Source: an uncultured Pseudomonadales bacterium (GTDB taxonomy: Bacteria; Patescibacteriota; Microgenomatia; UBA1400; PJMF01). From it: a DNA stretch of 64,000 bases. Made by a program: the position numbers and the translations under genes. Under the pieces are notes generated by a model. That model was not told where the DNA came from. It was given only the letters and a program-made list of their open reading frames with translations, and made no database searches. Location of the stretch: positions 23,338 to 87,337 of the forward strand of contig CAZWKL010000002.1 of assembly GCA_964633875.1 (NCBI GenBank), given 5' to 3'. Shown here piece by piece: positions 1-64,000 of the stretch. Numbering within the stretch: the first letter of the stretch is position 1; each line of letters opens with the position of its first letter.

Positions 1-957
1 GATCAGCATGGCCAACAGCAGTTTGAGCGGAATCAACCAAAACTTGGTGCTAGCCATCGTCACCGCGCCGCTGGCGCCGTAGCTCATGGTGAGTTTGGCG
101 GTGTAAAGACCGGTGCCCCAAATTTGCTGCCACTCGTCTTCAAAAGTTCGGCTCATCAGCGGGAAGACGTTTCTTGGTTCAATTTCTAAAGTATCGACTT
201 TTCTGCCAAACATGTTGTAAATTTCAATGCTGGTTCTGGGGGTGATATGAATGTCGGAAGCATTTTCCACGATAAAAGAAAATGGCACCGGGCCGAACTC
301 GGTGAACTTAGGGAATTGGAAGTCACGCACAAAGGCCTCTTCATTGATCGGGCCGTCAACAATAACGTAAAGCAGAGTGCCAACTTTTTGACTGATGGCG
401 CTAGCTGAAACCAACTCGCCTTCGCCGGTTTCCTCACCGTTCACAGCCGGCTCATGAGTAATCATGGCGTAGTGACCACCGGGCAGGGCATCTTCCGGTA
501 CTTCAATCAAAACATTAACCGCACCAGTTTCGTTCCGGTTGAGAGTTTGTGTTTGTGGCACTAAAGTTAGCCAGGAGGCTAAACTCCAGCGGTTGGAAAC
601 TTCTTCATCAACCGAAATCGGGGTGAAGCCGTCCTCAGCGACAGTAAAATCTGCCGCCCGGGAAACAACGTTAAGTGGCTGGTTGGACTCGTTGCGTACC
701 CGCACCTGCACTTGCTGGCGTTCTCCGGGATCGAGTAAAATGCTGTTGTCCTCGCCCAGGCGGGGCGGGATGGCCGTGAGAGCAATATTGGTGAGGCCTG
801 TTTGTTCTTGAGGCTGGCCCTGATCCAGCTGCTCTTGAGCCAGGGAAGTGTTCGTGACGGCAACAGCCGCGGCTGTCAGAGTGGCGGCAACTAAGCCAGC
901 CATGATCAACCGGCGCTGAGTCAGCTTAATAAAAAGTGAAGTTTGGGCAGTTTTCAT
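1..957 (-). CDS. DUF916/DUF3324-like cell-surface protein, 5' complete. The ORF is open to the window start, with a C-terminal TM helix at about 1..42.
   Basis: Manual translation of the minus strand from the ATG at 957 gives MKTAQTSLFIKLTQRRLIMAGLVAATLTAAAVAVTNTSLAQ (signal peptide), continuing to ...STKFWLIPLKLLLAMLI with no stop before coordinate 1. It is absent from the ORF track because it is edge-truncated. Its architecture is signal peptide, beta-rich ectodomain and C-terminal TM, like the 2547..3515 protein. Confidence 0.55.
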   Translation of the reverse strand, partial: MKTAQTSLFIKLTQRRLIMAGLVAATLTAAAVAVTNTSLAQEQLDQGQPQEQTGLTNIALTAIPPRLGEDNSILLDPGERQQVQVRVRNESNQPLNVVSRAADFTVAEDGFTPISVDEEVSNRWSLASWLTLVPQTQTLNRNETGAVNVLIEVPEDALPGGHYAMITHEPAVNGEETGEGELVSASAISQKVGTLLYVIVDGPINEEAFVRDFQFPKFTEFGPVPFSFIVENASDIHITPRTSIEIYNMFGRKVDTLEIEPRNVFPLMSRTFEDEWQQIWGTGLYTAKLTMSYGASGAVTMASTKFWLIPLKLLLAMLI

Positions 958-979
958 ATTCAATTGTTATTTATTTTTC

Positions 980-2446
980 CTAAAAAGTAGCCGTGGCTGT
1001 GTAAATGATGAAGTTGGAATAATCGCCGGCTTCGGTACTGGTGTCTGGTATGACGCGGTAACAAACATCGACTCTTTCATTGTCTGAAACTGTGGTGGAA
1101 GAAAAGAGTGACTGCGGTGATTCTGAGGCTTGGAAATCGGCGAACTGTTTGCCACACCAACCAGCACCAGTGCAGTTACCAGTCAAGCCATTGTATTGAA
1201 AACTAACCGTTGTGTTGCCGGTAACGTCGTTTGGCACCAACGAGTAGGCAAAGCCTTTTGAATCAGTGTTGCTGAATTCGTCGACGACGGCATGGGTCAT
1301 GGTGTCGGTATCGCCCCGAGCATCTTGAATACAATCGGTGTCGGTGTCGGTGGTGGGGTCTGGGTTGGTGCAACCTTGGCCGTCTTTGCTGAGTTGGTCG
1401 TTGGCGATAGCGGTGACGACATAGCCGCCCGAGCCGTTGGTGGAAACCTGGAGAGTTTGGGCGGCGTCAGAAAAGTCGCTGAGCAAAAGATTGCCAAAGG
1501 GTACGGCATAAGGGGTAGTGGTGACATCGGTACTGACGCCACAAACGCTGGTTGAGTCGTTGATGCCGATAATCTCAAAGTTGAGTTGAGGCTCAACCGT
1601 AGCAGTGACCCTCACCGCTTCAATGATGCCAACACTGGCGCCGGTCGAGTCAATGACGTTATCGTTGGTATCCAGATGTCTAATAGTGATGGTGTACGGA
1701 TCGGCGGTGCCGCTGCTATGCAAGGACTGGGGAGCGGGGTTGATCAGATTATCCATAGTAATGGTAAAAGCTTGGCCAATGCTGCCGTTACCGGTGTAAG
1801 GGCAGGTGACTTGGACATAATTATCGCTGCCCAGATTGACAGTGTTCACGGTGGGTGAGCCAAAGGTGTGGTTGCCGGCAGGGCCCGGACAAGTGACGTC
1901 TCCGTCAGAGAAGTTGCCAATATCAAAGCCGCCTTGATCTGGGGCACCGTCATTATTATCGCTGGCAGCAATGGGGATCAAAATCTCAAAGCTACCGTCA
2001 AGAATGGCAGTGACGGTGGTAAAAGCCACGCTAACGGTAGTAGCCTGAGGATCATAAATTGGCACCGCAGCGGTAGCGTCACCGGATTGGAGAGCTGTGT
2101 CCAATCTCACTGTGCTGCTATTGAGGATTTCAACGACGTCGTAATCATTGCCGTTAACAGTGCCAAAGAGCAGCGTATCATCAATAGCCAGTTGATCGGT
2201 GTTGTCTGAGGGGGGACCGGAGGTCTCGATGGTCAAAACAGTGGAGCCGATATTGTTGCCAGCACCTACTTCTCCGGAAAAGGACGGCCTGGAGTTGGAC
2301 AGAGTGACGGTGACATCGTTCAGGTTTCCAGCTCGGCTCTGTTGAGCAAACATACCCACCGCGAAAGTAGTAGCAATAGCAATGCCAAGAGCAATGGCTT
2401 TTTGAAGTTTTTTAGCAGCCAGATTTTTCATAGACAAGACAAACAC
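980..2446 (-). CDS. Large secreted Thr/Asp/Gly/Asn-rich surface protein (about 483-488 aa) with an Asp-rich Ca-binding-like stretch and a C-terminal domain shared with the 3546..4313 protein
   Basis: N-terminal signal peptide MKNLAAKKLQKAIALGIAIATTFAVGMFAQQS. Low-complexity T/D/N/G composition with paired Cys residues. Contains the segment TNPDPTTDTDTDCIQDARGDTDTM. The C-terminus is AGDYSNFIIYTATATF. The likely start is the ATG at 2431. Confidence 0.6.
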   Translation of the reverse strand: MFVLSMKNLAAKKLQKAIALGIAIATTFAVGMFAQQSRAGNLNDVTVTLSNSRPSFSGEVGAGNNIGSTVLTIETSGPPSDNTDQLAIDDTLLFGTVNGNDYDVVEILNSSTVRLDTALQSGDATAAVPIYDPQATTVSVAFTTVTAILDGSFEILIPIAASDNNDGAPDQGGFDIGNFSDGDVTCPGPAGNHTFGSPTVNTVNLGSDNYVQVTCPYTGNGSIGQAFTITMDNLINPAPQSLHSSGTADPYTITIRHLDTNDNVIDSTGASVGIIEAVRVTATVEPQLNFEIIGINDSTSVCGVSTDVTTTPYAVPFGNLLLSDFSDAAQTLQVSTNGSGGYVVTAIANDQLSKDGQGCTNPDPTTDTDTDCIQDARGDTDTMTHAVVDEFSNTDSKGFAYSLVPNDVTGNTTVSFQYNGLTGNCTGAGWCGKQFADFQASESPQSLFSSTTVSDNERVDVCYRVIPDTSTEAGDYSNFIIYTATATF

Positions 2447-2546
2447 AACAACTCATTAAGCTCATACAATAATATTAAACTGTTTTTTTTGGGTATGCAA
2501 GTGTTCTTTTGTCATTTTTTGAGTATGTTTTTTGAAGTCGATTTTG

Positions 2547-3515
2547 TTACAGTTTAATACGGTTATTTTGAGCAATTTTGAACCAATAAACCCCGCCAAC
2601 TATTGCCCCCATCAACGCCGCCACAAAGATGGAGAAGGGGATGGCGAAAATAGTGTGGGTATAGGTGGTCAACTCTCCGTCGTTGTCGAGGGTGATGGAG
2701 AATTTGTAGGGGCCGAGCATGAAAGCTGGTCGGAAGGTGAACTCGGTGACTGTTGGGGGTTCGCTGTCCAACTCAGTGGCGCGGATTTTTCTGGAGTTGA
2801 AGCCCAGGACGTTGTCCGGGTAAATTTGGTACTCAGCCACTGGGCGGCCGGTCCAGCTGGTAAGTTTGGCGCTGCCGGAGGCAGCGCCAGCACTAAACCG
2901 CTCATTTTTCAGCACCGGCTGGGCTGTCACTCCCCTAAAACTATCAATCACCCCTGGCAGCCCAAAATCTGCCACTACCAGTTTTTTTTCTAAAATATTT
3001 TTATCCGAAACCAAGATGATCAAGTTGCTGGCCACCGCGCCGCTAATTTGAGTTGCTTCATTACCTCTGGTGCCCAGATTTTCGGTCGTAAAAACCACGC
3101 TCAGGGGATACTCTCTGTCAGGCGCGGTCATGGGCGGCTCTATCTTTAATTGCAATTGTGCTACCTGTCCCGGCTCCATTTCGATTGGCTTTAGCACTGA
3201 AGCTGGCATAGTAAAGTAAGGGAAACTGTGATCTTCCTGCAAAACCGGCGCGCCGGTTACTTCGTGGAGGGAAAAATCCACGATGCTAGGTGTCACTGTC
3301 ACCGCAGCAGCGCCATTGTTTTTGATGGAAATAATGTGTGTTTGCATCATGCCAGGGGCGGCCTTGAGATAAGTGACGGGGGGAGAAACCGTCAACTCCA
3401 GGCTTCTTTGGGCGGTGGCGGGTTGAGCGCTGCCTAACACTAACAGTCCCACTGCCAGCGCCATGGTGGCAATGGTATTTTTGTAAATTCTGTACATTTT
3501 GTATATTTTTTGCAT
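2547..3515 (-). CDS. DUF916/DUF3324-like cell-surface protein with a signal peptide and a C-terminal TM anchor
   Basis: Signal peptide MALAVGLLVLGSAQPATAQ. N-terminal segment SPPVTYLKAAPGMMQTHIISIKNNGAAAVTVTPSIVDF resembles DUF916. The C-terminal GPYKFSITLDNDGELTTYTHTIFAIPFSIFVAALMGAIVGG is a TM helix followed by a short basic tail, as in DUF3324. Confidence 0.6.
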   Translation of the reverse strand: MQKIYKMYRIYKNTIATMALAVGLLVLGSAQPATAQRSLELTVSPPVTYLKAAPGMMQTHIISIKNNGAAAVTVTPSIVDFSLHEVTGAPVLQEDHSFPYFTMPASVLKPIEMEPGQVAQLQLKIEPPMTAPDREYPLSVVFTTENLGTRGNEATQISGAVASNLIILVSDKNILEKKLVVADFGLPGVIDSFRGVTAQPVLKNERFSAGAASGSAKLTSWTGRPVAEYQIYPDNVLGFNSRKIRATELDSEPPTVTEFTFRPAFMLGPYKFSITLDNDGELTTYTHTIFAIPFSIFVAALMGAIVGGVYWFKIAQNNRIKL

Positions 3516-3545
3516 TTTGTTCTAGACATTTTGTACGTTTTGTAC

Positions 3546-4313
3546 CTAATACCCAGGCACAGCCACATAAACCACGGTTGTTTCGTATTTGCCTGCTGCT
3601 TGAGTAGGATTAATCGAAGCCTTGTAAGTCACAGTCGCCTCATCATCAAAGCCAATATTTTCCGAACTCATCACCGCCCGCATCGGTTGGCTCAACTCAT
3701 CATTGGCAAACGGTCGATAATAAGTGTTGTCCTCAAAGTCTGGTGGAATGCTGTCGCCGTCCATATTAAAGCCGAAACCAGCATTTTCAGGCGTATCCCA
3801 AATCTCAGCCGAATCAGGGGTGCAGGGGCCACTGTCACAACTGGTGTCAGGCACGGTGTGAATACTATCGATAGTATGCCTCAATTCATGCAGCTCGTAA
3901 GCATAAACATGGTAGCCACCCGCGCCTCTGGTGGAGATGGTCAGCGTGTGCGAACCGGAACTAAAGGTGCCAGGCACCAGCTCCCCCAAATCTATGGCGG
4001 TGTTGGAAATCAGAAAACTAAACTCGTTAATTTGGTAAATATATTGAAAACCCCCGCCTAGGAAAAAACTTGAAGTGCCATACTCTCCATAAGGTCCGGC
4101 GCCAAACTGACCCACGGTGTCGGTGACTGTGTAGCCGGCGCTGGATTTCTCACCGGAAGTCACATTAAAATTGCCAAACTGAATAATATAAGAGTCAGAC
4201 TGCAATGTTTCCGCGACGGCTATTTGGCAGAGTTGCAAAAAAGTGATAGTAAAAAAAGTCAGCAGGGCAGCCCTCAAAGCCACACTGCTAACTGGCGGGC
4301 TTGGCTGATTCAT
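3546..4313 (-). CDS. Secreted protein (256 aa) homologous to the C-terminal domain of the 980..2446 protein
   Basis: Start set at the internal ATG (cat at 4311..4313) that gives signal peptide MNQPSPPVSSVALRAALLTFFTITFLQLCQIAVAE. Segment HTLTISTRGAGGYHVYAY matches QTLQVSTNGSGGYVVTAI in the 488-aa protein. C-terminus AGKYETTVVYVAVPGY matches AGDYSNFIIYTATATF. Confidence 0.6.
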   Translation of the reverse strand: MNQPSPPVSSVALRAALLTFFTITFLQLCQIAVAETLQSDSYIIQFGNFNVTSGEKSSAGYTVTDTVGQFGAGPYGEYGTSSFFLGGGFQYIYQINEFSFLISNTAIDLGELVPGTFSSGSHTLTISTRGAGGYHVYAYELHELRHTIDSIHTVPDTSCDSGPCTPDSAEIWDTPENAGFGFNMDGDSIPPDFEDNTYYRPFANDELSQPMRAVMSSENIGFDDEATVTYKASINPTQAAGKYETTVVYVAVPGY

Positions 4314-5085
4314 CTTGATTGTCCTGTTCGCTCTGCGATTCTTGGGGTAGGTCTGGCGGCGGCACTTTAGCAGCATTAACCCGGCCAACCATCTTGCCAC
4401 TTTCGCTCTCCAGCAGCGACAGCTGGGCTTTAATTACTTTCAGATCCGGATTTGTTTCCGCCAGCAGTTTTTCAATTACCTGAAGTTTAGGCTTGAGGTA
4501 GCCGTCAATAAATTGTTGCAGCGCCATTTCGCCGGTCTCCGCGTTCTCCAACTCGACTTCTTTCTGCTCAAGCCTGGCTTTATCCACCTGCGACTCAGTG
4601 TACTGATTTTTGGCAAACAAAAAGAACATGAGCAACAGCGGAAAAGCCAGCAGCGCACCGATTTCCAGGCTAGTTAAAGCCGGAGTGAGGGCGTAGTGAA
4701 AGATCATCACCGAAAGGGTGCCGATAATAGCGGTGCTGACCGCCGTGGTCATCACCAACAAAAACAAGTGTAAATAGGTCAGCGGATAAAAATATGACCC
4801 GATATTGCCGGTGTAGCCAATTAAGAGCAGGAAAGCAAAAGTCAGCAGGGCCATTTCCAGAGAAGCGTCCTCCGGTAGCACGTGCCAGATTTTGGCTTTT
4901 TTTACTCTTTTCATCAAGAAATAGACCAAAACCGCGCCGGCGAAAGCCTGGAGCGAGTACTGCGACAACACCGGCAGCTGCAACCAAAGATAAGCAATCA
5001 CAATTACAGCCAACAGGATCAGGGTTTGCCAGTGGGGGCGCGTTTTTTTCAACATATTTTGCAGCATATTTTTCAGTATAACCAA
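4288..5085 (-). CDS. Polytopic membrane protein (about 5-6 TM) with a cytoplasmic coiled-coil and an acidic Pro-rich tail
   Basis: Hydrophobic helices in the first ~160 aa, then EQKEVELENAETGEMALQQFIDGYLKPKLQVIEKLLAE (coiled coil), then PPPDLPQESQSEQDNQDESAKPAS. Overlaps the downstream secreted-protein gene by 26 nt. Diverges from leuS. Confidence 0.55.
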   Translation of the reverse strand: MVILKNMLQNMLKKTRPHWQTLILLAVIVIAYLWLQLPVLSQYSLQAFAGAVLVYFLMKRVKKAKIWHVLPEDASLEMALLTFAFLLLIGYTGNIGSYFYPLTYLHLFLLVMTTAVSTAIIGTLSVMIFHYALTPALTSLEIGALLAFPLLLMFFLFAKNQYTESQVDKARLEQKEVELENAETGEMALQQFIDGYLKPKLQVIEKLLAETNPDLKVIKAQLSLLESESGKMVGRVNAAKVPPPDLPQESQSEQDNQDESAKPAS

Positions 5086-5133
5086 CTTGTAGCTGGCAGG
5101 CTATAGCTGTTATACTACAACTCCCCAATCAGG

Positions 5134-7599
5134 ATGAAAATTAAGCGGGAAAATATGGCGTCAACACAATCTTGGTACGATCACTTAGCAGTAGAACCCA
5201 AATGGCAAAAAGTTTGGGAAGAGTTGGCATTGTTTCAGCGGACCGAGGGAAAAGACCGTGCCGCCGCTGAACTGGACCCCTTGTACTTGCTGTTTGCTTT
5301 TGCCTATCCTTCCGGTTCGGGCCTGCATGTGGGGCATGTGGAAAGCAAAACCGCCCTGGATATTTTAGCTCGCTACTACCGCATGAACGGCAAAGATGTC
5401 TTTTTTCCGGTGGGCTGGGATGCTTTTGGCTTGCCGGCAGAGAATTACGCTATTAAAACCGGCATTCCTCCAGTAGAAACCACCAAGAGCGCCATTGACA
5501 CCTTTCGGGAGCAAATTAAAAGGCTGGCCATTTCCTACGACTGGGCCAACGAAATTGCCACCAATCACCCGGGCTATTATAAATGGACCCAGTGGCTTTT
5601 TCTGGAACTTTTCAAGCAGGGCCTAGCCTACCAAGATGTGGCCATGGTGAACTGGTGTCCGAGTTGCCAGACGGTGTTGGCTAACGAGCAGGTGGTCAAT
5701 GGCCTGTGTGAGCGCTGCGACTCCGAGGTGATTCAGAAAGAAATGAAACAGTGGTTTTTTAAGATTACTGAGTACAAGGATGAGTTGATTGAGGGTTTGA
5801 GTTCGGTGGACTGGCCGGAGGCCACTAAGCAGCAACAGCTTAACTGGATTGGGAAGAAGGAAGGGGCGGTGGTTGAGTTCCCGGTGGTTGGGACTGAGCT
5901 GGTAGTGGATTGCTTCACCACCAGGTTGGATACGATTTTCGGCGCGACTTTTTTGGTCATTTCCCCAGAGAAGTTTGGCAAGATGGAGTTGGATCAAGTA
6001 GTCAAAGCCCAATCGCCCGAGCAGGCCAACCCCGTTGCCGAGTACATCAAGAAGGCTTTCAAAAAAACCGAAGAAGAGCGCCAAGTCGGTGAAAAAGACA
6101 AATCTGGTGTCGATACCGGACTCAAAGCAATCAACCCGGTGAATCAGGAGGAAATTCCTATTTTTGTGGCGGACTATGTTTTGGGTGGCTATGGCACAGG
6201 CGCCATCATGGCGGTGCCGGCGCATGATGAGCGCGATTTTGCTTTTGCCCAGAAGTTTGAGCTGCCGGTTCGTGAGGTGATTGAACCGGCGGGCGAGGGT
6301 TATGGCAAGTTGGTTGAAAGCGGCGCATACACCGGTTTGGCCTCAGCAGCCGCCATGGAAAAAATAGCCGCAGACTTTGACTCTATTCATCCAGAAACCA
6401 CCTACCGCCTGCGCGATTGGCTGATTTCCCGCCAGCGTTACTGGGGCGCGCCGATTCCGATTGTTTATGATCCCGAGGGCCAGCCGCATCTGGTCAAGGA
6501 GGAACACCTGCCTTGGATCCTGCCCACCGACGTTGATTTCAAGCCCACCGGCGAGTCGCCGCTCAAGTCTTCTGCCGAGTTTATCCGCCGCACCGAAGAG
6601 CTGTACGGCCAAGGCTGGCAGCCGGAGTTCGACACCATGGACACTTTTGTGGACTCGAGTTGGTACTTTTTGCGCTACGTGGATTCCAGGAACGAAAACG
6701 AGCTGGCTGCCCGGGAGCAGCTGGAAAAATGGCTGCCGGTGGATTTTTACATGATTGGCTCGGAACACACCGTTTTGCACCTGTTGTATTCGCGGTTCTT
6801 GACCAAGTTTCTGCGGGATCAAGGTTATCTCAACTTTGACGAGCCTTTCCAAAGAATGAGGCACCAGGGGATGATCTTGGGTCCAGACGGCAAAAAAATG
6901 AGCAAGAGCAAAGGCAATGTCATTAATCCAGATGAAATTATTGAAAAATTTGGAGCAGATACCCTCAGGGTTTACGAGATGTTCATGGGGCCGCTTGAGT
7001 CGGATGCTCCCTGGGATGTCCGGGCGGTGATGGGGGTTTTCAAGTTCCTCCAGCGGGTGAACAGGTTGTGTTTGGGGGCGGCTGAAGCAAAGGCGGCCGG
7101 CAGCGAGGCAGCGGTTCGTAAGCTGCACCAGACTATCCGCAAGGTTGGCCATGACATTCCGGCTTTGAAGTTTAACACTGCTATTGCCGCCATGATGGAG
7201 TTTGTCAACGCCTGGGAAGAGGCGGTTAAAGGCGGTGGCGGTTTGAGCCAAGAGCAGAGGCTGATGTTTGTGCGGATTTTAGCGCCTTTCGCGCCGTTTA
7301 TGGCCGAAGAGCTTTATCATCAGCTGACTGGCGCAGAGGAGACAAATAGTGTTCATTTGCAACCTTGGCCGCAGTTTGATGCGGCACTGGCCCGTGAGGA
7401 AGCGGTAGAGATTGGAGTGCAAGTCAATGGCAAGCTCCGCGGTACTGTTGAGATTCCTGCAGACGAGCTGGAAAATGAACAATTGGTCTTGGAAAGGTCG
7501 GCGGCTTTGGAGCCGGTAGCCAAGTACCTCGAGGGCAAGAAGATCAAGCACCAGATTTATGTGCCGGGCAGGATTGTTAGTTTTGTGGTTGAAGGGTAG
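5134..7599 (+). CDS. leuS: Leucyl-tRNA synthetase
   Basis: Class I aaRS signatures: HVGHVESKTALDILARYYRMNGKDVFFPVGWDAFGLPAE (HIGH region) and KMSKSKGNV (KMSKS). 821 aa. The alternative start at 5155 (MASTQSWYDH...) is possible. Confidence 0.95.
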   Translation: MKIKRENMASTQSWYDHLAVEPKWQKVWEELALFQRTEGKDRAAAELDPLYLLFAFAYPSGSGLHVGHVESKTALDILARYYRMNGKDVFFPVGWDAFGLPAENYAIKTGIPPVETTKSAIDTFREQIKRLAISYDWANEIATNHPGYYKWTQWLFLELFKQGLAYQDVAMVNWCPSCQTVLANEQVVNGLCERCDSEVIQKEMKQWFFKITEYKDELIEGLSSVDWPEATKQQQLNWIGKKEGAVVEFPVVGTELVVDCFTTRLDTIFGATFLVISPEKFGKMELDQVVKAQSPEQANPVAEYIKKAFKKTEEERQVGEKDKSGVDTGLKAINPVNQEEIPIFVADYVLGGYGTGAIMAVPAHDERDFAFAQKFELPVREVIEPAGEGYGKLVESGAYTGLASAAAMEKIAADFDSIHPETTYRLRDWLISRQRYWGAPIPIVYDPEGQPHLVKEEHLPWILPTDVDFKPTGESPLKSSAEFIRRTEELYGQGWQPEFDTMDTFVDSSWYFLRYVDSRNENELAAREQLEKWLPVDFYMIGSEHTVLHLLYSRFLTKFLRDQGYLNFDEPFQRMRHQGMILGPDGKKMSKSKGNVINPDEIIEKFGADTLRVYEMFMGPLESDAPWDVRAVMGVFKFLQRVNRLCLGAAEAKAAGSEAAVRKLHQTIRKVGHDIPALKFNTAIAAMMEFVNAWEEAVKGGGGLSQEQRLMFVRILAPFAPFMAEELYHQLTGAEETNSVHLQPWPQFDAALAREEAVEIGVQVNGKLRGTVEIPADELENEQLVLERSAALEPVAKYLEGKKIKHQIYVPGRIVSFVVEG

Positions 7600-7620
7600 T
7601 TTTATCATCATTAACGCTAA

Positions 7621-7692
7621 TTGCGCCAACAAACCAACGCAATTCACGCCATTTCCGTCGGTCGACCAACGCAATTCACGCTATTTGCGTTG
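7621..7692. repeat. Two direct copies of CCAACGCAATTCACGC (7634..7649 and 7666..7681, period 32) plus an inverted partner TTGCGTTG (7684..7692) and AATTGCG (7618..7624), forming a candidate operator array
   Basis: Seen directly in the sequence ttaacgctaattgcgccaacaaaccaacgcaattcacgccatttccgtcggtcgaccaacgcaattcacgctatttgcgttgattcag. It lies 100-170 nt upstream of the AbiEi-like gene start. Confidence 0.4.
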
Positions 7693-7791
7693 ATTCAGTG
7701 CCATTTTCAACAATTTCAAGGTTGTCCAAAAAGCATAATTAATATAAAATTTGAACTACAAGTATGTCTGAAGCCTACCTACAGTTCAAAT

Positions 7792-8373
7792 ATGCAAAAT
7801 AAAATCCTCATTGAGCTTCATAAACAGCCACAAACAGTTTTTACTCTCACAGAAATTTCTTTGTTATTCCCAGGCATATCCTACACAAATATCAAAGACA
7901 GGATGTCTTATCTTACTCGTCGGGGAGCAATTGCCAGACTGAGGAAAGGCGTGTACGCCAAGGAAAATTACAACTCCCAAGAATTAGCCAACAAGCTTTA
8001 TACGCCTTCATATATTAGTTTAGAAACGGTGCTCCAACAGGCAGGGGTGATTTTTCAATACTACGAGCAGATTACTTCAGTTTCCTATCTTTCAAGAACG
8101 GTGCAGGTTTCTGGACATATACTCGACTACAAAAAGATTAAAGAAGAGGTGCTTACCAACAGAGCAGGGATTGTGACAAAAAATAATGTAAATATAGCCA
8201 CGCCGGAGCGGGCTTTTCTGGATGCAATCTATTTGTACAGTAATTACCATGTTGATAATCTAAGCTCTCTTAACTGGAAAAAAATTAATGAATTTATGGG
8301 CTTGTATGTCAACAAGTCCTTAAATCGTCGGGTGGCCGATTACTATCAGATTTATCAGGAAAATAATGCTTGA
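7792..8373 (+). CDS. AbiEi-family (type IV TA antitoxin-like) winged-HTH protein, orphan
   Basis: MQNKILIELHKQPQTVFTLTEISLLFPGISYTNIKDRMSYLTRRGAIARLRKGVYAKEN then YTPSYISLETVLQQAGVIFQY. This matches the AbiEi N-terminal wHTH pattern (..RGxY.. and SYISLESAL). No adjacent AbiEii NTase. The region is AT-rich. Confidence 0.6.
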   Translation: MQNKILIELHKQPQTVFTLTEISLLFPGISYTNIKDRMSYLTRRGAIARLRKGVYAKENYNSQELANKLYTPSYISLETVLQQAGVIFQYYEQITSVSYLSRTVQVSGHILDYKKIKEEVLTNRAGIVTKNNVNIATPERAFLDAIYLYSNYHVDNLSSLNWKKINEFMGLYVNKSLNRRVADYYQIYQENNA

Positions 8374-8429
8374 TAATTTTTGAGCAATTTTCTACAGTTA
8401 AAGCAAGGTTTTCCCTATAAAGTGGGGTC

Positions 8430-9059
8430 ATGTTCGAAAAAACGACCCTTCATCAAATTATTTTTCAGAGGTTGAGAACCAATCGGGTGAAGATTTTGGC
8501 GCTGGTGATTTTTTTGGCGGGCAGTGGAGTGTCCGGCTTTGGTTTGGCTGCGCTGGGGGAGACTGGCGCCGCCGGGTATGAGTTGCAGCCGGTGATCACC
8601 GAATGCACTCAGACAGTTGGCGCCGGCAGCTTGAAAGTGGATGCCGGCGGCGCCATCAAAAACCCCGGCCTTTACACTCTCGATGAAGGCTCCCGGATTG
8701 GCGACGTCATCAAGGCAGCGGGAGGTTTACACCCGGATGCCGATGGCGGTTACATTGCCAGTCAGCTCAACGCCGCCAAGCCGGTCAAAGACGGAGACAA
8801 AATCTACATTCCTTATTTCCAAGAACAGCAGTCGGCGGCGGAAGCAGAGGCCTCATCAGACCAACCGCCGGGCAACAGCAAGCTTATTTCCATCAATCAA
8901 GCCACCGAGAAACAGCTGATGGAGTTACCGCAGATCGGCGCCAAACGGGCTGCGGATATTGTGGCTGGCCGTCCTTATCAATCAATCGAAGAGTTGGTGG
9001 AAATGAGCGTGCTCACTCAAGGTATTTTTGATGGGATTGAAGAGCTGATTAGTCTCTAA
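8430..9059 (+). CDS. comEA: Competence protein ComEA (TM anchor, SLBB domain and helix-hairpin-helix DNA-binding domain)
   Basis: N-terminal TM. GAIKNPGLYTLDEGSRIGDVIKAAGG (SLBB domain). C-terminal INQATEKQLMELPQIGAKRAADIVAGRPYQSIEEL (tandem HhH). Confidence 0.8.
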   Translation: MFEKTTLHQIIFQRLRTNRVKILALVIFLAGSGVSGFGLAALGETGAAGYELQPVITECTQTVGAGSLKVDAGGAIKNPGLYTLDEGSRIGDVIKAAGGLHPDADGGYIASQLNAAKPVKDGDKIYIPYFQEQQSAAEAEASSDQPPGNSKLISINQATEKQLMELPQIGAKRAADIVAGRPYQSIEELVEMSVLTQGIFDGIEELISL

Positions 9060-9164
9060 ATTAGTTATGAGGACAATACTATAGGCTAGTCGATGGACAG
9101 GTAGTTTGTTGATCGGCAACGAGAGGATAACAAATTATGATTTATTAAGCCAAAACTGCTAAAT

Positions 9165-10592
9165 TTGGTCATTATTCGCCGATATTTAGATGTCTTTATA
9201 GTAAAGCAAAATAATATGAATTTTAGCTCTTTAATCACTTTTAAGATATTAATATTAACGCAAATTCTGATAATATTATTGGCTTCGTCTATATATAGTA
9301 GTATGGGGGGAACTAAATTGGGGCGGAGAAGTCCTAGTTGGGCTGTTTTTGCCCTTAAGAACGGCAACGGAGCGAATGAAGATTTACTTGGGGAAATATT
9401 TCAATTACCTCTGGAGCGGTTTACTTTGTTCTTACACAAAAATTACTCGATTAGCACCAGACTTTTACCCCTTGCTAACGGTGTTTTAACAGAAAATATA
9501 TTGAACTATCGGGAAAAGTTGGCAATTACCAGACAAGCCAGTTCGGTAAATAGTGGGATACGCTTTTTGTCCCAGGCTATCACCTCAGGCGAAGAAACTC
9601 TCTTTCATTTCAAGCAACTCGGTATAGCTCAAACCAGATCATTCTTGGGGAAGCCGGCGAGCAATTTTTATGCCCAGCTAGTTTTTGGCAAGTTGGCTGA
9701 AGCGGATAATAAACTGCAGCCTTTATTTGCACTTACAGGGATGCAATATGTTTTGGTTGTTTCCGGCTTTCATTTGAATTTGCTCATCAGAACTGTGACA
9801 GCCAGCTTACAATCCCGCGTCGCCAATTGGCAAGTGGCATTTTTGGCAATAGCGGTGGCAATGGCGTATCACGTGGTTGTGGGTTACTCACCGTCGCTTT
9901 TTCGCGCGGCGGTAATGTCGTGTGCGGCCATCGCGGCGCGCTACGTTTTTTTTCGTCAGCACCGCGCCAGCTACTTTTTCGTGCTGATGATAGTAGTATT
10001 ATGCTTGATGTATAGGGAAAAAATCGAGAACGTATCTTTCCAGCTTTCAGCGGCAGCCACCGCCGGCATTATCTATCTAATGCCTTTTTTTACTCGAGTA
10101 GACAGTGTTATGGCTTCGATTGAAAGAGCGGAAATTAGCGGCGGCTCACTGCGTGGCAGTTTGCTGGCTAAGTATTTTGCTTTAACCAAAGAAAGTTTTT
10201 GGATCAGTGTCAGTGTTAATTTGGCTCTTTTGCCTTTATTACTGTATTACTTTGGTGAAGTCAACTTAGTATCCATTGGTATATCAAGCCTTTTCTTCTG
10301 GATGGCCTCGTTGTTGGTGGCTGGTTCCTGGCTTTTGTTGGCGCTGGCGGCAGCCGCCAGCGCCAATAATTTGCTCCATCAACTGCTTCTACCAGGCAGA
10401 GAGCTTGCTTATTACTTCATGGACTTGGTGGAGCTCATTCTGGGATCGTTTGCCAAATTGCCATTGATCGTGGCCGCGGAAAAATTTGAGCCAATTTATA
10501 TATTTTTGTGGTGGAGTGTGTTAGTAGGGTACGTAGTGATTAGGTCGCAAATCGCGGCGCGAAAAAGAGGATACCAAAGGCTAGCGCTATGA
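9165..10592 (+). CDS. comEC: ComEC/Rec2 membrane channel part (competence domain). The N-terminal DUF4131/OB region appears reduced.
   Basis: LFALTGMQYVLVVSGFHLNLLIRTV is the ComEC competence-domain motif (SGxH). Multiple TM helices follow. The stop overlaps the start of the next gene (ATGA). Confidence 0.75.
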   Translation: MVIIRRYLDVFIVKQNNMNFSSLITFKILILTQILIILLASSIYSSMGGTKLGRRSPSWAVFALKNGNGANEDLLGEIFQLPLERFTLFLHKNYSISTRLLPLANGVLTENILNYREKLAITRQASSVNSGIRFLSQAITSGEETLFHFKQLGIAQTRSFLGKPASNFYAQLVFGKLAEADNKLQPLFALTGMQYVLVVSGFHLNLLIRTVTASLQSRVANWQVAFLAIAVAMAYHVVVGYSPSLFRAAVMSCAAIAARYVFFRQHRASYFFVLMIVVLCLMYREKIENVSFQLSAAATAGIIYLMPFFTRVDSVMASIERAEISGGSLRGSLLAKYFALTKESFWISVSVNLALLPLLLYYFGEVNLVSIGISSLFFWMASLLVAGSWLLLALAAAASANNLLHQLLLPGRELAYYFMDLVELILGSFAKLPLIVAAEKFEPIYIFLWWSVLVGYVVIRSQIAARKRGYQRLAL

Positions 10593-11515
10593 AAAAAAGG
10601 CTGATTTTGGGCATTTTAGCGGTCTTGCTAATTGCGCCTATATATCAACTAATTTCCCAGTGGCCTGATAATTACCTCAGAATCACTTTTTGTGACGTGG
10701 GGCAAGGTGATGCTATTTTGCTTACTTACCAATTCTCGCAGGTGCTGATTGATGGCGGTCCCAACGATCAAGTTTTAACTTGCCTCCAAGACAGGATGCC
10801 ATTTTGGGATAACACGCTAGATCTGGTAGTAGCCACGCACCCGGACGCCGATCACATTGTCGGCCTGACCAGCGTCTTGCAGCGGTATCAGGTAGAGCTA
10901 ATTTTGACTGAAATATCGGGCAAAAATACCAAGGAAGCTGAAGCTTTTTATCATCAGGTCACGACCGCGGTCGAAAATGGCGCTCTGCTCATCCTGCCTA
11001 GGCAAGCTCAACAGCTTATAATAGCGCAAAAACTGGCCTTCGAAATTTTGTGGCCACTCGAGGAAAGTACTGAAATTATAGGGCCTAATTTTCAACCGAC
11101 CGAAACAATATTATCGGATAAAAAGATGATAAAAAGGTTAGAAAACGGTGAAAAAACTGTTAAAAATGACCGATCTATCGTGCTAAATATGCAATTTGGG
11201 GATTTTAAGGTATTCTTGCCTGGTGACCTCGAGAGAAAGGGTGAACAAGCACTACTCGAGATGGGCTTGATAAACGAAGTGAATATGCTAAAAGCGCCGC
11301 ATCACGGGTCAAAAACGAGTACTACACCTGGAATTGCTGCCAAACTCAGACCCGAAATTACGGTCATTAGCAGCGGCAAAAATAACCAATATGGCCACCC
11401 CGCACCAGAGGTAATTGATACTTTAATAGCAATTGGTTCGCGAATTCTCAGAACTGATGAACTGGGAACCATCACTTTTGTCTCGGACGGCCGGCATTAT
11501 TGGCTCGAGGAATAA
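10589..11515 (+). CDS. comEC: ComEC C-terminal metallo-beta-lactamase domain as a separate ORF with its own N-terminal TM helix
   Basis: MKKRLILGILAVLLIAPIY (TM), then ITFCDVGQGDAILL, HPDADHIVGL and APHHGSKTS (MBL-fold motifs of the ComEC nuclease domain). Confidence 0.8.
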   Translation: MKKRLILGILAVLLIAPIYQLISQWPDNYLRITFCDVGQGDAILLTYQFSQVLIDGGPNDQVLTCLQDRMPFWDNTLDLVVATHPDADHIVGLTSVLQRYQVELILTEISGKNTKEAEAFYHQVTTAVENGALLILPRQAQQLIIAQKLAFEILWPLEESTEIIGPNFQPTETILSDKKMIKRLENGEKTVKNDRSIVLNMQFGDFKVFLPGDLERKGEQALLEMGLINEVNMLKAPHHGSKTSTTPGIAAKLRPEITVISSGKNNQYGHPAPEVIDTLIAIGSRILRTDELGTITFVSDGRHYWLEE

Positions 11516-12039
11516 ACCTGGTTTAGCCTGGAACCAGTCGAGTCAATGTTAAGTAGCCATCAGGGAATAATCTCCCACAAAATTTTTGCTGGTGCAACTA
11601 GCAATTTTGTTTTCCAAAGTTAAAGCCTGGTGATGGGTGGAGTGGGCGAGGTTGGTGGAGCCGGCCAATTGCATTTTGAGTGCGCAAAGAAATTCAGCCG
11701 CGGTGACTTTTAGTGATTCTTGCTGCTGCCCGTTGTCACCAAAAATCTGGCTTTGGTAATACTTCGGTTGAAGGTTTTTGCGATCATTGGCTGCGCGGCC
11801 AAAAAATGGAGTTGCTGGCCGATTGGGTAAACAAAGACAAATAAGCTTATAATGAACACATAATGTCAATCGAGTTAAAGGGTATAAATGACCTAAACGC
11901 CTCAGCGCCTGAAAAACAAAATGTACTCAATTTGAGAGAGCAATTTTCGCTATCTGTTCGGTTGAGTTTTGCCCACGGCTTGCCAGTTTCTCCAAGTGAA
12001 GTTATACTAACAACACACGCGCCAGACATGGTTCGCACC

Positions 12040-12262
12040 CATGAATTTGCCGGCTAACTCGCCGTAGCAGAGCGCGGCCGGAGAACAATCCCGGACGGTT
12101 GGGGCCCGTTAAAACCTGAGGCTCACTGAGCCCGCAAGTTTTTCCGCGGTAACGCGGAGAAAGAAAAAGGGTGGTACCGTGTTTCGCTTTATTGGAAAAG
12201 AAGCACCCCTTTGTTGCCGGCGCAAATTTTTGCGCTTGCAGTGAAGGGGTATTTTTGTAGCA
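12040..12262 (+). promoter_or_regulatory. T-box riboswitch leader of argS (Arg specifier, no Stem II)
   Basis: T-box core AGGGTGGTACCGTG at 12168..12181 matches the consensus AGGGUGGNACCGCG. Stem III hairpin ccgcggtaacgcgg lies just upstream. Stem I has a loop ggccggAGAAcaatcccgg, with AGA (Arg) followed by A. A compound terminator hairpin cacccctt...aaggggt plus TTTTT sits at 12204..12256, and its 5' strand can pair with the T-box GGGUG (antiterminator). The following argS starts at 12326. Confidence 0.75.
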
Positions 12263-12325
12263 GAATACACAGAACGTACAAAATTTACAAAACATCCAAA
12301 ACATACGAAATGTAAAGGCGCTTCT

Positions 12326-14188
12326 ATGAAATTTATCAACAACAACTCACAAAATCCCATTAAGCAAGAATTGGAAACACTTATTTGGCAGTCGCTCCAA
12401 GCGCTCAAGCTGCCGCAGCCGGAGCAAATTAACCTGGAGCGACCCGCCAATATTGCGCACGGCGATTACGCCACCAGCGTGGCCATGGAGTTGTTTAGCC
12501 AATCACAAACTAGCAATGAAACAGAATCTTACTCAAGTCCGCGCAATCTGGCGGAGGCTATCGCGGCGGCAATAAACCGCCAACTCGACAGCCAAACCAA
12601 CCCGGCCATCGCCAGCGTGACTGTGGCAGGACCAGGATTCATCAACTTTAAATTGTCTGAGGCTTTTATTGCCGCCAAAATAGGCGAGTTGGCTCAAGAC
12701 CCACGCCCAGCCAAGATGACGCCGGAAAGCCAGCAAAAAATCGTGGTTGAGTATTCTTCGCCCAACATCGCTAAACCGTTTGCGGTTGGTCATTTACGCT
12801 CGACCATTATTGGTGACGCGGTGGCTAATTTGTTGGAGGCGGCCGGTCACACTGTTTACCGCGATAACCACTTGGGTGACTGGGGGACACAGTTTGGCAA
12901 GCAGATTTACGCCATCAAGGCTTGGGGAGACGAAGAGCAGATTGACCGGGCAGAGAATCCGCTCAAAGAGCTAGTGAGTTTGTACGTTAAGTTTCACCAG
13001 GAGGCGGAAGCCGATCCGGAGTTGGAGGAGGCGGCGCGCGCTTGGTTTAAAAAGCTGGAGGATGGCGATCCGGAAGCGCGCCGCCTTTGGCAAAAATGCA
13101 TCCACTGGTCTTGGCAGGAGTTTGAAAAAATCTACCGGCTGCTTAACGTCAGTTTCACCGAAAACGATGGCCGCGGTTACGGCGAGTCATTTTTCGAAGA
13201 CAAAATGGACGTGGTCATTGCCGAGCTCAAAGCCAAAAACCTGCTGCAAGCCAGTGAAGGGGCAGAGTTGGTCTTTTTCCCCAACGATGAGCTGCCACCC
13301 CTTATGATTCTCAAAAAAGACGGTTCTACCCTCTACGCCACCCGCGACCTAGCCGCCGACAAATTCCGGCTGGAGCACTACGGCCACGATATCACCGTGA
13401 TTAATGAAACCGGCTCTGAACAAAGTCTGTATTTCCGGCAGATTTTCAAAACTGAAGAGCTGCTTGGCTGGTACCAGCCCGGTCAGCGGGTGCATATTGG
13501 CCACGGTATGATTCGCTTCAAAGAGGGCAAAATGTCTACCCGCAAGGGCAATGTTGTTTGGCTCAAAGACGTTTTGGATGAAGCCTACCGGCGAGTAAAC
13601 GCCATTTCCAGCCAGGAGTTGACGGAGGAAACCAAGTGGAAAATCGCTGTTGGCGCTTTGAAATGGAACGATCTCAAGCGCAGCCCTCATCTCAATCTGG
13701 TTTTTGATTGGGATGAGATTGTCAACGTCAAGGGCAACTCCGGTCCTTATCTGCAGTATACCCACGTGCGTTGCGGCAGCATTTTTGCCAAAGCCGCGGA
13801 AAAATGGCAGACCGATGCTGTTAGTATAGAAAGTTATATTACTAAACAGATTGATATCTTGCTTAACCTTTTGATACAGCAAAAAATCACTTTATCACCG
13901 ACTGAGAAAGAGCTATTACGAAACCTTAGCTCATATTACGAAACCTTAGAGCATAGTATGATTGAGTACAGCCCCCATCACTTGGCTAATTATCTCTACG
14001 AGCTGGCTCGCACCTTTAATACTTTCTACAGTGATCATCACGTTGTCAACGAAGCCGCTGATGCTTTGGCGGATTTGGCTGAAACCACCCCGGCCGCGCA
14101 CTTGCGCTTGCTGCTAACTCTGGCTACGGCGCGGGTGATTGCTGCTGGTTTGGATATTTTGGGGATTGAAACCGTGGACAGGATGTAG
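12326..14188 (+). CDS. argS: Arginyl-tRNA synthetase
   Basis: 620 aa. SSPNIAKPFAVGHLRSTIIGDA (HIGH-like region). Class I catalytic core and a C-terminal DALR-type anticodon-binding region. The GKMSTRKG stretch is consistent with ArgS, which lacks a canonical KMSKS. Confidence 0.93.
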   Translation: MKFINNNSQNPIKQELETLIWQSLQALKLPQPEQINLERPANIAHGDYATSVAMELFSQSQTSNETESYSSPRNLAEAIAAAINRQLDSQTNPAIASVTVAGPGFINFKLSEAFIAAKIGELAQDPRPAKMTPESQQKIVVEYSSPNIAKPFAVGHLRSTIIGDAVANLLEAAGHTVYRDNHLGDWGTQFGKQIYAIKAWGDEEQIDRAENPLKELVSLYVKFHQEAEADPELEEAARAWFKKLEDGDPEARRLWQKCIHWSWQEFEKIYRLLNVSFTENDGRGYGESFFEDKMDVVIAELKAKNLLQASEGAELVFFPNDELPPLMILKKDGSTLYATRDLAADKFRLEHYGHDITVINETGSEQSLYFRQIFKTEELLGWYQPGQRVHIGHGMIRFKEGKMSTRKGNVVWLKDVLDEAYRRVNAISSQELTEETKWKIAVGALKWNDLKRSPHLNLVFDWDEIVNVKGNSGPYLQYTHVRCGSIFAKAAEKWQTDAVSIESYITKQIDILLNLLIQQKITLSPTEKELLRNLSSYYETLEHSMIEYSPHHLANYLYELARTFNTFYSDHHVVNEAADALADLAETTPAAHLRLLLTLATARVIAAGLDILGIETVDRM

Positions 14189-14231
14189 AGGGCGAAATTT
14201 CGGGCGTTGCTTGTGATATACTAGGCTTCCA

Positions 14232-15545
14232 ATGTTTGATCATTCTATTAAAAAACTCAGCAATGGCTTGCGGATCATCACCATTCCTATGCCAGGTGTC
14301 CAGTCGGTGACCACGCTGGCGCTGGTTAATACCGGTTCACGCTACGAAAAGCCCAAAGAGGAGGGGATTGCCCACTTTTTTGAGCACCTGGTTTTCAAAG
14401 GTACGGCCAATTATCCCGATGCTAAGGTGTTGGCGGCCGCGATTGATGCCATTGGCGCCGATTTTAACGCCTTCACCAGCAAAGAATACACCGGCTATTA
14501 TGTCAAGTCGGCCGCCAAACACGTCGAGCTGGCGCTCGACGTCGTCTCCGACATGCTGCTCCAGCCGCAACTACGCCAAGAAGATATCGATCGCGAGCGG
14601 GGAGTAATCGTCGAAGAAATCAACATGTACCACGACAACCCGATGAGCTTTGTCGGGCAGCTTTTCGACCGGATGTTTTTCCGCGGTTCCGGCTTGAGTC
14701 ACGACATTATTGGTTCTAAAAAGACGGTAGAAAGCCTGAATCGTGCCGATTTCACCAGTTTCTTGCGCCACTGGTATGGTCTGGGCAACACGGTGTTGGT
14801 CATAGCGGGCAACGCCGAAACCGTTCAAGCCACCGCCACCCTCGAATTGGCCCAAGCCAAGTTCGCCAAAGAACCTGATGGTGTTCGTCCCCGGGACAAA
14901 GTCAGCATTAAGCGCTGGGTTTCTTCAAGCAACCCAATCTCACCCCACACCCTCACAGTCGAAGAGCGCCGCACCGAGCAAGCCCACCTAGTCCTTGGCT
15001 GGCCCGGCATCCACCGGCGTGACAAGGACCGCTACGCCCTCACCCTCCTCAACGTCATTATGGGTGGCAACATGAGTTCGCGCCTGTTTACCGAAGTCCG
15101 CGAAAAGCGCGGCCTTTGCTACTATGTGCGTTCGGACAACGACCACTACCATGACACCGGCATTTTCGGCGCCTCGGCAGGAGTTGATCCTGGCAGAATC
15201 GAGGAGGCGCTGAAAGTAATTAAAGCCGAGTTTGCTGCGCTGGTGGGCGGCGAAAAGCCGGTTACCGCGGCTGAACTGGCCGCCGCCAAAGAGTACATTG
15301 TTGGCAGCATGACGCTGGGATTCGAAGACAGCCGGAGTGTGGCGCAGTACTTTGGTTTGCGGCAGGTGCTTAATGATAAGATTGAAACTCCTCAAGAAGT
15401 GCTCGAGAAAATTCGAGCGGTTGAGCTGGAGGCAGTGCAAAAAATTGCCCGCCGGCTAATTAAAGAGCGGGAAATGCGGTTGGCAGTGATTGGGCCGTTT
15501 AGCCAAGAAGATCAAGAAAAAGTTTTCAAAAAATTTGTAGAATAG
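14232..15545 (+). CDS. M16-family zinc peptidase (insulinase-like)
   Basis: Inverted zinc motif HFFEH in GIAHFFEHLVFKGT. 437 aa with M16 N- and C-domains. Confidence 0.85.
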   Translation: MFDHSIKKLSNGLRIITIPMPGVQSVTTLALVNTGSRYEKPKEEGIAHFFEHLVFKGTANYPDAKVLAAAIDAIGADFNAFTSKEYTGYYVKSAAKHVELALDVVSDMLLQPQLRQEDIDRERGVIVEEINMYHDNPMSFVGQLFDRMFFRGSGLSHDIIGSKKTVESLNRADFTSFLRHWYGLGNTVLVIAGNAETVQATATLELAQAKFAKEPDGVRPRDKVSIKRWVSSSNPISPHTLTVEERRTEQAHLVLGWPGIHRRDKDRYALTLLNVIMGGNMSSRLFTEVREKRGLCYYVRSDNDHYHDTGIFGASAGVDPGRIEEALKVIKAEFAALVGGEKPVTAAELAAAKEYIVGSMTLGFEDSRSVAQYFGLRQVLNDKIETPQEVLEKIRAVELEAVQKIARRLIKEREMRLAVIGPFSQEDQEKVFKKFVE

Positions 15546-15576
15546 TAAAAAATTAGAAAAATTAAGAAAGGACATT

Positions 15577-16071
15577 ATGGAAAAAACAGCTCGCACCGCG
15601 GTTTTGGTCAAGCCTGACGGCCTCCAGCGCGGCCTGATTGGTGATATTATTTCCCGTTTTGAGCAGAAGGGCCTCAAGTTAGTGGGCATCAAAATGCTGA
15701 TTATGGACGATGAGCAGCTCTCGGACTGGTACATTGAGCACAAGGATAAGAGTTTTTTTACCGACCTCAAGAGTTTTATGGGCTCGATGCCGATTATAGC
15801 CATGGTTTGGGAAGGCATTGACGCCGTGCCGGTGGTTCGCAAGCTGATTGGGACTACTTTGGGGCGCGAGGCGGAGGCCGGTTCCATCCGGGGTGATTAT
15901 GGTATGAGCCAGCAGATGAACTTGATTCATGCTTCTGCAAATGGCGATGACGCCGAGCGCGAAATCAAAATCATTTTTGAAAACGATGAACTTTTTGACT
16001 ACCATACGGCGCTTGAAGCCATTGTCTACGCCGAGTCGGAGCTGAAGAAGCTGCAAGGTATTGACCAGTAG
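15577..16071 (+). CDS. ndk: Nucleoside diphosphate kinase
   Basis: TAVLVKPDGLQRGLIGDIISRFEQKGLKLVG. Catalytic His region NLIHASANGDDAEREI. Confidence 0.9.
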   Translation: MEKTARTAVLVKPDGLQRGLIGDIISRFEQKGLKLVGIKMLIMDDEQLSDWYIEHKDKSFFTDLKSFMGSMPIIAMVWEGIDAVPVVRKLIGTTLGREAEAGSIRGDYGMSQQMNLIHASANGDDAEREIKIIFENDELFDYHTALEAIVYAESELKKLQGIDQ

Positions 16072-16173
16072 TTGTTAGTCATTACCAATAGTTAACAAAC
16101 TCGTAGTGTGTACAGAGAATAAACCGGAAACATTGCAGGAAGTGGAGAATGGGAGGCTCAACTATTATCGCTG

Positions 16174-16245
16174 TGTCCCCACCAGGAATCGAACCTGGAT
16201 TTAGCGCTTAGGAGGCGCCCGTTCTATCCATTGAACTACAGGGAC
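16174..16245 (-). tRNA. tRNA-Arg (anticodon CCU)
   Basis: The reverse complement gtccctgtagttcaatggatagaacgggcgcctcctaagcgctaaatccaggttcgattcctggtggggaca folds as a cloverleaf. The anticodon loop is CUCCUAA. The TPsiC loop is TTCGATT. No encoded CCA. Confidence 0.85.
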
Positions 16246-16288
16246 TAAGCTGATATCCGCTTATTATAACTGTTTTTTTCCAAAAACC

Positions 16289-16711
16289 TCAGGTTTGTTG
16301 ATGGTCTATTTTCAGTCCCAAAAGCCTGCGAAGCCGAAACTCAATTGAGCGCATAGTTTGCTTCTCAACTTCTGAAAATTCAAACAAGACGTCTTTCGCT
16401 TTCAAATCATTACTCACTTGACTCAAAATTTTAATAAGCTTGGTTTGAAATTGGTGATGGTTCCTAATTTGAGCAGTAATTGCTGCTGGCAGCTGAAAAA
16501 GCTGCTCTTTGGGGGATTTAAGTTCCAAAAGAGTTTTGAGCAGCGCCATTTCTTCCGTCGGCAAGTTTCCCAAGTTTTCAAAATGAGCAATTATTGCTTG
16601 AGCTGTTTCGCTCCAGGCTTGAACGTAATTTCGGACACGCTTGGAAAGCTCCGGTTCTTCGGTTGGGAGGAATTGATTGGGTGTATCCGGTCCTTGTTCT
16701 ATGATTGACAT
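16289..16711 (-). CDS. Hypothetical protein (140 aa) flanked by two tRNA genes
   Basis: An ORF with a plausible helical composition. No recognisable motifs. Confidence 0.4.
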   Translation of the reverse strand: MSIIEQGPDTPNQFLPTEEPELSKRVRNYVQAWSETAQAIIAHFENLGNLPTEEMALLKTLLELKSPKEQLFQLPAAITAQIRNHHQFQTKLIKILSQVSNDLKAKDVLFEFSEVEKQTMRSIEFRLRRLLGLKIDHQQT

Positions 16712-16748
16712 AATATTGAATCAAACCCCTCAAGCTTGCTGTTTTTTG

Positions 16749-16821
16749 TCGGAGATGGCGGACTTGAACCGCCGGCCTCACCGTCCCGAACGGTGCACTC
16801 TACCATCTGAGCTAATCTCCG
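16749..16821 (-). tRNA. tRNA-Pro (anticodon CGG)
   Basis: Reverse complement cggagattagctcagatggtagagtgcaccgttcgggacggtgaggccggcggttcaagtccgccatctccga. Anticodon loop UUCGGGA. Position anchored against the overlapping ORF-track frame. Confidence 0.85.
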
Positions 16822-16918
16822 GTGGCTGGCTGCTAGCTTTGGCAGCGTCTTTTCCAGCAGGGATATTGTACCAGGATTGATTTCAATAGCGTAGGGGTTG
16901 GGAGAGGTAATTGTAAAA

Positions 16919-16934
16919 ACACACAACCGTGTGT
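16919..16934 (+). promoter_or_regulatory. Inverted-repeat operator ACACAC-AACC-GTGTGT overlapping a TACAAT -10 element upstream of the MazE-like gene
   Basis: Perfect 6-bp inverted repeat with a 4-nt spacer 15 nt upstream of the antitoxin ATG. This is the typical autoregulated TA promoter layout. Confidence 0.4.
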
Positions 16935-16948
16935 ACAATTTCAACTAT

Positions 16949-17245
16949 ATGAACACCAAAAAGCTACGGTATTTTCAAGATTTGGCTGCTAGTCTTCAAT
17001 TTGGTAACGGTAAAGCCAACAGAAGGGTGCAATTGAAAATGCCGGCCGAAGTGGTGGAGCAGCTTGACGAGCTATTTCCCGGCATTGACCGCAGCCGGTT
17101 GCTGACTCAGTTGGCTGTCGAGGCCATCAACCAGCAACTTAGATTTGCCGACAGAGCGGTATTAAGAGATTTAATTGCTGATGAGCAGTCAAGTCTGGAT
17201 GAGATGCTCCAATATCTGGAAGAGAGGGATGCCGGCAATGTTTGA
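16949..17245 (+). CDS. Antitoxin of a MazE/PemI-like type II TA module (ribbon-helix-helix-like)
   Basis: VQLKMPAEVVEQLDELFPGIDRSRLLTQLAVEAI. Overlaps the start of the downstream PemK/MazF toxin. Start chosen at the internal ATG 16949. Confidence 0.6.
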   Translation: MNTKKLRYFQDLAASLQFGNGKANRRVQLKMPAEVVEQLDELFPGIDRSRLLTQLAVEAINQQLRFADRAVLRDLIADEQSSLDEMLQYLEERDAGNV

Positions 17246-17588
17246 CAGCGCTCGTCCTCAACCAGGAGATATTTATCTGGTCAGGTTTCATCCAGGTTAT
17301 GGAGCTGAGTTCAAAAGATACCGGCCGGCAGTGGTAATGGCCGCCAACCACATGGATCAGCGCTTCGTTTTGATCGCTCCTTTCACCACTCAGACGAAAA
17401 TTTATCAGCCAGAAACAGAGATTCTCATTCGAGTTAATCCGGCGCTGGAACAGGACTCACTTTTACTAGCTTGGTATCTGCAAACAATTGACATTAACAG
17501 GTTGGAAAAAAAGCTTGGCCGGCTCAGCAGCACGCAGATGCGGCTGGTAAAAAAGGCCACTAGCCACTACTTCAACTCAATTGCATAA
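17229..17588 (+). CDS. PemK/MazF-family endoribonuclease toxin
   Basis: MPAMFDSARPQPGDIYLVRFHPGYGAEFKRYRPAVVMAANHMDQRFVLIAPFTTQ matches the PemK/MazF fold signature. Confidence 0.8.
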   Translation: MPAMFDSARPQPGDIYLVRFHPGYGAEFKRYRPAVVMAANHMDQRFVLIAPFTTQTKIYQPETEILIRVNPALEQDSLLLAWYLQTIDINRLEKKLGRLSSTQMRLVKKATSHYFNSIA

Positions 17589-18913
17589 AGATTAGCCGGC
17601 GTGTCCGGACTAAACGAAGTTTTGATCAACAATCTATTGCCGTCAGGCCAGGGATAAATAAAGGAATGTTCAAATGGGCCAGAGTAGAGAGTGGTCTTGT
17701 TGGTGGCGTCGTAACCCATGATGTTCACCCCGCCATCTTCCACAAACAGCAGGTGCAGCGAGTCAGGATACCACTGGAAAGTGTTGGTAAAAAGCGGGGT
17801 GTGATAAACCTTAAAATTCCTGGCTGTGACCGCGGCAGCAGTGGCCTGTAAAGAAGTGAAAGCGCTGGCGGAGGCGGTCAGCAGAGGAGACCGGGGGTCA
17901 TGCAAGTCGGTGGCCAGCAGGTATTTGGTATTGATTTCCGCTTCGGCGCTGGCCTCTTCTCCTACTCTAAAATTCTTATCTTCCTCACGGTCATAAATAT
18001 AAATCCCGCCTGGAACAAGAGCTCTTTCTTCTGGCTGAGTGTTGGTGGCCGGCAGAGCTGGCACCAGTTCGTCCGCCAGCGTCAGCTCCTCGGTAGCAGT
18101 GTAAAGCAGCCGTTTTTTGTCCGGAGAAATATAAACATTTTTGGCGCTGGCAGTGGCGATACTAATAATTTCCGGCGGAAACTGAGCCAAAAACTGCCTT
18201 TCTCTGATGTACATTTCCTGTTCCCATTCAGACAGAATTTGCTGGCGCTGGAAAACCACATCCGGCAGAGTATCGAGGTCGCTTTGGCGGCCGATGGGCA
18301 GAATCACTTGCCTGTCATTGCTCAGCACCATCACCTCACTACTGTCAGGAGACCAAATAAACTCGGCCGTTGAGAGCTCAAAATCTTCCGAATCATTACT
18401 AATTTGTCTGGGGCCTTGTGAGAAAGAGAGTGGCGAACTGTTGAGTTCAAACAAGTAAAGTCCGTTTTTTCTTTGGGCTGAAGCTGAAGCGGTGTAAAAA
18501 ATCAGCTTTTGTCCATCCGGTGAAGGGGTAATATTTTCCACGCCGGTAAAAGTGAGGGTAGTTAAACTGGGGGCAACGGGAAAAAGTTTGGCATTGGTTT
18601 GGGCTACTAATTCTTGCTCAACTAACATCATTTTTTGCCAGGTGTTGTAGCCATCGCGCTTGATTTCTACCAAATACTCACCCGGAACCAGATAAAGAGT
18701 ATCGTCAGTAGCTGTGATGAGCTTGCCATCAATATAAACTTCAGCGCCGGTGGGGAAAGAATTCGCGGCCAGCAAGCCGGTGCCATTGACAAAACCTTGA
18801 TCAGTGACGCGGTAGCCGCCTTTGGCATAGTGAATCGCCAAAAAAGTGCCGACGATGACTACCAATAATGAAAGAACGGCATACACTACGCGCGGCTTGA
18901 ACCAAGATTTCAT
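17567..18913 (-). CDS. Membrane-anchored PEGA-domain protein followed by a TolB-like beta-propeller domain
   Basis: Start set at MKSWFKPRVVYAVLSLLVVIVGTFLAIHY (TM). PEGA domain PTGAEVYIDGKLITATDDTLYLVPGEYLVEIKRDGYNTW. Repeated WSPDSSEV, YISPDKKRLLYTA and QWYPDSLHLLFV blades. Confidence 0.7.
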   Translation of the reverse strand: MKSWFKPRVVYAVLSLLVVIVGTFLAIHYAKGGYRVTDQGFVNGTGLLAANSFPTGAEVYIDGKLITATDDTLYLVPGEYLVEIKRDGYNTWQKMMLVEQELVAQTNAKLFPVAPSLTTLTFTGVENITPSPDGQKLIFYTASASAQRKNGLYLFELNSSPLSFSQGPRQISNDSEDFELSTAEFIWSPDSSEVMVLSNDRQVILPIGRQSDLDTLPDVVFQRQQILSEWEQEMYIRERQFLAQFPPEIISIATASAKNVYISPDKKRLLYTATEELTLADELVPALPATNTQPEERALVPGGIYIYDREEDKNFRVGEEASAEAEINTKYLLATDLHDPRSPLLTASASAFTSLQATAAAVTARNFKVYHTPLFTNTFQWYPDSLHLLFVEDGGVNIMGYDATNKTTLYSGPFEHSFIYPWPDGNRLLIKTSFSPDTPANLYAIELK

Positions 18914-18941
18914 AGGTTTAGTATAGCATGCTATATTAGGG

Positions 18942-19970
18942 GTGATGAAGATACCTTTTATTTCCCAAATCGTGCGTTTTGTCGGGATTGATTTGGGTTC
19001 TAGCCAGGTGAGAATTTGGACAGACCGGTCCGGTTTTGCCATTGATGAGCCGGCGCTGATTGCTTTTGATGCCAAAACCAAAAGGATTTTAGCGGTCGGG
19101 TCGGAGGCGGCAGAAATGCGCGGCCGAGTCAGTAAAAATGTGGTGGTGGAGCAGCCTATTCAGGATGGGAAAATTTATGATTTGGAAACTACCAGAGCGC
19201 TGCTGCGGGTATTTTTGCAGAAAGTTTTAAGCTCCACCAACTTGATTAGTCCGGTTTATATGTGCAGTGTGCCCGCCAAGAGCAGTGAGGCGGATTTGCA
19301 GGCCGTCACGCGGCTGATGTACAACCTGGGCGCGCGGGAAGTTTACACTATTTCCAGCCCGCTGGCGGCCAGTATTGGCGCCGATGTGCCAATTGCCGAT
19401 GCTTCCGGCTGCTTTATTCTTCACTTGGGTGCTGATGTAGTTGAGGGGGCGGTGATTTCGCTTGGCAGCATGGTGCATTACGAAAGCACACATTACGCTG
19501 GCAATTTTCTCAGCAAAAGATTGCAGTATTTAATGAAAAAAGAGTTCGCCCTGGATATTAGCCTGCAAACTGCGGAAGAAATGAAGCGCCGGGTAGTTTC
19601 TGCCTACGGATTGAAGGAAAGAAAGATGTTGGTAACGGGGAAGAGCGCTCATGACGGCAGTCCCAAGGAAATCAGTGTTACCGCTGCCGATGTGGCGCCT
19701 GAGTTGCTTAAGTTGCTCGAAAAGTATGAAAAAGTGCTGCGCCAACTGTTGTCCACTATTCCGCCGGAACTAACGGTGGACGTGATCGATAAAGGCTTGC
19801 TGCTTGCTGGCGGCCTGGCCAATATTGACGGCGTCAGTCAGTATTTTGTCGAAAAAATGGGCATTCCGGTTTCGGTTGTGGATAATCCCGAGCAGGTGGT
19901 GATCAAGGGGACGAGCATAGCGCTGGAGCACCTGGATTTGTTTAAGGAAAGTTTGGGGTATCAGAGTTAA
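18942..19970 (+). CDS. Divergent MreB/actin-like ATPase (paralog 1)
   Basis: VGIDLGSSQVRIW (phosphate-1 motif). FILHLGADVVEGAVISLG (phosphate-2 motif). LLLAGGLANIDGVSQYF (adenosine motif). Confidence 0.7.
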   Translation: MMKIPFISQIVRFVGIDLGSSQVRIWTDRSGFAIDEPALIAFDAKTKRILAVGSEAAEMRGRVSKNVVVEQPIQDGKIYDLETTRALLRVFLQKVLSSTNLISPVYMCSVPAKSSEADLQAVTRLMYNLGAREVYTISSPLAASIGADVPIADASGCFILHLGADVVEGAVISLGSMVHYESTHYAGNFLSKRLQYLMKKEFALDISLQTAEEMKRRVVSAYGLKERKMLVTGKSAHDGSPKEISVTAADVAPELLKLLEKYEKVLRQLLSTIPPELTVDVIDKGLLLAGGLANIDGVSQYFVEKMGIPVSVVDNPEQVVIKGTSIALEHLDLFKESLGYQS

Positions 19971-20133
19971 GGTTTGTTTTGTCTACGGAGGCAGCTTGTT
20001 CTTTAAGATAGGACTCTGCTGTTTTGCTGATAATAAATTTGATGGTCTTGGGTAAAGAATAGCCAAATTGTCGTCCGTAGCTAGACAGAATAGCGGTTTC
20101 TTCATTGGTTAGTGTCAGCTGTACTTTATTCAT
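19942..20133 (-). CDS. Small hypothetical protein (63 aa), possible RHH-like
   Basis: MNKVQLTLTNEETAILSSYGRQFGYSLPKTIKFI. Overlaps the mreB-like 3' end by 29 nt. Weak call. Confidence 0.25.
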   Translation of the reverse strand: MNKVQLTLTNEETAILSSYGRQFGYSLPKTIKFIISKTAESYLKEQAASVDKTNLNSDTPNFP

Positions 20134-20181
20134 AGTGTTCCCATAGTAGCAACAAAGTAGTTTGAAGTCAATATATTGTAA

Positions 20182-21588
20182 CTACTTTTTAACAAGCGCC
20201 CTCACCGCTGCAGTAAACTGATTGCCTCTGTCTTCGTAGTTTTTGAAAGTGCCAAAACTGGCGCTGGCCGGACTAAGCAAGACCACCCAGCCATTTCTGG
20301 CAAATTCGGCGGCCGCGCTCACCGCTTCCTCCATCGACAAAACCTCTTCCTTGATAAGATTGGGATTTTTTATCTCATTGGCTAGTCTGGAACCGGTGGG
20401 GTTGAAGTAAAGCAGCATCCGGACATCGCTTTCATCAATAGTGTGAGCCAAAGCGGAAAAGTCTTGTTGGCGCTCGTGGCCGCCGGCAATCAAAGCCATT
20501 GGCCGGCCCTCATAGCTGTTGATGGCGGCAATAGCAGCTTCAGGCGTGGTGGAAAGCGAGTCATTAACAAAAGTCACGCCTTTAACTTCCGCCACCTCCT
20601 CCAGGCGGTGAGCCAGCGGCTGAAAACTTTGCAGTCCTGCGCGAATTGCAGCTGTTTCCGCCCCGAGCTGTTTGGCGATCACCACCGCCGGCAGGCTGTT
20701 GAGCAGGTTGTGCTCGCCTTTAAGAGGCAGCTCGCTGATATCGGCGATTTTTTCTTGCTGATAATAGATGGCATTGTCCTGAATGTAGGCCAGCGGGTCG
20801 GGGTGGTCAGCTTGGTTGGCGGTTTTTTTACCAAAAGGCAGCTTTTTAGCTTTGCTGTCATCGGCAATCTGCCGCGGCAGCTCAAAAAGCGGGTTATAAA
20901 CCACAAAATCATCTTTATGCTGAAACTGGACAATTCTGGCTTTGGCGGCGGTGTAACTGGCAAAATCAGGATAGTAGTCGAGATGCTCAGGAGTGATATT
21001 AAGAATGACGGCAAAATGAGGACTACTGCGAAGATTAAGCAGCTGGTGCGAAGAAAGCTCCAGCACGTAGTAGTCGGCCCTGATTTCCTGGTGGAGCAGA
21101 TCAAGCGGCGCCTGGCCGATGTTGCCCGCCAGGACGGTTTTGCAGCCAGCCTTGGTTAGCACGTGATTAATCAAAGCGCTGGTAGTGCTTTTGCCTTTAG
21201 TGCCGGTCACGCCAATGATAGTCTGATGTTCTCGGACAATTTGCAGGAAAAGGTTGGTGTTGGAGTTGAAATCAAGGTTTTTTTGTTCGGCTTTTTTGAT
21301 CAGCGGATGAGTGATGGGGATGCCCGGCGTCTTAAACATTACGCCGCTGCCGATCTCGTAATTGGTGATGGTATCGAGAAAAGTGTCGGCAGTAGTAATG
21401 GTGGTATACGGGTTGCTAGCGGCCTGTTGCCAGTGTTGATCCAGGTCTTGAGGTGGTTTGTCGTCGATGAGGATGAGTTTTTTTTCAGGAAAAATTTTCC
21501 GGAGATAATTGTAGGTGGAAAAACCTTCCAAACCGAGGCCGAAGATATAAATTTGCCTGTTTTCCAGTTTTGCTAGCGGGTTTTTCAT
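20182..21588 (-). CDS. murD: UDP-N-acetylmuramoylalanine--D-glutamate ligase
   Basis: Mur ligase P-loop IGVTGTKGKSTTSALINHVL. N-terminal Rossmann region IYIFGLGLEGFSTYNYL. C-terminal FVNDSLSTTPEA. Confidence 0.85.
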   Translation of the reverse strand: MKNPLAKLENRQIYIFGLGLEGFSTYNYLRKIFPEKKLILIDDKPPQDLDQHWQQAASNPYTTITTADTFLDTITNYEIGSGVMFKTPGIPITHPLIKKAEQKNLDFNSNTNLFLQIVREHQTIIGVTGTKGKSTTSALINHVLTKAGCKTVLAGNIGQAPLDLLHQEIRADYYVLELSSHQLLNLRSSPHFAVILNITPEHLDYYPDFASYTAAKARIVQFQHKDDFVVYNPLFELPRQIADDSKAKKLPFGKKTANQADHPDPLAYIQDNAIYYQQEKIADISELPLKGEHNLLNSLPAVVIAKQLGAETAAIRAGLQSFQPLAHRLEEVAEVKGVTFVNDSLSTTPEAAIAAINSYEGRPMALIAGGHERQQDFSALAHTIDESDVRMLLYFNPTGSRLANEIKNPNLIKEEVLSMEEAVSAAAEFARNGWVVLLSPASASFGTFKNYEDRGNQFTAAVRALVKK

Positions 21589-21610
21589 TGAGTTGCTTCC
21601 TTTACTTCGC

Positions 21611-23008
21611 CTATTTCGCTGCTTTCAGCCAGTTTTCCCAGGTTTGAGAAGGGATGAGATGCTCGTTATTCCAGGCTTGAAGGATTGTTTGAGCACGTTC
21701 GTCTAAATTTGCTTCTTGGGAAAGAACTTGTTTGTACACTTGTTGCAATAATTGTTGGCTAGAATCCGGTTGTGTCTGCTGCCATTTTTGCCAGCAAAGG
21801 TGGAAAGCGGCCAGAGATTCTTCGTGGGTGCCCACGCAGTCGAAAGGTTTGTGTTCACTGGCGCCTACTAGCTCGAGGGCGATGGTCAGCAGCTCGGGTT
21901 TATCTAACAAGTTCTCACCAAAATACCCGGTGAGTTCAGAAAGGTTTACAAATGGATAAAGAATTATAAAAGCAAAGAGGCATTTTGAGCACTGACCACA
22001 CCAACTGTTGGTTTTTTGGCCAACGTTGCAGCTCCTGAAAATGGGGTGGTAGGTTTTCATGGTTGAGAAAATTTTGGCTATCTGTAGCTCAAAAAGCGGC
22101 CTCATGTAAGAAAAGTAGCGAGGCGAGTTGGCAGGGTAGAACTGGCTGATATAGGCGCTGAAAGCTTTTTCGAAAGCAAAAGTTTTGGAGTACTGGTGGT
22201 TGATTTCCTTGCCGAGATATTCGACGTTGCCCTCGTTGGAACTGCGCTCGTTTGAGACCGGAATAAAGTGGTAGTCGTGCAGTCTGGCCGCCAGCAGGCT
22301 AGTGAAGGCGAAGAGGGCAGAGATCGGCACATGTCCATTGAGGTAGCCCTGGGAGTTAAGTGAGAGTAGGAGCGGATCCAGTTCTCTGGTAACGGTGATG
22401 GTTTTGAGTTGGCTGGCAGCGGCAATATCTCGGGCAGCTTGAGTGGGGTTGATCAACAAGCAGCTTAAGTTGGCAGGATCGAGATTTTGCCTGAACAGCT
22501 CCAGCGTCACGGCCGAGTCTTTGCCTCCGCCGAGGGGAATCAGGATTCTGGGGTTGGCAGGTTCTGGCAGGTTGAGTTGAGACGCGGTTGGCTCAGGTGT
22601 TTCAGGGAGAGCAGTCCGGATGGAGACGAAATCAGGCGCGGTGAACTCAATTTGGTTGATGTAAAAGTACTCACCCATGCCTTGAATCAGCAGTTGGTGC
22701 CACCAGGAAGTTTGTTCTGGAGTTAGCGGCTGGGCCTCGATGATAATTTCGGGGGCAGCGGTCAGCTTCCAATAACTCAACATCTCTGCCAGGCCAAGGG
22801 AAAAGGCATGCAGATTTAGCTCGACTTCACTGATTTGCCGGAACTGCTGTTCGGAGACATTGGGAAAATGCATTGAGGGATGGAAATCAAAGCCCGGCTC
22901 AATGAAGAAATGCCATTGGAGGGTGAGGGTGTTGGCATCCCAATGCCACTCATACTTTTTGTAGAAAAAACGCGGGTGTTGCGACCTCAGTTCAGTTACT
23001 GATTTCAT
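21611..23008 (-). CDS. PP-loop ATP-pyrophosphatase of the QueC/ExsB-like type with about 150-aa N-terminal and about 125-aa C-terminal extensions. Possibly an N-acetyl-sugar amidotransferase-like enzyme.
   Basis: PLGGGKDSAV (PP-loop SGGxDS variant) at about residue 160. FRSCNVGQKTNSWCGQCSKCLF, a QueC-type C...CGxCxxC zinc motif. Total length 465 aa. Confidence 0.6.
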   Translation of the reverse strand: MKSVTELRSQHPRFFYKKYEWHWDANTLTLQWHFFIEPGFDFHPSMHFPNVSEQQFRQISEVELNLHAFSLGLAEMLSYWKLTAAPEIIIEAQPLTPEQTSWWHQLLIQGMGEYFYINQIEFTAPDFVSIRTALPETPEPTASQLNLPEPANPRILIPLGGGKDSAVTLELFRQNLDPANLSCLLINPTQAARDIAAASQLKTITVTRELDPLLLSLNSQGYLNGHVPISALFAFTSLLAARLHDYHFIPVSNERSSNEGNVEYLGKEINHQYSKTFAFEKAFSAYISQFYPANSPRYFSYMRPLFELQIAKIFSTMKTYHPIFRSCNVGQKTNSWCGQCSKCLFAFIILYPFVNLSELTGYFGENLLDKPELLTIALELVGASEHKPFDCVGTHEESLAAFHLCWQKWQQTQPDSSQQLLQQVYKQVLSQEANLDERAQTILQAWNNEHLIPSQTWENWLKAAK

Positions 23009-23416
23009 GGACTTTCATTATAGTGGAAGACGCCAAAAAGTGCATCCGAGTATGATTTTCAGCGAGTTGAAAGGTGTTGAGAAAAAATAGAGCAAAAATC
23101 AACAAATACTCAAGAAATATAGTGTTCAAAAAGGGCAAAAAATGAATAATAAACTGCGAAAATAGCAATTTTTAAGAAAAAAATAGTCTCAATTGCCTTC
23201 GGACAATGTTGGGCTTTGGCCGGAAAACGAATTTTTTACCGCACAAAAACCGAAGAAAATTGCTTTTAGGAAAAGCAAAAGAAAACAGTGTACAATGATA
23301 AAATAGTGGCGGTCCAGTTAGCTCAGAAATTTGGACAAAAATGATTTTACCAGGCTATTGCTTTGGTTTTTCTTCAAAAATGCCTGGTTTGTAACAGTGA
23401 GGTAATAAGAGAGAAA

Positions 23417-24202
23417 ATGATTGATAAGACAGTGAAAATATTCGATTTAGCCATTTTTAGCAAAAGCAGATTGGAACTGCTAAAAATTTTGCAAAATCAC
23501 TTGCGGCAGCAAAATGGGCTGCTGGTGATTTTTACGCCAAATCCCGAGCAAATTATGCTCGCGCGCAGGGACAAGACATTTGCTTCATCTTTGGGTTTTG
23601 CCGATATTTTGGTCCCCGATGGCTTTGGTTTGGTTTTGGCGGCCAAAATGAAGGCTCTTTTTCTGGCTCAAAAGGCGCTGGAGGAGCGAATTGCCGGCAT
23701 TGATTTAGCTGAAGATTTGCTCAAAATCGCGCGGGAGCAAAAATTGCCGGCGCTGATTTTGGGCGGCCGTGGCTATCAGGGCCGGGAGGTTTCAGGGAAA
23801 TTGGATATTGGTGGCTGGCCGGTTGAGTGGCATCAAGCTTACCAAGATGTCAGGCAACCTCTGGAGGCAGAGGAAAAAGCGGTAGTGGCTTTGATCAAAA
23901 ACCTGCGGCCGAGTATTGTTTTTGTGGCTTTTGGCGCGCCGCATCAGGAAAAATGGGTGGTAGAGCACCGGGAACTGCTAGAAAAATCGGGAGTGCTGCT
24001 GGTGCAAGTGGTGGGCGGCGCTTTCGATGTCATCCTCGGCAAGTTCCGCCGGGCACCCGGCTGGATGAGGCGACTCGGCTTAGAGTGGCTGTTTAGACTA
24101 TTTCAGCAGCCCTGGCGGCTCAAGCGGCAGCTGCAGCTGATTCCGTTTATGTTTTTAACTTTTAAACAGGTGCTGGTGAAGCAAAGGCGGGGGAGGAAAT
24201 GA
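23417..24202 (+). CDS. WecB/TagA/CpsF-family glycosyltransferase (N-acetylmannosaminyltransferase-like)
   Basis: VIFTPNPEQIMLARRD and FADILVPDGFGLVLAAKM match WecG/TagA signatures. Start at the internal ATG 23417. Confidence 0.75.
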   Translation: MIDKTVKIFDLAIFSKSRLELLKILQNHLRQQNGLLVIFTPNPEQIMLARRDKTFASSLGFADILVPDGFGLVLAAKMKALFLAQKALEERIAGIDLAEDLLKIAREQKLPALILGGRGYQGREVSGKLDIGGWPVEWHQAYQDVRQPLEAEEKAVVALIKNLRPSIVFVAFGAPHQEKWVVEHRELLEKSGVLLVQVVGGAFDVILGKFRRAPGWMRRLGLEWLFRLFQQPWRLKRQLQLIPFMFLTFKQVLVKQRRGRK

Positions 24203-24240
24203 AAAATGCCCCAGGCTTTCAGCCTGGGGCAAAATCAACT

Positions 24241-24531
24241 CTACTCATCTCCTGGTGTAATGCCCAACAACCAGAGAACGGACTCTTTTTTGTAGCGCCG
24301 GTCACCCCGAGAGTTAATCCGGATCGCAGGCAGCTTGCCTCTCTTGCCCCACCGCTTAATCGTCAGGGGGGAAACTCTGAGCAAATCTGCTACTTCGCGG
24401 ACTGTCAGCAGGTCAGGCAGATTATTGATATCGAGCCTACTGGCGTCGTCAGCTCGGCCAGTCCTTTTATCTTCCGCAACTTGCCCATTAGGGTCAATAT
24501 TGCTGATGGTGGTCATAGCAGGTTCGCTCAT
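24241..24531 (-). CDS. Excisionase/MerR-type helix-turn-helix DNA-binding protein (HTH_17-like)
   Basis: LTVREVADLLRVSPLTIKRWGKRGKLPAIRINSRGDRRYKKESV. Confidence 0.65.
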   Translation of the reverse strand: MSEPAMTTISNIDPNGQVAEDKRTGRADDASRLDINNLPDLLTVREVADLLRVSPLTIKRWGKRGKLPAIRINSRGDRRYKKESVLWLLGITPGDE

Positions 24532-24904
24532 GAATCCTTTCTTAATTTACCTTGGTATCAAGGCAATTTCTAATATTTTTATTGATATTTTTAAAATGGG
24601 TCAAACTCCGTGTAAGTTGTATTTAAAGTAGCAGAGTAGACTGAAATGGGTCAATAGGTAAAAGCTTGGTAAAAGGGCAAATTTTAGCCTGGTAGAACCC
24701 TGGTGGCATACCAATTCCGGCGCTTGAGAAAACTGAGTTTTCCACATCAACAACCCATAGTTTTTCCATCAACGACCTATATTTTTTCAGTGTGAATAAG
24801 AACTTTATTTCCCTCAAGTCAGAACAAAAATCGCTCGGTTTCGGTTTCTCTCCAAACCGCCAGGCCCCTAAAAAAAGGCCAGACAGGCATTGTTTAGCAA
24901 GAAG

Positions 24905-24946
24905 TCACAAAAAACCCCGCCTGTAACAGCGGGGCTTCCCGTTTTT
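24905..24946. terminator. Bidirectional rho-independent terminator downstream of rplL
   Basis: Stem CCCCGC (24915..24920) pairs with GCGGGG (24929..24934). It is flanked by an A-run on the plus strand (a U-run for the minus-strand transcript) and by TTTTT on the other side. Confidence 0.6.
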
Positions 24947-24959
24947 CGTATCTGTTAGC

Positions 24960-25349
24960 TTATTTAAGCTCAACGACACAACCAGCCTCTTCAAGGGCTT
25001 TTTTGGCTGCTTCAGCGTCTTCTTTCTTGGCGCCTTCCAAAACGGTTTTGGGCGCTTCTTCAACGAAAGCTTTCGCATCACCCAGACCAAGTTCTGGTTT
25101 GAGCTGGCGGACAGCTTTAATCGCGCCGATCTTGTTAGACCCGGCGTCCTTGAGGATGACGTCGAACTCGTCCTTTTCCTCGACTGCACCGGCCTCGGCC
25201 GCGCCACCTGCTACTGGAGCAGCCATCATTGGGGCTGCCGCGGTTACGCCGAACTCTTCTTCAAGAGCTTTCACCAGTTCAGAAACTTCCATAAGGGAAA
25301 GTTCCTTGACGGCATCGACGATTTTTTGAACATTTTTTGCATCTGCCAT
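24960..25349 (-). CDS. rplL: Ribosomal protein L7/L12
   Basis: [35 protein letters not shown] ... [15 protein letters not shown]. Confidence 0.93.
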
Positions 25350-25384
25350 AATTGTTCCTTTCTTAATACTTTCCTAATAGCGAT

Positions 25385-25894
25385 TTAAGCCTCTTTCCTG
25401 TCTGCAATAGCCTGGAGAGCATAGACCAAATTGCGCTGCGAAGCCTGCAAAACATTGACTAAACCCTGAGCCGGACTCTGAATGCGGGCCATCAACATAG
25501 CGATCAGCTCTGTCTTGCTTGGCAGCTTGCTCAGAGCCTCAACTTCCTCGGGGGAGAGGACTTTGTCATCTACAAAACCCTGTTTGATGGTGAGTTTTTC
25601 GTTGTCTTTATGAAATTCAAAGAGCTTTTTCAGGGCAGTCACAGCATCTTCGTAAGAAAAAATGAGCGCGTTCATCCCAGTCAAGGACTCCGCGAACTTG
25701 CCCTTGCCAAGGGCGATATCAATTAGGGTATTTTTGGTCACAAACATTTCGCCGCCGGCCTCTTTCAGCTCGTTGCGCAGCTTCACCTGGTCATTAACAC
25801 TGGTACTGGAGTAATCAACCACCACCGCTGATTTGGTCTTGGCGAGTTTGTCTTTGATAATGGCGACTTGCTCGAGGTTTTTCTTGTTTGGCAT
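25385..25894 (-). CDS. rplJ: Ribosomal protein L10
   Basis: Start set at [57 protein letters not shown]. The longer ORF-track start is preceded by low-complexity non-L10 sequence. Confidence 0.9.
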
Positions 25895-26100
25895 ATTTTT
25901 CCTGTTTTTTTGAGGCCGGGTTTCTGAATTTAGTTGAGTAAAAACAAAAAACACAGCTTGGTACTGTGTTGAACAAAGACGCCTAATTTTTGCACTGCAA
26001 AAGGCTTGGTTTCTCCTCGGCGTGGCTTCTGTCTGCTTCTGTCTGTTTATGGCGGACTGCACGCTGTCTTTGGACAACAGGGGAAATTATAACACAAGTC
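25895..26100 (-). promoter_or_regulatory. Possible L10 (rplJL) autoregulatory leader region
   Basis: About 200 nt of untranslated GC-rich sequence with hairpin potential immediately upstream of rplJ. The call is by position only. Confidence 0.3.
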
Positions 26101-26127
26101 GGGGAAAGAACAAGTTTCACAGACTAA

Positions 26128-26562
26128 TCAAAAGGTCAAAGCTGCTTTTTGATAAAGCTGTCTGAGATTACGATCGAGAGTTAATAATTTGGCTTTTTGT
26201 TCAAGGGCTAATTGAGCATAACTGGAATCGTAGTAGCTGCAGTTGTGTTCCAGAGAAAAACGCAACGTCTGTTCGTAGTTGGGTGAAAGATAGTTAATAG
26301 GGAATGACATAAAAGTTTGGAAGATTGTTTTTGCTCCTCGCTGATCAAGTCTGCCGCGCAAAACACAGGTTCGTAAAATGTTGCCAACTTCAAAAATAAG
26401 TAGTTTTGGAGCCAGAAAATTTATGGCAGGATTTTCTAGAAGTTTGATTAGCTCTGGTCCACGAGTACTAGCCGATAGTTTGCGTTCGTCTGGCAAAAGC
26501 ACGCTGGCTACCACGAATGAATCAACCACGTAGGCAGAGTTGGCTTTATGCTGACCGGCCAT
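26128..26562 (-). CDS. vapC: PIN-domain toxin (VapC family)
   Basis: YVVDSFVVASVLLPDE (N-terminal acidic Asp) and YDSSYAQLALEQKAKLLTLDRNL (C-terminal PIN motif). Confidence 0.8.
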   Translation of the reverse strand: MAGQHKANSAYVVDSFVVASVLLPDERKLSASTRGPELIKLLENPAINFLAPKLLIFEVGNILRTCVLRGRLDQRGAKTIFQTFMSFPINYLSPNYEQTLRFSLEHNCSYYDSSYAQLALEQKAKLLTLDRNLRQLYQKAALTF

Positions 26563-26806
26563 AGTCTCTCAATTCTTGATAATCCAGTTGCTGATTTGAT
26601 TTTTGGATCAAAGACCAATTTTGTTGGATTTTTTGCATTAATTTAGTTCGTTCAGCTTGAGCTTGTTCAAGTTTGGCCTTCCGATAAACCTTGGCGATAG
26701 CAGCGCGAATGAGCTTGCCTTTAGTTACTCCTTGTTGATGGGCAAGTTGAGTGAGTAGTCGATTGTCGTCTTCAGATAGTAGCAAATTGGTTCTGTGGGT
26801 TAGCAT
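26546..26806 (-). CDS. vapB: Ribbon-helix-helix antitoxin (VapB/CopG-like)
   Basis: NLLLSEDDNRLLTQLAHQQGVTKGKLIRAAI. 17-nt overlap with vapC. Confidence 0.7.
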   Translation of the reverse strand: MLTHRTNLLLSEDDNRLLTQLAHQQGVTKGKLIRAAIAKVYRKAKLEQAQAERTKLMQKIQQNWSLIQKSNQQLDYQELRDYGRSA

Positions 26807-26819
26807 AATTATATCTATA

Positions 26820-26831
26820 GTAACATGTTAC
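26820..26831. promoter_or_regulatory. Perfect 12-bp palindrome GTAACATGTTAC 14 nt upstream of the vapB start; candidate operator
   Basis: Seen directly in the sequence. Its position fits TA autoregulation. Confidence 0.4.
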
Positions 26832-26864
26832 TTGATAAGCGTCAAGGAAACCAAATATTCCTTA

Positions 26865-26893
26865 TTGCAAATTAGTCGCGTTTGTTCTATATT
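26865..26893 (+). promoter_or_regulatory. Sigma70-like promoter TTGCAA-N17-TATATT
   Basis: -35 at 26865..26870 and -10 at 26888..26893. The predicted transcription start is about 10 nt before the ATG at 26904. Confidence 0.35.
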
Positions 26894-26903
26894 CAATCAA
26901 CAC

Positions 26904-26981
26904 ATGAGTAAGTGCATGTCTTTCCTCACTATCAAGAACATCCAAACCTGCGTGTCCGGAGGTTGTGACTTGAGTGAATAA
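26904..26981 (+). CDS. Candidate micro-ORF (25 aa, MSKCMSFLTIKNIQTCVSGGCDLSE) between its own promoter and terminator
   Basis: ATG at 26904, stop TAA at 26979..26981, three Cys. Speculative. Confidence 0.25.
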   Translation: MSKCMSFLTIKNIQTCVSGGCDLSE

Positions 26982-27003
26982 AAAAAGACAGCACTTAAAA
27001 CAC

Positions 27004-27027
27004 AGCCTCCGAACCGGAGGCTTTTTT
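27004..27027. terminator. Rho-independent terminator AGCCTCCG-aac-CGGAGGCT followed by TTTTTT (bidirectional-capable)
   Basis: Seen directly in the sequence. 8-bp GC-rich stem followed by a T-run on the plus strand. Confidence 0.6.
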
Positions 27028-27090
27028 GATTTTATTAGGCATTGGCGTTGGTTGAACGCTTGGTTGAGCACCAGTGTTTAAGCAACCTCA

Positions 27091-27303
27091 ATGCAAGGAA
27101 TATCAAGTATGAAAATACAGAAAGGACAGATGCGAGCAGACGATTTAGCTTTGCCATATTCCAAAAAAAGCCTGGAAGCGCTGGCGAATACACTGAAAAT
27201 CCACCGCTCCTTGGTGTGGCTGGATCCGGTCACCGGCAGCCTGAGTGTTAAAAAGGTTGGTCCGATGAGACAGGAAGAAGCAGAAACGAAAGAAGAGGGT
27301 TAA
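27091..27303 (+). CDS. Small hypothetical protein (70 aa)
   Basis: ORF only. Followed by a weak hairpin tctcc..ggaga plus TTTTTT at 27392..27417. Confidence 0.3.
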   Translation: MQGISSMKIQKGQMRADDLALPYSKKSLEALANTLKIHRSLVWLDPVTGSLSVKKVGPMRQEEAETKEEG

Positions 27304-27570
27304 AATTTGCGGCCAGCGTTTGTCCAAGCTACTACTACCACGACTATTATCCCTGGTTAGGGCGGGGTAGTGGTGGCACGAACTTCTCCTCTCTAACCGG
27401 GGAGATTTTTTGTTTTTCTAACCGCGGCCAGCGGAGTCAGAAACAAGGCCACAAGCAAGGCCAAGCAAGGCCAGAAACAGTGCTACAATAGAAAAAGATT
27501 TTGCTGCGGTGGGATGAGTCTGCTTCCTTGGAGGAGTATTGCCGCCGCAACAGACCAAACGAAAGGATTT

Positions 27571-29325
27571 ATGCCCGGAAAAAATAACTTAGAATTGGAA
27601 AAATTGGAAAATTTGCGCCATTCGGCTGCCCATTTGCTAGCCGCCGCCGTATTGGAGTTGCGCCCAGACACCAAACTCACCATTGGCCCTGCCACCGATG
27701 ATGGTTTTTACTACGATTTTGATTTTGCTGAGCCTTTTTCTGAGAGCGAGCTGCCTGCTGTTGAGGCTAAAATGCGTGAGCTGGTCGGTGGCTGGCACGA
27801 TTTTAAGCGGCAAGAAGTTTCTACCGAGGAGGCTTTGGCCCAGTTTGCCGGCAACCCCTACAAGGCAGAGTTGATTGCAGAGTTGGCTGAAGAAGGCCAG
27901 CAAATTTCTTTGTACCGTTCCGGTGATTTTACCGACCTCTGCCGCGGTGGCCACATCGACAACCCCGCCGAGCAGCTTCAGCATTTTGCTTTACTTGCCG
28001 TAGCCGGCGCTTACTGGCGCGGCAGTGAAAAAAATCCCATGCTCACCCGCATTTACGGCACGGCCTTTTTCAGCCAGGAGGAGTTGGCTGCTCACTTGGC
28101 CATGATCGAAGAAGCCAAGAAGCGGGACCACAAAAAACTTGGCAGAGAACTCGATCTATTTACATTTTCCGAAAAAGTTGGTTCGGGTTTGCCTTTATGG
28201 ACGCCTCGAGGCACTTTGCTGCGTGAGATTCTCAACGATTTTGTTTGGGAATTGCGCAGACAAAAAGGCTACGAAAAAGTAGAAATTCCCCATATCACCA
28301 AGAAAGATTTGTACGAAACCAGCGGCCATTGGGACAAGTTTACCAATGAATTGTTTCGCATTACCACCCGCGAAGGACATGAGTTTGCCATGAAACCCAT
28401 GAACTGTCCGCATCACACGCAAATTTTTGACAGAAAAATGCATAGCTACCGCGAAATGCCGCAGCGCTACGCCAACACCACTATGGTTTACCGTGATGAA
28501 CAATCGGGAGAACTGAATGGCCTTGCTCGGGTCCGCTGCATTACTCAAGACGATGCTCATGTTTTTTGTCGCCAATCACAGGTTAAAGAAGAAATGCTGA
28601 AAATTTGGGAGATTGTCGAAAAGTTTTATTCAGCGGTTGGCTTTGAAGTTGAACTCCGCCTCTCACTTTCTGATCCTGAGCAGCCGGAAAAATACCTGGG
28701 CTCAAGAGATTTGTGGGAAAAATCTGAAAATGAACTCAGGGCAATGGTGGCGGAACAAGGAGCTAGCGCAATTGAGCAGTTGGGTGAGGCCGCTTTTTAC
28801 GGACCCAAGCTTGATTTTATGGCTCATGATTCATTGGGTCGCGAGTGGCAAGTTGCCACTATTCAGCTTGATATGAATATGCCCGAAAGCTTTGATCTAA
28901 ATTGTATTAATGAGGACGGAGAAAAAGAGCGGATTGTGATGATCCACGCTGCCATTATGGGTTCAATTGAGCGCTTTCTTTCTATCATTATTGAACACTA
29001 TGCCGGCCGTTTTCCACTTTGGCTCTCTCCGGTGCAGGCAAAAATTCTGCCGGTTTCAGACAAGTTCAATGATTATGGCCAAAAAGTTCTGGCGGCATTG
29101 AAAGAAGCGGATGTGCGGGCGGAACTGGATGACCGCTCTGAACGACTGGGCGCCAAAATTCGCCAGGGAGAAATGGAAAAAGTGCCTTACTTGCTGGTAG
29201 TAGGTGGTCAAGAAGAGGAGGCCGGTACCGTGACCGTGCGCCGGTGCGGTGAAGATCAACAAGAAGCACTCGAACTCAAAGAATTTGTGAGGAAAATAGT
29301 AAACGAAGTTGCAGAACGTCGTTAA
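27571..29325 (+). CDS. thrS: Threonyl-tRNA synthetase lacking the N-terminal TGS domain
   Basis: Start at MPGKNNLEL. Editing-domain motif LRHSAAHLLAAAV (HxxxH). Class II catalytic core. C-terminal anticodon-binding domain. Confidence 0.92.
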   Translation: MPGKNNLELEKLENLRHSAAHLLAAAVLELRPDTKLTIGPATDDGFYYDFDFAEPFSESELPAVEAKMRELVGGWHDFKRQEVSTEEALAQFAGNPYKAELIAELAEEGQQISLYRSGDFTDLCRGGHIDNPAEQLQHFALLAVAGAYWRGSEKNPMLTRIYGTAFFSQEELAAHLAMIEEAKKRDHKKLGRELDLFTFSEKVGSGLPLWTPRGTLLREILNDFVWELRRQKGYEKVEIPHITKKDLYETSGHWDKFTNELFRITTREGHEFAMKPMNCPHHTQIFDRKMHSYREMPQRYANTTMVYRDEQSGELNGLARVRCITQDDAHVFCRQSQVKEEMLKIWEIVEKFYSAVGFEVELRLSLSDPEQPEKYLGSRDLWEKSENELRAMVAEQGASAIEQLGEAAFYGPKLDFMAHDSLGREWQVATIQLDMNMPESFDLNCINEDGEKERIVMIHAAIMGSIERFLSIIIEHYAGRFPLWLSPVQAKILPVSDKFNDYGQKVLAALKEADVRAELDDRSERLGAKIRQGEMEKVPYLLVVGGQEEEAGTVTVRRCGEDQQEALELKEFVRKIVNEVAERR

Positions 29326-29711
29326 TCGCTTGCACTGATTAAATCTACCTGCTTGTATTTCAATATTTTGTGGTCATTGGTAATCAACTGCAGTTTTTCT
29401 GTTTGGGCTTGGCAAATGAGTAATCTATCAAAGGGATCACGATGAATGTTGGGTAAATTTTGTAGTGCCAGAGTGTGATTTAACTTGATGTTTAATATTT
29501 CGAATGCATCAGAAAATAAATCTCTTGGATTTACATCTAACTTGAATTGTTGATGAGAGTTTAACTTGATGCAAATTTCCCAGGCAGAGACGACGCTGAC
29601 AATAACTAAATTTTCGGGATTTTGAATAATACTTCGAATAGAAGTGCTAAGACGCTTATCGTCTGTATGCCACCAGAGAAAGACCTGAGTATCAAGCAAG
29701 TATTTTTTCAT
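29322..29711 (-). CDS. PIN-domain toxin (VapC family)
   Basis: MKKYLLDTQVFLWWHTDDKRL ... QLITNDHKI. The stop overlaps the thrS stop by 4 nt (convergent). Confidence 0.8.
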   Translation of the reverse strand: MKKYLLDTQVFLWWHTDDKRLSTSIRSIIQNPENLVIVSVVSAWEICIKLNSHQQFKLDVNPRDLFSDAFEILNIKLNHTLALQNLPNIHRDPFDRLLICQAQTEKLQLITNDHKILKYKQVDLISASD

Positions 29712-29953
29712 TCTAAATCCGCTAAATCTCCATAAAAGAGCTTGAGAATCTCAGGGGATAGTTCGTTGAAGTTATCTGGAATATTGATTTTGCCTTTGAA
29801 CTGACCGGGTTTTCGCGACTCGGCAAATTTATAAGGAACTAATTTGACAACTGGTTTTCCGGACTTAGCAATAATAACTTCCTCTCCATCTAGTGCCTCG
29901 TTGACTAATTTAGAAAGTTGAGTTTTTGCCTGGTGCATATTAATTATTTTCAT
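29708..29953 (-). CDS. Phd/YefM-family antitoxin
   Basis: MKIINMHQAKTQLSKLVNEALDGEEVIIAKSGKPVVKLVP. ATGA overlap with the PIN gene. Confidence 0.75.
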   Translation of the reverse strand: MKIINMHQAKTQLSKLVNEALDGEEVIIAKSGKPVVKLVPYKFAESRKPGQFKGKINIPDNFNELSPEILKLFYGDLADLE

Positions 29954-29965
29954 ATTGCTGTCTCC

Positions 29966-29988
29966 AAGTTAGCTAACTGGACTAACTT
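29966..29988. promoter_or_regulatory. Inverted repeat AAGTTAG-N9-CTAACTT with an internal palindrome TTAGCTAA upstream of phd; candidate operator
   Basis: Seen directly in the sequence, 13 nt upstream of the phd start. Confidence 0.4.
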
Positions 29989-30078
29989 AGAGTATAGCAA
30001 CAGCTGGTATTAAAGTAAATATACCCACTGTTTCTTGCATCAAGCGTAGAAAAACCCCACTTTACTAATGGAGTTTAT

Positions 30079-30774
30079 CTAAATCTCCACCCGTACGCCG
30101 GGGCTCATGGAAGCCGATAAAGTCAGTTTCACCAGTTTTGGACCAACCGCACTGATTAAGGCCTCGATATTTTCCGCCAATTTATCCGTGTCCATGGAAA
30201 CTTTACCAACAGACACATGCAGAACCGGCTCTTTTTTGTTGGTTTTCAGCACCGTAGTGCCGGCTTCGAGCTCTTTTTTCTTGGCTTTGGGGTTGGGGGT
30301 GAGAGTGCCGCTTTTAGGATTGGGCATCAGGCCTTTGGGACCCAAGACTTTACCGAACTTAGCCAATTTAGGCATATACTGCGGCTCGGCGATCAGCACG
30401 TCAATGCCTGCCACCTCGCCCGCTTCGATTTGAGCCAGGACTTTGTCATCAACAATCACTGCCTTCACTGACTTGCCGGTGCTGTGGGGCAGCGTGACTG
30501 AGCCAACTTGACCAACCTCCCGCACCACCAGAGCGGCAGTAACAGTGCCGTCAAACTTGGAGTAGGAAAGATCCTTCACCAACTCCACGGCATTGACCAC
30601 CTTATATTTTTTGGTTTTGTCCAGTTTAGCGCGATGAGCGCGGTATTTTTTGCTGCGGGATCTTTGCGGCGCGGGTTTCTTGCTGGTTTTTTCAGCTTCA
30701 GCCGGCGTTTCCGCTTCGACAATCTTGACTTCGTCCGTAGTAGCGGACATATCAACGTTTTTTTTGGCTCCCAT
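30079..30774 (-). CDS. rplA: Ribosomal protein L1
   Basis: 231 aa. KKYRAHRAKLDKTKKYKVVNAVELVKDL...GKSVKAVIV. Confidence 0.93.
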   Translation of the reverse strand: MGAKKNVDMSATTDEVKIVEAETPAEAEKTSKKPAPQRSRSKKYRAHRAKLDKTKKYKVVNAVELVKDLSYSKFDGTVTAALVVREVGQVGSVTLPHSTGKSVKAVIVDDKVLAQIEAGEVAGIDVLIAEPQYMPKLAKFGKVLGPKGLMPNPKSGTLTPNPKAKKKELEAGTTVLKTNKKEPVLHVSVGKVSMDTDKLAENIEALISAVGPKLVKLTLSASMSPGVRVEI

Positions 30775-30846
30775 ATAATCTCCTTTTTCCTGGTTGGGCG
30801 ATTTTTAGGGCTCGCACCAGGATAAGTACTAACGATACTTAATAGT

Positions 30847-31272
30847 TTATAACTCCACTTGCACACCCATGCTGCGGGCAGTACCGGCTACGGTTTTGAT
30901 GGCCGCATCCAGGTTTTCGGTATTCAAATCCGGCAATTTTTTCTCAGCAATGGCGCGGATTTGATCTTGAGACAAAGTGCCAACATGATCACGTCCGGGC
31001 TTTTCACTGCCTGATTTAAGTTTCAAAGCCTGCTGAATCATGGCCGAAACCGGCGGCAGTTTCAGCTCAAAAGTGAAAGATTTGTCTTTGTAAACGGTAA
31101 TTTCCGCGGGAATAGTTTCGCCGCGCCGGTCGGCGGTGGCGTCATTATACTGCTTGATAAAGTCCATCATGTTGATACCGGCCTGGCCGAGAATCGGTCC
31201 AACCGGAGGAGCCGGAGTAGCGGTACCGGCCGGTAGGTTGAGCTTGAGGACTTGGTCTACTTTTTTTGCCAT
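30847..31272 (-). CDS. rplK: Ribosomal protein L11
   Basis: MAKKVDQVLKLNLPAGTATPAPPVGPILGQAGINMMDFIKQYN. Confidence 0.92.
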   Translation of the reverse strand: MAKKVDQVLKLNLPAGTATPAPPVGPILGQAGINMMDFIKQYNDATADRRGETIPAEITVYKDKSFTFELKLPPVSAMIQQALKLKSGSEKPGRDHVGTLSQDQIRAIAEKKLPDLNTENLDAAIKTVAGTARSMGVQVEL

Positions 31273-31323
31273 AATAAACTCTTTCTGAATCAACGATTAT
31301 AACACATCTCGGTTTGTAATAAT

Positions 31324-31959
31324 TTAAACTTTTTTGACTTGCAGGAAGTCGAGTGTCACCGGAGTTTCCCGGCCGAAAATATTCACCAGCACTTCCACCT
31401 GGCCTTTTTCTTCGTCAATGCCATTGACAGTGCCGAGGAAGTCATTGAACGGCCCATCGGTGATGCGCACCGCTTCGCCCTCGACGTAATCAGCCTTGTA
31501 TTGTGGCGCGGCTTGAGTCATGTACTTCTTGATGGCTTCCACCTCGTGTTTGGGCAGAGCGGTGGGTTTGTTGCCAACGCCGACAAAGCCGGTCACGCCT
31601 TGAGTAGTGCGGACAGCCAGCCAAGAATCATCGGTCAATTCCATTTGTACCAGCATGTAGCCGGGGAAAATTTTCTCACTCACAGTTTTGCGCTGACCGC
31701 GCTTAATCTGAATTTTTTCTTGAGTCGGGATGAGCACAGCCAGAATTTTGCCGGTGAGATTGAGCGTTTCGGCGCGCTGTTTCAAAGTTTCTGCTACTTT
31801 GTTTTCGTGGCCGGAATAGGTATGAACCACATACCAGCGGGCTTTGCGATTTTCCGCTTCCGAAATACGAATAATATTAGGTGAATCAACTTTGACTTCC
31901 TGAATTTCAGGAGGTGTGAGCTGTTGGTTGTCGTTATTGTCTGCCATAATTGCTGCCAT
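31324..31959 (-). CDS. nusG: Transcription termination/antitermination factor NusG
   Basis: KARWYVVHTYSGHENKVAETLKQR (NGN domain). GEAVRITDGPFNDFLGTV (KOW domain). Confidence 0.9.
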   Translation of the reverse strand: MAAIMADNNDNQQLTPPEIQEVKVDSPNIIRISEAENRKARWYVVHTYSGHENKVAETLKQRAETLNLTGKILAVLIPTQEKIQIKRGQRKTVSEKIFPGYMLVQMELTDDSWLAVRTTQGVTGFVGVGNKPTALPKHEVEAIKKYMTQAAPQYKADYVEGEAVRITDGPFNDFLGTVNGIDEEKGQVEVLVNIFGRETPVTLDFLQVKKV

Positions 31960-31964
31960 TCTTT

Positions 31965-32183
31965 CTACAGATTTGTCACTACAAAAGACATCAGTTCTTG
32001 GAAAAAATAGTCCAAGGCACCAATGTAAGCGCCGATAATAATAGTCACCCCGATCACCAGAATTGTCATCTCAATGGTTTGACTTTTATCAGGCCAGGAG
32101 ACTTTTTGCATCTCCCTGCCAACTTGTCGCAAGTAGGTAGTGGGGTTGACCATAGGCAAAGTATTGTAGCAAAGAATGGTCAA
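31965..32183 (-). CDS. secE: Preprotein translocase subunit SecE
   Basis: 72 aa with a single TM. VSWPDKSQTIEMTILVIGVTIIIGAYIGALDYFF. Located immediately upstream of nusG. Confidence 0.75.
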   Translation of the reverse strand: MTILCYNTLPMVNPTTYLRQVGREMQKVSWPDKSQTIEMTILVIGVTIIIGAYIGALDYFFQELMSFVVTNL

Positions 32184-32281
32184 TTATGAAATACCTAGGC
32201 CATTGACTGGCTTTAGAAAATATGAAATTGTATGAAGAGTGAGAATTCGTGGTTTAAGATGCGGCCATCATAACCAAATTC

Positions 32282-32312
32282 TTACAAATCAAGCGGTCTA
32301 TTTTGTTATAAT
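32282..32312 (+). promoter_or_regulatory. Promoter with an extended -10 (TGtTATAAT) and a -35-like TTACAA
   Basis: TATAAT at 32307..32312 preceded by TGt. TTACAA at 32282..32287 (spacer 19). Confidence 0.4.
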
Positions 32313-32319
32313 TTAGGTA

Positions 32320-32480
32320 CAAAAGAAGCACTTTAACAACCGCGTGTGAGAGGCACAGGAATTTTCCTGAACACCTTACATAAGGGCTGATGGATCGTCG
32401 CTTGGCGCTGTGGCGCTGGGCGCATCCTGCCCACCTGCAAATTGCGGGAACATGGTGTCTCTCACACCCGGCGGTTAAAG
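32320..32480 (+). ncRNA. Unclassified structured RNA candidate (about 140-160 nt) with a long closing helix and three internal hairpins
   Basis: 5' arm AACCGCGTGTGAGAGGCAC (32338..32356) pairs with 3' arm GTGTCTCTCACAC..CCGGCGGTT (32455..32476): a 13-bp core with one G-U, extendable to about 18 bp. Internal hairpins: CAGGAAttTTCCTG, GCGCtgtgGCGC and CCTGCaaattGCGGG. The single G-U pair favours the plus strand. Confidence 0.45.
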
Positions 32481-32524
32481 GCGTTTTGGGCTTCTGATCT
32501 AGTCCTATATGGTAAAATATATTC

Positions 32525-32923
32525 ATGATTGAAGAGAAAATAGGGGAAGATTTAGCAAAGATTGCTGATCTTTTTGAAAATTTGCTAAAGCCCGCTGTGG
32601 ATTTAAGGAATAGTATTGCTCCGGAAATGGAGTATGTTGCTTCCGGAGTTATGTTATATTTTGTTCTTTCCATAATGCTAAAACATGGTATTTTTTCTGA
32701 AAACATGTCCGGTGCCGGGTTGGTAGTGACCAAGCAAATGGCGGATGCTTTGAGTCAATTTATTGACACAAAGACTAGTGTAAGTTCAGAAGCAGTCTAT
32801 GGAGCAGTAGCAGGAACTTATGCTTTGTTCGTGATTGATGGCGCGCGGCGGATAACAAAAGAAAGGCTGCCGCAGATTTTGGCTTGGTTTCGAGTATTTG
32901 TTCTGCACAATTCCTCTGAATAA
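32525..32923 (+). CDS. Hypothetical protein (132 aa) downstream of the structured RNA
   Basis: ORF with one hydrophobic segment. No recognisable motif. Confidence 0.45.
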   Translation: MIEEKIGEDLAKIADLFENLLKPAVDLRNSIAPEMEYVASGVMLYFVLSIMLKHGIFSENMSGAGLVVTKQMADALSQFIDTKTSVSSEAVYGAVAGTYALFVIDGARRITKERLPQILAWFRVFVLHNSSE

Positions 32924-32984
32924 TGGTAAAATCTCACGCATGTGGGCGTTGCTGTGGTGCAGCGCGTTCTTTAAATTAAAAATT

Positions 32985-33059
32985 GCCCAGATAGTTCAGT
33001 GGTAGAACGCCTTCTTGGTAAGAAGGAGGTCGAGGGTCCGATTCCCTCTCTGGGCTCCA
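32985..33059 (+). tRNA. tRNA-Thr (anticodon GGU), CCA encoded
   Basis: gcccagatagttcagtggtagaacgccttcttggtaagaaggaggtcgagggtccgattccctctctgggctcca. Anticodon loop UUGGUAA. Position anchored to the overlapping ORF-track frame. Confidence 0.88.
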
Positions 33060-33108
33060 GTATTAGTTCAGGAAAGATACTGTGTCTTGCCTCAGCAGTG
33101 GGGCAGAT

Positions 33109-33191
33109 GCCAGGTTACCCAAGCGGCCAACGGGGGCAGACTGTAAATCTGCTGGCTCACGCCTACGTAGGTTCGAATCCTACACCTGGCA
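33109..33191 (+). tRNA. tRNA-Tyr (anticodon GUA), type II long variable arm
   Basis: gccaggttacccaagcggccaacgggggcagactgtaaatctgctggctcacgcctacgtaggttcgaatcctacacctggca. Anticodon loop CUGUAAA. Confidence 0.88.
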
Positions 33192-33670
33192 CTTTGATAA
33201 TAGTTTGATAATAGAACGATTCTTTTCTAAGTTAATCAGCGTAAATATCTTCTCGAGTTAAAGTATCAAGAGGAGAACCGATATCTTTAGACTGAAAAAT
33301 TATTTTCTTTTTATTCTTTTTAGTTTTTCCGACTATATACCTTTTTTGGTTTTTTGGTGTTTGTGGTAGCTTTGGTTAATTTCATAAAACATATTATGAC
33401 ATAAATATATGGCAGGATTGATTCCTGTAGTTTATAATGCACGCACCTTGCATATAATGGAGAAGATGGTAATAAAATAGCGGAATGAAGTTTTTGATTT
33501 TGGGATTACTGAGGCCGCCGCCTCAAAAAACCAATCAGCGCGAAGAAAGACAATTTTTCCGAGTGAGCTTGATCCGCCGTCGGGAAAACTGGGAAATAAA
33601 CCCATTTTTTATAGGCGGATCATGCAGGCCGGTGTTGCTGGCCGGCACTCAGAAAAATTGTTTTCTGAAC

Positions 33671-33744
33671 GCCATCTTAGCTCAGTTGGTTAGAGCGACG
33701 GTTTTGTAAACCGTAGGTCCGGGGTTCGAATCCCCGAGATGGCT
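33671..33744 (+). tRNA. tRNA-Thr (anticodon UGU)
   Basis: gccatcttagctcagttggttagagcgacggttttgtaaaccgtaggtccggggttcgaatccccgagatggct. Anticodon loop UUUGUAA. Confidence 0.88.
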
Positions 33745-33809
33745 CAAGAGAGCAGCTTGTGTTACAATACTTCCTCTTGAGTTTACGAAAGCAAAATAAT
33801 AAGGAAAAT

Positions 33810-34013
33810 ATGGCAAAAGCAAAAAAAGGACCAAGACAAATCGCCGGTTTAAAGTGTGATGCTTGTGGCTCGTTCAACTACTTGACCGAATACAACAAAA
33901 ATAACGAAACCTTGATGAAACAGACCAAGAACGTGAGTACTTTTCCCCTCAAGAAATACTGTAACGTTTGCCGCGCTCATCAATCTCACGTGATGGCTAA
34001 AAAACTGAAGTAG
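33810..34013 (+). CDS. rpmG: Ribosomal protein L33
   Basis: MAKAKKGPRQIAGLKCDACGSFNYLTEYNKNNETLMKQTKNVSTFPLKKYCNVCRAHQSH. Zn-ribbon CxxC...CxxC. Confidence 0.85.
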   Translation: MAKAKKGPRQIAGLKCDACGSFNYLTEYNKNNETLMKQTKNVSTFPLKKYCNVCRAHQSHVMAKKLK

Positions 34014-34041
34014 ATTTTTTTAGCGAATTAGCGCGAAGCAA

Positions 34042-35367
34042 TCACATCTCTTTTCGCGCCAGCTTCACTACTTTGACAATTTCTTTGGCGCCATTCAAGA
34101 AAAGCGGATCAAGTTTGTGCGCGTTGAGCATGGCTTGCTCGATCCAGGACTGAGATTTCCCCTGAGAAGAGCGGAGAACTGCCAGCTGAGAAACAATGTG
34201 GGCCACGTCCGCCTGCCTGGAAATTGCTTTTTGCTCAAAAATAACCCTGATTCGCTCTTCCCATTCGCCCCATTCAGCCAGTGACAGGATAAAGCTGCCG
34301 GAGGCGGCCGCGTCGTAGGCCATGTCGCCGGAAGGTTTGGAAAGGAAGCCGTGCGCCCAAGGAAAGCCGTACTTGATGAGCATTTCGTTGGCGTCGACAA
34401 TTTGCGGATGGTAGAGAACCCGAAACCTAGCCTTTTTGTCCGCCAGTTTGCCGGGCGCTATTCTGGCTCTGCCGGCAAGAAAAACCGCTTCTTCATAAAT
34501 ATCCCGATGGGTGCCGGCGTAGACCAACAGCCGGAGTTGTGGGTCGCGCTTTCTTAATTCCGGCAGCAGTTGCTCGAGGAGGTTGAGGATTTCTTGCTTG
34601 TTGGTGCCGAGGCCGCCGGTGGTGAGGGCGAGATTGAGCGGGCCGCTGCGCCACGGGTTTTTTTTGGTTTTGGCGGCGATGACACGCGGATCCACCGGCG
34701 GCCCAGTCACAATAATTCTGTCCGGCTCGGCTTCAATCCCTAACTTGGCTGCCTTTTCCAAAAATTCCGTCTTAGTATTTTCATCAAAAGTACAAAACCA
34801 AAGATTGCTTTTATCCGCGTTAGTCACATACTCTGTTCTCACATGCGGATCAGTAATCACTTGCACCACTTTTTTGCCTTGTTCAGCCAAAATATTACCG
34901 GCGGCAATATGAAAAGAGAGAATTGGCCGGTGAATATTTTCCGTTAAGTAAAGCAGCGGCGGCGTAATACTACTCAGAATTGGCAACTTTTGCCTGCCAA
35001 AATTATCAATAAAATCCTTGACGGTTTTCAAAATCGAGTAGCGGGCAATGGTTTTGCCAACCGCTTGGGTGAACTCAATCGAAAACCAATTCTTTTTAGA
35101 AACGTAATTGGTGGGTTCCACAATCCAGGCCCGATCCGGCCGCAGCCGGTCCCCCCAAATCTGAGTCGCCACCCCCAGCGCCATCGAGTAATGCGCCCGC
35201 GAAAACACCACGTCGGGAATGGTATCATCATCCGGCAAACCATGCATCCGCTTGAGGTCCTCCTTGTAAGTGGCCGAAACAGTCACAATCGGAATCTCGG
35301 TTTGCTCAAGCAGGCGCTTGTCTTCTCGATAAGTTTTGACTAAATGAGGGTCGAATAATTCAGGCAT
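34042..35367 (-). CDS. Putative GT-B glycosyltransferase (MGDG-synthase/MurG-like C-terminal half)
   Basis: NLALTTGGLGTNKQEIL and FLSKPSGDMAYDAAASGSFIL resemble the C-domain nucleotide-sugar binding motifs of GT28-type enzymes. Assignment tentative. Confidence 0.5.
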   Translation of the reverse strand: MPELFDPHLVKTYREDKRLLEQTEIPIVTVSATYKEDLKRMHGLPDDDTIPDVVFSRAHYSMALGVATQIWGDRLRPDRAWIVEPTNYVSKKNWFSIEFTQAVGKTIARYSILKTVKDFIDNFGRQKLPILSSITPPLLYLTENIHRPILSFHIAAGNILAEQGKKVVQVITDPHVRTEYVTNADKSNLWFCTFDENTKTEFLEKAAKLGIEAEPDRIIVTGPPVDPRVIAAKTKKNPWRSGPLNLALTTGGLGTNKQEILNLLEQLLPELRKRDPQLRLLVYAGTHRDIYEEAVFLAGRARIAPGKLADKKARFRVLYHPQIVDANEMLIKYGFPWAHGFLSKPSGDMAYDAAASGSFILSLAEWGEWEERIRVIFEQKAISRQADVAHIVSQLAVLRSSQGKSQSWIEQAMLNAHKLDPLFLNGAKEIVKVVKLARKEM

Positions 35368-35434
35368 GCAGTTAGCATATCTAAGAAAGAATTTGCGGTC
35401 TAGTAGCAGCGGCGTGTTACAATATTACTCTTAA

Positions 35435-35505
35435 AGGGCCGTAGTTCAACGGTAGAATAGAGGTCTCCAAAACCTTTGATGGGGGTTCGATTCCCTCCGG
35501 CCCTG
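35435..35505 (+). tRNA. tRNA-Trp (anticodon CCA)
   Basis: agggccgtagttcaacggtagaatagaggtctccaaaacctttgatgggggttcgattccctccggccctg. Anticodon loop CUCCAAA. Coordinates +/-1. Confidence 0.88.
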
Positions 35506-35522
35506 CAGAATCACTGTGCGCA

Positions 35523-36362
35523 TCACCGTCTTTCACTTTGTTTATTTCTGAGTATAAAAAGCAACACTCCAGTCAGTGTAGTAGTTAGTAAATAGAGAGC
35601 AGCCAGATTTTTAAATCTTACTTTGGCATTTTCAATTGCTTCCTGATCCAGAGTGACGGTGTTGACTTCGTCGCTGTGGCCCGAAAAAGCAACCTGGGCC
35701 CTGGCAATTACAGTGTTAATGTTGGCAGTTGTTTGCAGTGCATCCACCAAGCCTTGAACAGACGTCGCCTCAGCAGGAATTGTTGGAAGATTGTGGATCA
35801 AAGCTACCCCGGATCTTCCCACTCGGGTCCCAAGAAATTGGAGAGCGCCAGTGCCACTTTCTGGTACAACATTTCCACTTGATTCAACCTTAGCTCTCAG
35901 CAAGCTGCTGAGCGGATTGGTCAGGGCAGTAGTAGTGGCTGTTGCCAGCCAGAAGTTGTCGTTAGTCAGCGCGGCTCGGTACATTGCCAGCCAAGCACTA
36001 ATTGCCTCCTGGACGCGATCGGCAAGGGTGTCGATAAGTTGGCCGGTTTTTGCATCATGAGCTTCGGGATTATTAGCTTGTATATGCCTGGCCAGCATGC
36101 CATCCAGCGCATCAGTGCTATTGGCCAGGAGCATCGCTAACACCAACTTGTGGGAGGCTTTCCAGTCTAATTCGCCTTGTTTCTCAAGATAGCCGGTTAG
36201 CAGAGAAATTCCGGTTACAGCCAAAGTGCCGCTGGCAGTAAGATGATTTGGTCTAAGCCAGGGCAGTGTTTCAGACAGCCGGGCAACAAACGGTTCAAGT
36301 TTGGCAACATGTTCTCTGAGAGAAGAGTTTCGCGGAGTTGGCGAGCGTTCTGCTGTTGACAT
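35523..36362 (-). CDS. CDP-alcohol phosphatidyltransferase family protein
   Basis: DALDGMLARHIQANNPEAHDAKTGQLIDTLADR matches D-G-x2-A-R...G-x3-D-x3-D. There is a C-terminal TM. Confidence 0.75.
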   Translation of the reverse strand: MSTAERSPTPRNSSLREHVAKLEPFVARLSETLPWLRPNHLTASGTLAVTGISLLTGYLEKQGELDWKASHKLVLAMLLANSTDALDGMLARHIQANNPEAHDAKTGQLIDTLADRVQEAISAWLAMYRAALTNDNFWLATATTTALTNPLSSLLRAKVESSGNVVPESGTGALQFLGTRVGRSGVALIHNLPTIPAEATSVQGLVDALQTTANINTVIARAQVAFSGHSDEVNTVTLDQEAIENAKVRFKNLAALYLLTTTLTGVLLFILRNKQSERR

Positions 36363-36497
36363 AGTTGGAGTTTTAACTTTGAGTATTATAACCTACGGCT
36401 AAAAAGGAAAAACTACAGTTATTGCAAACATTGACGAGTATCTTAAGAACTTATGAGGTTAGTTTCTAGAGGTTATTTTGTTTAGCTTAATTTTGTA

Positions 36498-36525
36498 TTG
36501 ACAAAAGATGTACAAATGTTAGAAT
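36498..36525 (+). promoter_or_regulatory. Near-consensus sigma70 promoter TTGACA-N16-TAGAAT placing the transcription start at or next to the brnT ATG (leaderless)
   Basis: -35 at 36498..36503, -10 at 36520..36525, ATG at 36532. Confidence 0.55.
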
Positions 36526-36531
36526 TTTAAT

Positions 36532-36819
36532 ATGGCTTTTAACATTAAATTCAACGAAGAAAAGAATCAAGTGTTAAGAGCAACTCGAGGAATAGGGTTT
36601 AATGATGTGCTGATCTCGATTGCCGATAAAAAATTATTGGCTAATATAAAACACCCAAATTCCCGCCGGCCTAATCAAAGAATGTATGTAATCGAAATTA
36701 ATGGTTACGCATATGCGGTTCCCTATGTAGTAGATATGAAGAAAAGTGAGATTTTTCTAAAAACTCTTTATCCCAGCCGAGTTTTAACCAAGAAATACTT
36801 AAAAAAGGAGGACAAATGA
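36532..36819 (+). CDS. brnT: BrnT-family (DUF497) RelE-fold toxin
   Basis: MAFNIKFNEEKNQVLRATRGIGFNDVLISIADKKLLANIKHPNSRRPNQRMYVIEINGYAYAVPYVV. Confidence 0.75.
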   Translation: MAFNIKFNEEKNQVLRATRGIGFNDVLISIADKKLLANIKHPNSRRPNQRMYVIEINGYAYAVPYVVDMKKSEIFLKTLYPSRVLTKKYLKKEDK

Positions 36820-37118
36820 GCAAACAAAGAAAAGACCCATTCGCTAATTTAATTTTAGACCAAGAAGAGCAATTACTGGAAGAAGCTCTTGAAAGAGGAG
36901 AATACGAAGAGGATCCTCAATTTGAAGAAACTAAAAAAATGCTTGAAGAAGCTGCCGCTCGTTATTTGGAGCTGAACACTACCAAGCCTATCACTATTAG
37001 AATTAAGCAACTGGACTTGATTCGGATTAAAGCTAAAGCAGCAGCCAAAAATATGCCCTATCAAACCTTGATCAGCTCTCTAATTCATCAATATGCTAAG
37101 AGCCAGTCTACTCGCTAA
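36816..37118 (+). CDS. brnA: BrnA-family antitoxin
   Basis: ITIRIKQLDLIRIKAKAAAKNMPYQTLISSLIHQYA. ATGA overlap with brnT. Confidence 0.7.
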   Translation: MSKQRKDPFANLILDQEEQLLEEALERGEYEEDPQFEETKKMLEEAAARYLELNTTKPITIRIKQLDLIRIKAKAAAKNMPYQTLISSLIHQYAKSQSTR

Positions 37119-39459
37119 TCCCGAGCAAATTTTCTGGCGCCTTAATCACCACAGGAATATCTCTAAACTCCTCAGGTTCGTGACCGCGTGAGAAAGTAAC
37201 ATTGCGGTTGCAGTGCGGATTATCAGCGTGATGCGCTTGATTGATGGCAGCTAAGCTCAGTCCACCGCTTGCTTGTGCAAATTCACGCACCCAGTTTTCG
37301 AGCGCTTGGCCCAAACCCATCCGGTGAACCATCTCCTGAAAAGCTTCATCAGCCGCGTCGGAAAAATTTCCCGGCGCACCATCCGGTTTTAGCGGTACGT
37401 GTTTCAGATGTGGTCTTTGGCGGGCAGGATAAGTCCCTTCAGAGTCTGCAGATTTCAACCAGTCAACCTCAGGTATTTCTCCTGTGCAAGAATTGGCAAA
37501 AAGTTCCAGCGCGATTTTTTCAAAAACAATTTTTATATCCGGAGGAAGTCCAGCTGTTTCCTCAAGGAAAACAACGTTGGCAATGGTAGCAGGAAAGGTC
37601 AGATGGAGTTTGATTTGTGGCTGTTCCAGATCAGGAAATGTATCTGGCCGGTTGACTAAATTAAAAGTAATCAAAAAACCTCCCTGCTGATGATAACGCA
37701 GCTGGGCGGAAGCAATTAATCCGGGTATTTGCGGGTGATCATCCAAATAATACAGATCTCCCGCTTCGGTCAGGCCTTGTTTAAATGACCGCACTATTAA
37801 TCGTCGCAATTGAGCATTCTCTTTGAGTAGATCAAGACCTCGGTTTCTAATTTCTTCCGGCAGCGAATAATCAATCAGTGCCTCCAGCGGTGTTTTTGGC
37901 TGAAAATCCCTATTGGTAAGATAGAGCAGCACTCCCGGATAGTCTTGGATAGTAAACAAAAGCTCTGTACTTTCCATCAGCTCTCTGCGTTTAAAGTTCA
38001 TTTTCTCGTCTTGTGTCAACAGGTTTTCGGCAAAACGAGCCACTTCTTGAGGAGAATTGAGAATGCCTACTTGTTCATCTACGATGAGGTAGCCACTCAA
38101 TCCTCTGATGGCAAAGGAGTGAATGTGCCAGCGGCGGCCGGTAGCTTCTTCCTTTTCTACTTTTTCGCGATTAACTGTTTTGCGGATCATGTCAACAAAG
38201 ACGCCGGAACGCACCAGTTTTCTAAGCGGTTTCAATTCTTCAGGAAATTCCAGGCTGTATTTGTAAGGAAATTCACCAACAATGCTCCAATCTATAGGCG
38301 CCATGAACAGAGTCGATGCGGGGGTTTCAGCACTTTGCTGCAGCCGCCCTTCACCGTCAGGCGTTTTAGCCAGATGCTTGCCTTTTTGGTAATTAAAAAT
38401 GTTTTGCAATCTTTCTGAATATGAACCTGATCCAATTGCCACTCTCATCAGTGCGGGCGGGACTGGCTGTTTACTTTGTTTTCTGATCTGGTTCGCGCTG
38501 AGATTATGGCTTTCTTGAATTTCTGAATTATTCGCTTGTGCCTGCAAGTTATGTTTAAGCAAAGCCAGTATTTCTGGTACTTTTTCTGGTCCAGTGGCCA
38601 ACTCGGGATAAGCTTTAATAATTGAAGCAATAAAGGAAAGTTGCAGTAGATAAGGATCGTAGGCGCGGTTGTTTTTGTTAAATTGCTCCTGTTTGCTGGT
38701 GATCTCAGCCATTAAACTCAAAGCCATATTGGTGTAGGTAGCTATAACATACAGGTCTTCCATTTTTGGGTGAGCGGTATAAGTACCGAGGAACAAGCTT
38801 AGCCAGGGCAGAGAACCAACTGGCGCAACTTTGTTATACTTACCAGTGGAAAGATCAACCGCTGCTTCCGCAAGCGACAAATCATCAAGATTCTCAGCAG
38901 CCAAATAGACAAGTTTTTCAACAGTGACCAAAGCTCTGTGCCAATATTGCTGATCTTGGTCGTTAAAGCGTTTGTCTATCAGGCCGTTTAAGATCAATTC
39001 AGAGGTTTCTTTAAGATTTTTGCCAATTTTATCTGCGGAAAAATGATCAAGTTTGTTGAGAGCTCGCAAAAATGTTTCCAACTCACGCTCATCCCACACA
39101 TGATCGGAGAGTTGTTTCCAGTCATAACCGCGTAGTTGTTTGTTGAGATTTTTTAAAAATGCACTCAGAACTTTGAGTTGCTCAGAGTTGTCCGAGTTTT
39201 TGGCAATAAAAGCGGCATTTTCCACGGCCGAGATGAATTGAAGCAACGCGGCTGGGGAGGATGTGATGCGCTCAATTATTTCTTTGCTGGCGCTATCAAT
39301 ATCTTGAAAAGATTCTGGTAGTCTTGGCAATGGGGTTTCAGTCTCATCAGGGACTGGTTGTTCCGGTGAATCACTAATTGGTTGTTGCTCGGCCGCATTG
39401 CCCAGAGAGGGAAGGGCAGTTGATTGTTCAGACGGATCAGTTTCAATTGAGTTGATCAT
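37108..39459 (-). CDS. Large cytoplasmic protein of unknown function (783 aa), co-oriented directly downstream of the nucleotidyltransferase gene
   Basis: No signal peptide or TM. No motif I can assign. Contains RRWHIH (an Rx4H, HEPN-like spacing) and a His-rich C-terminal segment HHADNPHCNRNVTFSRGHE. 66-nt gap to the upstream NTase gene. Confidence 0.8.
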   Translation of the reverse strand: MINSIETDPSEQSTALPSLGNAAEQQPISDSPEQPVPDETETPLPRLPESFQDIDSASKEIIERITSSPAALLQFISAVENAAFIAKNSDNSEQLKVLSAFLKNLNKQLRGYDWKQLSDHVWDERELETFLRALNKLDHFSADKIGKNLKETSELILNGLIDKRFNDQDQQYWHRALVTVEKLVYLAAENLDDLSLAEAAVDLSTGKYNKVAPVGSLPWLSLFLGTYTAHPKMEDLYVIATYTNMALSLMAEITSKQEQFNKNNRAYDPYLLQLSFIASIIKAYPELATGPEKVPEILALLKHNLQAQANNSEIQESHNLSANQIRKQSKQPVPPALMRVAIGSGSYSERLQNIFNYQKGKHLAKTPDGEGRLQQSAETPASTLFMAPIDWSIVGEFPYKYSLEFPEELKPLRKLVRSGVFVDMIRKTVNREKVEKEEATGRRWHIHSFAIRGLSGYLIVDEQVGILNSPQEVARFAENLLTQDEKMNFKRRELMESTELLFTIQDYPGVLLYLTNRDFQPKTPLEALIDYSLPEEIRNRGLDLLKENAQLRRLIVRSFKQGLTEAGDLYYLDDHPQIPGLIASAQLRYHQQGGFLITFNLVNRPDTFPDLEQPQIKLHLTFPATIANVVFLEETAGLPPDIKIVFEKIALELFANSCTGEIPEVDWLKSADSEGTYPARQRPHLKHVPLKPDGAPGNFSDAADEAFQEMVHRMGLGQALENWVREFAQASGGLSLAAINQAHHADNPHCNRNVTFSRGHEPEEFRDIPVVIKAPENLLGISE

Positions 39460-39525
39460 CTTGGGTGTATTATACCTTAAGGTAGAGCGGGCGTATAAAG
39501 AAATGAGGATTGGTTTTTCTCCTCC

Positions 39526-40353
39526 TCACCGAAAAAGCCTGATCAGTCCATACAAAAACCCGCCGCTGGCAGAGATTCTGCCGTTCAATTTGTAATCAAG
39601 CAGCCAATACAACTGCAGCAGCCGGACCACGTAAGGATGGGTTTTGCTCATGCTGCTAATCATCTCGATGACTTGCTTCCTCGACTCGTCACTCATCAAT
39701 TCCTCAGGATGTTCCTGGAGAAAGGCAAAAAACTCTGCCAGTTTTTTCCTATCTTTAGGTTTTTCACAACCGTTGCGCAAAAAATAGCGCCAGTAAGTCC
39801 ACTCGCCGGAAAAAGTTGGCACCCGGCAGCCGCCGTAATCGCGCCAGTAAATCTCAAAAATATCTGCCGGTACCTCCTGAATCACGCTCCTGAACAAAAG
39901 ATAGTACATTTGGTCATCTTTGATAATTTGTGAAAAAAACTGAAACAGCGATCCCAACTTTTTTTCAAAAAGAATCGGATCGAGGGTGACTTCGGGGAAA
40001 TTTTTCTTATTTTTGGCGGCTTTGGTAATTGCCGCGGCGGCTGCGTTAATAGTTTTTTCGTTTGGGCCGAGAGCGATAAAATCCAAGTCCGGTATTGAGC
40101 CGTTGTCGCGGCGGGCATAAAGTGGTTGGCCTTGGATAGCCTTGAGCGCGTGGCCGCCCACCAGCACCGCTGCCACGCCGTGTTGGTTGAGAATGTCCAG
40201 GACTGTGTGCAAATGCTCGGCGTATTCTTGTTCTTCCGGAGTGGGTTTTTCCGGCTGGCGATGGTCGGCTTCTGTGGTCTCAGGAGGCGCAATGGCCTCG
40301 ACAACCTCAGCGATCTTGACAGGGTGGGTAAGTTCAACAGTCATTTGCCCCAC
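39526..40353 (-). CDS. Pol-beta superfamily nucleotidyltransferase (AbiEii/ANT(2'')-like minimal NTase)
   Basis: LDILNQHGVAAVLVGGHALKAIQGQPLYARRDNGSIPDLDFIALGP, i.e. GG-x-A-L ... S-x-P-D-L-D-F. This is the GS/GG...[DE]x[DE] NTase signature in AbiEii-like spacing. The N-terminal ~45 aa are acidic and Pro-rich. Confidence 0.6.
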   Translation of the reverse strand: MGQMTVELTHPVKIAEVVEAIAPPETTEADHRQPEKPTPEEQEYAEHLHTVLDILNQHGVAAVLVGGHALKAIQGQPLYARRDNGSIPDLDFIALGPNEKTINAAAAAITKAAKNKKNFPEVTLDPILFEKKLGSLFQFFSQIIKDDQMYYLLFRSVIQEVPADIFEIYWRDYGGCRVPTFSGEWTYWRYFLRNGCEKPKDRKKLAEFFAFLQEHPEELMSDESRKQVIEMISSMSKTHPYVVRLLQLYWLLDYKLNGRISASGGFLYGLIRLFR

Positions 40354-40442
40354 TATTATATAGCAGCCACGAAATAAGTAATTTTTTGGTGTACACTATC
40401 TTCAATTAGCTGCTATTAATTATCAAATCGGGAGCAAGCAAA

Positions 40443-41414
40443 ATGAAAAAAATTCTCGTCACTGGCGCGTTTGGACAAATCGGCACGGAGTTGGTGCCAT
40501 CACTGCAAGCAAAATACGGCCGCGAAAACGTCATTGCCATGGGCAACCGCAATCTTCCCGAAGATTTTGACGGCGTGGTGGAGGCGCTGGAGTTGCCCAA
40601 CTACGAAGGCCTCAAAGCTCTGATTGAAAAACACGACGTGGGCACCATTTACCACATGGTGTCCTTGTTATCGGCAAAAGGCGAAATAAACCCGGATTTG
40701 ACCTGGGATATCAATGTTAATTCGCTCAAGGATGTGCTTGATTTGGCCAAAGAATATCAACTTAAGGTTTTTTGGCCGAGTTCAATTGCTGCTTTTGGCC
40801 CAACCACGCCCAAGGACCAAACGCCGCAACGCACGGTTTTGGAACCAACCACCATGTACGGTGTCACCAAAGTTACCGGCGAAAATCTTTGCCACTATTA
40901 TTACTTGAAATATGATGTTGATGTCCGCAGTGTTCGCTACCCCGGGCTGATTAGCTGGAAAGCCGAGCCCGGTGGTGGCACTTCAGATTACGCTGTCGCC
41001 ATCTTTTACGACGGTCTCCAACATGGCAAATACACCTGTTTTGTCGGGCCGGAAACCACGCTGCCGATGATGTATATGGATGACGCGGTTAAAGGCACCA
41101 TTGACCTAATGGAAGCCGACCCGGCCAAACTGACAGTTCGCCACAGCTATAATTTGGCTGCTTTTAGCTTTACCGCTGCCGAGTTGGCGGCTGAAATCAA
41201 CCGGCACCTGCCGGTAGCGGTAGATTACCAACCAGACCATCGCCAGCAGATTGCCGATTCTTGGCCGAACTCGATTGATGATTCGGTGGCGCGTGCGGAT
41301 TGGGGTTGGCAGCATCAGTTTGGTTTGGGTGAAATGACGACTGAAATGATTGCCAAACTGAAAGACAAATTTCAAGCTGAAGGGAAACTGAAAAAGGAGG
41401 CCGCCAATGCCTAA
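40443..41414 (+). CDS. tdh: NAD-dependent epimerase/dehydratase-family L-threonine 3-dehydrogenase
   Basis: MKKILVTGAFGQIGTELV (Rossmann fold). YGVTK (YxxxK). Overlaps kbl in an operon. Confidence 0.8.
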   Translation: MKKILVTGAFGQIGTELVPSLQAKYGRENVIAMGNRNLPEDFDGVVEALELPNYEGLKALIEKHDVGTIYHMVSLLSAKGEINPDLTWDINVNSLKDVLDLAKEYQLKVFWPSSIAAFGPTTPKDQTPQRTVLEPTTMYGVTKVTGENLCHYYYLKYDVDVRSVRYPGLISWKAEPGGGTSDYAVAIFYDGLQHGKYTCFVGPETTLPMMYMDDAVKGTIDLMEADPAKLTVRHSYNLAAFSFTAAELAAEINRHLPVAVDYQPDHRQQIADSWPNSIDDSVARADWGWQHQFGLGEMTTEMIAKLKDKFQAEGKLKKEAANA

Positions 41415-42657
41415 AGCCAATTTTTACAGCCTGCTGCAACAGGAAGTGGAGCGCTTGGATGAAGCTAAAACCAGCAAGCGCTCGGAAAAAATTATCGAGA
41501 GTTTTACCAACGATCCGGCTCCCAAAGCGATTATCAACAACCAAGAGTACCGGATTTTTAATTCCAACGATTATTTGGGATTGCGCTTTCATCCCGCCCT
41601 CAAAAAGGCCGAACATGAAGCTTCTGAAAAATTCGGCTCCGGCCCGGGAGCGGTGCGGTTTATCTCCGGTACCCTTAAAGTTCATCAGCAGCTAGAAGCA
41701 GCACTGGCACGATTCCACCAACGCCAAGCCGCCATGGTTTTTTCGTCCGCTTTTGCTGCCAACATGGCGGTTTTGTTCGCGCTCATTACCGGCCAAAGCA
41801 AGGGGACGGTGGTGCACAATGATGTTTTGGTGATTTCTGACGAACTCAATCACCGCAGCATTATTGACGGCATCAGAGTGGCCAATCATCCCAAAGAAAT
41901 GAGAAAAATTTTTAAGCATCTGGACGCGCCAGACCTGGCGGCTCAGTTGCAAAGCGGCCTTGGCCAGCACAAAAGGGCGCTGGTAGTGACGGATGGGATT
42001 TTTAGTATGCTGGGCGAGTATCAGGATTTAAGCAAAATTCGCCAGGTCATTGACGAATATGATCAAAAATATGAAGACGGCGTTTTGTTAATTGTAGATG
42101 ATGCTCATGGCATCGGCGCTTTTGGCGCCACCGGGCGAGGAACCGAAGAAGCCAGCGGCGCTCAGGCCGATGTTTTGGTTGGCACGCTCGGCAAAGCTCT
42201 GGGAGCCGATGGCGGCTATGTGGTAGCCGACCAAGTAGTCATTGATTATCTCAAAGAATCAGCCGCCACTTACATTTATTCCAACTCAATTTCGCCTGGA
42301 ACCGCTGGTGCAGCTTTGGCAGCAGTCGAGTTGTTGGAGAGCAAGGAAGGACTTAAGATTCTGGAAAAATCCAAACAAAATGTTGAGCTTTTCAAAAAAT
42401 TGATGCAAACAACTGGTTACGAATTTGCGGCGACATCAATCCATCCCATTCAACCGATTTTGATTGGCGATCCCAAAAAAGCCAGCGAACTGACCCGCTT
42501 TTTGTTTGATCAGGGCATTTTAGTAACGACCATCAGCTATCCGGTAGTGCCCCAAGGCAGAGATGAAATCCGGGTGCAAATCAGCGCCGCCCACACCGAG
42601 GAAGACATTGAAAGTTTTGTTGAAACCATCAAAAAATCATCAACAATGAGTAAATAA
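41407..42657 (+). CDS. kbl: 2-amino-3-ketobutyrate CoA ligase (glycine C-acetyltransferase), PLP-dependent
   Basis: NSNDYLGL and the PLP-Lys motif VGTLGKALG. 416 aa. Confidence 0.9.
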   Translation: MPKANFYSLLQQEVERLDEAKTSKRSEKIIESFTNDPAPKAIINNQEYRIFNSNDYLGLRFHPALKKAEHEASEKFGSGPGAVRFISGTLKVHQQLEAALARFHQRQAAMVFSSAFAANMAVLFALITGQSKGTVVHNDVLVISDELNHRSIIDGIRVANHPKEMRKIFKHLDAPDLAAQLQSGLGQHKRALVVTDGIFSMLGEYQDLSKIRQVIDEYDQKYEDGVLLIVDDAHGIGAFGATGRGTEEASGAQADVLVGTLGKALGADGGYVVADQVVIDYLKESAATYIYSNSISPGTAGAALAAVELLESKEGLKILEKSKQNVELFKKLMQTTGYEFAATSIHPIQPILIGDPKKASELTRFLFDQGILVTTISYPVVPQGRDEIRVQISAAHTEEDIESFVETIKKSSTMSK

Positions 42658-42659
42658 AT

Positions 42660-43013
42660 CTAGACTTGATCAGCGGTATAAACCACCCCAATAGCTTTCC
42701 TGACGGCGTAGAAAATCAAGGCGTAAATGAGCATTGCCACTAGGATTGACCAATCAATAACGACATTGCCGGCACTGGCTGAAGGAAAAATAAAGCGGAA
42801 GGGCAGCATGAGAATTTCCGCTGCGTCATCCACAAATCTTACAAATCCGGCTGTTTGATTGGCTGCCGTTGCCTGAAAAATAAAACTAAGCAACAAAAAA
42901 CCTTCTATCAGAAACAGAAAAAAGTCCATAATTCTGTGGGCTAGTAGATATGGTTTGGCCTCATTATCAACCACTGCCTGACGAGTTTCTCTGACAATAG
43001 TGTGTTCTTGCAT
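42660..43013 (-). CDS. YggT-like small integral membrane protein
   Basis: Two TM segments and an NVVIDWSILVAMLI motif resembling YggT IDFSP. Confidence 0.5.
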   Translation of the reverse strand: MQEHTIVRETRQAVVDNEAKPYLLAHRIMDFFLFLIEGFLLLSFIFQATAANQTAGFVRFVDDAAEILMLPFRFIFPSASAGNVVIDWSILVAMLIYALIFYAVRKAIGVVYTADQV

Positions 43014-43159
43014 AAATCCTTTCTGAAAAGTGTTTGAAAGAAAGTGTAAAGAACTTATATAAGAATTGAGTAGATTGTAGGTTACAATTTGATTTGATTA
43101 AGGTTTTTGCTGAACATCAACCACAATACCCCAAATCTCCATACTGAAAAAACACGGAA

Positions 43160-43603
43160 TTATCCGAGCAAACTGGCAATTTCCTCAGGCAGCATTTCTT
43201 TGATCTGTTGGCGAATTTCCTGAGGAACTGAGTCTAAAACTGTAGTAAGAGTTTTAGACACCAATTCTTCAAATTCTTCTGCTGTGACTGTTACCGGAGG
43301 GAATTTTTTTTGCGCGTGGTCAAGAAATTGTGACCGGTTGTATTTTAGAGGAACGCTATTGGGATCCCAACCTTCATAGTAAAAACCTCTCACCAACATC
43401 GGTAATTCCGAACCCAAGTGTACCGCCTGATGTACCGGCAGCCTGTCCCTCAAAGCCTGGAGGCTAGACCGCAGTAAGTCATACGATTGCTGACGGCGAT
43501 TTTTCCATCCCAATTTATTTTCCAGGGAGTTGAGCAGTTCGTTGGTTTCGCGTATGGTGTGGTCAAAACTATCTAACCCGGTGTTAGATCTCTGCGTTAG
43601 CAT
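43160..43603 (-). CDS. DUF2267-like protein
   Basis: SLQALRDRLPVHQAVHLGSELPMLVRGFYYEGWDP is a pattern recalled from the DUF2267 family. Confidence 0.5.
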   Translation of the reverse strand: MLTQRSNTGLDSFDHTIRETNELLNSLENKLGWKNRRQQSYDLLRSSLQALRDRLPVHQAVHLGSELPMLVRGFYYEGWDPNSVPLKYNRSQFLDHAQKKFPPVTVTAEEFEELVSKTLTTVLDSVPQEIRQQIKEMLPEEIASLLG

Positions 43604-43692
43604 AAACGAAAGTATAGGATTTTATTGTGAGGGAGTGGGCAGAAGAAATTGAGAAGTTGGTAAGAAAATTGTTAAAGTGAGTTTAAGTTCAG

Positions 43693-44523
43693 CTAAAAAT
43701 TTTCTTCTAAGAAATCTAAGATGCCATAAGCTAGCGCTCTGGCAGGAATTTCCGGTTGATCAACAATAATTTTTCTATCACTAGCGTTGGTTAAAAAGCC
43801 GGTTTCCAAGAGCGCGCCCGGAGTTCTGGATGAAATGGCGTGCTCATATTTGTGATAAGCAAAAGAGTAGTGGTGAGTCATGTTTCTGGTGATGTTGTTG
43901 TTGTCTCGACGCATGCCGGTTTCTTTCTCGTAAGCCTGATCGAGAGCAGCTGCCAGTTTATTCGCCAAGCCTGTTCTATCTTTGGCAGATGAAGCCACCT
44001 TAAAACCGTTAGCTTTGGGATTTTTGTCACTGCCGTCAGTGTGGACAGAAACATAGGCATTGGCTTTATATCCCGGCGGAATGACTGCTGGCAAAATGTC
44101 GACAACCACGCCTTGTTTTTCCAAAATATCCCGAGCGCGGACTGCAATCGCTCCCGCTACCTCTTTTTCCCACTTGCCGGCCGCATAGGCGCCGGTATTG
44201 CCTTTAAGCCATTCAAGTTCAGCTGGCGGATTTTCATTTTCAAAATGCCCAACCTGAATACCGACGCGCAAGTTTTTGTTGGTAAAACTGGGGAGATCCC
44301 TGGTCGATGTACTCTGAGGAATTGCCGCCGCCGCCTCGTCCACCAGCGGCTCATTAAAAATTTGTTGTTGGATCATTCTGGTAATGGGATTCGTTTTTGT
44401 TGGTGCTAAAGGAGCAGTACTTGCTGGTGGAGCAGTGATAGCTATGCCCAACGCCAAAATTAAACCAACAAAGCTGTTATGCAGCGTCATTGACGCAGGT
44501 CTTTGGGCAGATTTTTTTAGCAT
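43693..44523 (-). CDS. N-acetylmuramoyl-L-alanine amidase (Amidase_3 family), secreted
   Basis: Signal peptide. VSVHTDGSDKNPKANGFKV. PGALLETGFLTNASDRKII. Confidence 0.8.
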   Translation of the reverse strand: MLKKSAQRPASMTLHNSFVGLILALGIAITAPPASTAPLAPTKTNPITRMIQQQIFNEPLVDEAAAAIPQSTSTRDLPSFTNKNLRVGIQVGHFENENPPAELEWLKGNTGAYAAGKWEKEVAGAIAVRARDILEKQGVVVDILPAVIPPGYKANAYVSVHTDGSDKNPKANGFKVASSAKDRTGLANKLAAALDQAYEKETGMRRDNNNITRNMTHHYSFAYHKYEHAISSRTPGALLETGFLTNASDRKIIVDQPEIPARALAYGILDFLEENF

Positions 44524-44665
44524 GAAGGGTGAATATTAATACACGGGTAAGCATCGTGCAAGGGCAAAACAAAAGCAAAAGCAATCACTCGAGATAAAAA
44601 ACGAGCATAAACAACAACCTTCACTTTAGCTTGAAATATAGGCCTAAATTAGCAGTTGGCAGACC

Positions 44666-45556
44666 CTAAAGTTCTTTTAAGAATTTTTTGAAGTCTTCGC
44701 CGTATTTATTATTGGCCAGCATGAACTTAACGTGAGCCTTCATGTAGCGGAGCGGATCGCCGGTGGTCATCCACTCTCCGTCCACCACTTTGACCTTGAC
44801 AGTGCCGTGTTTGGCCACTTGATGGTTGGCGTCTTGCAGCCAGAGCTCATTATCGAGTCCGGTGGCGTCAGCTTTCAGATACTCAAAGACTTTGGGAGTC
44901 AAGACATAGCGTCCATATGAAACCAAATTGGACGGCGCTTGGTCGCGAGGCGGTTTTTCAATCACTATTTCGACTTCTTCATCTGAGCCGTCCTTGAGTT
45001 TGACTACGCCATAGCGGTCTACTTCGTCCCAGGGTACTTCTTGAACAGCCAAAATGCCGTCAAGGTTTGGCTCTTGATGATAAAAGTCCACAATTTGCTT
45101 GACCGCGCTAGTTTTGCCTAGAACCAAATCATCACCCCACATCACCACAAAAGCCTCATCGTTTTCTACCAACTCCTTGGCAGTGAGAATCGGCCGGCCA
45201 TTGCCGTAAGGCAGCCGCTCATCTTGAGGCATAATGGTAATTTTTGGCAGCTTAAAAACTTTTTCAACCTTATCCCAGCGATCCAGCTTGCCTTGGCGGA
45301 TCATCAGAGTGCGGATATTGGTGGCTGAGCCGTAGAAATAATCTTCAAACTTGGTCACTTCTCCGGGAGAAGCAATAATAATTACTTCTTCAATGCCGGC
45401 ATCAGCGCATTCTTCGACTAAATACTGAATAATCGGCTTATCAATTAGCGGCAGCATTTCCTTGGGAAAAGTTTTGGTAATTGGCAAAAACCTGGAGCCA
45501 AAACCCGCGGCAGTAATAATAGCCCGCTTCACTTTTTGATTGGACTGTTCTTGCAT
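44666..45556 (-). CDS. galU: UTP--glucose-1-phosphate uridylyltransferase
   Basis: KRAIITAAGFGSRFLPITKTFPKEMLPLIDKPIIQYLVEE. Confidence 0.88.
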   Translation of the reverse strand: MQEQSNQKVKRAIITAAGFGSRFLPITKTFPKEMLPLIDKPIIQYLVEECADAGIEEVIIIASPGEVTKFEDYFYGSATNIRTLMIRQGKLDRWDKVEKVFKLPKITIMPQDERLPYGNGRPILTAKELVENDEAFVVMWGDDLVLGKTSAVKQIVDFYHQEPNLDGILAVQEVPWDEVDRYGVVKLKDGSDEEVEIVIEKPPRDQAPSNLVSYGRYVLTPKVFEYLKADATGLDNELWLQDANHQVAKHGTVKVKVVDGEWMTTGDPLRYMKAHVKFMLANNKYGEDFKKFLKEL

Positions 45557-45620
45557 ATGGTGAGCTTATCTAACACTACTTAATATTTAATATTTAGTAC
45601 GTAAATAGCAGTATAGCAAA

Positions 45621-46259
45621 TTAGCCGAAATTTTGTTTTTCGCTTGCCAAAAAAGTGGTTTCACCATGACCCGGATAGCAGAGAGTATTGTCTGGCAACT
45701 CAAAAAGTTTTTGCAGCGAGGTATGCATGGCTTTGAAGCTGGAATAGCTGTGATCAGTGCTGCCAAGGCCGTTTTTGAAGAGAGTGTCGCCGGTGAAAAG
45801 AATTTGTCCGTCATCAGCATTCAGCGTCATTAAACAAATGCTGCCAGGAGTGTGGCCGGGCGTTTCAATTACTCGCAGTTTTTGTTTGCCAATGGGCAGA
45901 ACGTGATTTTCTTCCAGGAAAACGCTGGGGGTTGGTACCGGATCCACCAGGCGTTTAAGCCAATGTTTGGCCCGGCTCTGTACTGATTCAATCAGGAAAA
46001 GGTCTCGCTGATTTATCATCACCGGGATATTAAAATTGAGCTGCACTTCCAGAGTACCCAAAATGTGGTCGAAATGTCCGTGGGTCAGCACGATTGCTAG
46101 GGGAGTGAGTTCGTTTTCCAAAATGGTGGCGGTGATGGTTTCGCCGCTATCGGCAGGGTCGATAACCAGGCAATCTTTGGTTTCACTGCAAAAAGCCAAG
46201 TAGCAATTGGTTTGCAGCTCGCCCAGCTCCAGAGTAATGACCTCGAGTTCATTTGACAT
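45621..46259 (-). CDS. MBL-fold metallo-hydrolase
   Basis: LTHGHFDHILG (HxHxDH). Confidence 0.75.
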   Translation of the reverse strand: MSNELEVITLELGELQTNCYLAFCSETKDCLVIDPADSGETITATILENELTPLAIVLTHGHFDHILGTLEVQLNFNIPVMINQRDLFLIESVQSRAKHWLKRLVDPVPTPSVFLEENHVLPIGKQKLRVIETPGHTPGSICLMTLNADDGQILFTGDTLFKNGLGSTDHSYSSFKAMHTSLQKLFELPDNTLCYPGHGETTFLASEKQNFG

Positions 46260-46320
46260 TTAACCTTGTGTTTCAGTATGATTTAGTCATTAATATCCTA
46301 TCACAGCAGGAGAAAGCCAA

Positions 46321-46608
46321 ATGCAAGAGGATCTGCAAGTTCCCACCCATGAAACTCAGCCAGCTGATCAAGCAATTGGTCAAGCGGTCGAGCCAGTAGC
46401 CGCCGGAAAACCTCGGCTTAAATATTTGTTAGGGCTTTTGGCGCTTTTGGCTGTCGTGCTCGGGGCTGTTTTTGTTTTTGGCTTTGGTCAAACTGAAGAA
46501 GAACAGCAAACGGAAGAAATGAAGCAAATGATTGAGTTGGAAGCTGAGCGAGCGGCAGACTTCCAGGAGGAAGAGTTCATTCCTTACGAAGAGTTGCCGA
46601 TTATGTAG
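46321..46608 (+). CDS. Small single-TM protein with an acidic C-terminus
   Basis: YLLGLLALLAVVLGAVFVFGF (TM), then an EEEQQTEEMKQMIELEAE tail. Confidence 0.4.
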   Translation: MQEDLQVPTHETQPADQAIGQAVEPVAAGKPRLKYLLGLLALLAVVLGAVFVFGFGQTEEEQQTEEMKQMIELEAERAADFQEEEFIPYEELPIM

Positions 46609-47283
46609 TTAAAACCACAGCTGAGTGAGGAGAGTAGTCCCAAACTCAATGATTGGCAGAATAATTTTTCCCACCAAAGAAACGCCCCCAAAAGGGAAAA
46701 TTAGTAATATTAATAGTATAGTGCCGTATTGTTGCATAAACTGTTCAAACTCGTAAGCAAATTGTTGGGGCAGGACAGCAAGAGCAATTTTGCTGCCATC
46801 CAGGGGGTAAACTGGCAATAAATTAAAGACTGCCAGCATAATATTGACCTGCACCGCCGCCAGCGCAATCAGGAGAAAAATGTCTGGCATGGCTATGACA
46901 GTCTGGAGTAGAGCAAAAATAACTGAGATGATCCCCGCCAAGATGATATTTGACGCCGGTCCGGCCAAAGCAATTAAGGCTGTATCCCGCACCGGCTCCT
47001 TGAGATTGTAGGGGTCGAAAGGAACGGGTTTGCCCCAGCCAAAACCTATCAACAGTAGGGTGAGTGTGCCGAGGGGGTCGAGGTGGGCTCTGGGGTCGAG
47101 GGTAATCCGGTCGTTATATCGGGGGGTTGGGTCGCCAAGACGGTCAGCTACCCAAGCATGGGCAAATTCATGAATAGTAATTGCCACCACTAAGGCAGCC
47201 AGAAAAATGACGATGCCAATGATGGTCCAGATGGTAACGTTTCCAGACAAAAGTGTTAAAAGCATGAGCCTATTATATATCAT
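46609..47283 (-). CDS. Site-2 protease (M50) family zinc metalloprotease
   Basis: ITIHEFAHAWVA (HExxH) and NLLPVYPLDGSKI (LDG motif) within a polytopic membrane protein. Confidence 0.75.
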   Translation of the reverse strand: MIYNRLMLLTLLSGNVTIWTIIGIVIFLAALVVAITIHEFAHAWVADRLGDPTPRYNDRITLDPRAHLDPLGTLTLLLIGFGWGKPVPFDPYNLKEPVRDTALIALAGPASNIILAGIISVIFALLQTVIAMPDIFLLIALAAVQVNIMLAVFNLLPVYPLDGSKIALAVLPQQFAYEFEQFMQQYGTILLILLIFPFGGVSLVGKIILPIIEFGTTLLTQLWF

Positions 47284-47363
47284 TTATGACACTTATTTCT
47301 TGCTTTAAACTTGCTTGCTAGCGGCTTGAAAAGGTTGGGGAAAATGGTATAATCACGATTCTT

Positions 47364-47588
47364 ATGTCAAGCTATTCATTTAAATATCCAGCATCAGCTC
47401 ATATCGGCAACAATGTTTCCCATGCTAAGAACCGCACCAAACGCCGGTTTAAGTACAATTTGCACACAGTCACGGTTGTGATGGATGGGGTCAAGCAGCG
47501 TATGAAAGTGCCCACCAAAGTACTTCGTCAACTCAAAAAAGCCGGAGTGACCACTCATTACCAGAATGTCAGTGAGTCTGCTGAGTAA
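47364..47588 (+). CDS. rpmB: Ribosomal protein L28
   Basis: GNNVSHAKNRTKRRFKYNLHTVTV. Confidence 0.85.
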   Translation: MSSYSFKYPASAHIGNNVSHAKNRTKRRFKYNLHTVTVVMDGVKQRMKVPTKVLRQLKKAGVTTHYQNVSESAE

Positions 47589-47590
47589 AA

Positions 47591-48556
47591 TTATTCCTCA
47601 ATTGAGTTTTTGATTTGGTTCCAGGTAGCTGGAATTTGACCTTCGAGCTGTACTTTTTCAAGTTCAAGCAAGCCGTTAACTGCGGCAGTTCTCAGAATTT
47701 TCATTCTTTGCTGGTTTTTGCTGGTGGGAACGAGCGTCCAAAGTCCTGGCCAAGGGGAAAAGGCTCGCACGGCGTGGCTGAGCAGTGTGGCCGTTGAGTC
47801 GTGAAAGTTGCTGGCTTGTTGCAGCAGGGCGGAGTGGTAAGTGTTGGCGGAAACGCCTCGTGTGGCTGCCCTAACAATTTCCCATTCCACAAATGAGTCT
47901 TTTTTCGACAACCGGCGCGCTAACGGCGTTGGCGTTTCCGCCTGTTGAGCTACGGGCTTAATTTCTCCGGCAGCAAATTTTGCGATATCATCTCCCAAGT
48001 GTTTGTTTATCAAGTTAAAACTAAAGTGGTAATAATCGTCATGATTCCATTGGTGATCAATCTCAAACTGGTGCTGAGCCAGCACAGGACCGGAATCCAG
48101 TCCCTGATCCATCACCATCAGGGTCACGGCTGAGGTCTGGTCGCCAAACAAAATAGCGAACTGCCCGGGAGAACTGCCTCTCCACTTAGGCAGGGCAGAA
48201 GGGTGAATATTAAGCGGCGCTATTTTTGGCCATTCCAGCAGTTTTTTCGGCACCAGGTAGCCAAAATCTACCACCAACAAGTAATCCGGCTGTTCAAAAT
48301 ACTCGGAATTGGTAATTTTTGTTAATAGCTCATTAGTGATCTTGTTCTCAACCAGCACGACAGGAATATTTTCCTTTTCGGCCAACAAATGAAGCGGGTT
48401 TTGGCTGATAATTTTTTTTCTGCCGACCGGTTTTGGTCCGGGAGTGATCATACCGGTTATGATAAATCTCGAATCCTGATGGAGAGTTTCAGCACAGGCT
48501 TGAGTCTTGGTTGTAGTTCCCGCTATGACGATTTTGTACGGCATAATTGAGTTCAT
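47591..48556 (-). CDS. fmt: Methionyl-tRNA formyltransferase
   Basis: LNIHPSALPKWRGSSPGQFAILFGDQTSAVTLMVMDQGLDSGPVL. Confidence 0.9.
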   Translation of the reverse strand: MNSIMPYKIVIAGTTTKTQACAETLHQDSRFIITGMITPGPKPVGRKKIISQNPLHLLAEKENIPVVLVENKITNELLTKITNSEYFEQPDYLLVVDFGYLVPKKLLEWPKIAPLNIHPSALPKWRGSSPGQFAILFGDQTSAVTLMVMDQGLDSGPVLAQHQFEIDHQWNHDDYYHFSFNLINKHLGDDIAKFAAGEIKPVAQQAETPTPLARRLSKKDSFVEWEIVRAATRGVSANTYHSALLQQASNFHDSTATLLSHAVRAFSPWPGLWTLVPTSKNQQRMKILRTAAVNGLLELEKVQLEGQIPATWNQIKNSIEE

Positions 48557-49101
48557 TAAATTATCTCTAAAAATTCTCGGTCAATCTCTTCGAATTTATC
48601 CTGCTCGATTTCCTGATAAACAGGCAGATTATTCTTGAGAGAGTGATCGGTAAAAAGAATTCCATTGAGATGGTCAAGTTCATGTTGAATCACTCGGGCA
48701 GGAAAATCAGCAAACTTTTCTTTTTCGCGCACTAATTTGCCATTTTTGATTTGATCAAACTCCAGCTCCACCCATTCCCAACGGAAAACCGGTCCGTACA
48801 AACGGGGGATGGACAAGCAGCCTTCCATAACCGGATCATCTTTATCTTGACCGAGGGTTTGTTCCGGCGAGTGTTTGGTAATAGTAGGATTGATAAAAAC
48901 TCTGGAATCTGTTACTTGAGTAGCGAAAATCCGCCATAATTTATTGACTTGAGGAGCAGCCAAGCCAGCGCTGGGTTTTTTGGTGGATTTTAGAGTATTT
49001 TGTAGTTCTTTGATAAATTCGTGCAGTTTTTTGTCCACTTTAACTACAGGCTCAGACTTTTGTCTCAGGGTTGGGTGGGGAATTTCAATTATCTCCATCA
49101 T
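48556..49101 (-). CDS. def: Peptide deformylase
   Basis: GLAAPQV, EGCLS and HELDHLNG motifs. 1-nt stop/start overlap with fmt. Confidence 0.9.
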   Translation of the reverse strand: MMEIIEIPHPTLRQKSEPVVKVDKKLHEFIKELQNTLKSTKKPSAGLAAPQVNKLWRIFATQVTDSRVFINPTITKHSPEQTLGQDKDDPVMEGCLSIPRLYGPVFRWEWVELEFDQIKNGKLVREKEKFADFPARVIQHELDHLNGILFTDHSLKNNLPVYQEIEQDKFEEIDREFLEII

Positions 49102-49152
49102 TCGGTCATTATACCGCTACTCAAGATTAATCCAAAACCGGAGTCTCCAGGC

Positions 49153-51339
49153 TTAATCAGTTTTGTTTTCACCTGCGAACTCCGCCAATCCCTCTAGTGC
49201 GGCAGGATTATTGGCGCTGATATGATCAATTACATACCGGTATTGCTCCTTGGCTTCCGTTTCCCGCCCGCTTAGTTTCAGAGTTCTGGCCAGTTGTATT
49301 CGGGCGTTTTCATAATCAGGTTTTAGTTCAACTGCTTTTTCTTGGGCAGCGCTGGCGGCCTCAATATTTTCCAGACCCCACTCAACCAGACCCAGATTGT
49401 GCCAAAGTTTGGCATCAGTGGGTGCTCTTTCAATTGCGCTCACCAAAGCAGCTTTGGCAAAAAGAAGATAATCGGTGTTAATTGGAGATAAGGAAATGAA
49501 AATCCTGGCTCTGGTTTTATAAAAATTAAGATGAGCCGGATTAAGGGATAATGATCTGTCGCTAAAGCTGATTGCCGCTTCAGCCAATTCTGCCGCGGCT
49601 GTGGCGTCATTTTCTTGATCATAAGCTACTGCTATTTTGGCATAAGTGTCTGCCAGTTCATCATAAAAAAGTGCTTCATTTGGAGATCTCTCCACCGCTT
49701 CTTGCAAGTAGAGCAGGCCATCAAGGTTTTGGCCGCTATCAATCAAAGACTTACCAGAGCTAAAAGCCACATCTGCCTGGCGGTAATTGTAAATACCGCT
49801 CAGGAGTATTAAGACCGCCAGTACTGTTAAGGTAGCAGCGCCAAATTGCCAGCCGTTGGTAAACTCAGGTTTTTTGGTGGGTTGGTTGAGAACGGCAACT
49901 TGGCTGTTATTCTCAGCATCCTTAATTAGAACTAGCGCGGAAATGGCAAAGAACAAGAACGTTAAGACAGTAGTCATCACGGTGGAGAAGCCAAAAAAAT
50001 TCGAGACAGTTAAAGCAGCCAATCCCGACAAAAGCCCCAGTTGCACCAAGTTGTTTTTTCTGTAGATTTGCCGGCTAGCCGTAACAACAAACCAGCCCCA
50101 CAGCAGCAGGTACGTCCCCAAGCCAAAAATGCCAGTGGTAGCTAGGAAATTTAAGAATTCATTGTGGGCTTTGTTGTAGAGGAAATCCCACTCGGAAACC
50201 AGGTTATGTTCGACCGGTCTATCTAAATAATAACTGTAAGCAAAAGTTTCTACCCCTGAGCCAAAAAACGGATAACGCTGCCAGACTTTTAAAGCTCCTG
50301 CCCAGACAATTTTCCTGATTTCGCCGGAATCTGTGCCGCCCAGTTCCATTTGGTTGGCTGGGAGTGCTGTAACGATGTTAGTCTGGTCTGAGTTTGTTTC
50401 AAGGAAAAGTTCTCGTATTGAGGGAGTGTAAGTAGTGCCAAAGATTGCCGCGAGAGTGGCAAATAACAGCAAAAACCCCAGAGTGTATTGGATCACCCGC
50501 CTGCTTAAATAATATCCTGGAGAGAAACGAGCCTGACGTGATGAGTTTTTCCAGGCGTAAACCAAAGCGCCAACGGCAAAAATCGCCATTCCCACCCCCA
50601 AACCCAACAGACCGGAACGCGATTGAGTAAAAATCAGCGCCATGAATAACAACCCACCGCCAACCCCCAAAAGCACTTTCTTAAAGTAATTAGCCTTTTC
50701 TGTAATAGCCAGATAAATGCTGGCAGGAATCAAAGTAATGACGTAGGCCGCCAACCAATTTGGCTGCCCAAAAGTGGCAAAAATCCGCTCTTGCACTTTT
50801 TGCATCCAACAGTCCACGCCAAAATTACTGCCTTTGGACAAAATCAAACAACTGGCAGAATGGCCAAAGTGTTCAAGAATACCATAAATTGAAACAATCG
50901 TTCCCGAAGTGACTGCGGTCAGCAAAAGTTGCTTAATTGCCTTGAGAGGCACATTGCTCACAAAAGCATAATAAAGCAGGTAATAACTGGTGACCGACAG
51001 CAGCCCGCCATGAAAACGGCTGTAGTAACCCAGCATGGAAGTGCGCGGGTGCAGCGAGAGCAGGGTAGAAACAACTTGCGAAATCAAAAACATGAGCAGC
51101 GGCAAATCCAGGTATGTTCTCTGGAAAATAAATCTTTTCTCCTGAATCATCCGCAAAACCCAAGCTCCACCAATCAGTACGCTCAGCGCATAAACCAAAA
51201 CCATCTTGTTGAATTCAAAAAGCTCTTCAGTTCTAAAGGAAAAGTAAAGCGGTACGGTCAAGAGCAAAAAATGGTACAGTACCAGGATAATTTTTTGCCA
51301 CGGACCCGATTTTTCAAACATACTTTCCCTATTATACAA
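49153..51339 (-). CDS. O-antigen ligase/Wzy-like polytopic membrane protein with a C-terminal TPR-repeat domain
   Basis: About 12 TM helices followed by repeated TPR-like units (YYDELADTYAKIAVAY...LWHNLGLVEW). Confidence 0.75.
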   Translation of the reverse strand: MYNRESMFEKSGPWQKIILVLYHFLLLTVPLYFSFRTEELFEFNKMVLVYALSVLIGGAWVLRMIQEKRFIFQRTYLDLPLLMFLISQVVSTLLSLHPRTSMLGYYSRFHGGLLSVTSYYLLYYAFVSNVPLKAIKQLLLTAVTSGTIVSIYGILEHFGHSASCLILSKGSNFGVDCWMQKVQERIFATFGQPNWLAAYVITLIPASIYLAITEKANYFKKVLLGVGGGLLFMALIFTQSRSGLLGLGVGMAIFAVGALVYAWKNSSRQARFSPGYYLSRRVIQYTLGFLLLFATLAAIFGTTYTPSIRELFLETNSDQTNIVTALPANQMELGGTDSGEIRKIVWAGALKVWQRYPFFGSGVETFAYSYYLDRPVEHNLVSEWDFLYNKAHNEFLNFLATTGIFGLGTYLLLWGWFVVTASRQIYRKNNLVQLGLLSGLAALTVSNFFGFSTVMTTVLTFLFFAISALVLIKDAENNSQVAVLNQPTKKPEFTNGWQFGAATLTVLAVLILLSGIYNYRQADVAFSSGKSLIDSGQNLDGLLYLQEAVERSPNEALFYDELADTYAKIAVAYDQENDATAAAELAEAAISFSDRSLSLNPAHLNFYKTRARIFISLSPINTDYLLFAKAALVSAIERAPTDAKLWHNLGLVEWGLENIEAASAAQEKAVELKPDYENARIQLARTLKLSGRETEAKEQYRYVIDHISANNPAALEGLAEFAGENKTD

Positions 51340-51383
51340 ATTCCTGGTATATTATTTAGTATATATATTAGAGGAGAAAGATA

Positions 51384-51935
51384 ATGAACGACCAACCTGC
51401 CCAAGATTACTCTCAGTATCCCCCTCAGCCGCCAGCTTCGGTTTTACCCGCTGATCAACCTCAAAATGCTCCTGAAAGTGGTAGCGACAGCGCCACCCCT
51501 TCAGAAAAACTGGAAGACCAAAACGTTTTCTTTATGCTCGGGGTGACCGATGGCTCCAATGACCAGCGCGAGGAATTCCTAGATGAGCTTCAGCAAGTGA
51601 TTTGGGAAGATTTTCTCGAATATGATGTCAAATTATTAATGACTACTGAAGAATATGAAGAACTCCAACGATTGTTGTCAGAACAGGCTGGTCAGCCGTT
51701 GGCACAGCAGGAGACAGCGGTTGAATACATTGAAAAACTGGTGCCAGAACTCGAAAACATCATGCTGGAAAAAGCCCTTGAGCTTAAAGCAGATTTATTG
51801 AGGGAAAGAATTACCGGCATGAAAGAGTATTTTTCAGGTCAGCAAGAAGCAGCAGAAAAAATCAGCCGTGCCGAAGAATTGATTGTGCAAGAACGGTGGT
51901 ATTCGGCTGCGGCACTGCTTAACAGCATCTCCTAA
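51384..51935 (+). CDS. Acidic hypothetical protein (183 aa) preceding the mreB-mreC-mreD-pbp2 operon
   Basis: Pro/Gln-rich N-terminus and an acidic helical C-terminus. No recognisable motif. Confidence 0.45.
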   Translation: MNDQPAQDYSQYPPQPPASVLPADQPQNAPESGSDSATPSEKLEDQNVFFMLGVTDGSNDQREEFLDELQQVIWEDFLEYDVKLLMTTEEYEELQRLLSEQAGQPLAQQETAVEYIEKLVPELENIMLEKALELKADLLRERITGMKEYFSGQQEAAEKISRAEELIVQERWYSAAALLNSIS

Positions 51936-51964
51936 ATCCTTGCCTCATCTTGTATACTTTCGTC

Positions 51965-53014
51965 ATGAATAAGTTTGGCGCCTTTATTGGTGGCTTGGTT
52001 TCCTCCGGTGAGACGATTGATGATCAGCTTTTTATCGATGCTGGCTCCAGCAATACCAGAATCTACTTGGGGGAGCGCTTGGTGTACTCTGAGCCGACCT
52101 GCGTGGCCGTCCACCGTCCCAGTGATACGGTAGTGGCCATCGGTACCAAAGCGCAAAAACTGTTGGGTAAAGTCGGCGAAAACATGGCAGTCAGTTTTCC
52201 GGTACAACATGGTGTGGTGGCCAATCCGGCTCATATGGAAATATTTCTTTCAACCGTACTAAAAAGAATTATGACCGATTTTTCCCTGAAAAGAACCATT
52301 CTGGGCATGAAGACCTGGTATGCCATGCCAGTTAGTGCTTCGCCGTTAGAAAAACAATTTATGCGCGAAATTTTATCCAGTGTAGGTTTTGCGAAAATTA
52401 ATTTATTGCCAGGAATTGAGGCGGCTTTTCGCAGTGTAGTCGAAAAAAGTTCTTCCACTCAATCATATTTTGTGTTTAATCTTGGTGGGCAGTTGGCGGA
52501 GATTGGTATTTTTTCCGCTAATAATTTTGTTACGGGTAAAGCAATTAAATGGGGTGGAGTGCAATTCACCGAAGCCATCCAGGAAATTATTCGTCATGAG
52601 CACGAGTGCGCGATTGGGTGGCACATTGCTGAGCAGACGAAATTCGATATTGCCAGAGTGCTTGGAGAGAGGAGTGGGAGCAAGTCAAAGACAAAGGCAA
52701 CCGTTCGTGGCAAGGATGTTATCAAACAAATCAGCAAAACCGTGGTGGTTTCAGCAGATATTTTTGACGTCAGTTTTAATGAATTGATGGAAGAACTGTT
52801 CAGTTCTCTGGAAACTTTTTTGTCTGAGCTGCCTTCGGAGTTGGTCACCAATGCTTTGGATCAAGGCATTTATCTAACCGGCGCCGCCAGTCAACTTGAC
52901 GGACTAGGTGAGGCGCTGGCAGAAAAACTGCAGTCAACGGTCAATTATTCCCAGCAGCCGGGTACGGATACTGTCAAAGGAATGGTGAGATATGTCAAAA
53001 ATTACTCTCTATAA
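51965..53014 (+). CDS. mreB: MreB-like actin homolog (paralog 2, in the mre operon)
   Basis: LFIDAGSSNTRIY, FVFNLGGQLAEIGIF and GIYLTGAASQLDGLGEAL (actin-fold phosphate and adenosine motifs). Confidence 0.75.
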   Translation: MNKFGAFIGGLVSSGETIDDQLFIDAGSSNTRIYLGERLVYSEPTCVAVHRPSDTVVAIGTKAQKLLGKVGENMAVSFPVQHGVVANPAHMEIFLSTVLKRIMTDFSLKRTILGMKTWYAMPVSASPLEKQFMREILSSVGFAKINLLPGIEAAFRSVVEKSSSTQSYFVFNLGGQLAEIGIFSANNFVTGKAIKWGGVQFTEAIQEIIRHEHECAIGWHIAEQTKFDIARVLGERSGSKSKTKATVRGKDVIKQISKTVVVSADIFDVSFNELMEELFSSLETFLSELPSELVTNALDQGIYLTGAASQLDGLGEALAEKLQSTVNYSQQPGTDTVKGMVRYVKNYSL

Positions 53015-53777
53015 ACCGATTTCTGAAAGAAAAGAATTTGCTGTAGTAGTTTTGCTGGCGGTTTTGTTGGGCATGGGAGAGTTTGTGGGTTGGACTAGAG
53101 TGGTTTCTGCCCAGATAGAAGTTGTCTTAAATCCCCTGCAAGCTTTTGAAACACAACTAGCGCGGCTGATTAGTTGGCCGACGAAATCATTTTTTACCGG
53201 TTATCGCAGTGCCGAAGAGTTGCGGGAGTTAAAAGTTAAGTACGCGGCTCAAATTTCAGAACTCGATGAGCTGGACCGCCTCCGCAAGGAAAATAATCAA
53301 TTGAAGCAAATGTTGGAAAATTCCGAGCGGCCGAATGAAAATACCAAAATTGCCGTGCCGGTGGTGTCGTTGGCGTATCCGGCGGTGGCGGCTGGTAGTC
53401 AAAGTGGAGTCAGGCAGGGCGAAATGGTGACTTTCCAAAATACGCTCTTGGGTGTCATTACTCAGGTTTCCGAGCATCAATCTAGAGTTGCTCTTTTAAC
53501 CAGAAAAGACAGTGTGCCGATTTTGGCTAAAACCAGCAGTGGCATGCAGGGAATTGTGACCGGTAATGGCAAGCAAGTTATCTTAACCGAGGTTCCTCAC
53601 GGTATAGAGCTCAATAAAGATGAGCGGGTAGTGACGGTGGGACAAGAAGGGATCAGACGCGACGTTTTGATTGGAGTTATCGGCGCGGTGATTACCAGAC
53701 CTTCCGCTCCCACTCAAACTGCCATAGTGCAGCAACAAGTGTCATTTTTTGACGCTCCGGCGGTAGAAATTTGGTAA
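52992..53777 (+). CDS. mreC: Rod shape-determining protein MreC
   Basis: N-terminal TM. Coiled coil ELRELKVKYAAQISELDELDRLRKENNQLKQ. C-terminal beta domain. Confidence 0.8.
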   Translation: MSKITLYKPISERKEFAVVVLLAVLLGMGEFVGWTRVVSAQIEVVLNPLQAFETQLARLISWPTKSFFTGYRSAEELRELKVKYAAQISELDELDRLRKENNQLKQMLENSERPNENTKIAVPVVSLAYPAVAAGSQSGVRQGEMVTFQNTLLGVITQVSEHQSRVALLTRKDSVPILAKTSSGMQGIVTGNGKQVILTEVPHGIELNKDERVVTVGQEGIRRDVLIGVIGAVITRPSAPTQTAIVQQQVSFFDAPAVEIW

Positions 53778-53846
53778 TAGAAATCAAGCAGAGTGTTAAG
53801 TGAGAGGTTTTAAGCAAGGGGTGCTAAGCGAAGAAAATAAAGGAGA

Positions 53847-54323
53847 ATGATGATTAAAGCAATTTTGCAGTTTCTTTTGATATTTTGCTTCCTGGTGTTG
53901 TTGCTGAGTTTTGAATCTGTTATTGGTTTGCCGGTGATATTTTTGGCGGCGCTGAGCTTGCTCAGCGCCATGTTTTCAGGGCTCCTGTGGTGGCCATTGG
54001 CACTGATTTTAATGCTCAGCTTCGTGATGGCAGCAGTTTACCAAGTGCCAATGGTGACCACTTTCATTATTTTGGTTTTGACGATTTGGTTTAACATCGG
54101 GGGGAGGGGAGGAGTACTAACCAAACGAATGTGGCGGATTTTGTTGGCGGCGGCAGGAGGCTCACTAGCGATTCTACTAATTTCTGGAATCAATGTGGCT
54201 GAACTCAGTTTGCTAACACTGATTTTGCAAAGTGGTATAGTATTGCTGCTGGTTTGGCGGGTGTTAGGGCTGCCAGCCGGCTCAGACAAGTCCCTGACCA
54301 AACGCCTCTGGCGCAACCGATGA
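53847..54323 (+). CDS. mreD: Putative MreD (polytopic small membrane protein)
   Basis: About 5 TM helices. Position between mreC and pbp2. ATGA overlap with pbp2. Confidence 0.5.
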   Translation: MMIKAILQFLLIFCFLVLLLSFESVIGLPVIFLAALSLLSAMFSGLLWWPLALILMLSFVMAAVYQVPMVTTFIILVLTIWFNIGGRGGVLTKRMWRILLAAAGGSLAILLISGINVAELSLLTLILQSGIVLLLVWRVLGLPAGSDKSLTKRLWRNR

Positions 54324-56218
54324 ATATTTTTAAACAACTACCGCCAAAAGTGCTTTTCTTTTTTGCAGTTTCCCTGGCAGTATTCTCGCTCCTGGTGTGG
54401 AGATTGGCAGATTTGCAACTGATGAACGGTCGTTCCTATTTAGCTATGGCTGACGCCAACAAATTATTTACTGCTAGAATTCCGGTAGAACGGGGGATTT
54501 TTTTAGATAGATACGGCGATCCGTTAGTGTACAACAAACCCCGGTATTACCAACTCGCCAACCCCGAGGCTTTATATAGCGAAAAAGAAGAAATTTCCCG
54601 CGAAGAGGCCTTAATCGCCATGGCTTCGGGCAGTGAGAGTGTGGGCTATGAATTGGAAAGAGAATTTCTGTTTCCGGAGGCCATTGCTCACGTGTTGGGT
54701 TACACCGGATCGGTGACGGCTGATGAATTAAAAAAAGACACCAGGCTTCATATTGAGGATAAGACTGGAAAAATGGGCATGGAACGGGTTTTTGATGAAG
54801 TTTTACGAGGTGTGGCTGGAGCTAATTTTTATGAAGTTAATGCTCTTGGCAATAAACAAAGAAAAGTTGGTGAGCGGGAAGGTATTCCTGGCTCGAATAT
54901 TGCCACGACTATTGATCCCTATTTGTCGCAAATCGCTTTTACAGCTATGGACGCCAAGCGTGGCGCCGTGGTTATTCTCGATAGCGAGACTGGAGAAATT
55001 TTGACTTTGGTGAGCACGCCCACTTATGATCCTCAGGCTTTAAGTACCAAATACATTGATCCTGAATTAGAAAGACAAAGAAGACAGCAGGTGAATGGAT
55101 TTTTTACCCACCCGCAAAAATTATTTTTCAATCGAGCTATTAGCGGTGCTTACCCACCAGGATCAGTTTTCAAAATTCTCACTGCCCTGGCTGGTTTGGA
55201 TAGTGGAGCGATCGATGCCGGTAAAACGGTCGATGATACCGGAGTTCTAGAGGTGGGAGAATATTCTTATGCCAATTGGTACTACACTCAATATGGCAGA
55301 ATGGATGGGCCGATTTCCTTGGTGCGCGCTTTGGCGAGAAGTAATGACATTTATTTTTACAAAGCAGCCGAATGGACTGGTCCGCAAAAAATTGCTGATA
55401 TGGCCAGACTTTTTGGTTTGGGGAAATTGACAGGCATTGAACTTCCTGGAGAGGCTGCCGGTTTAGTTCCTGATCCTGCCTGGAAGGAGCGGGAGTTGGG
55501 TGAACGCTGGTACTTGGGCAATACTTTCCATTTCGGCATTGGCCAGGACAATCTTTTAGTGACACCGTTGCAGCTGGCCCAATATGTTCAGGCAATTGCT
55601 AAGCATGGCACACAATGCAGTCCTCATTTGGTGAAAACTAATCCGTTGGAGGTGGATGGTAGTTTGGCCAGCCATTGTAGTGAGCTGGGAGTAGCTGAAG
55701 AAAACTTAGAACTGGTTTTGCGAGGGATGTTGGATGCCTGCAGTTTTGGTGGCACTGGCTTTCCCTTTTTTCCCCACAACCAAAGGTTTAGACAAGAGGG
55801 ATTATCGCCAGTGGAGCAACTTAACGAAGGGGCGGTGGCTTGTAAAACCGGCACTTCTGAGTTTGGTGGTGTTGATTCCAGGGGATACAGAAACACACAC
55901 GGTTGGTTTACTGCCATCGTTGGAATTAAGAAAGCGGACATTTTGCCCGCTGGTGGAGCCAACTTGCAATCTGGAGATTGGGATGACGAAGCTCATTCGT
56001 TTCGGGATCGCTGGTTGAGCAGAGTTGATGAAACCGGTTTTCCGGACAGTTTGGTTATGGTGGCTTTGGTGGAAAGTGATGAAGTTTCCCCTTATCGCGA
56101 AGGTTCTGCTGATGCGGCGCCAGTGATTAAAGACATTGTTGATTGGATTTATGGTACTAATATCAGGGCAGAAGCGCTGTCCGAAGAGGAGATCAGAGAA
56201 GCCGGGTTAGCGGAGTAG
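54320..56218 (+). CDS. mrdA: Penicillin-binding protein 2 (elongasome transpeptidase)
   Basis: GSVFKILTA (SxxK), RSNDIYFY (SxN) and ACKTGTSE (KTG). Start at the internal ATG 54320. Confidence 0.88.
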   Translation: MNIFKQLPPKVLFFFAVSLAVFSLLVWRLADLQLMNGRSYLAMADANKLFTARIPVERGIFLDRYGDPLVYNKPRYYQLANPEALYSEKEEISREEALIAMASGSESVGYELEREFLFPEAIAHVLGYTGSVTADELKKDTRLHIEDKTGKMGMERVFDEVLRGVAGANFYEVNALGNKQRKVGEREGIPGSNIATTIDPYLSQIAFTAMDAKRGAVVILDSETGEILTLVSTPTYDPQALSTKYIDPELERQRRQQVNGFFTHPQKLFFNRAISGAYPPGSVFKILTALAGLDSGAIDAGKTVDDTGVLEVGEYSYANWYYTQYGRMDGPISLVRALARSNDIYFYKAAEWTGPQKIADMARLFGLGKLTGIELPGEAAGLVPDPAWKERELGERWYLGNTFHFGIGQDNLLVTPLQLAQYVQAIAKHGTQCSPHLVKTNPLEVDGSLASHCSELGVAEENLELVLRGMLDACSFGGTGFPFFPHNQRFRQEGLSPVEQLNEGAVACKTGTSEFGGVDSRGYRNTHGWFTAIVGIKKADILPAGGANLQSGDWDDEAHSFRDRWLSRVDETGFPDSLVMVALVESDEVSPYREGSADAAPVIKDIVDWIYGTNIRAEALSEEEIREAGLAE

Positions 56219-57541
56219 TTTTGCCCGCTGCTGATCCCAGTAGGCGCCGCGCCGGCAGAGCAGCTCATCGGCTTTTTCAGGTTCTTGCATTAGTTTCTCG
56301 ACGGCAATTTCCAGCAGCAGCGTGTTTTGCGAACCTTTTACCAACAGCAAACTATCTTTTTCTAACTGTTTTTCCAGGTAGATGGCGGCTTTGGCGGCAT
56401 CCGGAAACCATTGGGCTGGAGTATTGGTAGTGGCAATGACCGGCAGGGCATACTGCCGCATAGCTGGGCCAACCAAGGCAATTTTATCGCAAACTGCGGC
56501 GGCTTTTTTGGCCACCCGCTCGTGTTCAAGTTTGGTTTCCTGACCCAGTTCGCGCATATCACCCAAGAGCGCCAGTTTTTTGCCAGGAGCAATTTGGTTG
56601 ATCAACTCGAGAGAGTCCAGCATCGGTTCGGCTGAGGCGTTGTATGAGCTGTCAAGAATGTAGGCGCCGTTGATAGCCGGAATTAGGGAGGAACGTCCCT
56701 TGGGCAGTTTGAAGTTTTTTTGGAGGGACTTGATCGCTTTTTCGACGGTGATGTTTTGGCTGATGGCCGCCGCGAGAGCGGCGGCCAAAGTATAACCGAA
56801 ATGTTCCGGTAAAGCTTGGCTAGGGAATTTTAACTCATAGTTTTTATTTTGATATTTCAAGCTAAAACTGGTACCGCTCAGCTTTTGACTTGCTCCCACC
56901 ACCCGGATGGTAGCGTTTTTAGTTTGGCCAAAAGTCAAAACCGTGGCTTGAGTTTTCTCGGCGTGCTTCATCACATTGGCGTCGTCGGCGTTGAGAATCG
57001 CTGTGCCGTTTTCAGGCAAGCTGGTGATGAGCTTACCTTTTTCCGCCGCGATCAAGGCTGTCACTTCTTCTTTGCGTTGCCGCGGGTCGATAGTTTTTAC
57101 CAGATTATCAAAAGGTTGACTGTGCGCCGCGCCAGCATTAAGAAAAATTCCCACCCGGGGTTGAAGAATAGTCAACAAATAGGCCATATTTTTGGGTGCA
57201 TCAGGGCTGTCGATAGCCATTTCCACGATATAAACGTCATATTTTTCTTTGTTAGTGAACAACTTGATTGGTGCCGCCAAAATCAGATACAACCACTCCA
57301 GACGGGAGTAATTTTTATTGCTCAGCCCCATAATATTAAGAGGAATACCGGATTCAGAATTAGCTTTGTAGCCCGTTTTAGTCCTGAAATGGTCCTTAAA
57401 AATGGCCTCGACCGCGTTTCTGGCGCTACTTTTACCCGCCGAGCCAGTAATGCCAATAATCAAGGGCTGATTCTTTTTGAGCTGAATCTTGGCTAAAAAT
57501 TTAAAATACTCAAGAATCAGTCTGCTCAGCAAAGGTTTCAT
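56207..57541 (-). CDS. murF: UDP-MurNAc-tripeptide--D-alanyl-D-alanine ligase
   Basis: IIGITGSAGKSSARN (P-loop), ILDSSYNASAEP and LLGDMRELGQ (MurF signatures). Confidence 0.8.
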   Translation of the reverse strand: MKPLLSRLILEYFKFLAKIQLKKNQPLIIGITGSAGKSSARNAVEAIFKDHFRTKTGYKANSESGIPLNIMGLSNKNYSRLEWLYLILAAPIKLFTNKEKYDVYIVEMAIDSPDAPKNMAYLLTILQPRVGIFLNAGAAHSQPFDNLVKTIDPRQRKEEVTALIAAEKGKLITSLPENGTAILNADDANVMKHAEKTQATVLTFGQTKNATIRVVGASQKLSGTSFSLKYQNKNYELKFPSQALPEHFGYTLAAALAAAISQNITVEKAIKSLQKNFKLPKGRSSLIPAINGAYILDSSYNASAEPMLDSLELINQIAPGKKLALLGDMRELGQETKLEHERVAKKAAAVCDKIALVGPAMRQYALPVIATTNTPAQWFPDAAKAAIYLEKQLEKDSLLLVKGSQNTLLLEIAVEKLMQEPEKADELLCRRGAYWDQQRAKLLR

Positions 57542-57585
57542 AGATTGTACAGTTATTACTAGCTAATAGAGTTAGTGTACTATGT

Positions 57586-58746
57586 ATGGTTCGCAAAAGT
57601 AATACGAATGATCAAGTGAAGTTGTCCACGGCGGAGTTGGCAGCGGTCTTAAGTGTGCCCGGCATTGGCAGGAAAACTGTTCGCCAAATCATGACTTACC
57701 TAAATAAACACGAAGTAAGCTTTGGGGAATTTTGGCGAAAATTGCCGATTTCAGTTGTGGAATTACTTTTATCAAAAAAACAGCTGGATAGCCTCAAAAA
57801 CTTCAAAAAAGAACACACAATTAGCTCGTATAATGACTCTTTGTTGGAGCAGGGGATTCAGCTGATTTCTTATAAAGATATCGCTTATCCACCGTTGCTT
57901 TTGGCCGCTGCGGATTTTCCATTGCTGCTCTTTGCAAAAGGAAACACGAAGGTGCTCAGGGACCGGCGCATGATTGCCGTAGTTGGTACCAGAAGAGTAA
58001 CGGCGTATGGCAAAATGGCGACCCGGAAGATTGTCGGAGAACTATGTTTGGAAGAAGCCATCATTGTTTCAGGATTTATGTATGGGGTTGATGCCGAAGC
58101 CCACCGGGCAGCCATTTTGGCAGGCGGTCAAACAGTAGGAGTGCTTGGTTATGGTTACAACTATCTCTTCCCCGAGAGACAACGACCACTATTTAGCAAT
58201 CTTCTTGAACACGGCGGAGTGTTTATTACCGAATTTCCTCCTTATGTCGCTCCCAAAGCCGGACAGTTTCCCGTTAGAAATAGAATTATTGCCGGCATGT
58301 CTCAGGCTGTAGTGGTGATAGAAGCCGCTTCAAGAAGTGGTACAACCATTACTGCCAACTGCGCCCTTGAGGAGGGCAGACTTGTCTGTGCCGTTCCCGG
58401 GCCAGTTACCAGTCCATTTTCTGACGGCACCAAGAATTTGCTCAAACAAGGCGCAGTGATGGTGGGTAGTGGCAGCGAAATTATTGGAGAACTGCAGTCA
58501 AGTTATCCAGAATGTTGGCAGGGCAATTATGCAGCTAAAAATTACAGCTTTTATCCCGGCGGCCATGATTCTCCGGAAAAAATCATATATGATATGCTGA
58601 TGGCTCAGTCACTTAGTACGGAAAAGTTGAGTCAGCAAATTCAATTACCTGTTGTAGAATTAAACACATTGTTGACACAATTGGAGTTAAACGGCAGGAT
58701 TGTCAGGAATGGTTTGAACTGGACAGCTGTGTCCATCGATGAATAA
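57586..58746 (+). CDS. dprA: DNA-processing protein DprA (Smf)
   Basis: LSVPGIGRKT (SAM/HhH domain). IAVVGTRRVTAYG and VVSGFMYGVDAEAHRAAILAGGQTVGVLGYG (Rossmann-like DprA domain). Confidence 0.85.
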   Translation: MVRKSNTNDQVKLSTAELAAVLSVPGIGRKTVRQIMTYLNKHEVSFGEFWRKLPISVVELLLSKKQLDSLKNFKKEHTISSYNDSLLEQGIQLISYKDIAYPPLLLAAADFPLLLFAKGNTKVLRDRRMIAVVGTRRVTAYGKMATRKIVGELCLEEAIIVSGFMYGVDAEAHRAAILAGGQTVGVLGYGYNYLFPERQRPLFSNLLEHGGVFITEFPPYVAPKAGQFPVRNRIIAGMSQAVVVIEAASRSGTTITANCALEEGRLVCAVPGPVTSPFSDGTKNLLKQGAVMVGSGSEIIGELQSSYPECWQGNYAAKNYSFYPGGHDSPEKIIYDMLMAQSLSTEKLSQQIQLPVVELNTLLTQLELNGRIVRNGLNWTAVSIDE

Positions 58747-58748
58747 TT

Positions 58749-60983
58749 ATGCATTTAGTAATAGTAGAATCACCCACCAAAGCTAGAAAGTTAAGCTCAT
58801 ATTTGGGCAAAGATTTTCAGATAGAAGCCTCGATTGGTCACATTCGTGATTTGCCAAAAAGTGGCATTAATGTTGATACAGCCAATAATTTTGAACCTAC
58901 CTACGCGGCTTCACCCGACAAGAAAAAAGTCATTACCAAACTCACCCAGGCCGCCAAAAAGGCAGACAATATCTATCTGGCCACTGACCCGGACCGGGAA
59001 GGTGAGGCTATTGCTTGGCATATCAAAGAAACTTTGGAAAGCAAAAAGGGGTTGGGCAAGAAAAATTTCATGCGGGCCACTTTTCATGAAATTACCAAAC
59101 CTGCTGTTATTAAGGCCATCGAAAACCCTGGTGTTATCAAAATGGATTTGGTGGATGCTCAGCAAGCCAGAAGAATTGTAGATAGGCTGGTAGGTTACGA
59201 AGTTTCCCCGGTGTTATGGAAAAAAATCCGTCGCGGCCTTTCTGCCGGCCGGGTGCAATCGGTGGCTTTGCGGTTAATTGTCGAGCGCGAGCGGGAAATT
59301 GAAGCTTTTAAACCTGAAGAGTACTGGGAAGTTGATGTGGCGCTCAACACCAGCGGCAAACTTGACTTTACCGCTTTCAAAGATGGAGCGGCCAAGGATG
59401 ATTTGCCTGAAAGTCTGTTGATTGGCAGGCTGGTGAAACTGAATGGCCAGACTTTCAAGCCTACCAAAGAGGCGGATGTTTCCGGACTCAAGACAGTTTT
59501 GCCTGCTGCTACTTACGAAGTGGCGGAAGTGGAGCGCAAGCAAAGGAAACGCAGTAGTTTGCCGCCTTTTACCACTTCCACCATGCAGCAAAAAGCCGCC
59601 GTTGTTTTAGGCTACAGCGGCAAGCAAACCATGCGTTTGGCGCAGCAGCTTTATGAAGAAGGTCTGATTACTTATCACCGCACCGACTCCATGAGCTTGT
59701 CACAGGCCTCAATTGGGATGGCCAGGGAGTATATTGTCAATGTTTATGGAACAGAGTATTTACCTGAAAAACCCCGATATTTTGCTACCAAAAGCAAAAA
59801 CGCCCAAGAAGCCCACGAGGCTATCAGGGTCACTGAAGTGGCCATCAAAGCAGAAGAGGTTATGGCTAAAGGCAGCAAATTTACCAATCAGCACGTGCGT
59901 TTGTATGATCTGATCCGCCGCCGCTTTATTGCCAGCCAGATGGAGACGGCCATCTACGACCAAACCACCATTCTCACCGACGTCAAGCCCAACACCAGCG
60001 GCGGCGGCAAAAGCAAAAACATTAAAAGCGCCCAGCTCAAAACCACCGGCTCTATTTTGACTTTCGACGGCTGGATGAAACTTTTCCCCGGCAGCGACGA
60101 TACCCTGCTACCAGAAGTTGAGCAAGGTCAAAGCCTGGATTTTGTCGATCACAATTACGCCCAGAAATTCACTCAACCGCCCGCCAGGTACAACGACGCT
60201 TCCTTAATCAAAACTTTGGAGAAAATGGGCATCGGCCGCCCCAGCACCTACGCCTCAATTGTTTCGGTGATTGAAGACCGCGGCTATGTTGAAAAGCAGC
60301 AGAAGCGGTTTTTTGCCACCCCGATCGGCATGACCGTGACCGATTTCTTGATGGAACACTTTACTACCTTCATGGATTACGAATTCACTGCCGAAATGGA
60401 AGAAAATTTGGACAGAATTGCCAGAGGTGAGAAGCAGTGGCGCAAAATTGTAGGCGAATTTTACACGCCTTTTCATGACAAAGTAGAAAAAGTGACTGAA
60501 AATGCCAAGCGCCAACAAGTGCCGTACGAGCAAACCGGCGAAAAATGCCCGGAATGCGGGACGGCGGAGGGTGGAGAAATTGTCATCCGCACCGGCCGCT
60601 ACGGCAAGTTCAAAAGCTGCAGCCGCTTTCCCGACTGCAAATTTACCGAAAATATTGTGGCTACCATTGAGGGCGTTAAGTGTCCGCTTTGCGGCCAAGG
60701 TGGGGTGATTGCTAGAAATACCCGCTGGGGCAAACAATTTTATGGCTGCAGCACCTATCCCAAATGTGGCTGGGCCAGTTGGCAAGAACCTAAGCCGGGC
60801 GAAACTGTAACAGCGGCAGAGTGGGCCGAACTGCAAGCCAAGCGTGAGGAGCGAAAAAAGAAGTGGCAAGAGCGTCGTAGCAAAGGTAAGGCCGCCAAGA
60901 AAACCGCAAAAACCAAAACCACCAAAACAAAAAAGTCCGCAACACCCGGTGGCAGGAAAAAAGCCGCCAAAGCTAAAACTTAG
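58749..60983 (+). CDS. topA: DNA topoisomerase I
   Basis: [20 protein letters not shown] (Toprim domain). C-terminal Zn ribbons CPECG and CPLCG. Lys-rich tail. Confidence 0.93.
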
Positions 60984-61801
60984 ACCGCCATTTCGGCCTT
61001 GATCCGCGGATGATGTTGGTAATTTTCTAGCTTGACATCATCCATGGTAAAGCCATCAATATCTTTCACTTTTGGATTAAGCCAAAGAGTGGGTGAATCA
61101 TAAGGCTTTCGGGACAGCTGTTCCTTGACTTGATTAAGATGATTTTTGTAAATATGGGCATCACCTAAAACATGAATGAACTCCCCTGGCTCCAAATCCG
61201 TCACCTGGGCCACCATGTGCAACAGCAGAGAATAAGAAGCAATATTAAACGGTACACCTAGGAACATATCGCCGCTGCGTTGGTACATTTGCAGGGAAAG
61301 TTTGCCTTCAGCCACAAAAAATTGGAAAAAAACGTGACAAGGCGGCAGCGCCATTTGGTCAAGCTCACCCGGATTCCAGGCGGAAACAATCAACCTCCGG
61401 TCGTAGGGGTCTTTTTTGATCCGCTCGATCACTTCCGCTAATTGATCAATTTCCTTTCCCTCAGGATTTCTCCAGGATCGCCACTGGACTCCGTAAACTC
61501 GACCTAAATCTCCCTCAAACTTGGCTTTGGGTTTCCAATAGGGAGCATCAGCGTTGGCGTCCCAGATGTGACAGCCCATTTCATTGAGAACTTTGTTGTC
61601 AGAAGTGCCCTTAAAAAACCAGAGCAGTTCGGCTAGGACTTGCTTGAAAGCCAGCTTTTTGGTGGTCACAGCCGGAAAACCCTGGGAGAGGTCGTAGCGG
61701 GTTTGCAGACCAAAAACCGCGATAGTACCAACTCCGGTACGGTCATCTCTGGCGACCCCATTTTCAAGCACATACTTGAGCGAGTTGAGGTATTGCTGCA
61801 T
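60980..61801 (-). CDS. thyA: Thymidylate synthase (folate-dependent ThyA)
   Basis: [13 protein letters not shown] (catalytic Cys). [23 protein letters not shown]. Confidence 0.92.
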
Positions 61802-61843
61802 TTTTCCTTTGTTTACTTTTGGTTTATTTAATGTCTGTATTTT

Positions 61844-62422
61844 TTACTCTTGGTTGTCTGGAAAATTCTCCGCCATTTTGCTGGCCTGGACTGAAAAGTT
61901 GTTGAAGTACTTACTGCCGAGTGAGGGATCGCCGTATTGTTTTTCTGCCGGACTCTTGAGTTGGCAGAAAGCTATTTGGGCAATTTTCATTTTGGGATAA
62001 AGTTTGATTGGCATGCTGTTGGTATTGAAGAGTTCGAGAGTGGCTTTGAGTTTGTTGCCGGGATCAACAAAACCGGCGGTAGTGTGGATGATTAAACCAA
62101 GTCTAGCCAGACTGCTTTTGCCCATAATGTTGAGACAGTATTGAGGCCCAACGCCAAAAAAATCATCTGTCACAGCCAGGGCAAACTCGCCGGGGTGGAG
62201 GACAAAGTAGTCATTTTCATTTTCCAGGGTGATTTTGGTCATGTATTCTGCCACTGGTTGTTTGGGATCGATGATCTCAACTTTATGTTTGTCAAAAACC
62301 AGAAATTCGTTTCCAAGCAGGACATCATAGCTGGCGGGTTGGAGCCTGGCGGGGTCGAAGTTTTCAATAATAATTTCGCCCGCGCTCAGGGCTGCTTTAA
62401 TATCAACATCAGATAGGTACAT
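61844..62422 (-). CDS. dcd: dCTP deaminase
   Basis: MYLSDVDIKAALSAGEIIIENFDPARLQPASYDVLLGNEF. Confidence 0.88.
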   Translation of the reverse strand: MYLSDVDIKAALSAGEIIIENFDPARLQPASYDVLLGNEFLVFDKHKVEIIDPKQPVAEYMTKITLENENDYFVLHPGEFALAVTDDFFGVGPQYCLNIMGKSSLARLGLIIHTTAGFVDPGNKLKATLELFNTNSMPIKLYPKMKIAQIAFCQLKSPAEKQYGDPSLGSKYFNNFSVQASKMAENFPDNQE

Positions 62423-62490
62423 AACAATTTCCTTCTCACCTAATATAACTGATTTTAAAAATTTTTGAACAGTGAGAAGCGTGGTAGGAT

Positions 62491-63009
62491 ATGCTCATGC
62501 ACGTTTTCCTTATCGCTGCCGTTACCTTGGATGGCTTTATTGCTCAAACCAAAAACCAGAAATCCACCCAGTGGACCAGTAAAGCTGATGCTGATTATTT
62601 TAGAGCCAGGTCAAAGCAAGCGGGGGCGCTGGTGATGGGCGCTACCACTTTTGCCACGATTGGCGGCCCGATGCAGGGCAGGAAAGTTTATGTGTTGACT
62701 CGGAGTCCGGAGGATTTTGAAGGCTATCATCGCGATCAGGTGGAGCCGGTGGCTTTACCGCTGGAAGAATTGGTGAATAAAGTTGAAGCCGAAGGCTTTA
62801 AGGAGTTGGCTGTTTGCGGTGGCGCTAGCGTTTACCACCAATTTATGGCTGCTGGTTTGGTGCAAACTTTGTACTTGACGGTTGAGCCGAAGCTGTTTGG
62901 TAAGGGTATCAAGCTTTTTTCTGGTAATTTGGCTGAGGTTGAGTTGAAGTTGAAAAAAGTTAAAAAGCTCTCGGAGCAAACAATTTTGTTGGAATATCAG
63001 GTGAAGTAG
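62491..63009 (+). CDS. folA: Dihydrofolate reductase-family protein
   Basis: VFLIAAVTLDGFIA...GALVMGATTF. Genomic context with thyA. Confidence 0.7.
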   Translation: MLMHVFLIAAVTLDGFIAQTKNQKSTQWTSKADADYFRARSKQAGALVMGATTFATIGGPMQGRKVYVLTRSPEDFEGYHRDQVEPVALPLEELVNKVEAEGFKELAVCGGASVYHQFMAAGLVQTLYLTVEPKLFGKGIKLFSGNLAEVELKLKKVKKLSEQTILLEYQVK

Positions 63010-63017
63010 TAGGGAAG

Positions 63018-63467
63018 TTGAGTATGGCAGAAAAAATTGCAGTGGTAATTAAGCGGTTTGATCAATCTTTGCCGCTGCCAGAGTATAAGACGGCTGGGGC
63101 AGCTGCTTTTGATCTATACGCCCGGGTGGAGACCACCATCCCCGCCGGTGGTATCGGTTACGTGCCTTTGAACATCGCCCTGCAGCTGCCCCCCAACCAC
63201 TGGGCGCTTTTGAGCGCCCGCAGTTCATTGCACAAGCGCGGCCTGATGCTGGCCAACGGCATTGGGGTGGGCGACTACGATTACCGCGGCGATGAAGACG
63301 AATACCAGGCAGCCATCTACAATTTTTCTTCCCAAGATGTGGTGGTTGAGCGCGGCGAGCGCCTGGTGCAAATGATCATCATGCCTCGCACGCCGGTAGA
63401 GTTTCAAGAATTAGAGCATTTTGCCACCAACAGCCGCGGCGGTTTTGGCAGTACTGGTAGAAAATGA
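63018..63467 (+). CDS. dut: dUTP diphosphatase
   Basis: AGAAAFDLYA and the C-terminal SRGGFGSTG motif. Confidence 0.85.
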   Translation: MSMAEKIAVVIKRFDQSLPLPEYKTAGAAAFDLYARVETTIPAGGIGYVPLNIALQLPPNHWALLSARSSLHKRGLMLANGIGVGDYDYRGDEDEYQAAIYNFSSQDVVVERGERLVQMIIMPRTPVEFQELEHFATNSRGGFGSTGRK

Positions 63468-63546
63468 CGGTAGAAAATGAGTCGCTGCTGATATACAGCA
63501 CTTAGTTTGCTATATTAAAAAAGGGCAATTTTGAAGAAAGGAGCCA

Positions 63547-64000
63547 GTGCCAAAAGCAAGCAAGAAGGGTTTTCTCATCACTTTTGAAGGCGGAGAAGGA
63601 GGAGGCAAGACCACCCAAGTGGTGCGTCTGCGCGACAAGCTCACTAAAGCCGGCAAAGACGTGTTGGTGTTGCGTGAACCAGGCGGTACGGTGATCAGCG
63701 AACAAATCAGAGAAGTAGTACTTTCTTCGAAAAATATCGGCATGGCCTACACTACAGAAGTATTACTATTTCAAGCTGCCAGGGCGCAGATTTACCGCGA
63801 ACTGGTTTTGCCATCGCTCAAAGTAGGCAAATTTGTTTTAATGGACCGCTCCCGCGACAGCTCGGTGGTCTACCAAGGAATGGTGCGTGGTTTCGGGAAA
63901 GATTTGATCGAGCAGCTCAATAATATTTCTACCAAAGAAACTTACCCAGATATAACATTTTTACTTGATTTACCAGCAAAAGTTGGATTAAAAAGAAGAG
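63547..64000 (+). CDS. tmk: Thymidylate kinase, 3' truncated by the window end; GTG start
   Basis: FITFEGGEGGGKTTQ (P-loop) and LMDRSRDSS (DR motif). RBS AAAGGAG 5 nt upstream of the GTG. Confidence 0.8.
   Translation, partial: MPKASKKGFLITFEGGEGGGKTTQVVRLRDKLTKAGKDVLVLREPGGTVISEQIREVVLSSKNIGMAYTTEVLLFQAARAQIYRELVLPSLKVGKFVLMDRSRDSSVVYQGMVRGFGKDLIEQLNNISTKETYPDITFLLDLPAKVGLKRR

Follow-up and report, generated by a model that had tools for sequence, protein, structure and literature searches.

[quoted passage not shown] PamA and PamB filaments were shown by cryo-EM (coordinates 25PZ and 25QA); both pilins carry Cys pairs, and in both the linker is the donated strand as well as the best-conserved region. 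The same work named Microgenomatia as a class with distant PamA homologues and left the evolutionary origin of the pili open (10.64898/2026.03.03.709456). A second system to be compared is the WxL cluster of Bacilli, which in its minimal form consists of a small WxL protein, a large WxL protein and a WxLIP (PMC9772566, PMC10599100). A WxLIP strand is predicted by AF2 to complete the WxL sandwich (PMC10599100). WxL proteins are described as peptidoglycan-bound and not as filaments, and in the literature searched no paper connects WxL to donor strands, to chaperone-usher pili or to Pam.

The window analyzed in this work is a whole stretch of 64,000 nucleotides labeled as an uncultured Pseudomonadales bacterium (GCA_964633875.1 CAZWKL010000002.1:23338-87337). 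All features described below lie on its minus strand. They belong to a six-gene operon in the order G-B-C-A-E-F, on a single strand throughout, with the following plan: membrane protein, putative small pilin, chaperone-like protein, putative large pilin, chaperone-like protein, and membrane protein. We assign the region, with a probability of about three in four, to a Pam-type pilus operon in Microgenomatia (CPR/Patescibacteria), chaperone-usher-like but without an usher, of which it would form the core. The system diverges from the known Pam pili, among which we place it; it constitutes a separate Microgenomatia branch and not an equivalog, since its NCBIfam scores fall far below the curated cut-offs. 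This operon pattern (GPcPcF) is intact in 40 of 80 Microgenomatia loci, and G was found at the first position in most of the 80. The hosts are Woese-, Pace-, Shapiro-, Beckwith- and Cerribacteria, plus Microgenomates. All informative titles among these loci belong to Patescibacteria or Microgenomatia lineages, which points to a restriction to CPR, and the many 'uncultured Pseudomonadales' labels in the set look like mislabels. The first gene of the operon, G (4288..5085), encodes a 265-aa polytopic membrane protein that has, by hydropathy, at least four hydrophobic helices followed by a coiled-coil or acidic tail at the C-terminus; domain-family scans gave no family match for it.

Gene A (980..2446) encodes a secreted, two-domain, PamA-like protein of 488 aa, the putative major pilin. 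Its homologues include 146 proteins of 460-510 aa, every one of them unannotated. The signal peptide is followed by an N-terminal beta-sandwich (residues ~40-274), a linker (275-286) and a C-terminal domain (288-488; 983..1585). In the AF2 model (pLDDT 92.8), strands occupy residues 43-274 and 288-486, with residues 275-287 unpaired between them, so that the predicted layout is that of PamA and PamB: an N-terminal beta-sandwich, an unpaired linker and a C-terminal domain. The linker, IEAVRVTATVEP (1589..1624), tops the conservation of the A family among 12-residue windows (0.85), includes the invariant residues E276, V278 and A282, shows alternating hydrophobic residues, and has no secondary structure in the AF2 monomer model. 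This top rank fits the expectation for a donor strand, and the linker is regarded here as a candidate for that role by analogy with the Pam pilins. Windows 334-345 and 474-485, which fall on hairpins of the C-terminal domain, rank second and third. The three best-conserved windows of A thus comprise the linker and the domain hairpins, in keeping with the Pam pilus pattern of greatest conservation in the linker that serves as donor strand and in the site that receives it.

Gene B (3546..4313) encodes a small, secreted, PamT-like protein, the putative tip or nucleator pilin. Translation that starts with the ATG at 4313, preceded by AGGA at a distance of 9 nt, gives 255 aa, and the ENA gene call is likewise 255 aa; the mechanical ORF begins at a GTG at 4400 and is 284 aa long. 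The small secreted protein described in the earlier note thus has a length of 255 instead of 256 aa. After a signal peptide (~1-34), the protein has a conserved N-terminal region, SYIIQFGNFN...TVGQ...GFQYIY, in which the conserved GFQYIY is positioned where A has its linker. The domain common to A begins at about residue 97 and extends to residue 255 (3549..4025). Within it lie the hairpin TLTISTRGAGGYHVYAY and a Cys pair of the form C-x4-C, and its tail reads AGKYETTVVYVAVPGY-COOH.

By sequence comparison, the C-terminal domains of A and B are homologous. In BLASTP of the 488-aa against the 255-aa protein, residues 314-484 of A aligned to residues 106-251 of B (E 3e-8, 40.4 bits), with 24% of positions identical. 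The Smith-Waterman score of 118 compares with 36 +/- 6 for 2000 composition-preserving shuffles of one or the other sequence; it was not reached by a single shuffle (z = 13.6), so composition does not account for the similarity. Compared profile against profile, 37 C-terminal domains of the A family and 29 proteins of the B family gave a probability of 99.8% and E 4.7e-30 over 149 columns, and jackhmmer seeded with either A or B retrieved the same 142 ORFs. The earlier note had proposed a common C-terminal domain of roughly 200 aa from four quoted strings, all of which occur in the translations: QTLQVSTNGSGGYVVTAI (A 330-347), HTLTISTRGAGGYHVYAY (B), AGDYSNFIIYTATATF-COOH and AGKYETTVVYVAVPGY-COOH. 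The domain itself was borne out by each of these comparisons; its extent is 170-200 aa, and the reliably aligned stretch covers 150-200 aa. The Cys pairs expected downstream of the aligned strings were also found, as GQGC...TDC in A, C-terminal of QTLQVSTNGSGGYVVTAI, and as TSCDSGPC in B, C-terminal of HTLTISTRGAGGYHVYAY. The common tail is kept in both families as Y-x5-[YF]-x5-[FY]-COOH, with F as the last residue in 77 of 78 large proteins and Y or F in 56 of 57 small ones. These motifs correspond to two beta-hairpins: one is the Gly-rich GGY-x-V, the other the final strand Y-x3-I-x-Y-x-A-x3-F-COOH together with the strand that precedes it. In A, the hairpin TLQVSTNGSGGYVVTA lies at 1406-1459 inside the domain, and the tail AGDYSNFIIYTATATF-COOH at 983-1030 ends it.

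The shared domain is better explained as the Pam pilin C-terminal domain (NF058581) than as a WxL domain. NF058581 (CPR_Pam_pilin_C) matched residues 313-488 of A with E 9.6e-5 and B with E 1.3e-6, while NF058579 (CPR_pilus_PamT) matched B with E 2.8e-8. These scores of 22.5, 28.6 and 33.5 bits are all under the curated NCBIfam cut-offs (55 bits for NF058581 and 240 bits for the PamT equivalog NF058579), and no relative approaches these cut-offs. The matches extend across the families. NF058581 was found in 48 of 53 relatives of A (best E 8.3e-10), 28 of 29 relatives of B, and 63 of 80 diverse representatives (best about 1e-9). NF058579 was found in 18 of the 29 B relatives (best E 4.9e-14, and 1.2e-16 in a further family scan), again far under its cut-off.

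The two remaining genes within the core encode membrane-anchored, chaperone-like proteins, each built of a pair of Ig-like domains. The product of gene C (2547..3515; 322 aa), a WxLIP and PamC/PamD analogue, has a signal peptide followed by beta-sandwiches at 41-169 and 179-292, and its C-terminal TM helix spans 294-317 (AF2 pLDDT 88.6). Its best Foldseek matches are the E. faecium WxLIP structures 9i25_C, at the top, and 9i1y (E 3.4e-9, target-normalized TM-score 0.55). RbmA comes next, and then the chaperones CsuC, Caf1M, SafB, CfaA, DraB and FimC. E-values run from 1e-9 to 1e-6 over this whole list; against the chaperone-usher chaperones they are 1e-7 to 1e-6, with target-normalized TM-scores up to 0.59. 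Gene E (1..963) is cut by the window edge, with 321 of its 370 aa inside; the complete gene is at L001:11484-12596. Its product ends in a TM helix according to hydropathy and matches PF06030 (WxLIP_PGBD, DUF916) with E 1.6e-5 and 25.4 bits, near the cut-off of 27.3. PF06030 was matched by 21 of 26 E-family and 20 of 33 C-family members. C and E are paralogues, as judged by the alignment of their families (hhalign in global mode, E 5e-45). Both are well supported as remote homologues of WxLIP (DUF916-DUF3324-TM): hhalign against WxLIP gave 97.6% and E 4.5e-12 for the C family and 96.9% and E 1.9e-10 for the E family, and the C profile placed EfmWxLIP1 first among PDB sequences (E 0.006). Neither protein matched the NCBIfam Pam chaperone models. 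A long beta-hairpin of C (residues 134-169; 3009..3116), assigned by DSSP and with a low-confidence tip by pLDDT, bears the invariant S163-N164-L165...L168-S170 (GAVASNLIILVSD) and aligns with 'IAYNLAVVLQES' of EfmWxLIP1 in the search against PDB sequences. For WxLIP, a hairpin of the equivalent domain has been predicted to enter the WxL fold (PMC10599100). We regard the hairpin of C as a candidate for the donated, G1-like strand.

In comparison with the Pam pilus, the common features are a homologous C-terminal domain at significant E-values, a large pilin-like protein with an N-terminal beta-sandwich, a conserved linker and this domain, a small protein that is putatively PamT-like, conserved Cys pairs, the absence of an usher and a CPR host. 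The paralogous C and E, which both combine a signal peptide with a TM helix at the C-terminus, can be likened to the PamC/PamD pair by architecture and fold. However, the content of the two systems is not identical. The single large pilin A stands in place of PamA, PamB and PamE, and counterparts of PamB, PamE and PamR are absent from the operon; the RbmA-like PamR is not recognizable unless C or E fills its role. In addition, the conserved membrane proteins G (~240 aa) and F (~680 aa) flank the operon. These two are outside what the Pam pilus model accounts for.

CPR bacteria have no outer membrane, and no operon protein matched usher families in family scans; the chaperone-usher pili (Pap/Fim, CFA/I, Csu, Caf1 and Saf) have both. 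The chaperones of the Microgenomatia system are membrane-anchored, its pilin subunits would have two domains, and the candidate for the donor strand lies internally, in the linker between these domains, whereas in chaperone-usher pili it is an N-terminal extension. There is also no sequence similarity, as the C-family and E-family scans, each listing 25 families, both lack PapD Pfam families. The likeness consists in the predicted two-Ig-domain, chaperone-like fold of C, a conserved, aromatic-rich C-terminal strand of the subunit and, by analogy, donor-strand complementation and exchange.

By analogy with the PamA/PamB cryo-EM structures and with chaperone-usher pili, the following assembly route can be proposed. 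After Sec export, the Ig-like fold of the C-terminal domain would be incomplete and leave a groove open, presumably lined by the two conserved hairpins. The membrane-anchored C and E would then close this groove with a strand of their own, for which the hairpin ...SNLIILVS... is the candidate. The filament would be extended by donor-strand exchange, with the linker (IEAVRVTATV) of an incoming A displacing the chaperone strand from the groove of the preceding subunit. B may nucleate the filament or occupy its tip, because it has the acceptor domain and lacks the PamA-type N-terminal domain, and one of the membrane-anchored proteins may retain the filament base. The earlier suggestion of a non-covalent docking module would hold in this scheme for docking to a partner; its other half, cell-wall binding, found no support.

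An alternative, which we consider improbable, is a non-polymerizing surface complex of the WxL type, where the carriers would be held by WxLIP-like proteins via strand complementation and the large carrier would present its N-terminal domain as an adhesin, with no filament formed. The WxLIP homology of C and E speaks for it, as do a gene layout equal to that of the minimal WxL cluster, with the domain at the extreme C-terminus of one small and one large carrier next to a partner of WxLIP architecture (PDB 9I25 and 9I1Y), and the strand complementation that AF2 predicts for WxL. The tails of A and B are also in exact register with the distal motif Y-x3-[LIV]-T-W-x-L-x3-P of real WxL proteins, following the common scheme Y-x3-[LIV]-x-aromatic-x-small or aliphatic-x3-end. 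Furthermore, no filament is on record for this lineage. Against this reading, the Pam homologues form filaments seen by cryo-EM, and the domain significantly matches Pam pilin models and never Pfam WxL (PF13731), which none of the 53 + 29 family members matched even with E allowed up to 10. Profiles of the A and B domains retrieved nothing from PDB sequences, the 9i25 WxL chain included. Hhalign against 12-21 real WxL domains stayed at noise level (E 0.008-0.37; the negative controls gave 0.036-0.9, and small against large WxL, the positive control, reached 4.6e-16); the best local alignments fall mostly on the C-terminal hairpin and in register, which is suggestive only. The exposed linker, the best-conserved element of A, is hard to account for without strand donation. 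The hosts differ as well, CPR as opposed to Firmicutes, and the LPXTG companion gene of WxL clusters is missing. The resemblance to WxL drawn in the earlier note, with Tyr in place of Trp, thus stands for the cluster layout, the WxLIP-type partner and the tail register and fails for the motif and the domain profile: Trp-x-Leu is absent, with G-G-Y-x-V and Y-x-A at the equivalent positions and no conserved Trp there.

A deeper relationship can be put forward tentatively, and we hold it to be possible but doubtful. The Pam pilus system and the Firmicutes WxL clusters would be two branches of one ancient surface-display system, and the WxL domain a diverged Pam pilin C-terminal domain (Tyr corresponding to Trp). 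In that common system, a membrane-anchored tandem-Ig 'chaperone' (WxLIP or PamC/D-like) may complete the C-terminal beta-sandwich of its client by strand donation in bacteria without an outer membrane. If the common origin is true, WxL proteins might exchange strands among themselves. The evolutionary link between the Pam-type operon and WxL clusters is possibly new. Because C and E are remote homologues of the Gram-positive WxLIP, they offer a concrete starting point for tracing how Pam pili evolved. They also suggest how the WxL virulence clusters of Enterococcus, Listeria and lactobacilli, which are poorly understood, might work: by strand complementation and possibly by exchange.

Sortase-dependent pilins or adhesins of the Gram-positive type, covalently joined or anchored, are a far less probable explanation. 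One distant A-family paralogue does adjoin a sortase and a 2183-aa SpaA/SdrD_B protein (locus L002), but no sortase gene was found inside the conserved operon. LPXTG is absent, and the proteins end in ...ATATF and ...AVPGY without a hydrophobic or charged C-terminal tail; the structural similarity to such proteins is a generic Ig-fold likeness. Finally, the reading of A and B as unrelated beta-rich secreted proteins made similar by composition (Thr-, Ser-, Gly- and Tyr-rich strands), which the earlier note had raised against itself, has next to no chance of being correct: both are T/S/G-rich and their pairwise identity is low, but the shuffle test and the profile-profile comparison refute it, and the shared jackhmmer set and the match of both proteins to one curated domain model, NF058581, agree with that outcome.

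CPR bacteria make up a large, mostly uncultured share of bacterial diversity, and their attachment to hosts is largely unexplained. The compact, strongly conserved six-gene Pam version of Microgenomatia allows several hundred protein clusters, with 777 representatives, to be annotated in a usable way, since the sources consulted call these operon proteins 'hypothetical protein' or leave them nameless and the curated models miss them at their cut-offs. One further feature concerns the operon structure. The major pilin gene A is preceded by an AT-rich intergenic spacer of 100 nt (2447..2546), in which neither a consensus promoter nor a terminator exceeded chance. Across complete operons, the gap before A is the only long one, with a median of 81 nt, and the remaining junctions have gaps of 16 nt or less.

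A run of same-strand genes occupies the minus strand at the left end of the window: G (4288-5085; 265 aa, a polytopic membrane protein), B (3546-4313; 255 aa, a putative small PamT-like pilin), C (2547-3515; 322 aa, chaperone-like), A (980-2446; 488 aa, a putative large PamA-like pilin) and E (1-963), a second chaperone-like gene that is cut by the window edge after its first 321 codons. Full-length E has 370 aa on the same contig (ENA ERZ27247346 k141_90337, 151.8 kb; locus L001), where the operon extends leftwards out of the window, with E and then the 664-aa F (L001:11484-14605). The leuS gene lies upstream in divergent orientation. A and B each have a single N-terminal hydrophobic segment, the signal peptide, and are secreted, while C and E each combine a signal peptide with a C-terminal transmembrane helix. 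The start of B is most likely the ATG at 4313, not the GTG at 4400, because AGGA is found 9 nt upstream and the ENA gene call agrees. No further copies of the A or B family were found within the window.

We read the operon as encoding a Pam-type pilus, with a probability of roughly 75%. This system type has been known since 2026, curated models exist for it, and the preprint describing it already points to Microgenomatia; the operon is therefore a divergent member and not a new kind. What is new here is the definition of a compact six-gene operon, unannotated in the sources consulted, and the recognition of its chaperone-like components as homologues of WxLIP, the WxL-interacting protein of Gram-positives.

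The earlier note had proposed that A and B share a C-terminal domain, and the strings it quoted are all present in the translations. In BLASTP, A 314-484 and B 106-251 align at 24% identity (E 3e-8), and the similarity goes beyond composition bias, with a Smith-Waterman score of 118 lying 13.6 sd above 2000 composition-preserving shuffles. Searches with jackhmmer from A and from B retrieved the same 142 ORFs in related loci, and a profile of the C-terminal domains of the A family matched the B-family profile at 99.8% probability (E 4.7e-30). The tail pattern Y-x5-[YF]-x5-[FY]-COOH is near-universal among the relatives; the terminal residue is F in 77 of 78 large proteins, and Y or F in 56 of 57 small ones. 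When a profile built from both window domains was run with HMMER against 1.84 billion representative proteins, 777 representatives were matched at E <=1e-3 and 323 at E <=1e-10. Among the matches listed, the domain is nearly always located at the C-terminal end, and protein sizes are bimodal (~240-290 and 470-530 aa).

Pfam gave neither WxL nor any other meaningful match for the four window proteins. From NCBIfam release 20, the Pam pilin C-terminal domain model NF058581 ('CPR_Pam_pilin_C') matches A 313-488 (E 9.6e-5), and B is matched by NF058579, 'CPR-type pilus protein PamT' (E 2.8e-8), as well as by NF058581 (E 1.3e-6). Among relatives, such matches recur in 48 of the 53 homologues of A, in 28 of the 29 of B, and in 63 of a diverse set of 80 representatives. 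A and B have homologous C-terminal domains, which fall within the Pam pilin C-domain superfamily. Since every NCBIfam Pam score is below its curated cut-off, we assign the family to a divergent sister branch and not to an equivalog. Phmmer and hmmsearch comparisons of A, B and the domain profiles with PDB sequences returned no match in a set that apparently lacks 25PZ and 25QA (PamA/PamB).

The NCBIfam Pam models derive from the 2026 preprint on Ca. Mycosynbacter amalyticus, in which cryo-EM structures are reported for filaments of PamA and PamB (10.64898/2026.03.03.709456). There, the pilin C-terminal domain takes up the linker of a neighbour subunit by donor-strand exchange, and conservation in PamA/PamB is highest in the donated linker and the site that binds it. 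The Pam operon also encodes the single-domain tip PamT, the PapD/FimC-like chaperones PamC and PamD, which carry a TM helix at the C-terminus, and the RbmA-like anchor PamR; in Microgenomatia, only a language-model search detected distant homologues of PamA (10.64898/2026.03.03.709456).

The AlphaFold2 model of A (53-sequence alignment) is confident, with a pLDDT of 92.8. Behind a signal helix, residues 43-274 form a beta-rich N-terminal region and residues 288-486 a beta-rich C-terminal domain; the segment between them (275-287) is unpaired, so that A consists of two domains joined by a linker. None of the 146 A homologues of 460-510 aa has a Pfam domain, and in the sources they are unnamed or called 'hypothetical protein'. 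The most conserved 12-residue window across the family is the unpaired linker itself, IEAVRVTATVEP, with E276, V278 and A282 invariant; the next are VSTNGSGGYVVT (334-345) and then GDYSNFIIYTAT (474-485), the two motifs that had been spotted in the earlier note. This pattern of a linker plus two motifs is like that of PamA/PamB, and by analogy the linker of A is a candidate donor strand, with the two motifs probably lining the acceptor groove. B has a conserved GFQYIY segment at the place where A has its linker.

The C model (33 homologues, pLDDT 88.6) contains two beta-sandwich domains (41-169 and 179-292) followed by a TM helix (294-317). Its top Foldseek match in the PDB is the Enterococcus faecium WxLIP 9i25_C (E 3.4e-9, target-normalised TM-score 0.55), from an entry titled WxLIP 'bound to long WxL'; 9i1y was also retrieved. 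Ranked behind WxLIP are RbmA, at a low TM-score, and after it many chaperones of chaperone-usher systems (CsuC, Caf1M, SafB, CfaA, DraB and FimC). EfmWxLIP1 was also the best match of the C-family profile among PDB sequences (E 0.006). The WxLIP domain PF06030 (WxLIP_PGBD, formerly DUF916) is matched by 20 of the 33 relatives of C and 21 of the 26 of E, the contig's own E scoring 25.4 bits, under the gathering score of 27.3. Against nine real WxLIPs from Firmicutes plasmids, hhalign in local mode gave 97.6% for C (E 4.5e-12 over 204 ectodomain columns) and 96.9% for protein E (E-value 1.9e-10); in a global-mode run, C and E were identified as paralogues (E-value 5e-45). No Pam chaperone model of NCBIfam matched C or E. 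Both proteins have tandem Ig domains of WxLIP/PapD-like fold and are anchored in the membrane.

A long hairpin in C (134-146 and 158-169), low-confidence at its tip, carries the invariant motif SNLIILVS, which aligns to 'AYNLAVVLQES' of EfmWxLIP1. In AlphaFold2 predictions for WxLIP, a hairpin of the same domain gains order and, through a parallel strand interaction, completes the beta-sandwich of WxL (PMC10599100); this predicted interaction is formally donor-strand complementation. By the mechanism we propose, C and E would donate a strand that caps the open groove of A and B just after their export, and the linker of an incoming A would displace it, leading to head-to-tail polymerisation. 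B may start or tip the filament, one of the membrane-anchored proteins may retain its base, and the filament might extend to host cells, a role already proposed in M. amalyticus.

The likeness to WxL domains noted earlier is supported for the mode of action and unsupported for family membership; the client domains may share a deep homology. A minimal WxL cluster consists of a small WxL protein, a large WxL protein with the domain at its C-terminus, and WxLIP (PMC9772566, PMC10599100); the operon has the same layout and a homologous WxLIP-like component. Real WxL proteins end in Y-x3-[LIV]-T-W-x-L-x3-P, often as their last residues, and the tails of A (Y476-SNF-I-I-Y482-T-A484-TAT-F488-COOH) and B (Y-ETT-V-V-Y-V-A-VPG-Y-COOH) are in the same register. 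The layout of the first domain motif (strand, Gly-rich turn, aromatic, x, aliphatic) is comparable as well. The Pam and WxL systems could be homologous as wholes, client domain included, which we consider rather unlikely; no Pam-WxL link was found in the papers searched, and the Pam preprint does not mention WxL. Hhalign of the domain against 12-21 WxL domains gave E 0.008-0.37, overlapping the negative controls (0.036-0.9), whereas the positive control, small versus large WxL, gave 4.6e-16. In most cases the best local alignment covers the C-terminal hairpin, with the registers matching, at scores that are not significant. With more plasmid WxL clusters and more diverse domain profiles, E was 0.017-0.28, within the negative-control range, and we therefore do not claim homology of the domain to WxL. 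Membership in the WxL family itself is unsupported, as the domain lacks the Trp-x-Leu motif, 82 family members have no Pfam WxL match, and the hhalign values overlap those of the negative controls. The suggested cell-wall role, as peptidoglycan binding, gets no support. A sortase-pilin reading is rejected, as there is no sorting signal and the operon has no sortase.

Among the plasmid records, three 185-aa 'hypothetical proteins' directly upstream of DUF3324 (WxLIP) genes in Lactiplantibacillus and Levilactobacillus (L093:6285-6842, L094:6282-6839, L096:5517-6074) have ...YTGTITWTLSG... near their C-termini. These are WxL proteins absent from the record annotation.

A genome scan with a 14-sequence A alignment yielded 125 A relatives, and 80 loci were retained. 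The full order of G, small pilin, chaperone-like, large pilin, chaperone-like and F occurs on one strand in 40 of the 80, most of the others being cut by contig ends; the genes are tightly linked. Intergenic gaps are at most 16 nt except ahead of the large pilin gene (median 81 nt across complete operons), where the window has a 100-nt AT-rich spacer (2447-2546). This spacer suggests that the most abundant subunit is regulated separately or that the mRNA is processed here; a promoter and terminator scan of 900-5300 gave nothing above shuffled expectation. G, the conserved first gene, shares 26 nt with the start of B and encodes at least four hydrophobic/TM helices and a coiled-coil, acidic C-terminal tail; it has no family match, and the Pam preprint names no counterpart. 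F, at the same position in most loci, comprises an N-terminal hydrophobic segment, Big/Ca-tandemer-like Ig repeats, a Pro-rich stretch, three more hydrophobic helices and a C-terminal domain, and could be an assembly platform.

Where the titles of the 80 loci are informative, they name Microgenomatia and allied CPR lineages: Woesebacteria, Pacebacteria, Shapirobacteria, Beckwithbacteria (complete genome CP011210), Cerribacteria, Microgenomates and 'Patescibacteria group'. Dozens of TPA MAGs with the operon bear the title 'uncultured Pseudomonadales bacterium', and another is labelled 'Gammaproteobacteria' (L004-L083), which looks like a systematic error of taxonomic labelling among the deposits.

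Near the operon on the same contig, ~4 kb to the left of the window (L001:16562-21467), lies a gene for a 2704-aa protein that weakly matches Peptidase_S74 (tail-fibre/endosialidase chaperone); a 'tail fibre-like protein' consistently co-localises with pam operons (10.64898/2026.03.03.709456). Just past leuS, on the plus strand (8430-10592), precomputed Pfam matches for L001 indicate ComEA-like (SLBB and HHH_3) and ComEC-like (Competence) genes, and thus DNA-uptake machinery near the pilus operon. A lone distant A-family paralogue of 470 aa, unaccompanied by B, C, E, G or F, lies beside a sortase gene and the gene for a SpaA/SdrD_B-repeat protein of 2183 aa on an 836.7-kb contig (JGI 3300038679; L002:10001-18538), where another surface system may have taken up the domain.

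What the first reader, a model, noticed from the sequence alone, without database searches (positions are those of the whole stretch)
7621..8373. Orphan AbiEi-like wHTH gene preceded by an array of direct and inverted repeats
The 193-aa protein has the AbiEi N-terminal signature (RGAIARLRKGVYA and YISLETVL). No AbiEii nucleotidyltransferase gene is adjacent. Upstream there are two direct copies of CCAACGCAATTCACGC 32 bp apart, plus inverted copies (TTGCGTTG and AATTGCG). This fits an autoregulatory operator for a wHTH dimer. The only AbiEii-like NTase in the window lies 31 kb away (39526..40353) next to a large unknown protein. The locus is AT-rich relative to its neighbours.
Basis: partly seen in the sequence, partly recalled or inferred. 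Interest (0 to 1): 0.5.

Follow-up and report, generated by a model that had tools for sequence, protein, structure and literature searches.

The report
Toxin-less AbiEi antitoxin gene remnant

Summary
Window 7792..8373 (+) encodes a 193-aa AbiEi-family protein (PADLOC AbiEi E=2e-66; fold match to S. agalactiae AbiEi 6Y8Q). It has no toxin gene next to it, sits in a low-GC patch, and is preceded by an exact 17-nt direct repeat at 32-bp spacing.

- None of about 85 homologous loci carries them.
- They do not resemble the family's operator.
- A sister genome keeps the tract although the abiEi promoter and most of the gene are gone there.

The likely operator is a 33-bp palindrome (7754-7786, AACT-N25-AGTT) directly after the -10 box. 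It is conserved in position and sequence across the family, and it is the only such paired site in the 64-kb window.

abiEi lies in an 830-bp interval between leuS and comEA, which are 30-200 nt apart in relatives. Of 75 scorable homologous loci, 68 have AbiEii overlapping the AbiEi stop. Here only a stump remains (MLDNF*, 8366-8383). The sister genome has a longer stump ending at the same right-hand junction, so the toxin was lost before the two lineages split.

The "AbiEii-like NTase" at 39526..40353 has a nucleotidyltransferase fold but shows no detectable relation to AbiEii.

Verdict: a new member of a known kind, of low interest.

The parts
5134..7599 (+). leuS (leucyl-tRNA synthetase), the core gene on the left of the interval
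   Evidence: 821-aa ORF. Pfam tRNA-synt_1 and Anticodon_1 are on record for the identical contig. The leuS-comEA-comEC order is conserved in relatives.
7602..7697 (+). Repeat tract downstream of leuS: three 32-bp units (U1 7602-7633, U2 7634-7665, U3 7666-7697), with exact 17-mers at 7633-7649 and 7665-7681.
   Evidence: U1 includes a 23-nt stretch absent from the sister genome. The tract is not found in any AbiEi-homolog locus. RNA folding of the tract is not significant (z = -0.4).
7650..7695 (+). Conserved non-coding block: the tail of U2 plus U3. It contains the palindrome GGTCGACC and the hairpin CAACGCAA-N10-TTGCGTTG (7667-7692). It is a candidate leuS terminator or a protein-binding site. 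Homology with the sister genome ends at 7695/7696.
   Evidence: 98% identical to sister locus L301, against 46-88% in the adjacent leuS 3' end. The hairpin is predicted in both genomes (z = -1.3 and -2.1). The terminator scan does not call it. Relatives L089, L090 and L104 have GC-rich hairpins followed by T runs (canonical-looking terminators, read by eye) at the equivalent place.
7722..7750 (+). Promoter-like site of abiEi: TTGTCC, 17 nt, TAAAAT
   Evidence: Consensus scan. The same TTGACA-17-TATAAT layout sits at the same distance from the ATG in homologs.
7754..7786 (.). Probable AbiEi operator: a 33-bp palindrome AACTACAAGTATGTCT-g-AAGCCTACCTACAGTT. The half-sites are 7754-7769 (+) and 7771-7786 (-). 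Symmetry extends outward to 7749-7791 (ATTTG/CAAAT).
   Evidence: Inverted repeat I2. Every AACT..AGTT pair with >=8 of 14 arm matches spans exactly 33 bp and ends 2-9 nt before the ATG. At least 11 of 16 pairs form in 54% of 81 loci, against 6% of shuffles. A half-site matrix built without the window ranks these two arms first in 7560-7800 (6.9 and 9.0 bits). It is the only strong paired site in 64 kb (16.0, next best 7.4). The right arm matches the operator arm of homolog locus L291 at 15 of 16 positions.
7792..8373 (+). abiEi: 193-aa AbiEi-family antitoxin and transcriptional repressor (N-terminal wHTH plus C-terminal domain), intact
   Evidence: PADLOC AbiEi PDLC02255 E=2.2e-66 over residues 3-183. 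Pfam AbiEi_4 23.5 bits, cutoff 25. NCBIfam TAA_AbiEi 40 bits, cutoff 150. AlphaFold2 pLDDT 89. Foldseek top hits 6Y8Q chains A and D, E=8e-6, TM 0.50-0.56. 1280 homologs, mostly 193 aa. It keeps 62 of 66 columns that are >=90% conserved.
8366..8383 (+). Stump of the deleted toxin gene abiEii: ATG CTT GAT AAT TTT TGA (MLDNF*), in the usual -8 overlap with the abiEi stop
   Evidence: Homologs start AbiEii at the same place with MLD/MLN.... The sister genome has MLDSAKHKVFR* at the same position, followed by the same right-hand junction sequence. There is no AbiEii HMM hit anywhere in the window.
8388..8429 (+). Native comEA upstream element (CTACAGTTAAAGCAAGG..., containing a -10-like TACAGT). 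It marks the right edge of the inserted DNA.
   Evidence: 98% identical to the sister genome. The same motif lies directly after the leuS stop in L091 and L092, and to the right of a different insert in L089. Promoter-like match TTGATA-17-TACAGT at 8370-8398.
8430..9059 (+). comEA, the core gene on the right of the interval
   Evidence: Pfam SLBB and HHH_3. Synteny with comEC.

Best explanation
The locus is the toxin-less remnant of an AbiE (AbiEi/AbiEii) toxin-antitoxin / abortive-infection cassette. The cassette once inserted between the core genes leuS and comEA.

Shown:
- The protein is an intact AbiEi-family two-domain wHTH protein.
- Its relatives are almost always followed by an overlapping abiEii. 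Here only the first 3-5 codons of abiEii remain.
- A sister genome has the same deletion junction, so the toxin was lost before the two lineages split.
- A promoter-like site is followed at once by a 33-bp palindrome that is conserved across the family.

- Two AbiEi monomers bind the two half-sites at 7754-7769 and 7771-7786. These cover the transcription start, so binding represses the gene's own promoter.
- With no toxin to neutralise, the gene is either a slowly decaying relic or is kept for a side benefit. Examples are neutralising related incoming AbiEii toxins, or an AbiEii encoded elsewhere in the genome.

The upstream 32-bp direct repeats are not part of this circuit. They belong to a tract downstream of leuS whose 3' part (7650-7695) is conserved independently of abiEi. 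That part is possibly the leuS terminator hairpin. The exact duplication is a lineage-specific slippage product.
For: Identity of the protein.

Orphan status and the ancestral partner:
- AbiEii is intact directly downstream in 68 of 75 scorable species-level loci.
- No AbiEii signal appears in six frames of the window.
- The stump ATGCTTGATAA matches abiEii starts in homologs.
- The sister genome keeps the abiEi 3' relic, a longer abiEii stump and the same junction.
- Parallel decays occur in L288 (14-codon stump), L017 (internal deletion) and L036 (frameshift).

Insertion:
- leuS and comEA are 30-200 nt apart in 13 relatives, against 830 nt here.
- GC drops over the interval.
- The cassette sits next to ParA, HTH_17 and DUF2958 genes (a mobile-element-like neighbourhood, my reading) in L291.

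Operator. Published precedent: AbiEi binds two 23-bp inverted repeats 3 bp apart, and Rv2827c binds inverted-repeat pairs overlapping its promoter (PMC7319586). abiEi/abiEii are bicistronic with an overlap and are negatively autoregulated (PMC3985639).

Repeats unrelated to AbiEi.
Against: - No binding, transcription or toxicity data exist for this protein. The operator assignment is comparative only.
- The window's palindrome is imperfect: 10 of 16 core pairs, with a degenerate left arm. Repression may therefore be weakened.
- The palindrome could also act as a 5'-UTR RNA hairpin (z = -2.5).
- Pfam AbiEi_4 is just below its gathering score, and NCBIfam is far below its cutoff.
- Only 64 kb of the genome was searched, so an AbiEii elsewhere cannot be excluded.
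- The mismatches between U2 and U3 all fall in the last 15 of 32 positions (post-hoc p about 0.006). The 7650-7695 block is 98% conserved. Both suggest the tract does something, and what it does is unknown.
- Rv2827c shows that AbiEi-type proteins can use extra upstream sites out to -131.
Confidence: 0.75

Rival explanations
1. One reading: the two or three direct copies of CCAACGCAATTCACGC, with the nearby inverted copies, are the autoregulatory operator bound by AbiEi.
For: The repeats are real and non-random. They lie 40-120 bp upstream of the -35 box. Rv2827c uses a second pair of sites as far as -131 (PMC7319586). Mismatches between units cluster outside the 17-nt core.
Against: They are absent upstream of about 85 homologous loci. 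Their scores on the family half-site matrix are negative, -1 to -11 bits. They have no similarity to the window's own palindrome arms. They are retained in the sister genome, which lacks the abiEi promoter and gene. In that genome the upstream unit has 4-5 changes in the core (read), so the exact duplication is lineage-specific.
Confidence: 0.05
2. The orphan AbiEi is kept by selection as a trans-acting antitoxin. It would neutralise an AbiEii encoded elsewhere in the genome, or on incoming mobile elements (an anti-addiction or immunity role).
For: - The toxin deletion predates the split from the sister lineage, which is about 18-23% diverged in nucleotides.
- Despite that, the ORF is intact, has only 4 deviations at 66 conserved columns, and keeps the family-invariant residues G85, F88, Q89 and Y91 in a loop with lower model confidence.
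- In S. agalactiae AbiEi, a flexible loop at residues 85-87 is essential for antitoxicity (bioRxiv 10.64898/2026.01.19.700257). That the two loops correspond is my inference, not an alignment.
- About 9% of family loci lack an intact toxin.
- Orphan antitoxins have been proposed as anti-addiction factors (PMC10790755).
Against: The sister lineage destroyed the gene, so it is dispensable there. No AbiEii lies in the 64-kb window. No polymorphism data allow a dN/dS test: the only variant seen is one non-synonymous change. The argument for constraint rests on rough assumptions about neutral rates.
Confidence: 0.2
3. AbiEi has been domesticated as a regulator of the downstream competence genes. 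Transcription from the abiEi promoter would read into comEA-comEC, placing DNA uptake under AbiEi control.
For: No terminator-like site lies between the abiEi stop and comEA, which are 56 nt apart. Both genes are on the same strand. The ORF has been retained for a long time.
Against: comEA keeps its own upstream element, which is conserved in relatives that never had the insert. That element scores -1.4 on the half-site matrix, and no second paired operator exists in the window. The sister genome does without abiEi.
Confidence: 0.06
4. The conserved tract downstream of leuS (7650-7695) is a recombination or attachment site at which accessory cargo is swapped. The repeats would then be recombinase-binding sites.
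For: Homology between the window and the sister genome breaks exactly at the 3' end of the conserved block, 7695/7696. Three different cargos occupy this junction: abiE here, a DUF4143 fragment in the sister, and two unknown genes in L089. The copy number of the units differs between genomes, and an NCBI scaffold has a 100-N gap inside the tract.
Against: No integrase or transposase gene lies nearby. L089 and the other relatives lack the tract. A hot spot between two conserved core genes is equally explained by homologous recombination in the flanks.
Confidence: 0.1

Closest known systems
AbiEi/AbiEii (AbiE) abortive-infection toxin-antitoxin system of Streptococcus agalactiae and Lactococcus lactis (COG5340 antitoxin with DUF1814/COG2253 nucleotidyltransferase toxin; classed as type IV, and recently proposed as type VII)
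   Same: The protein has the same two-domain AbiEi architecture and fold (6Y8Q is the top and only significant PDB match). Its relatives are bicistronic, with abiEii overlapping the abiEi stop by 4-14 nt (PMC3985639). An inverted repeat overlaps the promoter and transcription start, as in the abiE promoter of S. agalactiae (PMC7319586).
   Different: There is no toxin gene here, only a 5-codon stump. Sequence identity to S. agalactiae AbiEi is only 14-17%. The operator geometry differs: two 16-nt half-sites separated by 1 nt (33 bp in all), against two 23-bp repeats separated by 3 bp. No function has been tested.
Rv2827c-Rv2826c (MenA3-MenT3) of Mycobacterium tuberculosis
   Same: It is an AbiEi-type wHTH antitoxin that autoregulates through inverted repeats overlapping the promoter (PMC7319586).
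   Different: Rv2827c is larger and uses four repeats in two pairs out to -131. In the window only one pair matches the family motif, and the upstream repeats are unrelated in sequence. The A2 profile (27 family members including the window protein) finds no PDB sequence at E<=1.
Orphan (solitary) antitoxins left by toxin-antitoxin decay
   Same: The antitoxin gene is retained with its own promoter after the toxin was deleted. The same loss recurs in the family, with 7 of 75 loci lacking an intact toxin. Orphan antitoxins are reported as abundant and are proposed as anti-addiction factors or regulators (PMC10790755).
   Different: Here the loss can be dated relative to a lineage split, because the two genomes share a deletion junction. 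The two lineages then diverged: the gene is intact in one and destroyed in the other.

Membership tests
AbiEi antitoxin family (COG5340; Pfam AbiEi_4 PF13338; PADLOC AbiEi) | Sequence-profile match to AbiEi models | tested here: met
   PADLOC PDLC02255 E=2.2e-66 over residues 3-183 of 193, with 20 further AbiEi models matching. Pfam AbiEi_4 gives E=5.9e-5 and 23.5 bits, just under the 25-bit cutoff. NCBIfam TAA_AbiEi (an equivalog model) gives 40 bits against a cutoff of 150, so the protein is not that equivalog.
AbiEi antitoxin family | [quoted passage not shown] | tested here: met
   AlphaFold2 model with pLDDT 89.2 and pTM 0.81. In the Foldseek PDB search, 6Y8Q chains A and D are the only hits at E<=1e-3, aligned over about 204 columns with TM 0.50-0.56.
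AbiEi antitoxin family | Inverted repeats overlapping its own promoter (the autoregulatory operator) | tested here: met
   A 33-bp palindrome at 7754-7786 starts 4 nt after the -10 box. Its position and sequence are conserved in the family. Actual binding is not testable here.
AbiE toxin-antitoxin / abortive-infection system (a functional two-gene module) | Adjacent downstream abiEii (DUF1814, PF08843) nucleotidyltransferase toxin gene in one operon | tested here: not met
   Only 56 nt separate the stop from comEA, and only an MLDNF* stump remains. A cognate AbiEii HMM finds nothing in six frames of the 64-kb window at E<=1. By contrast, 68 of 75 homologous loci have the gene.
AbiE toxin-antitoxin / abortive-infection system | Antitoxin neutralises the toxin; the module gives phage resistance or plasmid stabilisation | not testable with these tools
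   This needs co-expression and phage assays.
   There is no Pfam hit at E<=0.01 and only noise at E<=10. There is no PADLOC hit. None of 28 family members hits AbiEii. hhalign against the cognate AbiEii profile gives probability 0.2%. The fold is nucleotidyltransferase-like, closest to ANT(2'')-Ia and LnuA (E about 1e-4), with MenT1 at 1.5e-3 and Rv1045 at 6.7e-3.
   The repeats are absent from all homolog loci. They are present in the sister genome without the abiEi promoter or gene.
Intrinsic (rho-independent) terminator (for the hairpin at 7667-7692) | GC-rich stem-loop followed directly by a U tract, at the 3' end of a gene | tested here: inconclusive
   The stem is 8 bp (4 G-C pairs) with a 10-nt loop, 68 nt after the leuS stop. 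The structure is predicted in both genomes. It is not called by the terminator scan, the U tract is weak, and the z-scores are only -1.3 and -2.1.

The most novel reading that the evidence does not exclude
The orphan AbiEi may not be junk. It has stayed intact since before the split from a sister lineage that is about 20% diverged in nucleotides. It could therefore be maintained as a stand-alone immunity factor against AbiEii toxins carried by invading mobile elements, or as a regulator. Separately, the conserved tract downstream of leuS (7650-7695) may mark a fixed site at which different cargo genes are exchanged between leuS and comEA in this lineage.
Probability: 0.2. Interest if true: 0.4.

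Novelty: new member of a known kind. Interest (0 to 1): 0.2.

Why it matters
The practical value is mainly corrective.
- Defence-system annotation should not count this locus as an AbiE system.
- The repeats that catch the eye are not the operator.
- The comparison yields a usable consensus operator for a large AbiEi subfamily, mostly from Patescibacteria: AACTnnAGGTnACAAT-n-ATTGTnACCTnnAGTT, 33 bp, directly after the -10 box.
- About 9% of family loci have lost the toxin while keeping the antitoxin. This locus is a dated example of that decay.
- If the retained antitoxin proves to be under selection, it would be a convenient natural case for testing the anti-addiction idea for AbiE-type systems.

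Tried and rejected
- Rfam and tRNA scans found only six tRNAs elsewhere and nothing in 7600-8430.
- Tandem Repeats Finder gave no array at 7400-8000.
- RNA folding of the repeat tract was not significant (z = -0.4), so a structured RNA was rejected.
- Searching the 14-mer AACGCAATTCACGC in viral contigs gave 120 single chance matches with no extended similarity. This was uninformative.
- blastn and tblastx of 7590-7760 against all homolog loci found nothing meaningful. The idea that the tract is a relic of a donor gene or of a cassette end shared with other abiE cassettes was rejected.
- A PDB sequence search with the family profile gave no hit. Fold comparison was needed instead.
- The near-identical contig L001 and the identical contigs L296 and L297 gave no useful variation.
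- A possible AbiEi half-site upstream of comEA (CTACAGTT at 8392-8399) scores -1.4 on the matrix. It is a native comEA element present in relatives without abiE, so the idea was rejected.
- The sister genome's 191-aa gene at the same junction was checked as a possible diverged AbiEi. It is unrelated (BLASTP E=17). The collection's precomputed Pfam hits record PF13635 DUF4143 for it, and I read it as a gene fragment.
- The organism's name could not be obtained; the cluster look-up returned no names.
Full report
**What is at the coordinates**

The ORF listed as 7621..8373 is a mechanical extension from a TTG. The gene starts at ATG 7792 and encodes 193 aa. Upstream is leuS (5134..7599). Downstream, after only 56 nt, come comEA (8430..9059) and comEC.

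- CCAACGCAATTCACGC occurs exactly at 7634-7649 and 7666-7681, extending to a 17-mer.
- A third, degenerate copy lies one 32-bp period upstream (7610-7625).
- The inverted pair CAACGCAA/TTGCGTTG lies at 7667-74 and 7685-92.
- It is the longest short-range exact direct repeat in the 64-kb window, and block-shuffles never exceeded 12 nt.

GC falls to 0.36-0.41 across 7600-8500, against 0.52-0.61 in the flanking genes.

**Identity of the protein**

- PADLOC's AbiEi model PDLC02255 matches end to end at E=2.2e-66, and twenty other AbiEi models also hit.
- Pfam AbiEi_4 covers the N-terminal wHTH at 23.5 bits, just under the 25-bit cutoff.
- The NCBIfam equivalog model is far below its cutoff.
- An AlphaFold2 model built on 27 family members is confident (pLDDT 89).
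- In the PDB its only significant matches are the two chains of S. agalactiae AbiEi, 6Y8Q. These align over the full length at E=8e-6 and TM 0.50-0.56.

Membership of the AbiEi family is therefore supported by both sequence and fold. The family is large: 1280 hits, most of them 193-194 aa. Most of the few named sources are Patescibacteria.

**Orphan status**

I fetched 80 species-representative loci plus several metagenomic ones. I then built an HMM from the downstream ORFs that match PF08843-annotated AbiEii.

Of the 75 loci with enough downstream sequence:
- 68 have an intact AbiEii whose start overlaps the AbiEi stop, typically by 8, 11 or 4 nt.
- 3 have degraded copies.
- 4 have none.

The same HMM, run on all six frames of the whole window, finds nothing at E<=1.

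At the usual -8 position the window reads ATG CTT GAT AAT TTT TGA (MLDNF*, 8366-8383). Homologs begin AbiEii there with MLDQTKHR, MLDKNRHK and the like. The closest homolog outside this species (P0003, 62% identity) is also an orphan, with a 14-codon stump MLDQMKHRVVLIVC*. Toxin loss with antitoxin retention is thus recurrent in this family.

**The distant 'AbiEii-like NTase'**

The 275-aa protein at 39526..40353 has a VGG...DLD motif.
- It has no Pfam or PADLOC hit.
- It belongs to a small family of 57 representatives, and none of the 28 members tested matches AbiEii.
- hhalign against the cognate AbiEii profile gives a probability of 0.2%.
- Its predicted structure (pLDDT 88) is a nucleotidyltransferase fold. 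It is closest to ANT(2'')-Ia, LnuA and TM1012 (E about 1e-4). The toxins MenT1 and Rv1045 match more weakly, at 1.5e-3 and 6.7e-3.
- In a sister genome it is a syntenic chromosomal gene with no AbiEi nearby.

It is a nucleotidyltransferase, but nothing identifies it as the missing partner.

**The operator**

Aligning the upstream regions at the ATG shows a common architecture. TTGACA-17-TATAAT is followed at once by a long palindrome.

- Every AACT...AGTT pair with at least 8 of 14 matching arm positions spans exactly 33 bp and ends 2-9 nt before the ATG. At >=9 of 14 there are 18 such loci, against 0.6 expected from shuffles.
- With a fixed 33-bp frame, 54% of 81 loci have >=11 of 16 complementary pairs, against 6% of shuffles. 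For >=13 pairs the figures are 22% against 0.08%.
- The consensus is AACTnnAGGTnACAAT-n-ATTGTnACCTnnAGTT.

The window has this element at 7754-7786, starting 4 nt after the -10-like TAAAAT (7745-7750). Symmetry extends outward to 7749-7791.

- A half-site matrix built without the window ranks its two arms first and second in 7560-7800, at 9.0 and 6.9 bits. The three direct-repeat units score -1 to -11.
- As a paired site it is unique in the window, scoring 16.0 against 7.4 for the next best.
- Its right arm matches the operator arm of the 60%-identical homolog in L291 at 15 of 16 positions.

This fits published AbiEi behaviour. Two monomers bind inverted repeats that overlap the promoter, giving negative autoregulation. 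S. agalactiae uses two 23-bp repeats 3 bp apart, and Rv2827c uses two pairs (PMC7319586; PMC3985639). Binding here is inferred, not shown. The window's core palindrome is imperfect (10 of 16 pairs). An RNA-hairpin role is not excluded (z = -2.5).

**The direct repeats**

They are not a family feature. No homolog locus carries the motif. Only 3 of 75 other loci have any exact upstream direct repeat of >=14 nt, and those sequences are unrelated.

The decisive comparison is a sister genome: GCA_964515115.1 (locus L300) and the Logan contigs L301 and L302. Its ComEA is 83% identical, and nucleotide identity is 77-82% across leuS and comEA-comEC. At the same junction it has, in order:
1. the leuS stop;
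2. the repeat tract, with two units and without a 23-nt stretch of U1;
3. a 191-aa gene with a precomputed Pfam DUF4143 hit, which I read as a fragment, in place of the abiEi promoter and most of abiEi;
4. about 50 nt of the abiEi 3' end (…EYYQIYKENNA*);
5. a longer abiEii stump (MLDSAKHKVFR*);
6. the same junction sequence leading into the native comEA upstream region.

Homology breaks at window 7695/7696 and resumes at 8338. Two conclusions follow.

First, the abiEii deletion is shared, so it is older than the split. The window lineage kept abiEi intact afterwards, and the sister lineage destroyed it.

Second, the repeat tract persists without the abiEi promoter or gene. In 50-nt windows, 7650-7695 is 98% identical between the genomes. 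The leuS 3' end is 46-88% identical and the dead abiEi relic is 86%. This block holds the tail of U2 plus U3, with the palindrome GGTCGACC and the CAACGCAA-N10-TTGCGTTG hairpin. It looks constrained for a reason unrelated to AbiEi.

The exact 17-mer duplication is specific to the window lineage, because the sister's upstream unit reads CATCGCAATTAGCTCC. Relatives L089, L090 and L104 carry canonical-looking terminator hairpins (read by eye) immediately after leuS. A leuS terminator is therefore the simplest guess for U3, but the evidence is weak. The scan does not call it, and the z-scores are -1.3 and -2.1. I commit to 'a conserved element downstream of leuS plus slippage duplicates', and I flag its function as unresolved.

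**Insertion context**

In thirteen relatives, leuS is followed by comEA after about 30-200 nt. The window has 830 nt there.

The native comEA upstream motif (CTACAGTT.A.GCAAGG) lies in three settings:
- directly after the leuS stop in L091 and L092;
- to the right of a different two-gene insert in L089;
- to the right of abiEi in the window, at 8392 onward.

The right edge of the foreign DNA is therefore at about 8384-8390. Intact relatives of the cassette sit in mobile-element-like neighbourhoods, for example next to ParA, HTH_17, DUF2958 and a DNA methyltransferase in L291.

**Is the orphan still useful?**

The protein keeps 62 of 66 columns that are >=90% conserved in the family. The median homolog misses 1, and 17% of homologs miss >=4. 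It also keeps the invariant G85, F88, Q89 and Y91 in a flexible loop. In S. agalactiae AbiEi a loop at residues 85-87 is needed for antitoxicity, although I did not align the two loops.

An intact ORF after roughly 10% lineage divergence hints at purifying selection. This rests on rough assumptions, and the sister lineage lost the gene. No strain variation is available to test it.

**Verdict**

This is a known kind of gene (AbiEi) in a known kind of state (an orphan antitoxin left by toxin-antitoxin decay). Interest is low.

Noticed in passing
L300:3008-4000, L301:2796-3633 (sister genome, same leuS-comEA junction): The sister genome carries a 191-aa gene with a precomputed Pfam DUF4143 hit where the window has the abiEi promoter and gene; I read it as a fragment. 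It is followed by a relic of the abiEi 3' end and a longer abiEii stump. The NCBI scaffold has a 100-N gap inside the repeat tract, flanked by duplicated units, so the array may be longer or variable there.
   Followed up: partly
L089:4228-5914: A more distant relative has a different insert at the same leuS-comEA junction: two unknown genes of 239 aa and 261 aa. The junction looks like a hot spot for accessory DNA.
   Followed up: partly
L042, L053:3986-7559, L058: In three loci (L053 and L058 are titled Candidatus Saccharibacteria; L042 only 'bacterium'), the AbiEi homolog (198 aa) is followed by a large ORF of about 1000 aa instead of AbiEii. In L053, the only one run against Pfam, the ORF overlaps abiEi and is an SNF2-family helicase (SNF2-rel_dom, Helicase_C). 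The upstream region is nearly identical across the three. This may be a different partner for an AbiEi-type regulator.
   Followed up: partly
L288:3575-3620; L017; L036; L293: The toxin has decayed independently in several loci. L288 has a 14-codon abiEii stump, L017 an internal deletion that keeps only the ends, L036 a frameshift, and L293 an N-terminally truncated abiEii.
   Followed up: yes
window 37108-39459 (-) and 39526-40353 (-): A nucleotidyltransferase-fold protein from a small family with no Pfam match (57 representatives) lies next to a 783-aa protein that also has no Pfam match. The 783-aa protein has weak PADLOC hits to PDC-M07B (E=8e-4) and ZorC (E=2e-3). In the sister genome the two genes are separated by three inserted genes.
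   Followed up: partly
window 7779-7786 and 8392-8399: The 8-mer CTACAGTT occurs in the right arm of the abiEi operator and again in the native comEA upstream element. The two copies flank the abiEi ORF as a direct repeat. The second copy is native, being present in relatives without abiE, so this is probably coincidence.
   Followed up: partly
window 13914-13949: An exact 16-nt direct repeat, TATTACGAAACCTTAG, with 20-nt spacing. It is the second-longest short-range repeat in the window.
   Followed up: no
L002:3870-7345: In a Curtissbacteria genome the abiE cassette lies between two ORFs that both hit the YceG domain (333 aa and 112 aa). The insertion may have split or duplicated the 3' end of yceG.
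   Followed up: no
L081, L016, L085 (upstream of their abiEi genes): Three homolog loci have their own, unrelated tandem repeats upstream of the promoter. An example is L081, with TCCACGCCGCGAACGCCGCGAGAA at a 29-nt period.
   Followed up: no
window 6647-6847 and 7347-7447 compared with L001: Against the otherwise near-identical strain contig L001, mismatches cluster in two short leuS segments (91-92% identity against about 100% elsewhere). This suggests small recombination tracts within leuS.
   Followed up: no

Follow-up and report, generated by a model that had tools for sequence, protein, structure and literature searches.

A predicted arginine-specific T-box riboswitch with a short Stem I upstream of argS in Patescibacteria

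To our knowledge, gene regulation in the candidate phyla radiation (CPR) is almost unknown, and the DNA upstream of one argS gene raises the question of whether a T-box riboswitch operates in this group and, if so, of which kind. The gene is found in a 64,000-nucleotide stretch of DNA (the window), which ArgS searches put among the Patescibacteria/Microgenomates; relatives of the encoded ArgS carry the Pfam domains Arg_tRNA_synt_N, tRNA-synt_1d and DALR_1. The initial annotation, made from the DNA letters alone, had read positions 12040-12262 as an arginine-specific, glycine-type T-box without Stem II in a CPR-like host. The host assignment and the presence before argS of an arginine-related T-box of the terminator/antiterminator type are upheld by the data below, which indicate that the leader is a real T-box with a new architecture, predicted to act on transcription, to be specific for arginine and to bind tRNA through a short Stem I. 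The T-box transcription attenuator begins ∼25 nt further upstream than annotated, spanning ∼12015-12256 (+ strand). Its 5′ half consists, in order, of helix P1, hairpins A, B and C, and Stem IIA/F-box with the IIB pseudoknot, and its 3′ half of a variable hairpin, the AAG motif with Stem III, and the antiterminator/terminator. The features are as follows.

11980-12008, + strand: promoter-like sequence TTGCCA-17-TATACT, sigma-70-like, the −10 hexamer ending 9 nt 5′ of P1
12018-12022, + strand: P1 5′ strand CGCGC, paired with 12072-12076 (comparative alignment)
12027-12043, + strand: hairpin A (short Stem I), CAUGG-UUCGCAC-CCAUG, with a 5-bp stem and a 7-nt loop
12034-12037, + strand: proposed specifier CGC (Arg) followed by the purine A12037, invariant at loop positions 3-5 in seven leaders
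12047-12070, + strand: hairpin B, the variable arm of a three-way junction, with base pairs UUG/CAG
12072-12076, + strand: P1 3′ strand GCGCG (comparative alignment, RNAalifold)
12078-12094, + strand: hairpin C at the Stem II position, CCGG-A-GAACAAU-C-CCGG (RNAalifold, untrimmed alignment)
12095-12118, + strand: Stem IIA (CGG 12096-98/CCG 12106-08), F-box CCGUUA (12106-12111) and IIB (UGGG 12100-03/CCUG 12115-18)
12120-12132, + strand: variable linker hairpin GGCUC-ACU-GAGCC, differing in length and sequence among relatives
12136-12162, + strand: RAG motif AAG (12136-38) and Stem III (12139-12162) with a GUAA loop, then GAAAAA
12166-12212, + strand: antiterminator, with the T-box (12168-12181), the bulge UGGUACC (12172-12178) and helices A1 and A2
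12205-12256, + strand: intrinsic terminator (12205-12250; −29.2 kcal/mol in the full-RNA fold) and U tract (12252-12256)
12326-14188, + strand: argS, the predicted regulated gene, a 620-aa ORF

The 3′ half of the element is canonical and provides a complete discriminator domain. The T-box sequence, AGGGUGGUACCGUG, at 12168-12181 matches the consensus AGGGUGGNACCGCG at 13 of 14 positions, and its DNA version on the + strand, AGGGTGGTACCGTG, which is located 145 nt upstream of the argS ORF, is the sole exact match in the window, where 0.38 matches to the 14-mer are expected by chance even with two mismatches allowed. The first 11 bases at its 5′ end, AGGGUGGUACC, are identical in eight of eight related leaders. 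A lookalike of the T-box core at 29219-29232, which contains two mismatches and is located within an ORF, is at chance level and was rejected. Upstream of the T-box, Stem III, whose core is ccgcggtaacgcgg at 12144-12157, comprises 10 bp capped by a GUAA loop. Comparison of the leaders showed that the AAG motif is invariant, that a GNRA sequence occupies every Stem III loop and that the Stem III helix covaries; a RAG motif and flanking purines by Stem III have been described previously (PMC11297988, PMC7583486).

Folding of the RNA cut at 12212 generated the antiterminator (−10.6 kcal/mol), in which helices A1 (12166-71/12207-12) and A2 (12179-85/12200-06) are separated by the 7-nt bulge UGGUACC. 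Across the leaders A1 is invariant, while A2 covaries between GUG/CAC and GCU/AGC. The terminator hairpin is followed directly at its 3′ side by AUUUUUG. As the antiterminator and the terminator both use 12200-12212, the two folds are mutually exclusive. In eight of eight related leaders the 3′ strand of a weaker antiterminator is overlapped by a terminator that ends in a U tract and has a folding energy between −26 and −33.5 kcal/mol. Thus the T-box core, the preceding Stem III, the UGGU bulge and the overlapping terminator reported by the initial annotation are all in place, and the mutually exclusive folds that it had proposed as a check are obtained.

The covariance search that had also been proposed gave a formally negative result. 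The Rfam T-box model, RF00230, scored a 551-nt slice at 22.0 bits (E=0.008) against a gathering score of 93, and was absent from an Rfam gathering scan of the whole window, which returned tRNAs only. When the relatives were scanned at low threshold one leader (L015) reached 23.1 bits, and the others were not listed by RF00230 even at E<10. The alignment to the model is, nevertheless, correct for Stem III, the T-box and the antiterminator, and matches 12095-12111 to the IIA/F-box positions, while the ∼90-nt Stem I of the model is shrunk to an 8-nt filler. The low score arises because the leader contains nothing that corresponds to the long Stem I and to Stem II, which together make up about half of the model. 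According to the comparative data, the 5′ half is built differently and a T-box is not lacking. Of the features that define T-boxes the leader displays the T-box sequence, an antiterminator with a 7-nt bulge that is exclusive with the terminator, a purine-flanked Stem III, and an F-box with the IIA/B pseudoknot. A Stem II with a GAA/AGUA S-turn was not found, the position being occupied by no more than a hairpin of 4-5 bp whose 7-nt loop is GRAYAAU. The long Stem I, with its K-turn, internal loop for the specifier, AG bulge and distal loop, is also absent, and the leader contains no AGAGA or distal-loop motifs.

DNA was retrieved through exact-protein look-ups for 14 related argS genes, which have the synteny Lactamase_B/argS/peptidase M16 in common; ArgS scans of genomes and metagenomes returned relatives that are mostly distant and lack a T-box. 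Full leaders precede argS in L014, L015, L022, L024 and L027, whose ArgS proteins are 68, 66, 58, 58 and 56% identical to that of the window, respectively. The leader of L026 (57%) is partial as it is cut by the contig end, and in L010 (∼38%) the leader is located upstream of a small ORF and argS. Six related leaders from Patescibacteria metagenomes have the architecture of the window. TTGnnn-17-TAnnnT sites ending 9-12 nt 5′ of P1 are also present in L015, L022, L024, L027, L001 and L030 (the last two are described below). Such a site precedes the first helix at this distance in each of the five lineages in which it could be checked, which implies that the structured RNA begins where the transcript itself begins, near 12015 in the window.

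In the main alignment, which comprises only seven phylogenetically related sequences, the leaders were segmented by hand, each segmentation being confirmed to restore the actual sequence, variable stretches were removed and blocks were chosen by eye. In this block alignment 97.6% of cells are paired and 30 of 37 pairs display double changes; none of 500 shuffles was as good, and slid partners were 35-48% paired. RNAalifold applied to the same alignment found P1, hairpins A and C, IIB and Stem III independently. As the blocks were picked by eye, the pair counts were repeated on untrimmed MAFFT alignments, which still back hairpin A, the base of hairpin B, hairpin C and the IIB pseudoknot. The elements of the leader are conserved and covary in six independent relatives. 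MFE folding of the 5′ half did not reproduce the comparative structure and was given no weight.

The 5′ half is organised around a three-way junction closed by P1. The P1 helix, which is 87% paired in the untrimmed MAFFT register (L014 is off by one column), covaries among only three versions, CGCGC/GCGCG, ACGCC/GGCGU and AGCGU/ACGCU. Hairpin A has 100% of cells paired and four of five pairs compensated in the untrimmed MAFFT alignment, the 5′ strand of its stem being CAUGG, CUUGG, UCUGG, CUUAG, CCUAA or CCAGA. The loop, by contrast, barely varies (UUCGCAC in four of seven leaders, and UUCGCAG, CUCGCAA and GUCGCGA in the others), and always conforms to N-U-CGC-R-N. A conserved partner for this loop was sought by eye inside the leaders and none was seen. 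Hairpin B varies from 17 to 82 nt among the leaders above a CUG/CAG-like base that is 94% paired in the untrimmed MAFFT alignment. For the base of hairpin A, a K-turn or k-junction was considered and rejected: the G of the bulged strand is replaced by A or C in three of six relatives (L014, L024 and L027), the G of the 3′ ‘GA' is paired within hairpin B, and the junction nucleotides do not retain the G-A/A-G pairs of a K-turn.

Between the junction and Stem III lie the structures that occupy the position of Stem II. Hairpin C displays double changes in four of five pairs in the untrimmed alignment, and its loop consensus, G-GAYAA-U (with one extra base) or G-GAAA-U, is GNRA-like. The loop is GGACAAU, GGAUAAU (three leaders) or GGAAAU in five of six relatives and AAGAAAUC in L010; the window deviates in that its loop begins with A rather than the consensus G, closed by an A-C mismatch. 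Hairpin C is sited directly before Stem IIA, where Stem II is expected, and may substitute for the S-turn by docking on the codon-anticodon helix. In the adjacent pseudoknot all four IIB pairs are double-changed in untrimmed MAFFT (GUGA/UCAC, GCAG/CUGC, AAAG/CUUU and GUAA/UUAC), while the window's own IIB, UGGG/CCUG, is weak with two G-U pairs. Stem IIA has an invariant CG/CG core of two pairs, to which one or two further pairs are added; the covariation of IIA seen in the hand-made block alignment was a register artefact that disappeared in the untrimmed alignment. The conserved F-box and the covarying IIA/B pseudoknot, features that typify the Stem II domain, do not accord with the annotation of the leader as a glycine-type element without Stem II.

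The triplet that specifies the tRNA is likely CGC at 12034-12036, presented in a terminal loop as in the actinobacterial ultrashort ileS T-boxes. In seven leaders this Arg codon stands before argS, and it is the commonest Arg codon both in the window's argS (15 of 27) and across 37 ORFs (28%), while AGA, which is used for 22% of Arg residues in the window ORFs, does not occur in argS. The choice of CGC over a second conserved Arg triplet, at 12069-71, is nevertheless one of interpretation. The UGGU sequence in the antiterminator bulge requires a tRNA with discriminator base A73. The only tRNA-Arg of the window (anticodon CCU; 16173-16245, minus strand) ends in A, as the initial annotation had stated, and a tRNA-Arg(CCG) encoded directly upstream of the L010 T-box also ends in A. 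Neither of these tRNAs reads CGC or AGA, and a tRNA-Arg reading CGC was found neither in the window nor in the loci of the relatives, where CCU and CCG were the only isoacceptors seen.

The data are probably best explained by attenuation of argS transcription through a T-box riboswitch that decodes tRNA-Arg by means of the CGC in the loop of hairpin A. The transcript would begin at ∼12015, at helix P1, and its 5′ half would serve as a reduced decoding module, in which the 5-bp hairpin of the three-way junction closed by P1 presents CGC and the following purine (loop UUCGCAC) to the anticodon of tRNA-Arg, the cognate presumably being an ACG/ICG or GCG isoacceptor that reads CGC. The hairpin with the GNRA-like loop and the F-box/IIA-B pseudoknot, which occupy the place of Stem II in other T-boxes, presumably lend support to the codon-anticodon helix. 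If the tRNA is uncharged its 3′ ACCA would pair with the UGGU of the bulge; this pairing, together with Stem III, would stabilise the antiterminator (12166-12212), allowing RNA polymerase to proceed into argS.

The alternative that survives best, although it is considered unlikely, retains the same architecture but places the specifier at the junction triplet AGA 12069-12071, read by tRNA-Arg(UCU), with hairpin A having some other role. The triplet always encodes Arg, being AGA in six of seven leaders and CGA in L024, shares with canonical specifiers a location 3′ in the first domain, and is a codon used for 22% of Arg residues in the window ORFs. Its A and G, however, form pairs within hairpin B, opposite the 5′ strand (CUG/CAG in 94% of cells), and without them hairpin B of the window would be reduced to only 2 bp. 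In L010 the triplet adjoins hairpin C with no P1, and in L024 the register shifts. In addition, the codon is one that argS does not use, its third-position A runs contrary to the preference for C at codon position 3 described in a review for Stem II-assisted decoding, and no account would be given of the CGC loop, which is invariant on a stem that covaries.

A second alternative, that the leader is a decaying or non-functional relic of a T-box, or a constitutive attenuator that does not sense tRNA, draws on the losses observed in relatives. The ArgS of L001 is 94% identical to that of the window and its leader lacks exactly 12046-12239 (194 nt, + strand): it equals the window up to 12045 and again from 12240, the junction being CAUGGUUCGCACCCAUGAA joined to AGUGAAGAGGUAUUUUUG, and thus retains the 5′ strand of P1, hairpin A and, from the terminator, its 3′ half. 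As more distant lineages have the whole element, this represents a deletion in L001 and not an insertion in the window. The leader of L030 retains AGCGUC...CUCGCAA, a decayed stem (three of five pairs) and a U-rich tail, remnants that point to a second, older loss, and no trace of the element is evident in the leaders of L018, L019, L020, L023 and L025. The riboswitch thus appears to be kept in several lineages and to have been lost repeatedly, and its loss in close relatives shows that the element is dispensable. The clean deletion in the closest relative, the vestiges in L030, the absence of the element from five other lineages and the small deviations of the window in hairpin C and IIB all suit a relic. 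Every module is intact in the window, however, compensatory changes keep the helices across lineages whose ArgS proteins are only 58-68% identical to the window's, and a terminator of −29 kcal/mol before an essential gene would be harmful without a mechanism of antitermination. Decay is, therefore, considered quite improbable. The deletion in L001 offers a natural knockout in which argS expression may be compared with and without the riboswitch.

The reading of the initial annotation is less probable still. In this model the element is a glyQS-type T-box without Stem II, in which the hairpin at 12078-12094 is Stem I and its loop presents AGA (12082-84) followed by A to tRNA-Arg(UCU). The hairpin exists, the window's loop does contain AGA-A, and L010 has AAGAAAUC at this position; the function assigned to them is not retained. 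In five of six relatives, although all precede argS, the equivalent of 12082-84 reads GGA, which encodes Gly and not Arg, and the AGA of the window can, therefore, not be the Arg specifier. The hairpin is also located directly 5′ of the conserved F-box and the covarying IIA/B pseudoknot, which is the site of Stem II, the distal part of Stem I to which the elbow of the tRNA binds is missing, and AGA is again a codon that argS never uses. CGC, which is the better candidate, lies upstream of position 12040 and thus outside the segment originally annotated as the element. Least probable of all is that hairpin A is an independent element such as a protein-binding operator: the P1 5′ strand and hairpin A are unchanged in L001, which has no T-box, and the AGCGUC...CUCGCAA of L030 persists, but retention in L001 is expected from the recency of that deletion, the L030 stem is down to three of five pairs as in a relic, a loop CGC is no Arg anticodon and hence no mimic of an anticodon arm, and P1 links the hairpin to the rest of the decoding domain.

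If the T-box interpretation, with CGC in hairpin A as specifier, is accepted, the leader may be the first example to be recognised of a separate class of T-boxes in Patescibacteria (CPR), a proposal that is put forward tentatively. Members of this class would terminate transcription, lack an elbow platform, display the codon in a 7-nt loop on a three-way junction and use a GNRA-like mini-hairpin in place of an S-turn Stem II. According to a review, a long Stem I is generally needed by transcriptional T-boxes, while in a preprint every ultrashort T-box is said to regulate ileS and to do so at the level of translation. The class would break both generalisations: a long Stem I would not be required for co-transcriptional sensing of tRNA, and the ultrashort solution would not be confined to Actinobacteria, to ileS or to translational control. 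It would also offer a natural module for decoding that is very small (∼100 nt long in the window, with ∼75 nt conserved) and extend T-boxes to the candidate phyla radiation. In a survey from 2008 T-boxes were confined to Firmicutes, Actinobacteria, Chloroflexi, Deinococcus-Thermus and a few Proteobacteria. Within the limited scope of the literature searched, no publication linking T-boxes with CPR, Patescibacteria or Saccharibacteria was found, which is not proof of novelty. As the Rfam model misses the class entirely, censuses of T-boxes in the CPR probably undercount them.

A canonical T-box is exemplified by the argS leader of Paenibacillus plantarum (L005), which scores 126.7 bits against RF00230 and has the specifier CGG. 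With canonical T-boxes the window element has in common the 14-mer (13 of 14 positions), the UGGNACC bulge, A1 and A2, an overlapping terminator, the RAG-Stem III unit with 3′ purines, the F-box, the IIA/B pseudoknot, a site before an aminoacyl-tRNA synthetase gene and an Arg-codon specifier. Unlike them, it lacks the AGUA/GAA specifier internal loop, the AG bulge, the elbow platform of the distal loop, a consensus K-turn and a Stem II with a GAA/AGUA S-turn, and its putative specifier is displayed by the terminal loop of a hairpin that belongs to a three-way junction.

The glyQS-type T-boxes share with the window element transcriptional control and a compact leader, but are its opposite in having a long Stem I with an elbow platform and no Stem II or IIA/B. 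In its decoding logic the element resembles the ultrashort (class II) ileS T-boxes of Actinobacteria, those of M. tuberculosis, M. smegmatis and N. farcinica, here compared by their published description, in which the specifier is located in a terminal loop and function depends on Stem II and the IIA/B pseudoknot. The features in common are a short Stem I without a platform, a terminal loop that carries the specifier and then a purine, a codon that ends in C and is located ∼17 nt from the 5′ end (nucleotides 16-18 of the N. farcinica RNA in the numbering of the review; 17-19 in the window, counted from P1), elements at the Stem II position with F-box and IIA/B, and a RAG-Stem III discriminator. 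The two differ in that the ultrashort T-boxes act on translation through a sequestrator of the Shine-Dalgarno sequence, whereas the window element has a terminator, with the argS start ∼75 nt further downstream. They also differ in gene and codon, ileS, tRNA-Ile and AUC as opposed to argS and CGC, and in phylum. Finally, the ∼40-nt Stem II of the ultrashort T-boxes, with its S-turn and K-turn, is replaced in the window by a 17-nt GNRA-like hairpin and the extra hairpin B.

The riboswitch upstream of argS has been lost in L001, the closest relative of the window (ArgS 94% identical). Comparison of L001:2883-2935 with window positions 12046-12239 reveals a clean 194-nt deletion in the riboswitch interior; hairpin A, whose loop holds the proposed CGC specifier, and the 3' half of the terminator are retained. 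The deletion represents a natural knockout of the riboswitch. The argS leader of another T-box-less relative, L030, still contains AGCGUC...CUCGCAA (L030:1351-1420), followed by AAAAGUGUUUUUUUAU, and the stem has decayed; these remnants suggest that the T-box was lost independently a second time.

Upstream of the argS promoter lie three conserved DNA boxes:
11853-11860, TGAACACA
11916-11929, ACAAAATGTACTCA
11956-11961, GTTCGG

The boxes occur at constant spacing in relatives both with and without a T-box, and the box at 11853-11860 is in part an inverted repeat of that at 11916-11929, the two reading GAGTACA and TGTACTC in some relatives. As RNAalifold predicts no RNA structure over the three boxes, they are probably protein-binding sites.

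Two tRNA genes lie 2 kb downstream of argS in the window, a pair of neighbours also found in L001, and neither matches any of the candidate specifiers:
16173-16245, minus strand, tRNA-Arg(CCU)
16748-16821, minus strand, tRNA-Pro(CGG)

The metagenome-assembled genome containing L001 (CAZESB010000001.1) is titled 'uncultured Pseudomonadales', and protein P0008 is named 'Vitreimonas sp.', yet both ArgS sequences are of the Patescibacteria type, and the bins behind them are probably mislabelled or contaminated. A further T-box core-like sequence in the window, AGGCCGGTACCGTG (29219-29232, two mismatches), is a chance-level match inside a long ORF and was rejected.

In the distant relative L010, the surroundings of the T-box comprise:
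L010:467-539, tRNA-Arg(CCG) gene, directly 5' of the T-box
L010:984-1447, small ORF between the T-box and argS
L010:1574-4105, argS, encoding an ArgS extended N-terminally by ∼230 aa

Hairpin B, the variable arm of the three-way junction, spans 60-82 nt in L022 (∼865-932), L024 (∼450-530) and L027 (∼1148-1205), and in all three an internal loop that places 5'-AG across from 3'-YUGAA is conserved; the 24-nt window hairpin lacks this loop. The loop might provide an additional contact with the tRNA.

Follow-up and report, generated by a model that had tools for sequence, protein, structure and literature searches.

A putative MurL orthologue encoded together with a MurD2-type ligase in an uncultured Patescibacteria genome

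What is the function of a protein that carries a PP-loop ATP pyrophosphatase core between two additional domains and is encoded next to a murD-type gene in an uncultured member of the Patescibacteria? The gene lies in the window, i.e. the whole 64-kb stretch of DNA analysed here, which is part of a 151.8-kb contig. The original prediction described its product as a QueC-like enzyme with unusual extensions at both termini and favoured a role in the amidation of a cell-envelope glycan, with a relation to the QatC and Cap9 defence proteins and a novel function as further options. The 465-aa open reading frame itself is real, runs on the minus strand and starts with ATG. Its landmarks lie where they were foreseen: in the translation the PP-loop, expected about 160 residues in, occupies residues 159-165, the zinc motif, expected about 330 residues in, consists of C327, C337, C340 and C343, and 122 residues, for about 125 expected, follow the last cysteine of this motif. 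The neighbours are also as described, with a WecG/TagA glycosyltransferase gene in divergent orientation and a MurD-type ligase gene on the same strand (Table 1). We suggest that the gene very probably codes for the epimerase MurL, which depends on ATP, works in one direction only and serves an alternative route to the D-glutamate of peptidoglycan, and that the gene is co-transcribed with murD2. We infer this function from full-length homology, from the operon structure and from the specificity residues of the adjacent ligase.

Table 1. Features of the putative murL-murD2 locus, in window positions.
Feature	Position	Strand	Remark
Putative murL ORF	21611..23008	(-)	465 aa, ATG start, TAG stop
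N-terminal alpha/beta domain (MurL_N)	22604..23008	(-)	residues 1-135; from the model
PP-loop ATP pyrophosphatase core, QueC/Cap9-like	21959..22549	(-)	residues 154-350; from the model
PP-loop motif LGGGKDS	22514..22534	(-)	residues 159-165; from the translation
Cys4 motif C327-x9-C337-x2-C340-x2-C343	21980..22030	(-)	from the translation
C-terminal helical domain	21614..21958	(-)	residues 351-465; helices 356-464 in the model
C391 codon, in the KP-x-x-C391-VG motif	21836-21838	(-)	invariant in 79 homologues
AAGGA ribosome-binding site for murD2	21598..21602	(-)	in the 22-nt murL-murD2 spacer
MurD2-type ligase gene	20182..21588	(-)	TIGR01087 at 348 bits
L345 codon of the ligase	20554-20556	(-)	equivalent of E. 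coli K319
WecG/TagA-family glycosyltransferase	23363-24202	divergent from murL	neighbour of murL

The MurL pathway is known from Xanthomonas oryzae, which has no glutamate racemase (PMC8788868, PMC5808125). There XOO_1320 (MurD2) couples L-Glu with UDP-MurNAc-L-Ala, and XOO_1319 (MurL) converts the L-Glu product to the D-Glu form in a unidirectional manner; the MurL reaction needs Mg2+ and one ATP, yields AMP stoichiometrically and has been shown in X. oryzae and two actinomycetes (PMC8788868, PMC5808125). Adenylation of the alpha-carboxylate by MurL is a published hypothesis, and the mechanism is termed unclear (PMC8788868). Reviews from 2018 and 2021 present MurL as a protein without known conserved domains (PMC8788868, PMC5808125), and its published distribution comprises the Xanthomonadales, a few Alphaproteobacteria and some rare actinomycetes (PMC8788868). 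On the structure or mechanism of MurL, or on MurL in Patescibacteria, our literature search found nothing beyond the reviews of the Dairi group.

In the NCBIfam profile search the window protein matches the MurL model NF041275 with E=2e-74 and 250.7 bits. This is its sole NCBIfam match at E<=1, and the alignment is full length, with residues 24-459 covering profile positions 18-442 of 447. A clear match to a characterised family over the full length and with the same domain order thus takes the place of the novel function. The identical protein on the 151.8-kb ENA metagenome contig k141_90337 (ERZ27247346) carries the precomputed Pfam domains PF26299 (MurL_N) and PF26298 (MurL_epimerase_C); our own Pfam scan of the window protein gave insignificant matches only (DUF6395, E=0.027; ACP_PD, E=0.13). 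BLASTP aligns it with the MurL of X. sacchari at 32% identity over 395 residues (E=1e-59), the first 72 residues of the window protein aligning poorly; the X. sacchari gene is annotated as murL by PGAP, on a replicon found by tblastn of plasmid records. Homologues number more than 7,000, and the two MurL Pfam domains are present in all of the 120 best ones. Several homologues at 44-48% identity bear the JGI name MurL, and the named organisms among the best homologues are Patescibacteria (Woesebacteria, Pacebacteria and others).

The NF041275 model is restricted to Xanthomonadales and has an equivalog cut-off of 700 bits. The X. sacchari protein scores 836 bits; the window protein stays below the cut-off and would not be called MurL under the rule of NCBI itself. 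Scores below 700 bits are also obtained for the proteins of Minisyncoccus (272) and Pseudobutyrivibrio (249), both cultured, and for a Pseudonocardia plasmid copy (323). The score below the cut-off limits automatic naming and leaves the MurL homology unweakened. Among PDB chains (2026) no MurL is detectable by single-sequence search, and a profile search of these chains finds only a match of the PP-loop motif to TtuA at E~1e-3. On these grounds we describe the window protein as a putative orthologue of MurL, encoded in a murL-murD2 operon by a member of the Patescibacteria. Its gene is an ordinary, under-annotated housekeeping gene and does not represent a new kind of enzyme.

The AlphaFold2 model of the window protein, built on an alignment of 32 sequences, has a mean pLDDT of 94.6 and a pTM of 0.93. 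A Rossmann-like core extends from the PP-loop to the Cys4 motif, and residues ~136-153 form a low-confidence linker in front of it. The two extensions, for which structure prediction had been proposed, exist as extra domains, an N-terminal alpha/beta domain and a C-terminal helical domain; they are not unusual additions and belong to the MurL family as its specific domains. The fold search places QueC and Cap9 nearest to the core, followed by other PP-loop enzymes, among them nitrile synthetase, LarE and NAD+ synthetase. QueC, Cap9, nitrile synthetase, LarE and NAD+ synthetase act through adenylated intermediates. The description as a QueC-like enzyme holds for the fold of the core and fails at the level of sequence models, since no QueC model of Pfam or NCBIfam is matched at E<=1. 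That the protein is a divergent QueC, i.e. a preQ0 synthase with fused extra domains, has a practically negligible probability: its core fold agrees with such a reading, but besides the missing model match no scanned ORF of the window matches a queuosine-pathway family, and Xanthomonas MurL has the extra domains conserved as well.

Conservation within the MurL family outlines a putative active site. The LGGGKDS motif is the same in all 32 sequences and hardly varies among 79 homologues, which come from many phyla. In all 79 of these G162, D164, H226, H271, K275, C327, C337, C340, C343 and C391 are conserved, and K163 is kept in 78. The PP-loop presumably binds the alpha- and beta-phosphates of ATP, and its conservation in a QueC-like predicted fold is consistent with an ATP site at which AMP is formed. 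The Cys4 cluster is presumed to be a structural zinc site, as in QueC. We suggest that the acid/base catalysts are among the invariant C391, H226, H271 and K275, with C391 as a candidate catalytic residue, and that the domains at the two termini probably bind the UDP-MurNAc-dipeptide and make up the rest of the active site. The placement of the core next to QueC and Cap9 gives a structural rationale for the ATP-to-AMP chemistry, and fold and conservation together provide a short list of invariant residues: K163, D164, H226, H271, K275 and C391.

The organisation of the locus also speaks for the MurL pathway. From the TAG stop of murL a 22-nt spacer leads to the ATG of murD2. In the promoter/terminator scan of positions 19900-23500 there is no terminator-like site between murL and murD2 on the minus strand; the site count is no higher than in shuffled sequence, so the scan is uninformative except for this absence. 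The gene-neighbourhood survey that had been proposed was run on the best 80 related loci, taken from contigs of one genome per species, and 69 of them have a murD on the same strand as murL and downstream of it. Since 7 of the 11 loci without a linked murD are on contigs that end within ~600 bp of murL, the linkage amounts to 69 of 73 informative loci. The loci L019, L021, L028 and L048 extend several kb downstream of murL, with murD absent within reach. In X. sacchari murL is followed by murD, as in the window.

The same survey bears on the proposed amidation of an envelope glycan. A WecG/TagA gene is found near murL in 7 of the 80 loci, an MreB gene in 6 and a PEGA-protein gene in 5, and all these loci belong to close relatives of the window, so the glycosyltransferase neighbour is incidental. 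An N-acetyl-sugar amidotransferase (PseA/WbpG/TIGR03573), amidating an envelope glycan with the divergent WecG/TagA enzyme, is thus very unlikely. This candidate is effectively refuted, as it fails on sequence models and on genomic context alike: neither a match to the TIGR03573 model nor a conserved association with glycan genes was found, and the protein matches MurL instead. Still less probable is a QueC-like defence protein of the QatC/Cap9 type, which would attach a deazaguanine derivative to a partner protein. The fold of the core is Cap9-like, but the PADLOC scan gives no match even at E<=10, QatA, QatB, QatD and a CD-NTase are absent among the neighbours, the flanking genes are housekeeping ones (MreB, MurD, ribosomal proteins), and the synteny with murD holds across phyla. 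Context and the lack of a PADLOC match effectively refute the defence reading.

If the protein is MurL, its partner should be specific for L-glutamate. The ligase residues were mapped to the numbering of E. coli MurD through a PDB alignment, which places Glu, Leu, Arg and Phe at positions 182, 319, 348 and 416 (E201, L345, R373 and F445 in the numbering of the window ligase). In MurD2, Glu197 and Arg358 set the specificity for L-Glu, E. coli MurD has Asp182 and Lys348 there, and the double mutant E197D/R358K turns MurD2 into a D-Glu ligase (PMC8788868). The MurD2 of X. sacchari, with the motifs PEH, NDSI, GGHDR and PSF, has Glu, Ile, Arg and Phe at E. coli positions 182, 319, 348 and 416, and once its numbering is shifted by 9, its Glu and Arg coincide with the published E197 and R358, so that the mapping is validated. 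Position 182 is Glu in 63 of the 69 MurL-linked ligases and Asp in the other 6 (Asp in E. coli MurD, Thr in S. agalactiae MurD). Position 348 is Arg in 68 of 69, with Lys in the E. coli enzyme and Arg in that of S. agalactiae. At position 319, 67 of the 69 linked ligases have Leu or Ile and none has Lys, the residue found in both E. coli and S. agalactiae MurD. K115, N138, H183 and K198, which belong to the ATP site and to catalysis, do not vary among the 69.

We infer from these residues that the adjacent "murD" of the window encodes an L-glutamate ligase of the MurD2 type. It is flagged here as such, where standard annotation says D-glutamate ligase; PGAP gives this latter name to the Xanthomonas MurD2 as well. 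The exchange of Lys319 for Leu/Ile is an additional putative marker by which the ligases linked to MurL differ from the two canonical MurDs in the comparison. Because the K319T mutant of E. coli MurD gains some acceptance of L-Glu (PMC8788868, PMC5808125), Leu/Ile at 319 looks like a third natural MurD2 marker.

The specificity of the ligase also helps to weigh a paralogue of the MurL family with other chemistry, which would adenylate the alpha-carboxylate of glutamate and pass it to another acceptor without epimerisation. With ammonia as the acceptor the outcome would be iso-glutamine, in parallel to MurT/GatD; we regard the paralogue as unlikely in general, and this outcome likewise. QueC and nitrile synthetase, which make amides and nitriles from an adenylate, are the nearest folds, the window protein is below the equivalog cut-off, and MurL-like genes without murD occur on Pseudonocardia plasmids and at 4 of the 73 informative loci, so that functions within the MurL family may differ. 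On the other hand, the partner ligase bears the L-Glu-specific residues of MurD2, and without an epimerase an L-Glu ligase would leave the wall devoid of D-Glu. The conserved motifs, C391 included, are all common to Xanthomonas MurL, and a glutaminase or ammonia-donor gene was not found adjacent. The paralogue with other chemistry is thus disfavoured because the linked ligase is of the L-Glu type, and we retain MurL as the preferred reading.

On three Pseudonocardia plasmids the MurL-like genes are annotated as hypothetical and score 323 bits on the MurL model. At the locus inspected, on P. alni pPaSha1 (NZ_CP052772.1, 3959-5359), no murD adjoins the MurL-like gene. Next to it lie genes for a large protein with WD40 repeats and for an HTH protein, a setting that points to a paralogue of the MurL family with a different role.

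Does the window encode another source of D-glutamate? Its peptidoglycan genes comprise a MurF-like ligase, PBP2, MreB twice, MreC and an amidase. Neither glutamate racemase (MurI) nor D-amino-acid aminotransferase is matched among the scanned main ORFs of at least 150 aa in the window; the unscanned window ORFs of this size overlap scanned genes. Within the Patescibacteria, Candidatus Saccharimonas aalborgensis (Saccharibacteria) is reported to have an active glutamate racemase, going by the title of a reference that PMC11974145 lists.

The murL-murD2 pair is present in at least 587 species-level genomes, and the best 80 loci include Patescibacteria, Acidobacteria, gut Lachnospiraceae and Bacteroidales. 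Pairs are found in the cultured Minisyncoccus archaeiphilus and Pseudobutyrivibrio xylanivorans DSM 14809. Labels of the metagenome-assembled genomes with a pair name Acidobacteria, Lachnospiraceae, Bacteroidales, Omnitrophota, Rokubacteria and Binatia, a range far wider than the published distribution. Some Patescibacteria-like contigs are labelled Pseudomonadales, Enterobacteriaceae or Vitreimonas, and these labels may be wrong. The broad spread of the pair weakens the case for MurD2 and MurL as narrow-spectrum targets in Xanthomonas and Stenotrophomonas.

For the preferred MurL reading we propose these steps. MurD2 would ligate L-glutamate, not D-glutamate, onto UDP-MurNAc-L-Ala. MurL would then activate the glutamate, so that its C-alpha proton is acidified, removed and returned on the opposite face. 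A bolder proposal goes further. In it MurL would be a carboxylate-adenylating PP-loop enzyme derived from the QueC/Cap9 type, and the invariant fifth cysteine, C391 in the family-specific C-terminal helical domain, would serve as catalytic base or as transient thioester acceptor that makes the C-alpha proton exchangeable. At the same time, in most Patescibacteria and in many members of the Acidobacteria, Lachnospiraceae and Bacteroidales the D-glutamate of the wall would usually come from MurD2 and MurL and not from glutamate racemase. Taken jointly, the enzymatic and the ecological part of this bolder proposal seem possible and, as a whole, rather doubtful. If true, such broad use of MurD2/MurL would contradict the published view of a pathway of few genera, and hence of a narrow-spectrum drug target. 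In any case, a specific and testable housekeeping function supplants the speculative "novel QueC-like enzyme", and the residual interest of the locus lies in the QueC/Cap9-like fold, the broad spread of the pathway and the Lys319 to Leu/Ile marker.

Several other features of the window deserve mention. The MreB paralogues are at 18942-19970 (+) and 51950-53014 (+); MreC and PBP2 come after the second, and the first overlaps the start of an opposite-strand PEGA-domain gene at 17567-19081. A small ORF of the HTH_17/MerR family, with an excisionase-like DNA-binding domain, lies at 24241-24531 (-) between the WecG gene and the L7/L12-L10 genes. ComEC/Rec2 is seemingly split into the ORFs 9165-10592 (+) and 10589-11515 (+), which overlap by 4 nt, with the Competence membrane domain in one and the metallo-beta-lactamase C-terminal part in the other; ComEA (8430-9059) is just upstream, and DprA is at 57586-58746. 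An SDR-type NAD-dependent dehydrogenase/epimerase at 40443-41414 (+) overlaps a Kbl/BioF-like PLP enzyme at 41407-42657 (+), whose score on the glycine C-acetyltransferase model, 343 bits, does not reach the cut-off; the pair is reminiscent of threonine dehydrogenase and Kbl. Toxin-antitoxin-like modules stand among the housekeeping genes at 7621-8373 (+), 16898-17588 (+) and 26128-26806 (-). Among them are an AbiEi-like antitoxin (NCBIfam E=3.9e-10), a small overlapping ORF pair and a further adjacent pair resembling a PIN toxin and its antitoxin, both pairs being judged from the translations alone. Sizeable ORFs without a Pfam match at E<=1e-5 occupy 980-5085, 34042-35367, 37108-39459 and 39526-40353, all on the minus strand; among them are a protein of 783 aa and, at the window's left end, four ORFs in a row.

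Among the known systems, X. oryzae MurL (XOO_1319; NF041275; PF26299 and PF26298) is the closest, with 451 aa against the 465 aa of the window protein. The domain order of Xanthomonas MurL and the window protein is alike over the full length, and they have in common the motifs GGGKDS, LNxQGxxNGHxP, SNExS, NHQxSK, RPLxEL, SCN, WCGxCxKC and KPFxCVG. The X. sacchari protein keeps the C391 motif as HKPFECVG, as well as the PP-loop and the Cys4 cysteines. However, the window protein is only 32% identical to Xanthomonas MurL and differs from it in its divergent first ~70 residues, and its host is an uncultured member of the Patescibacteria (CPR), outside the published lineages of Proteobacteria and Actinobacteria. 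The ligases show a similar picture: at 32% identity to the X. sacchari MurD2, the window ligase has Glu, Arg and Phe at the positions of E197, R358 and F435 of X. oryzae MurD2, and both the window and the X. sacchari ligase have a hydrophobic residue in place of E. coli K319. The position of P433 is Ala in the window ligase, not Pro, and in the published mutagenesis this change left the specificity of MurD2 unaltered (PMC8788868). With QueC the window protein shares the PP-loop fold and a C-terminal Cys4 zinc motif. Unlike QueC, which is a single domain of ~220 aa, it has two extra domains with ~270 residues between them. And, unlike QueC, Cap9 and QatC, MurL takes UDP-muramyl dipeptide as its substrate, and its outcome is epimerisation with hydrolysis, not the formation of an amide or nitrile or the modification of a protein.
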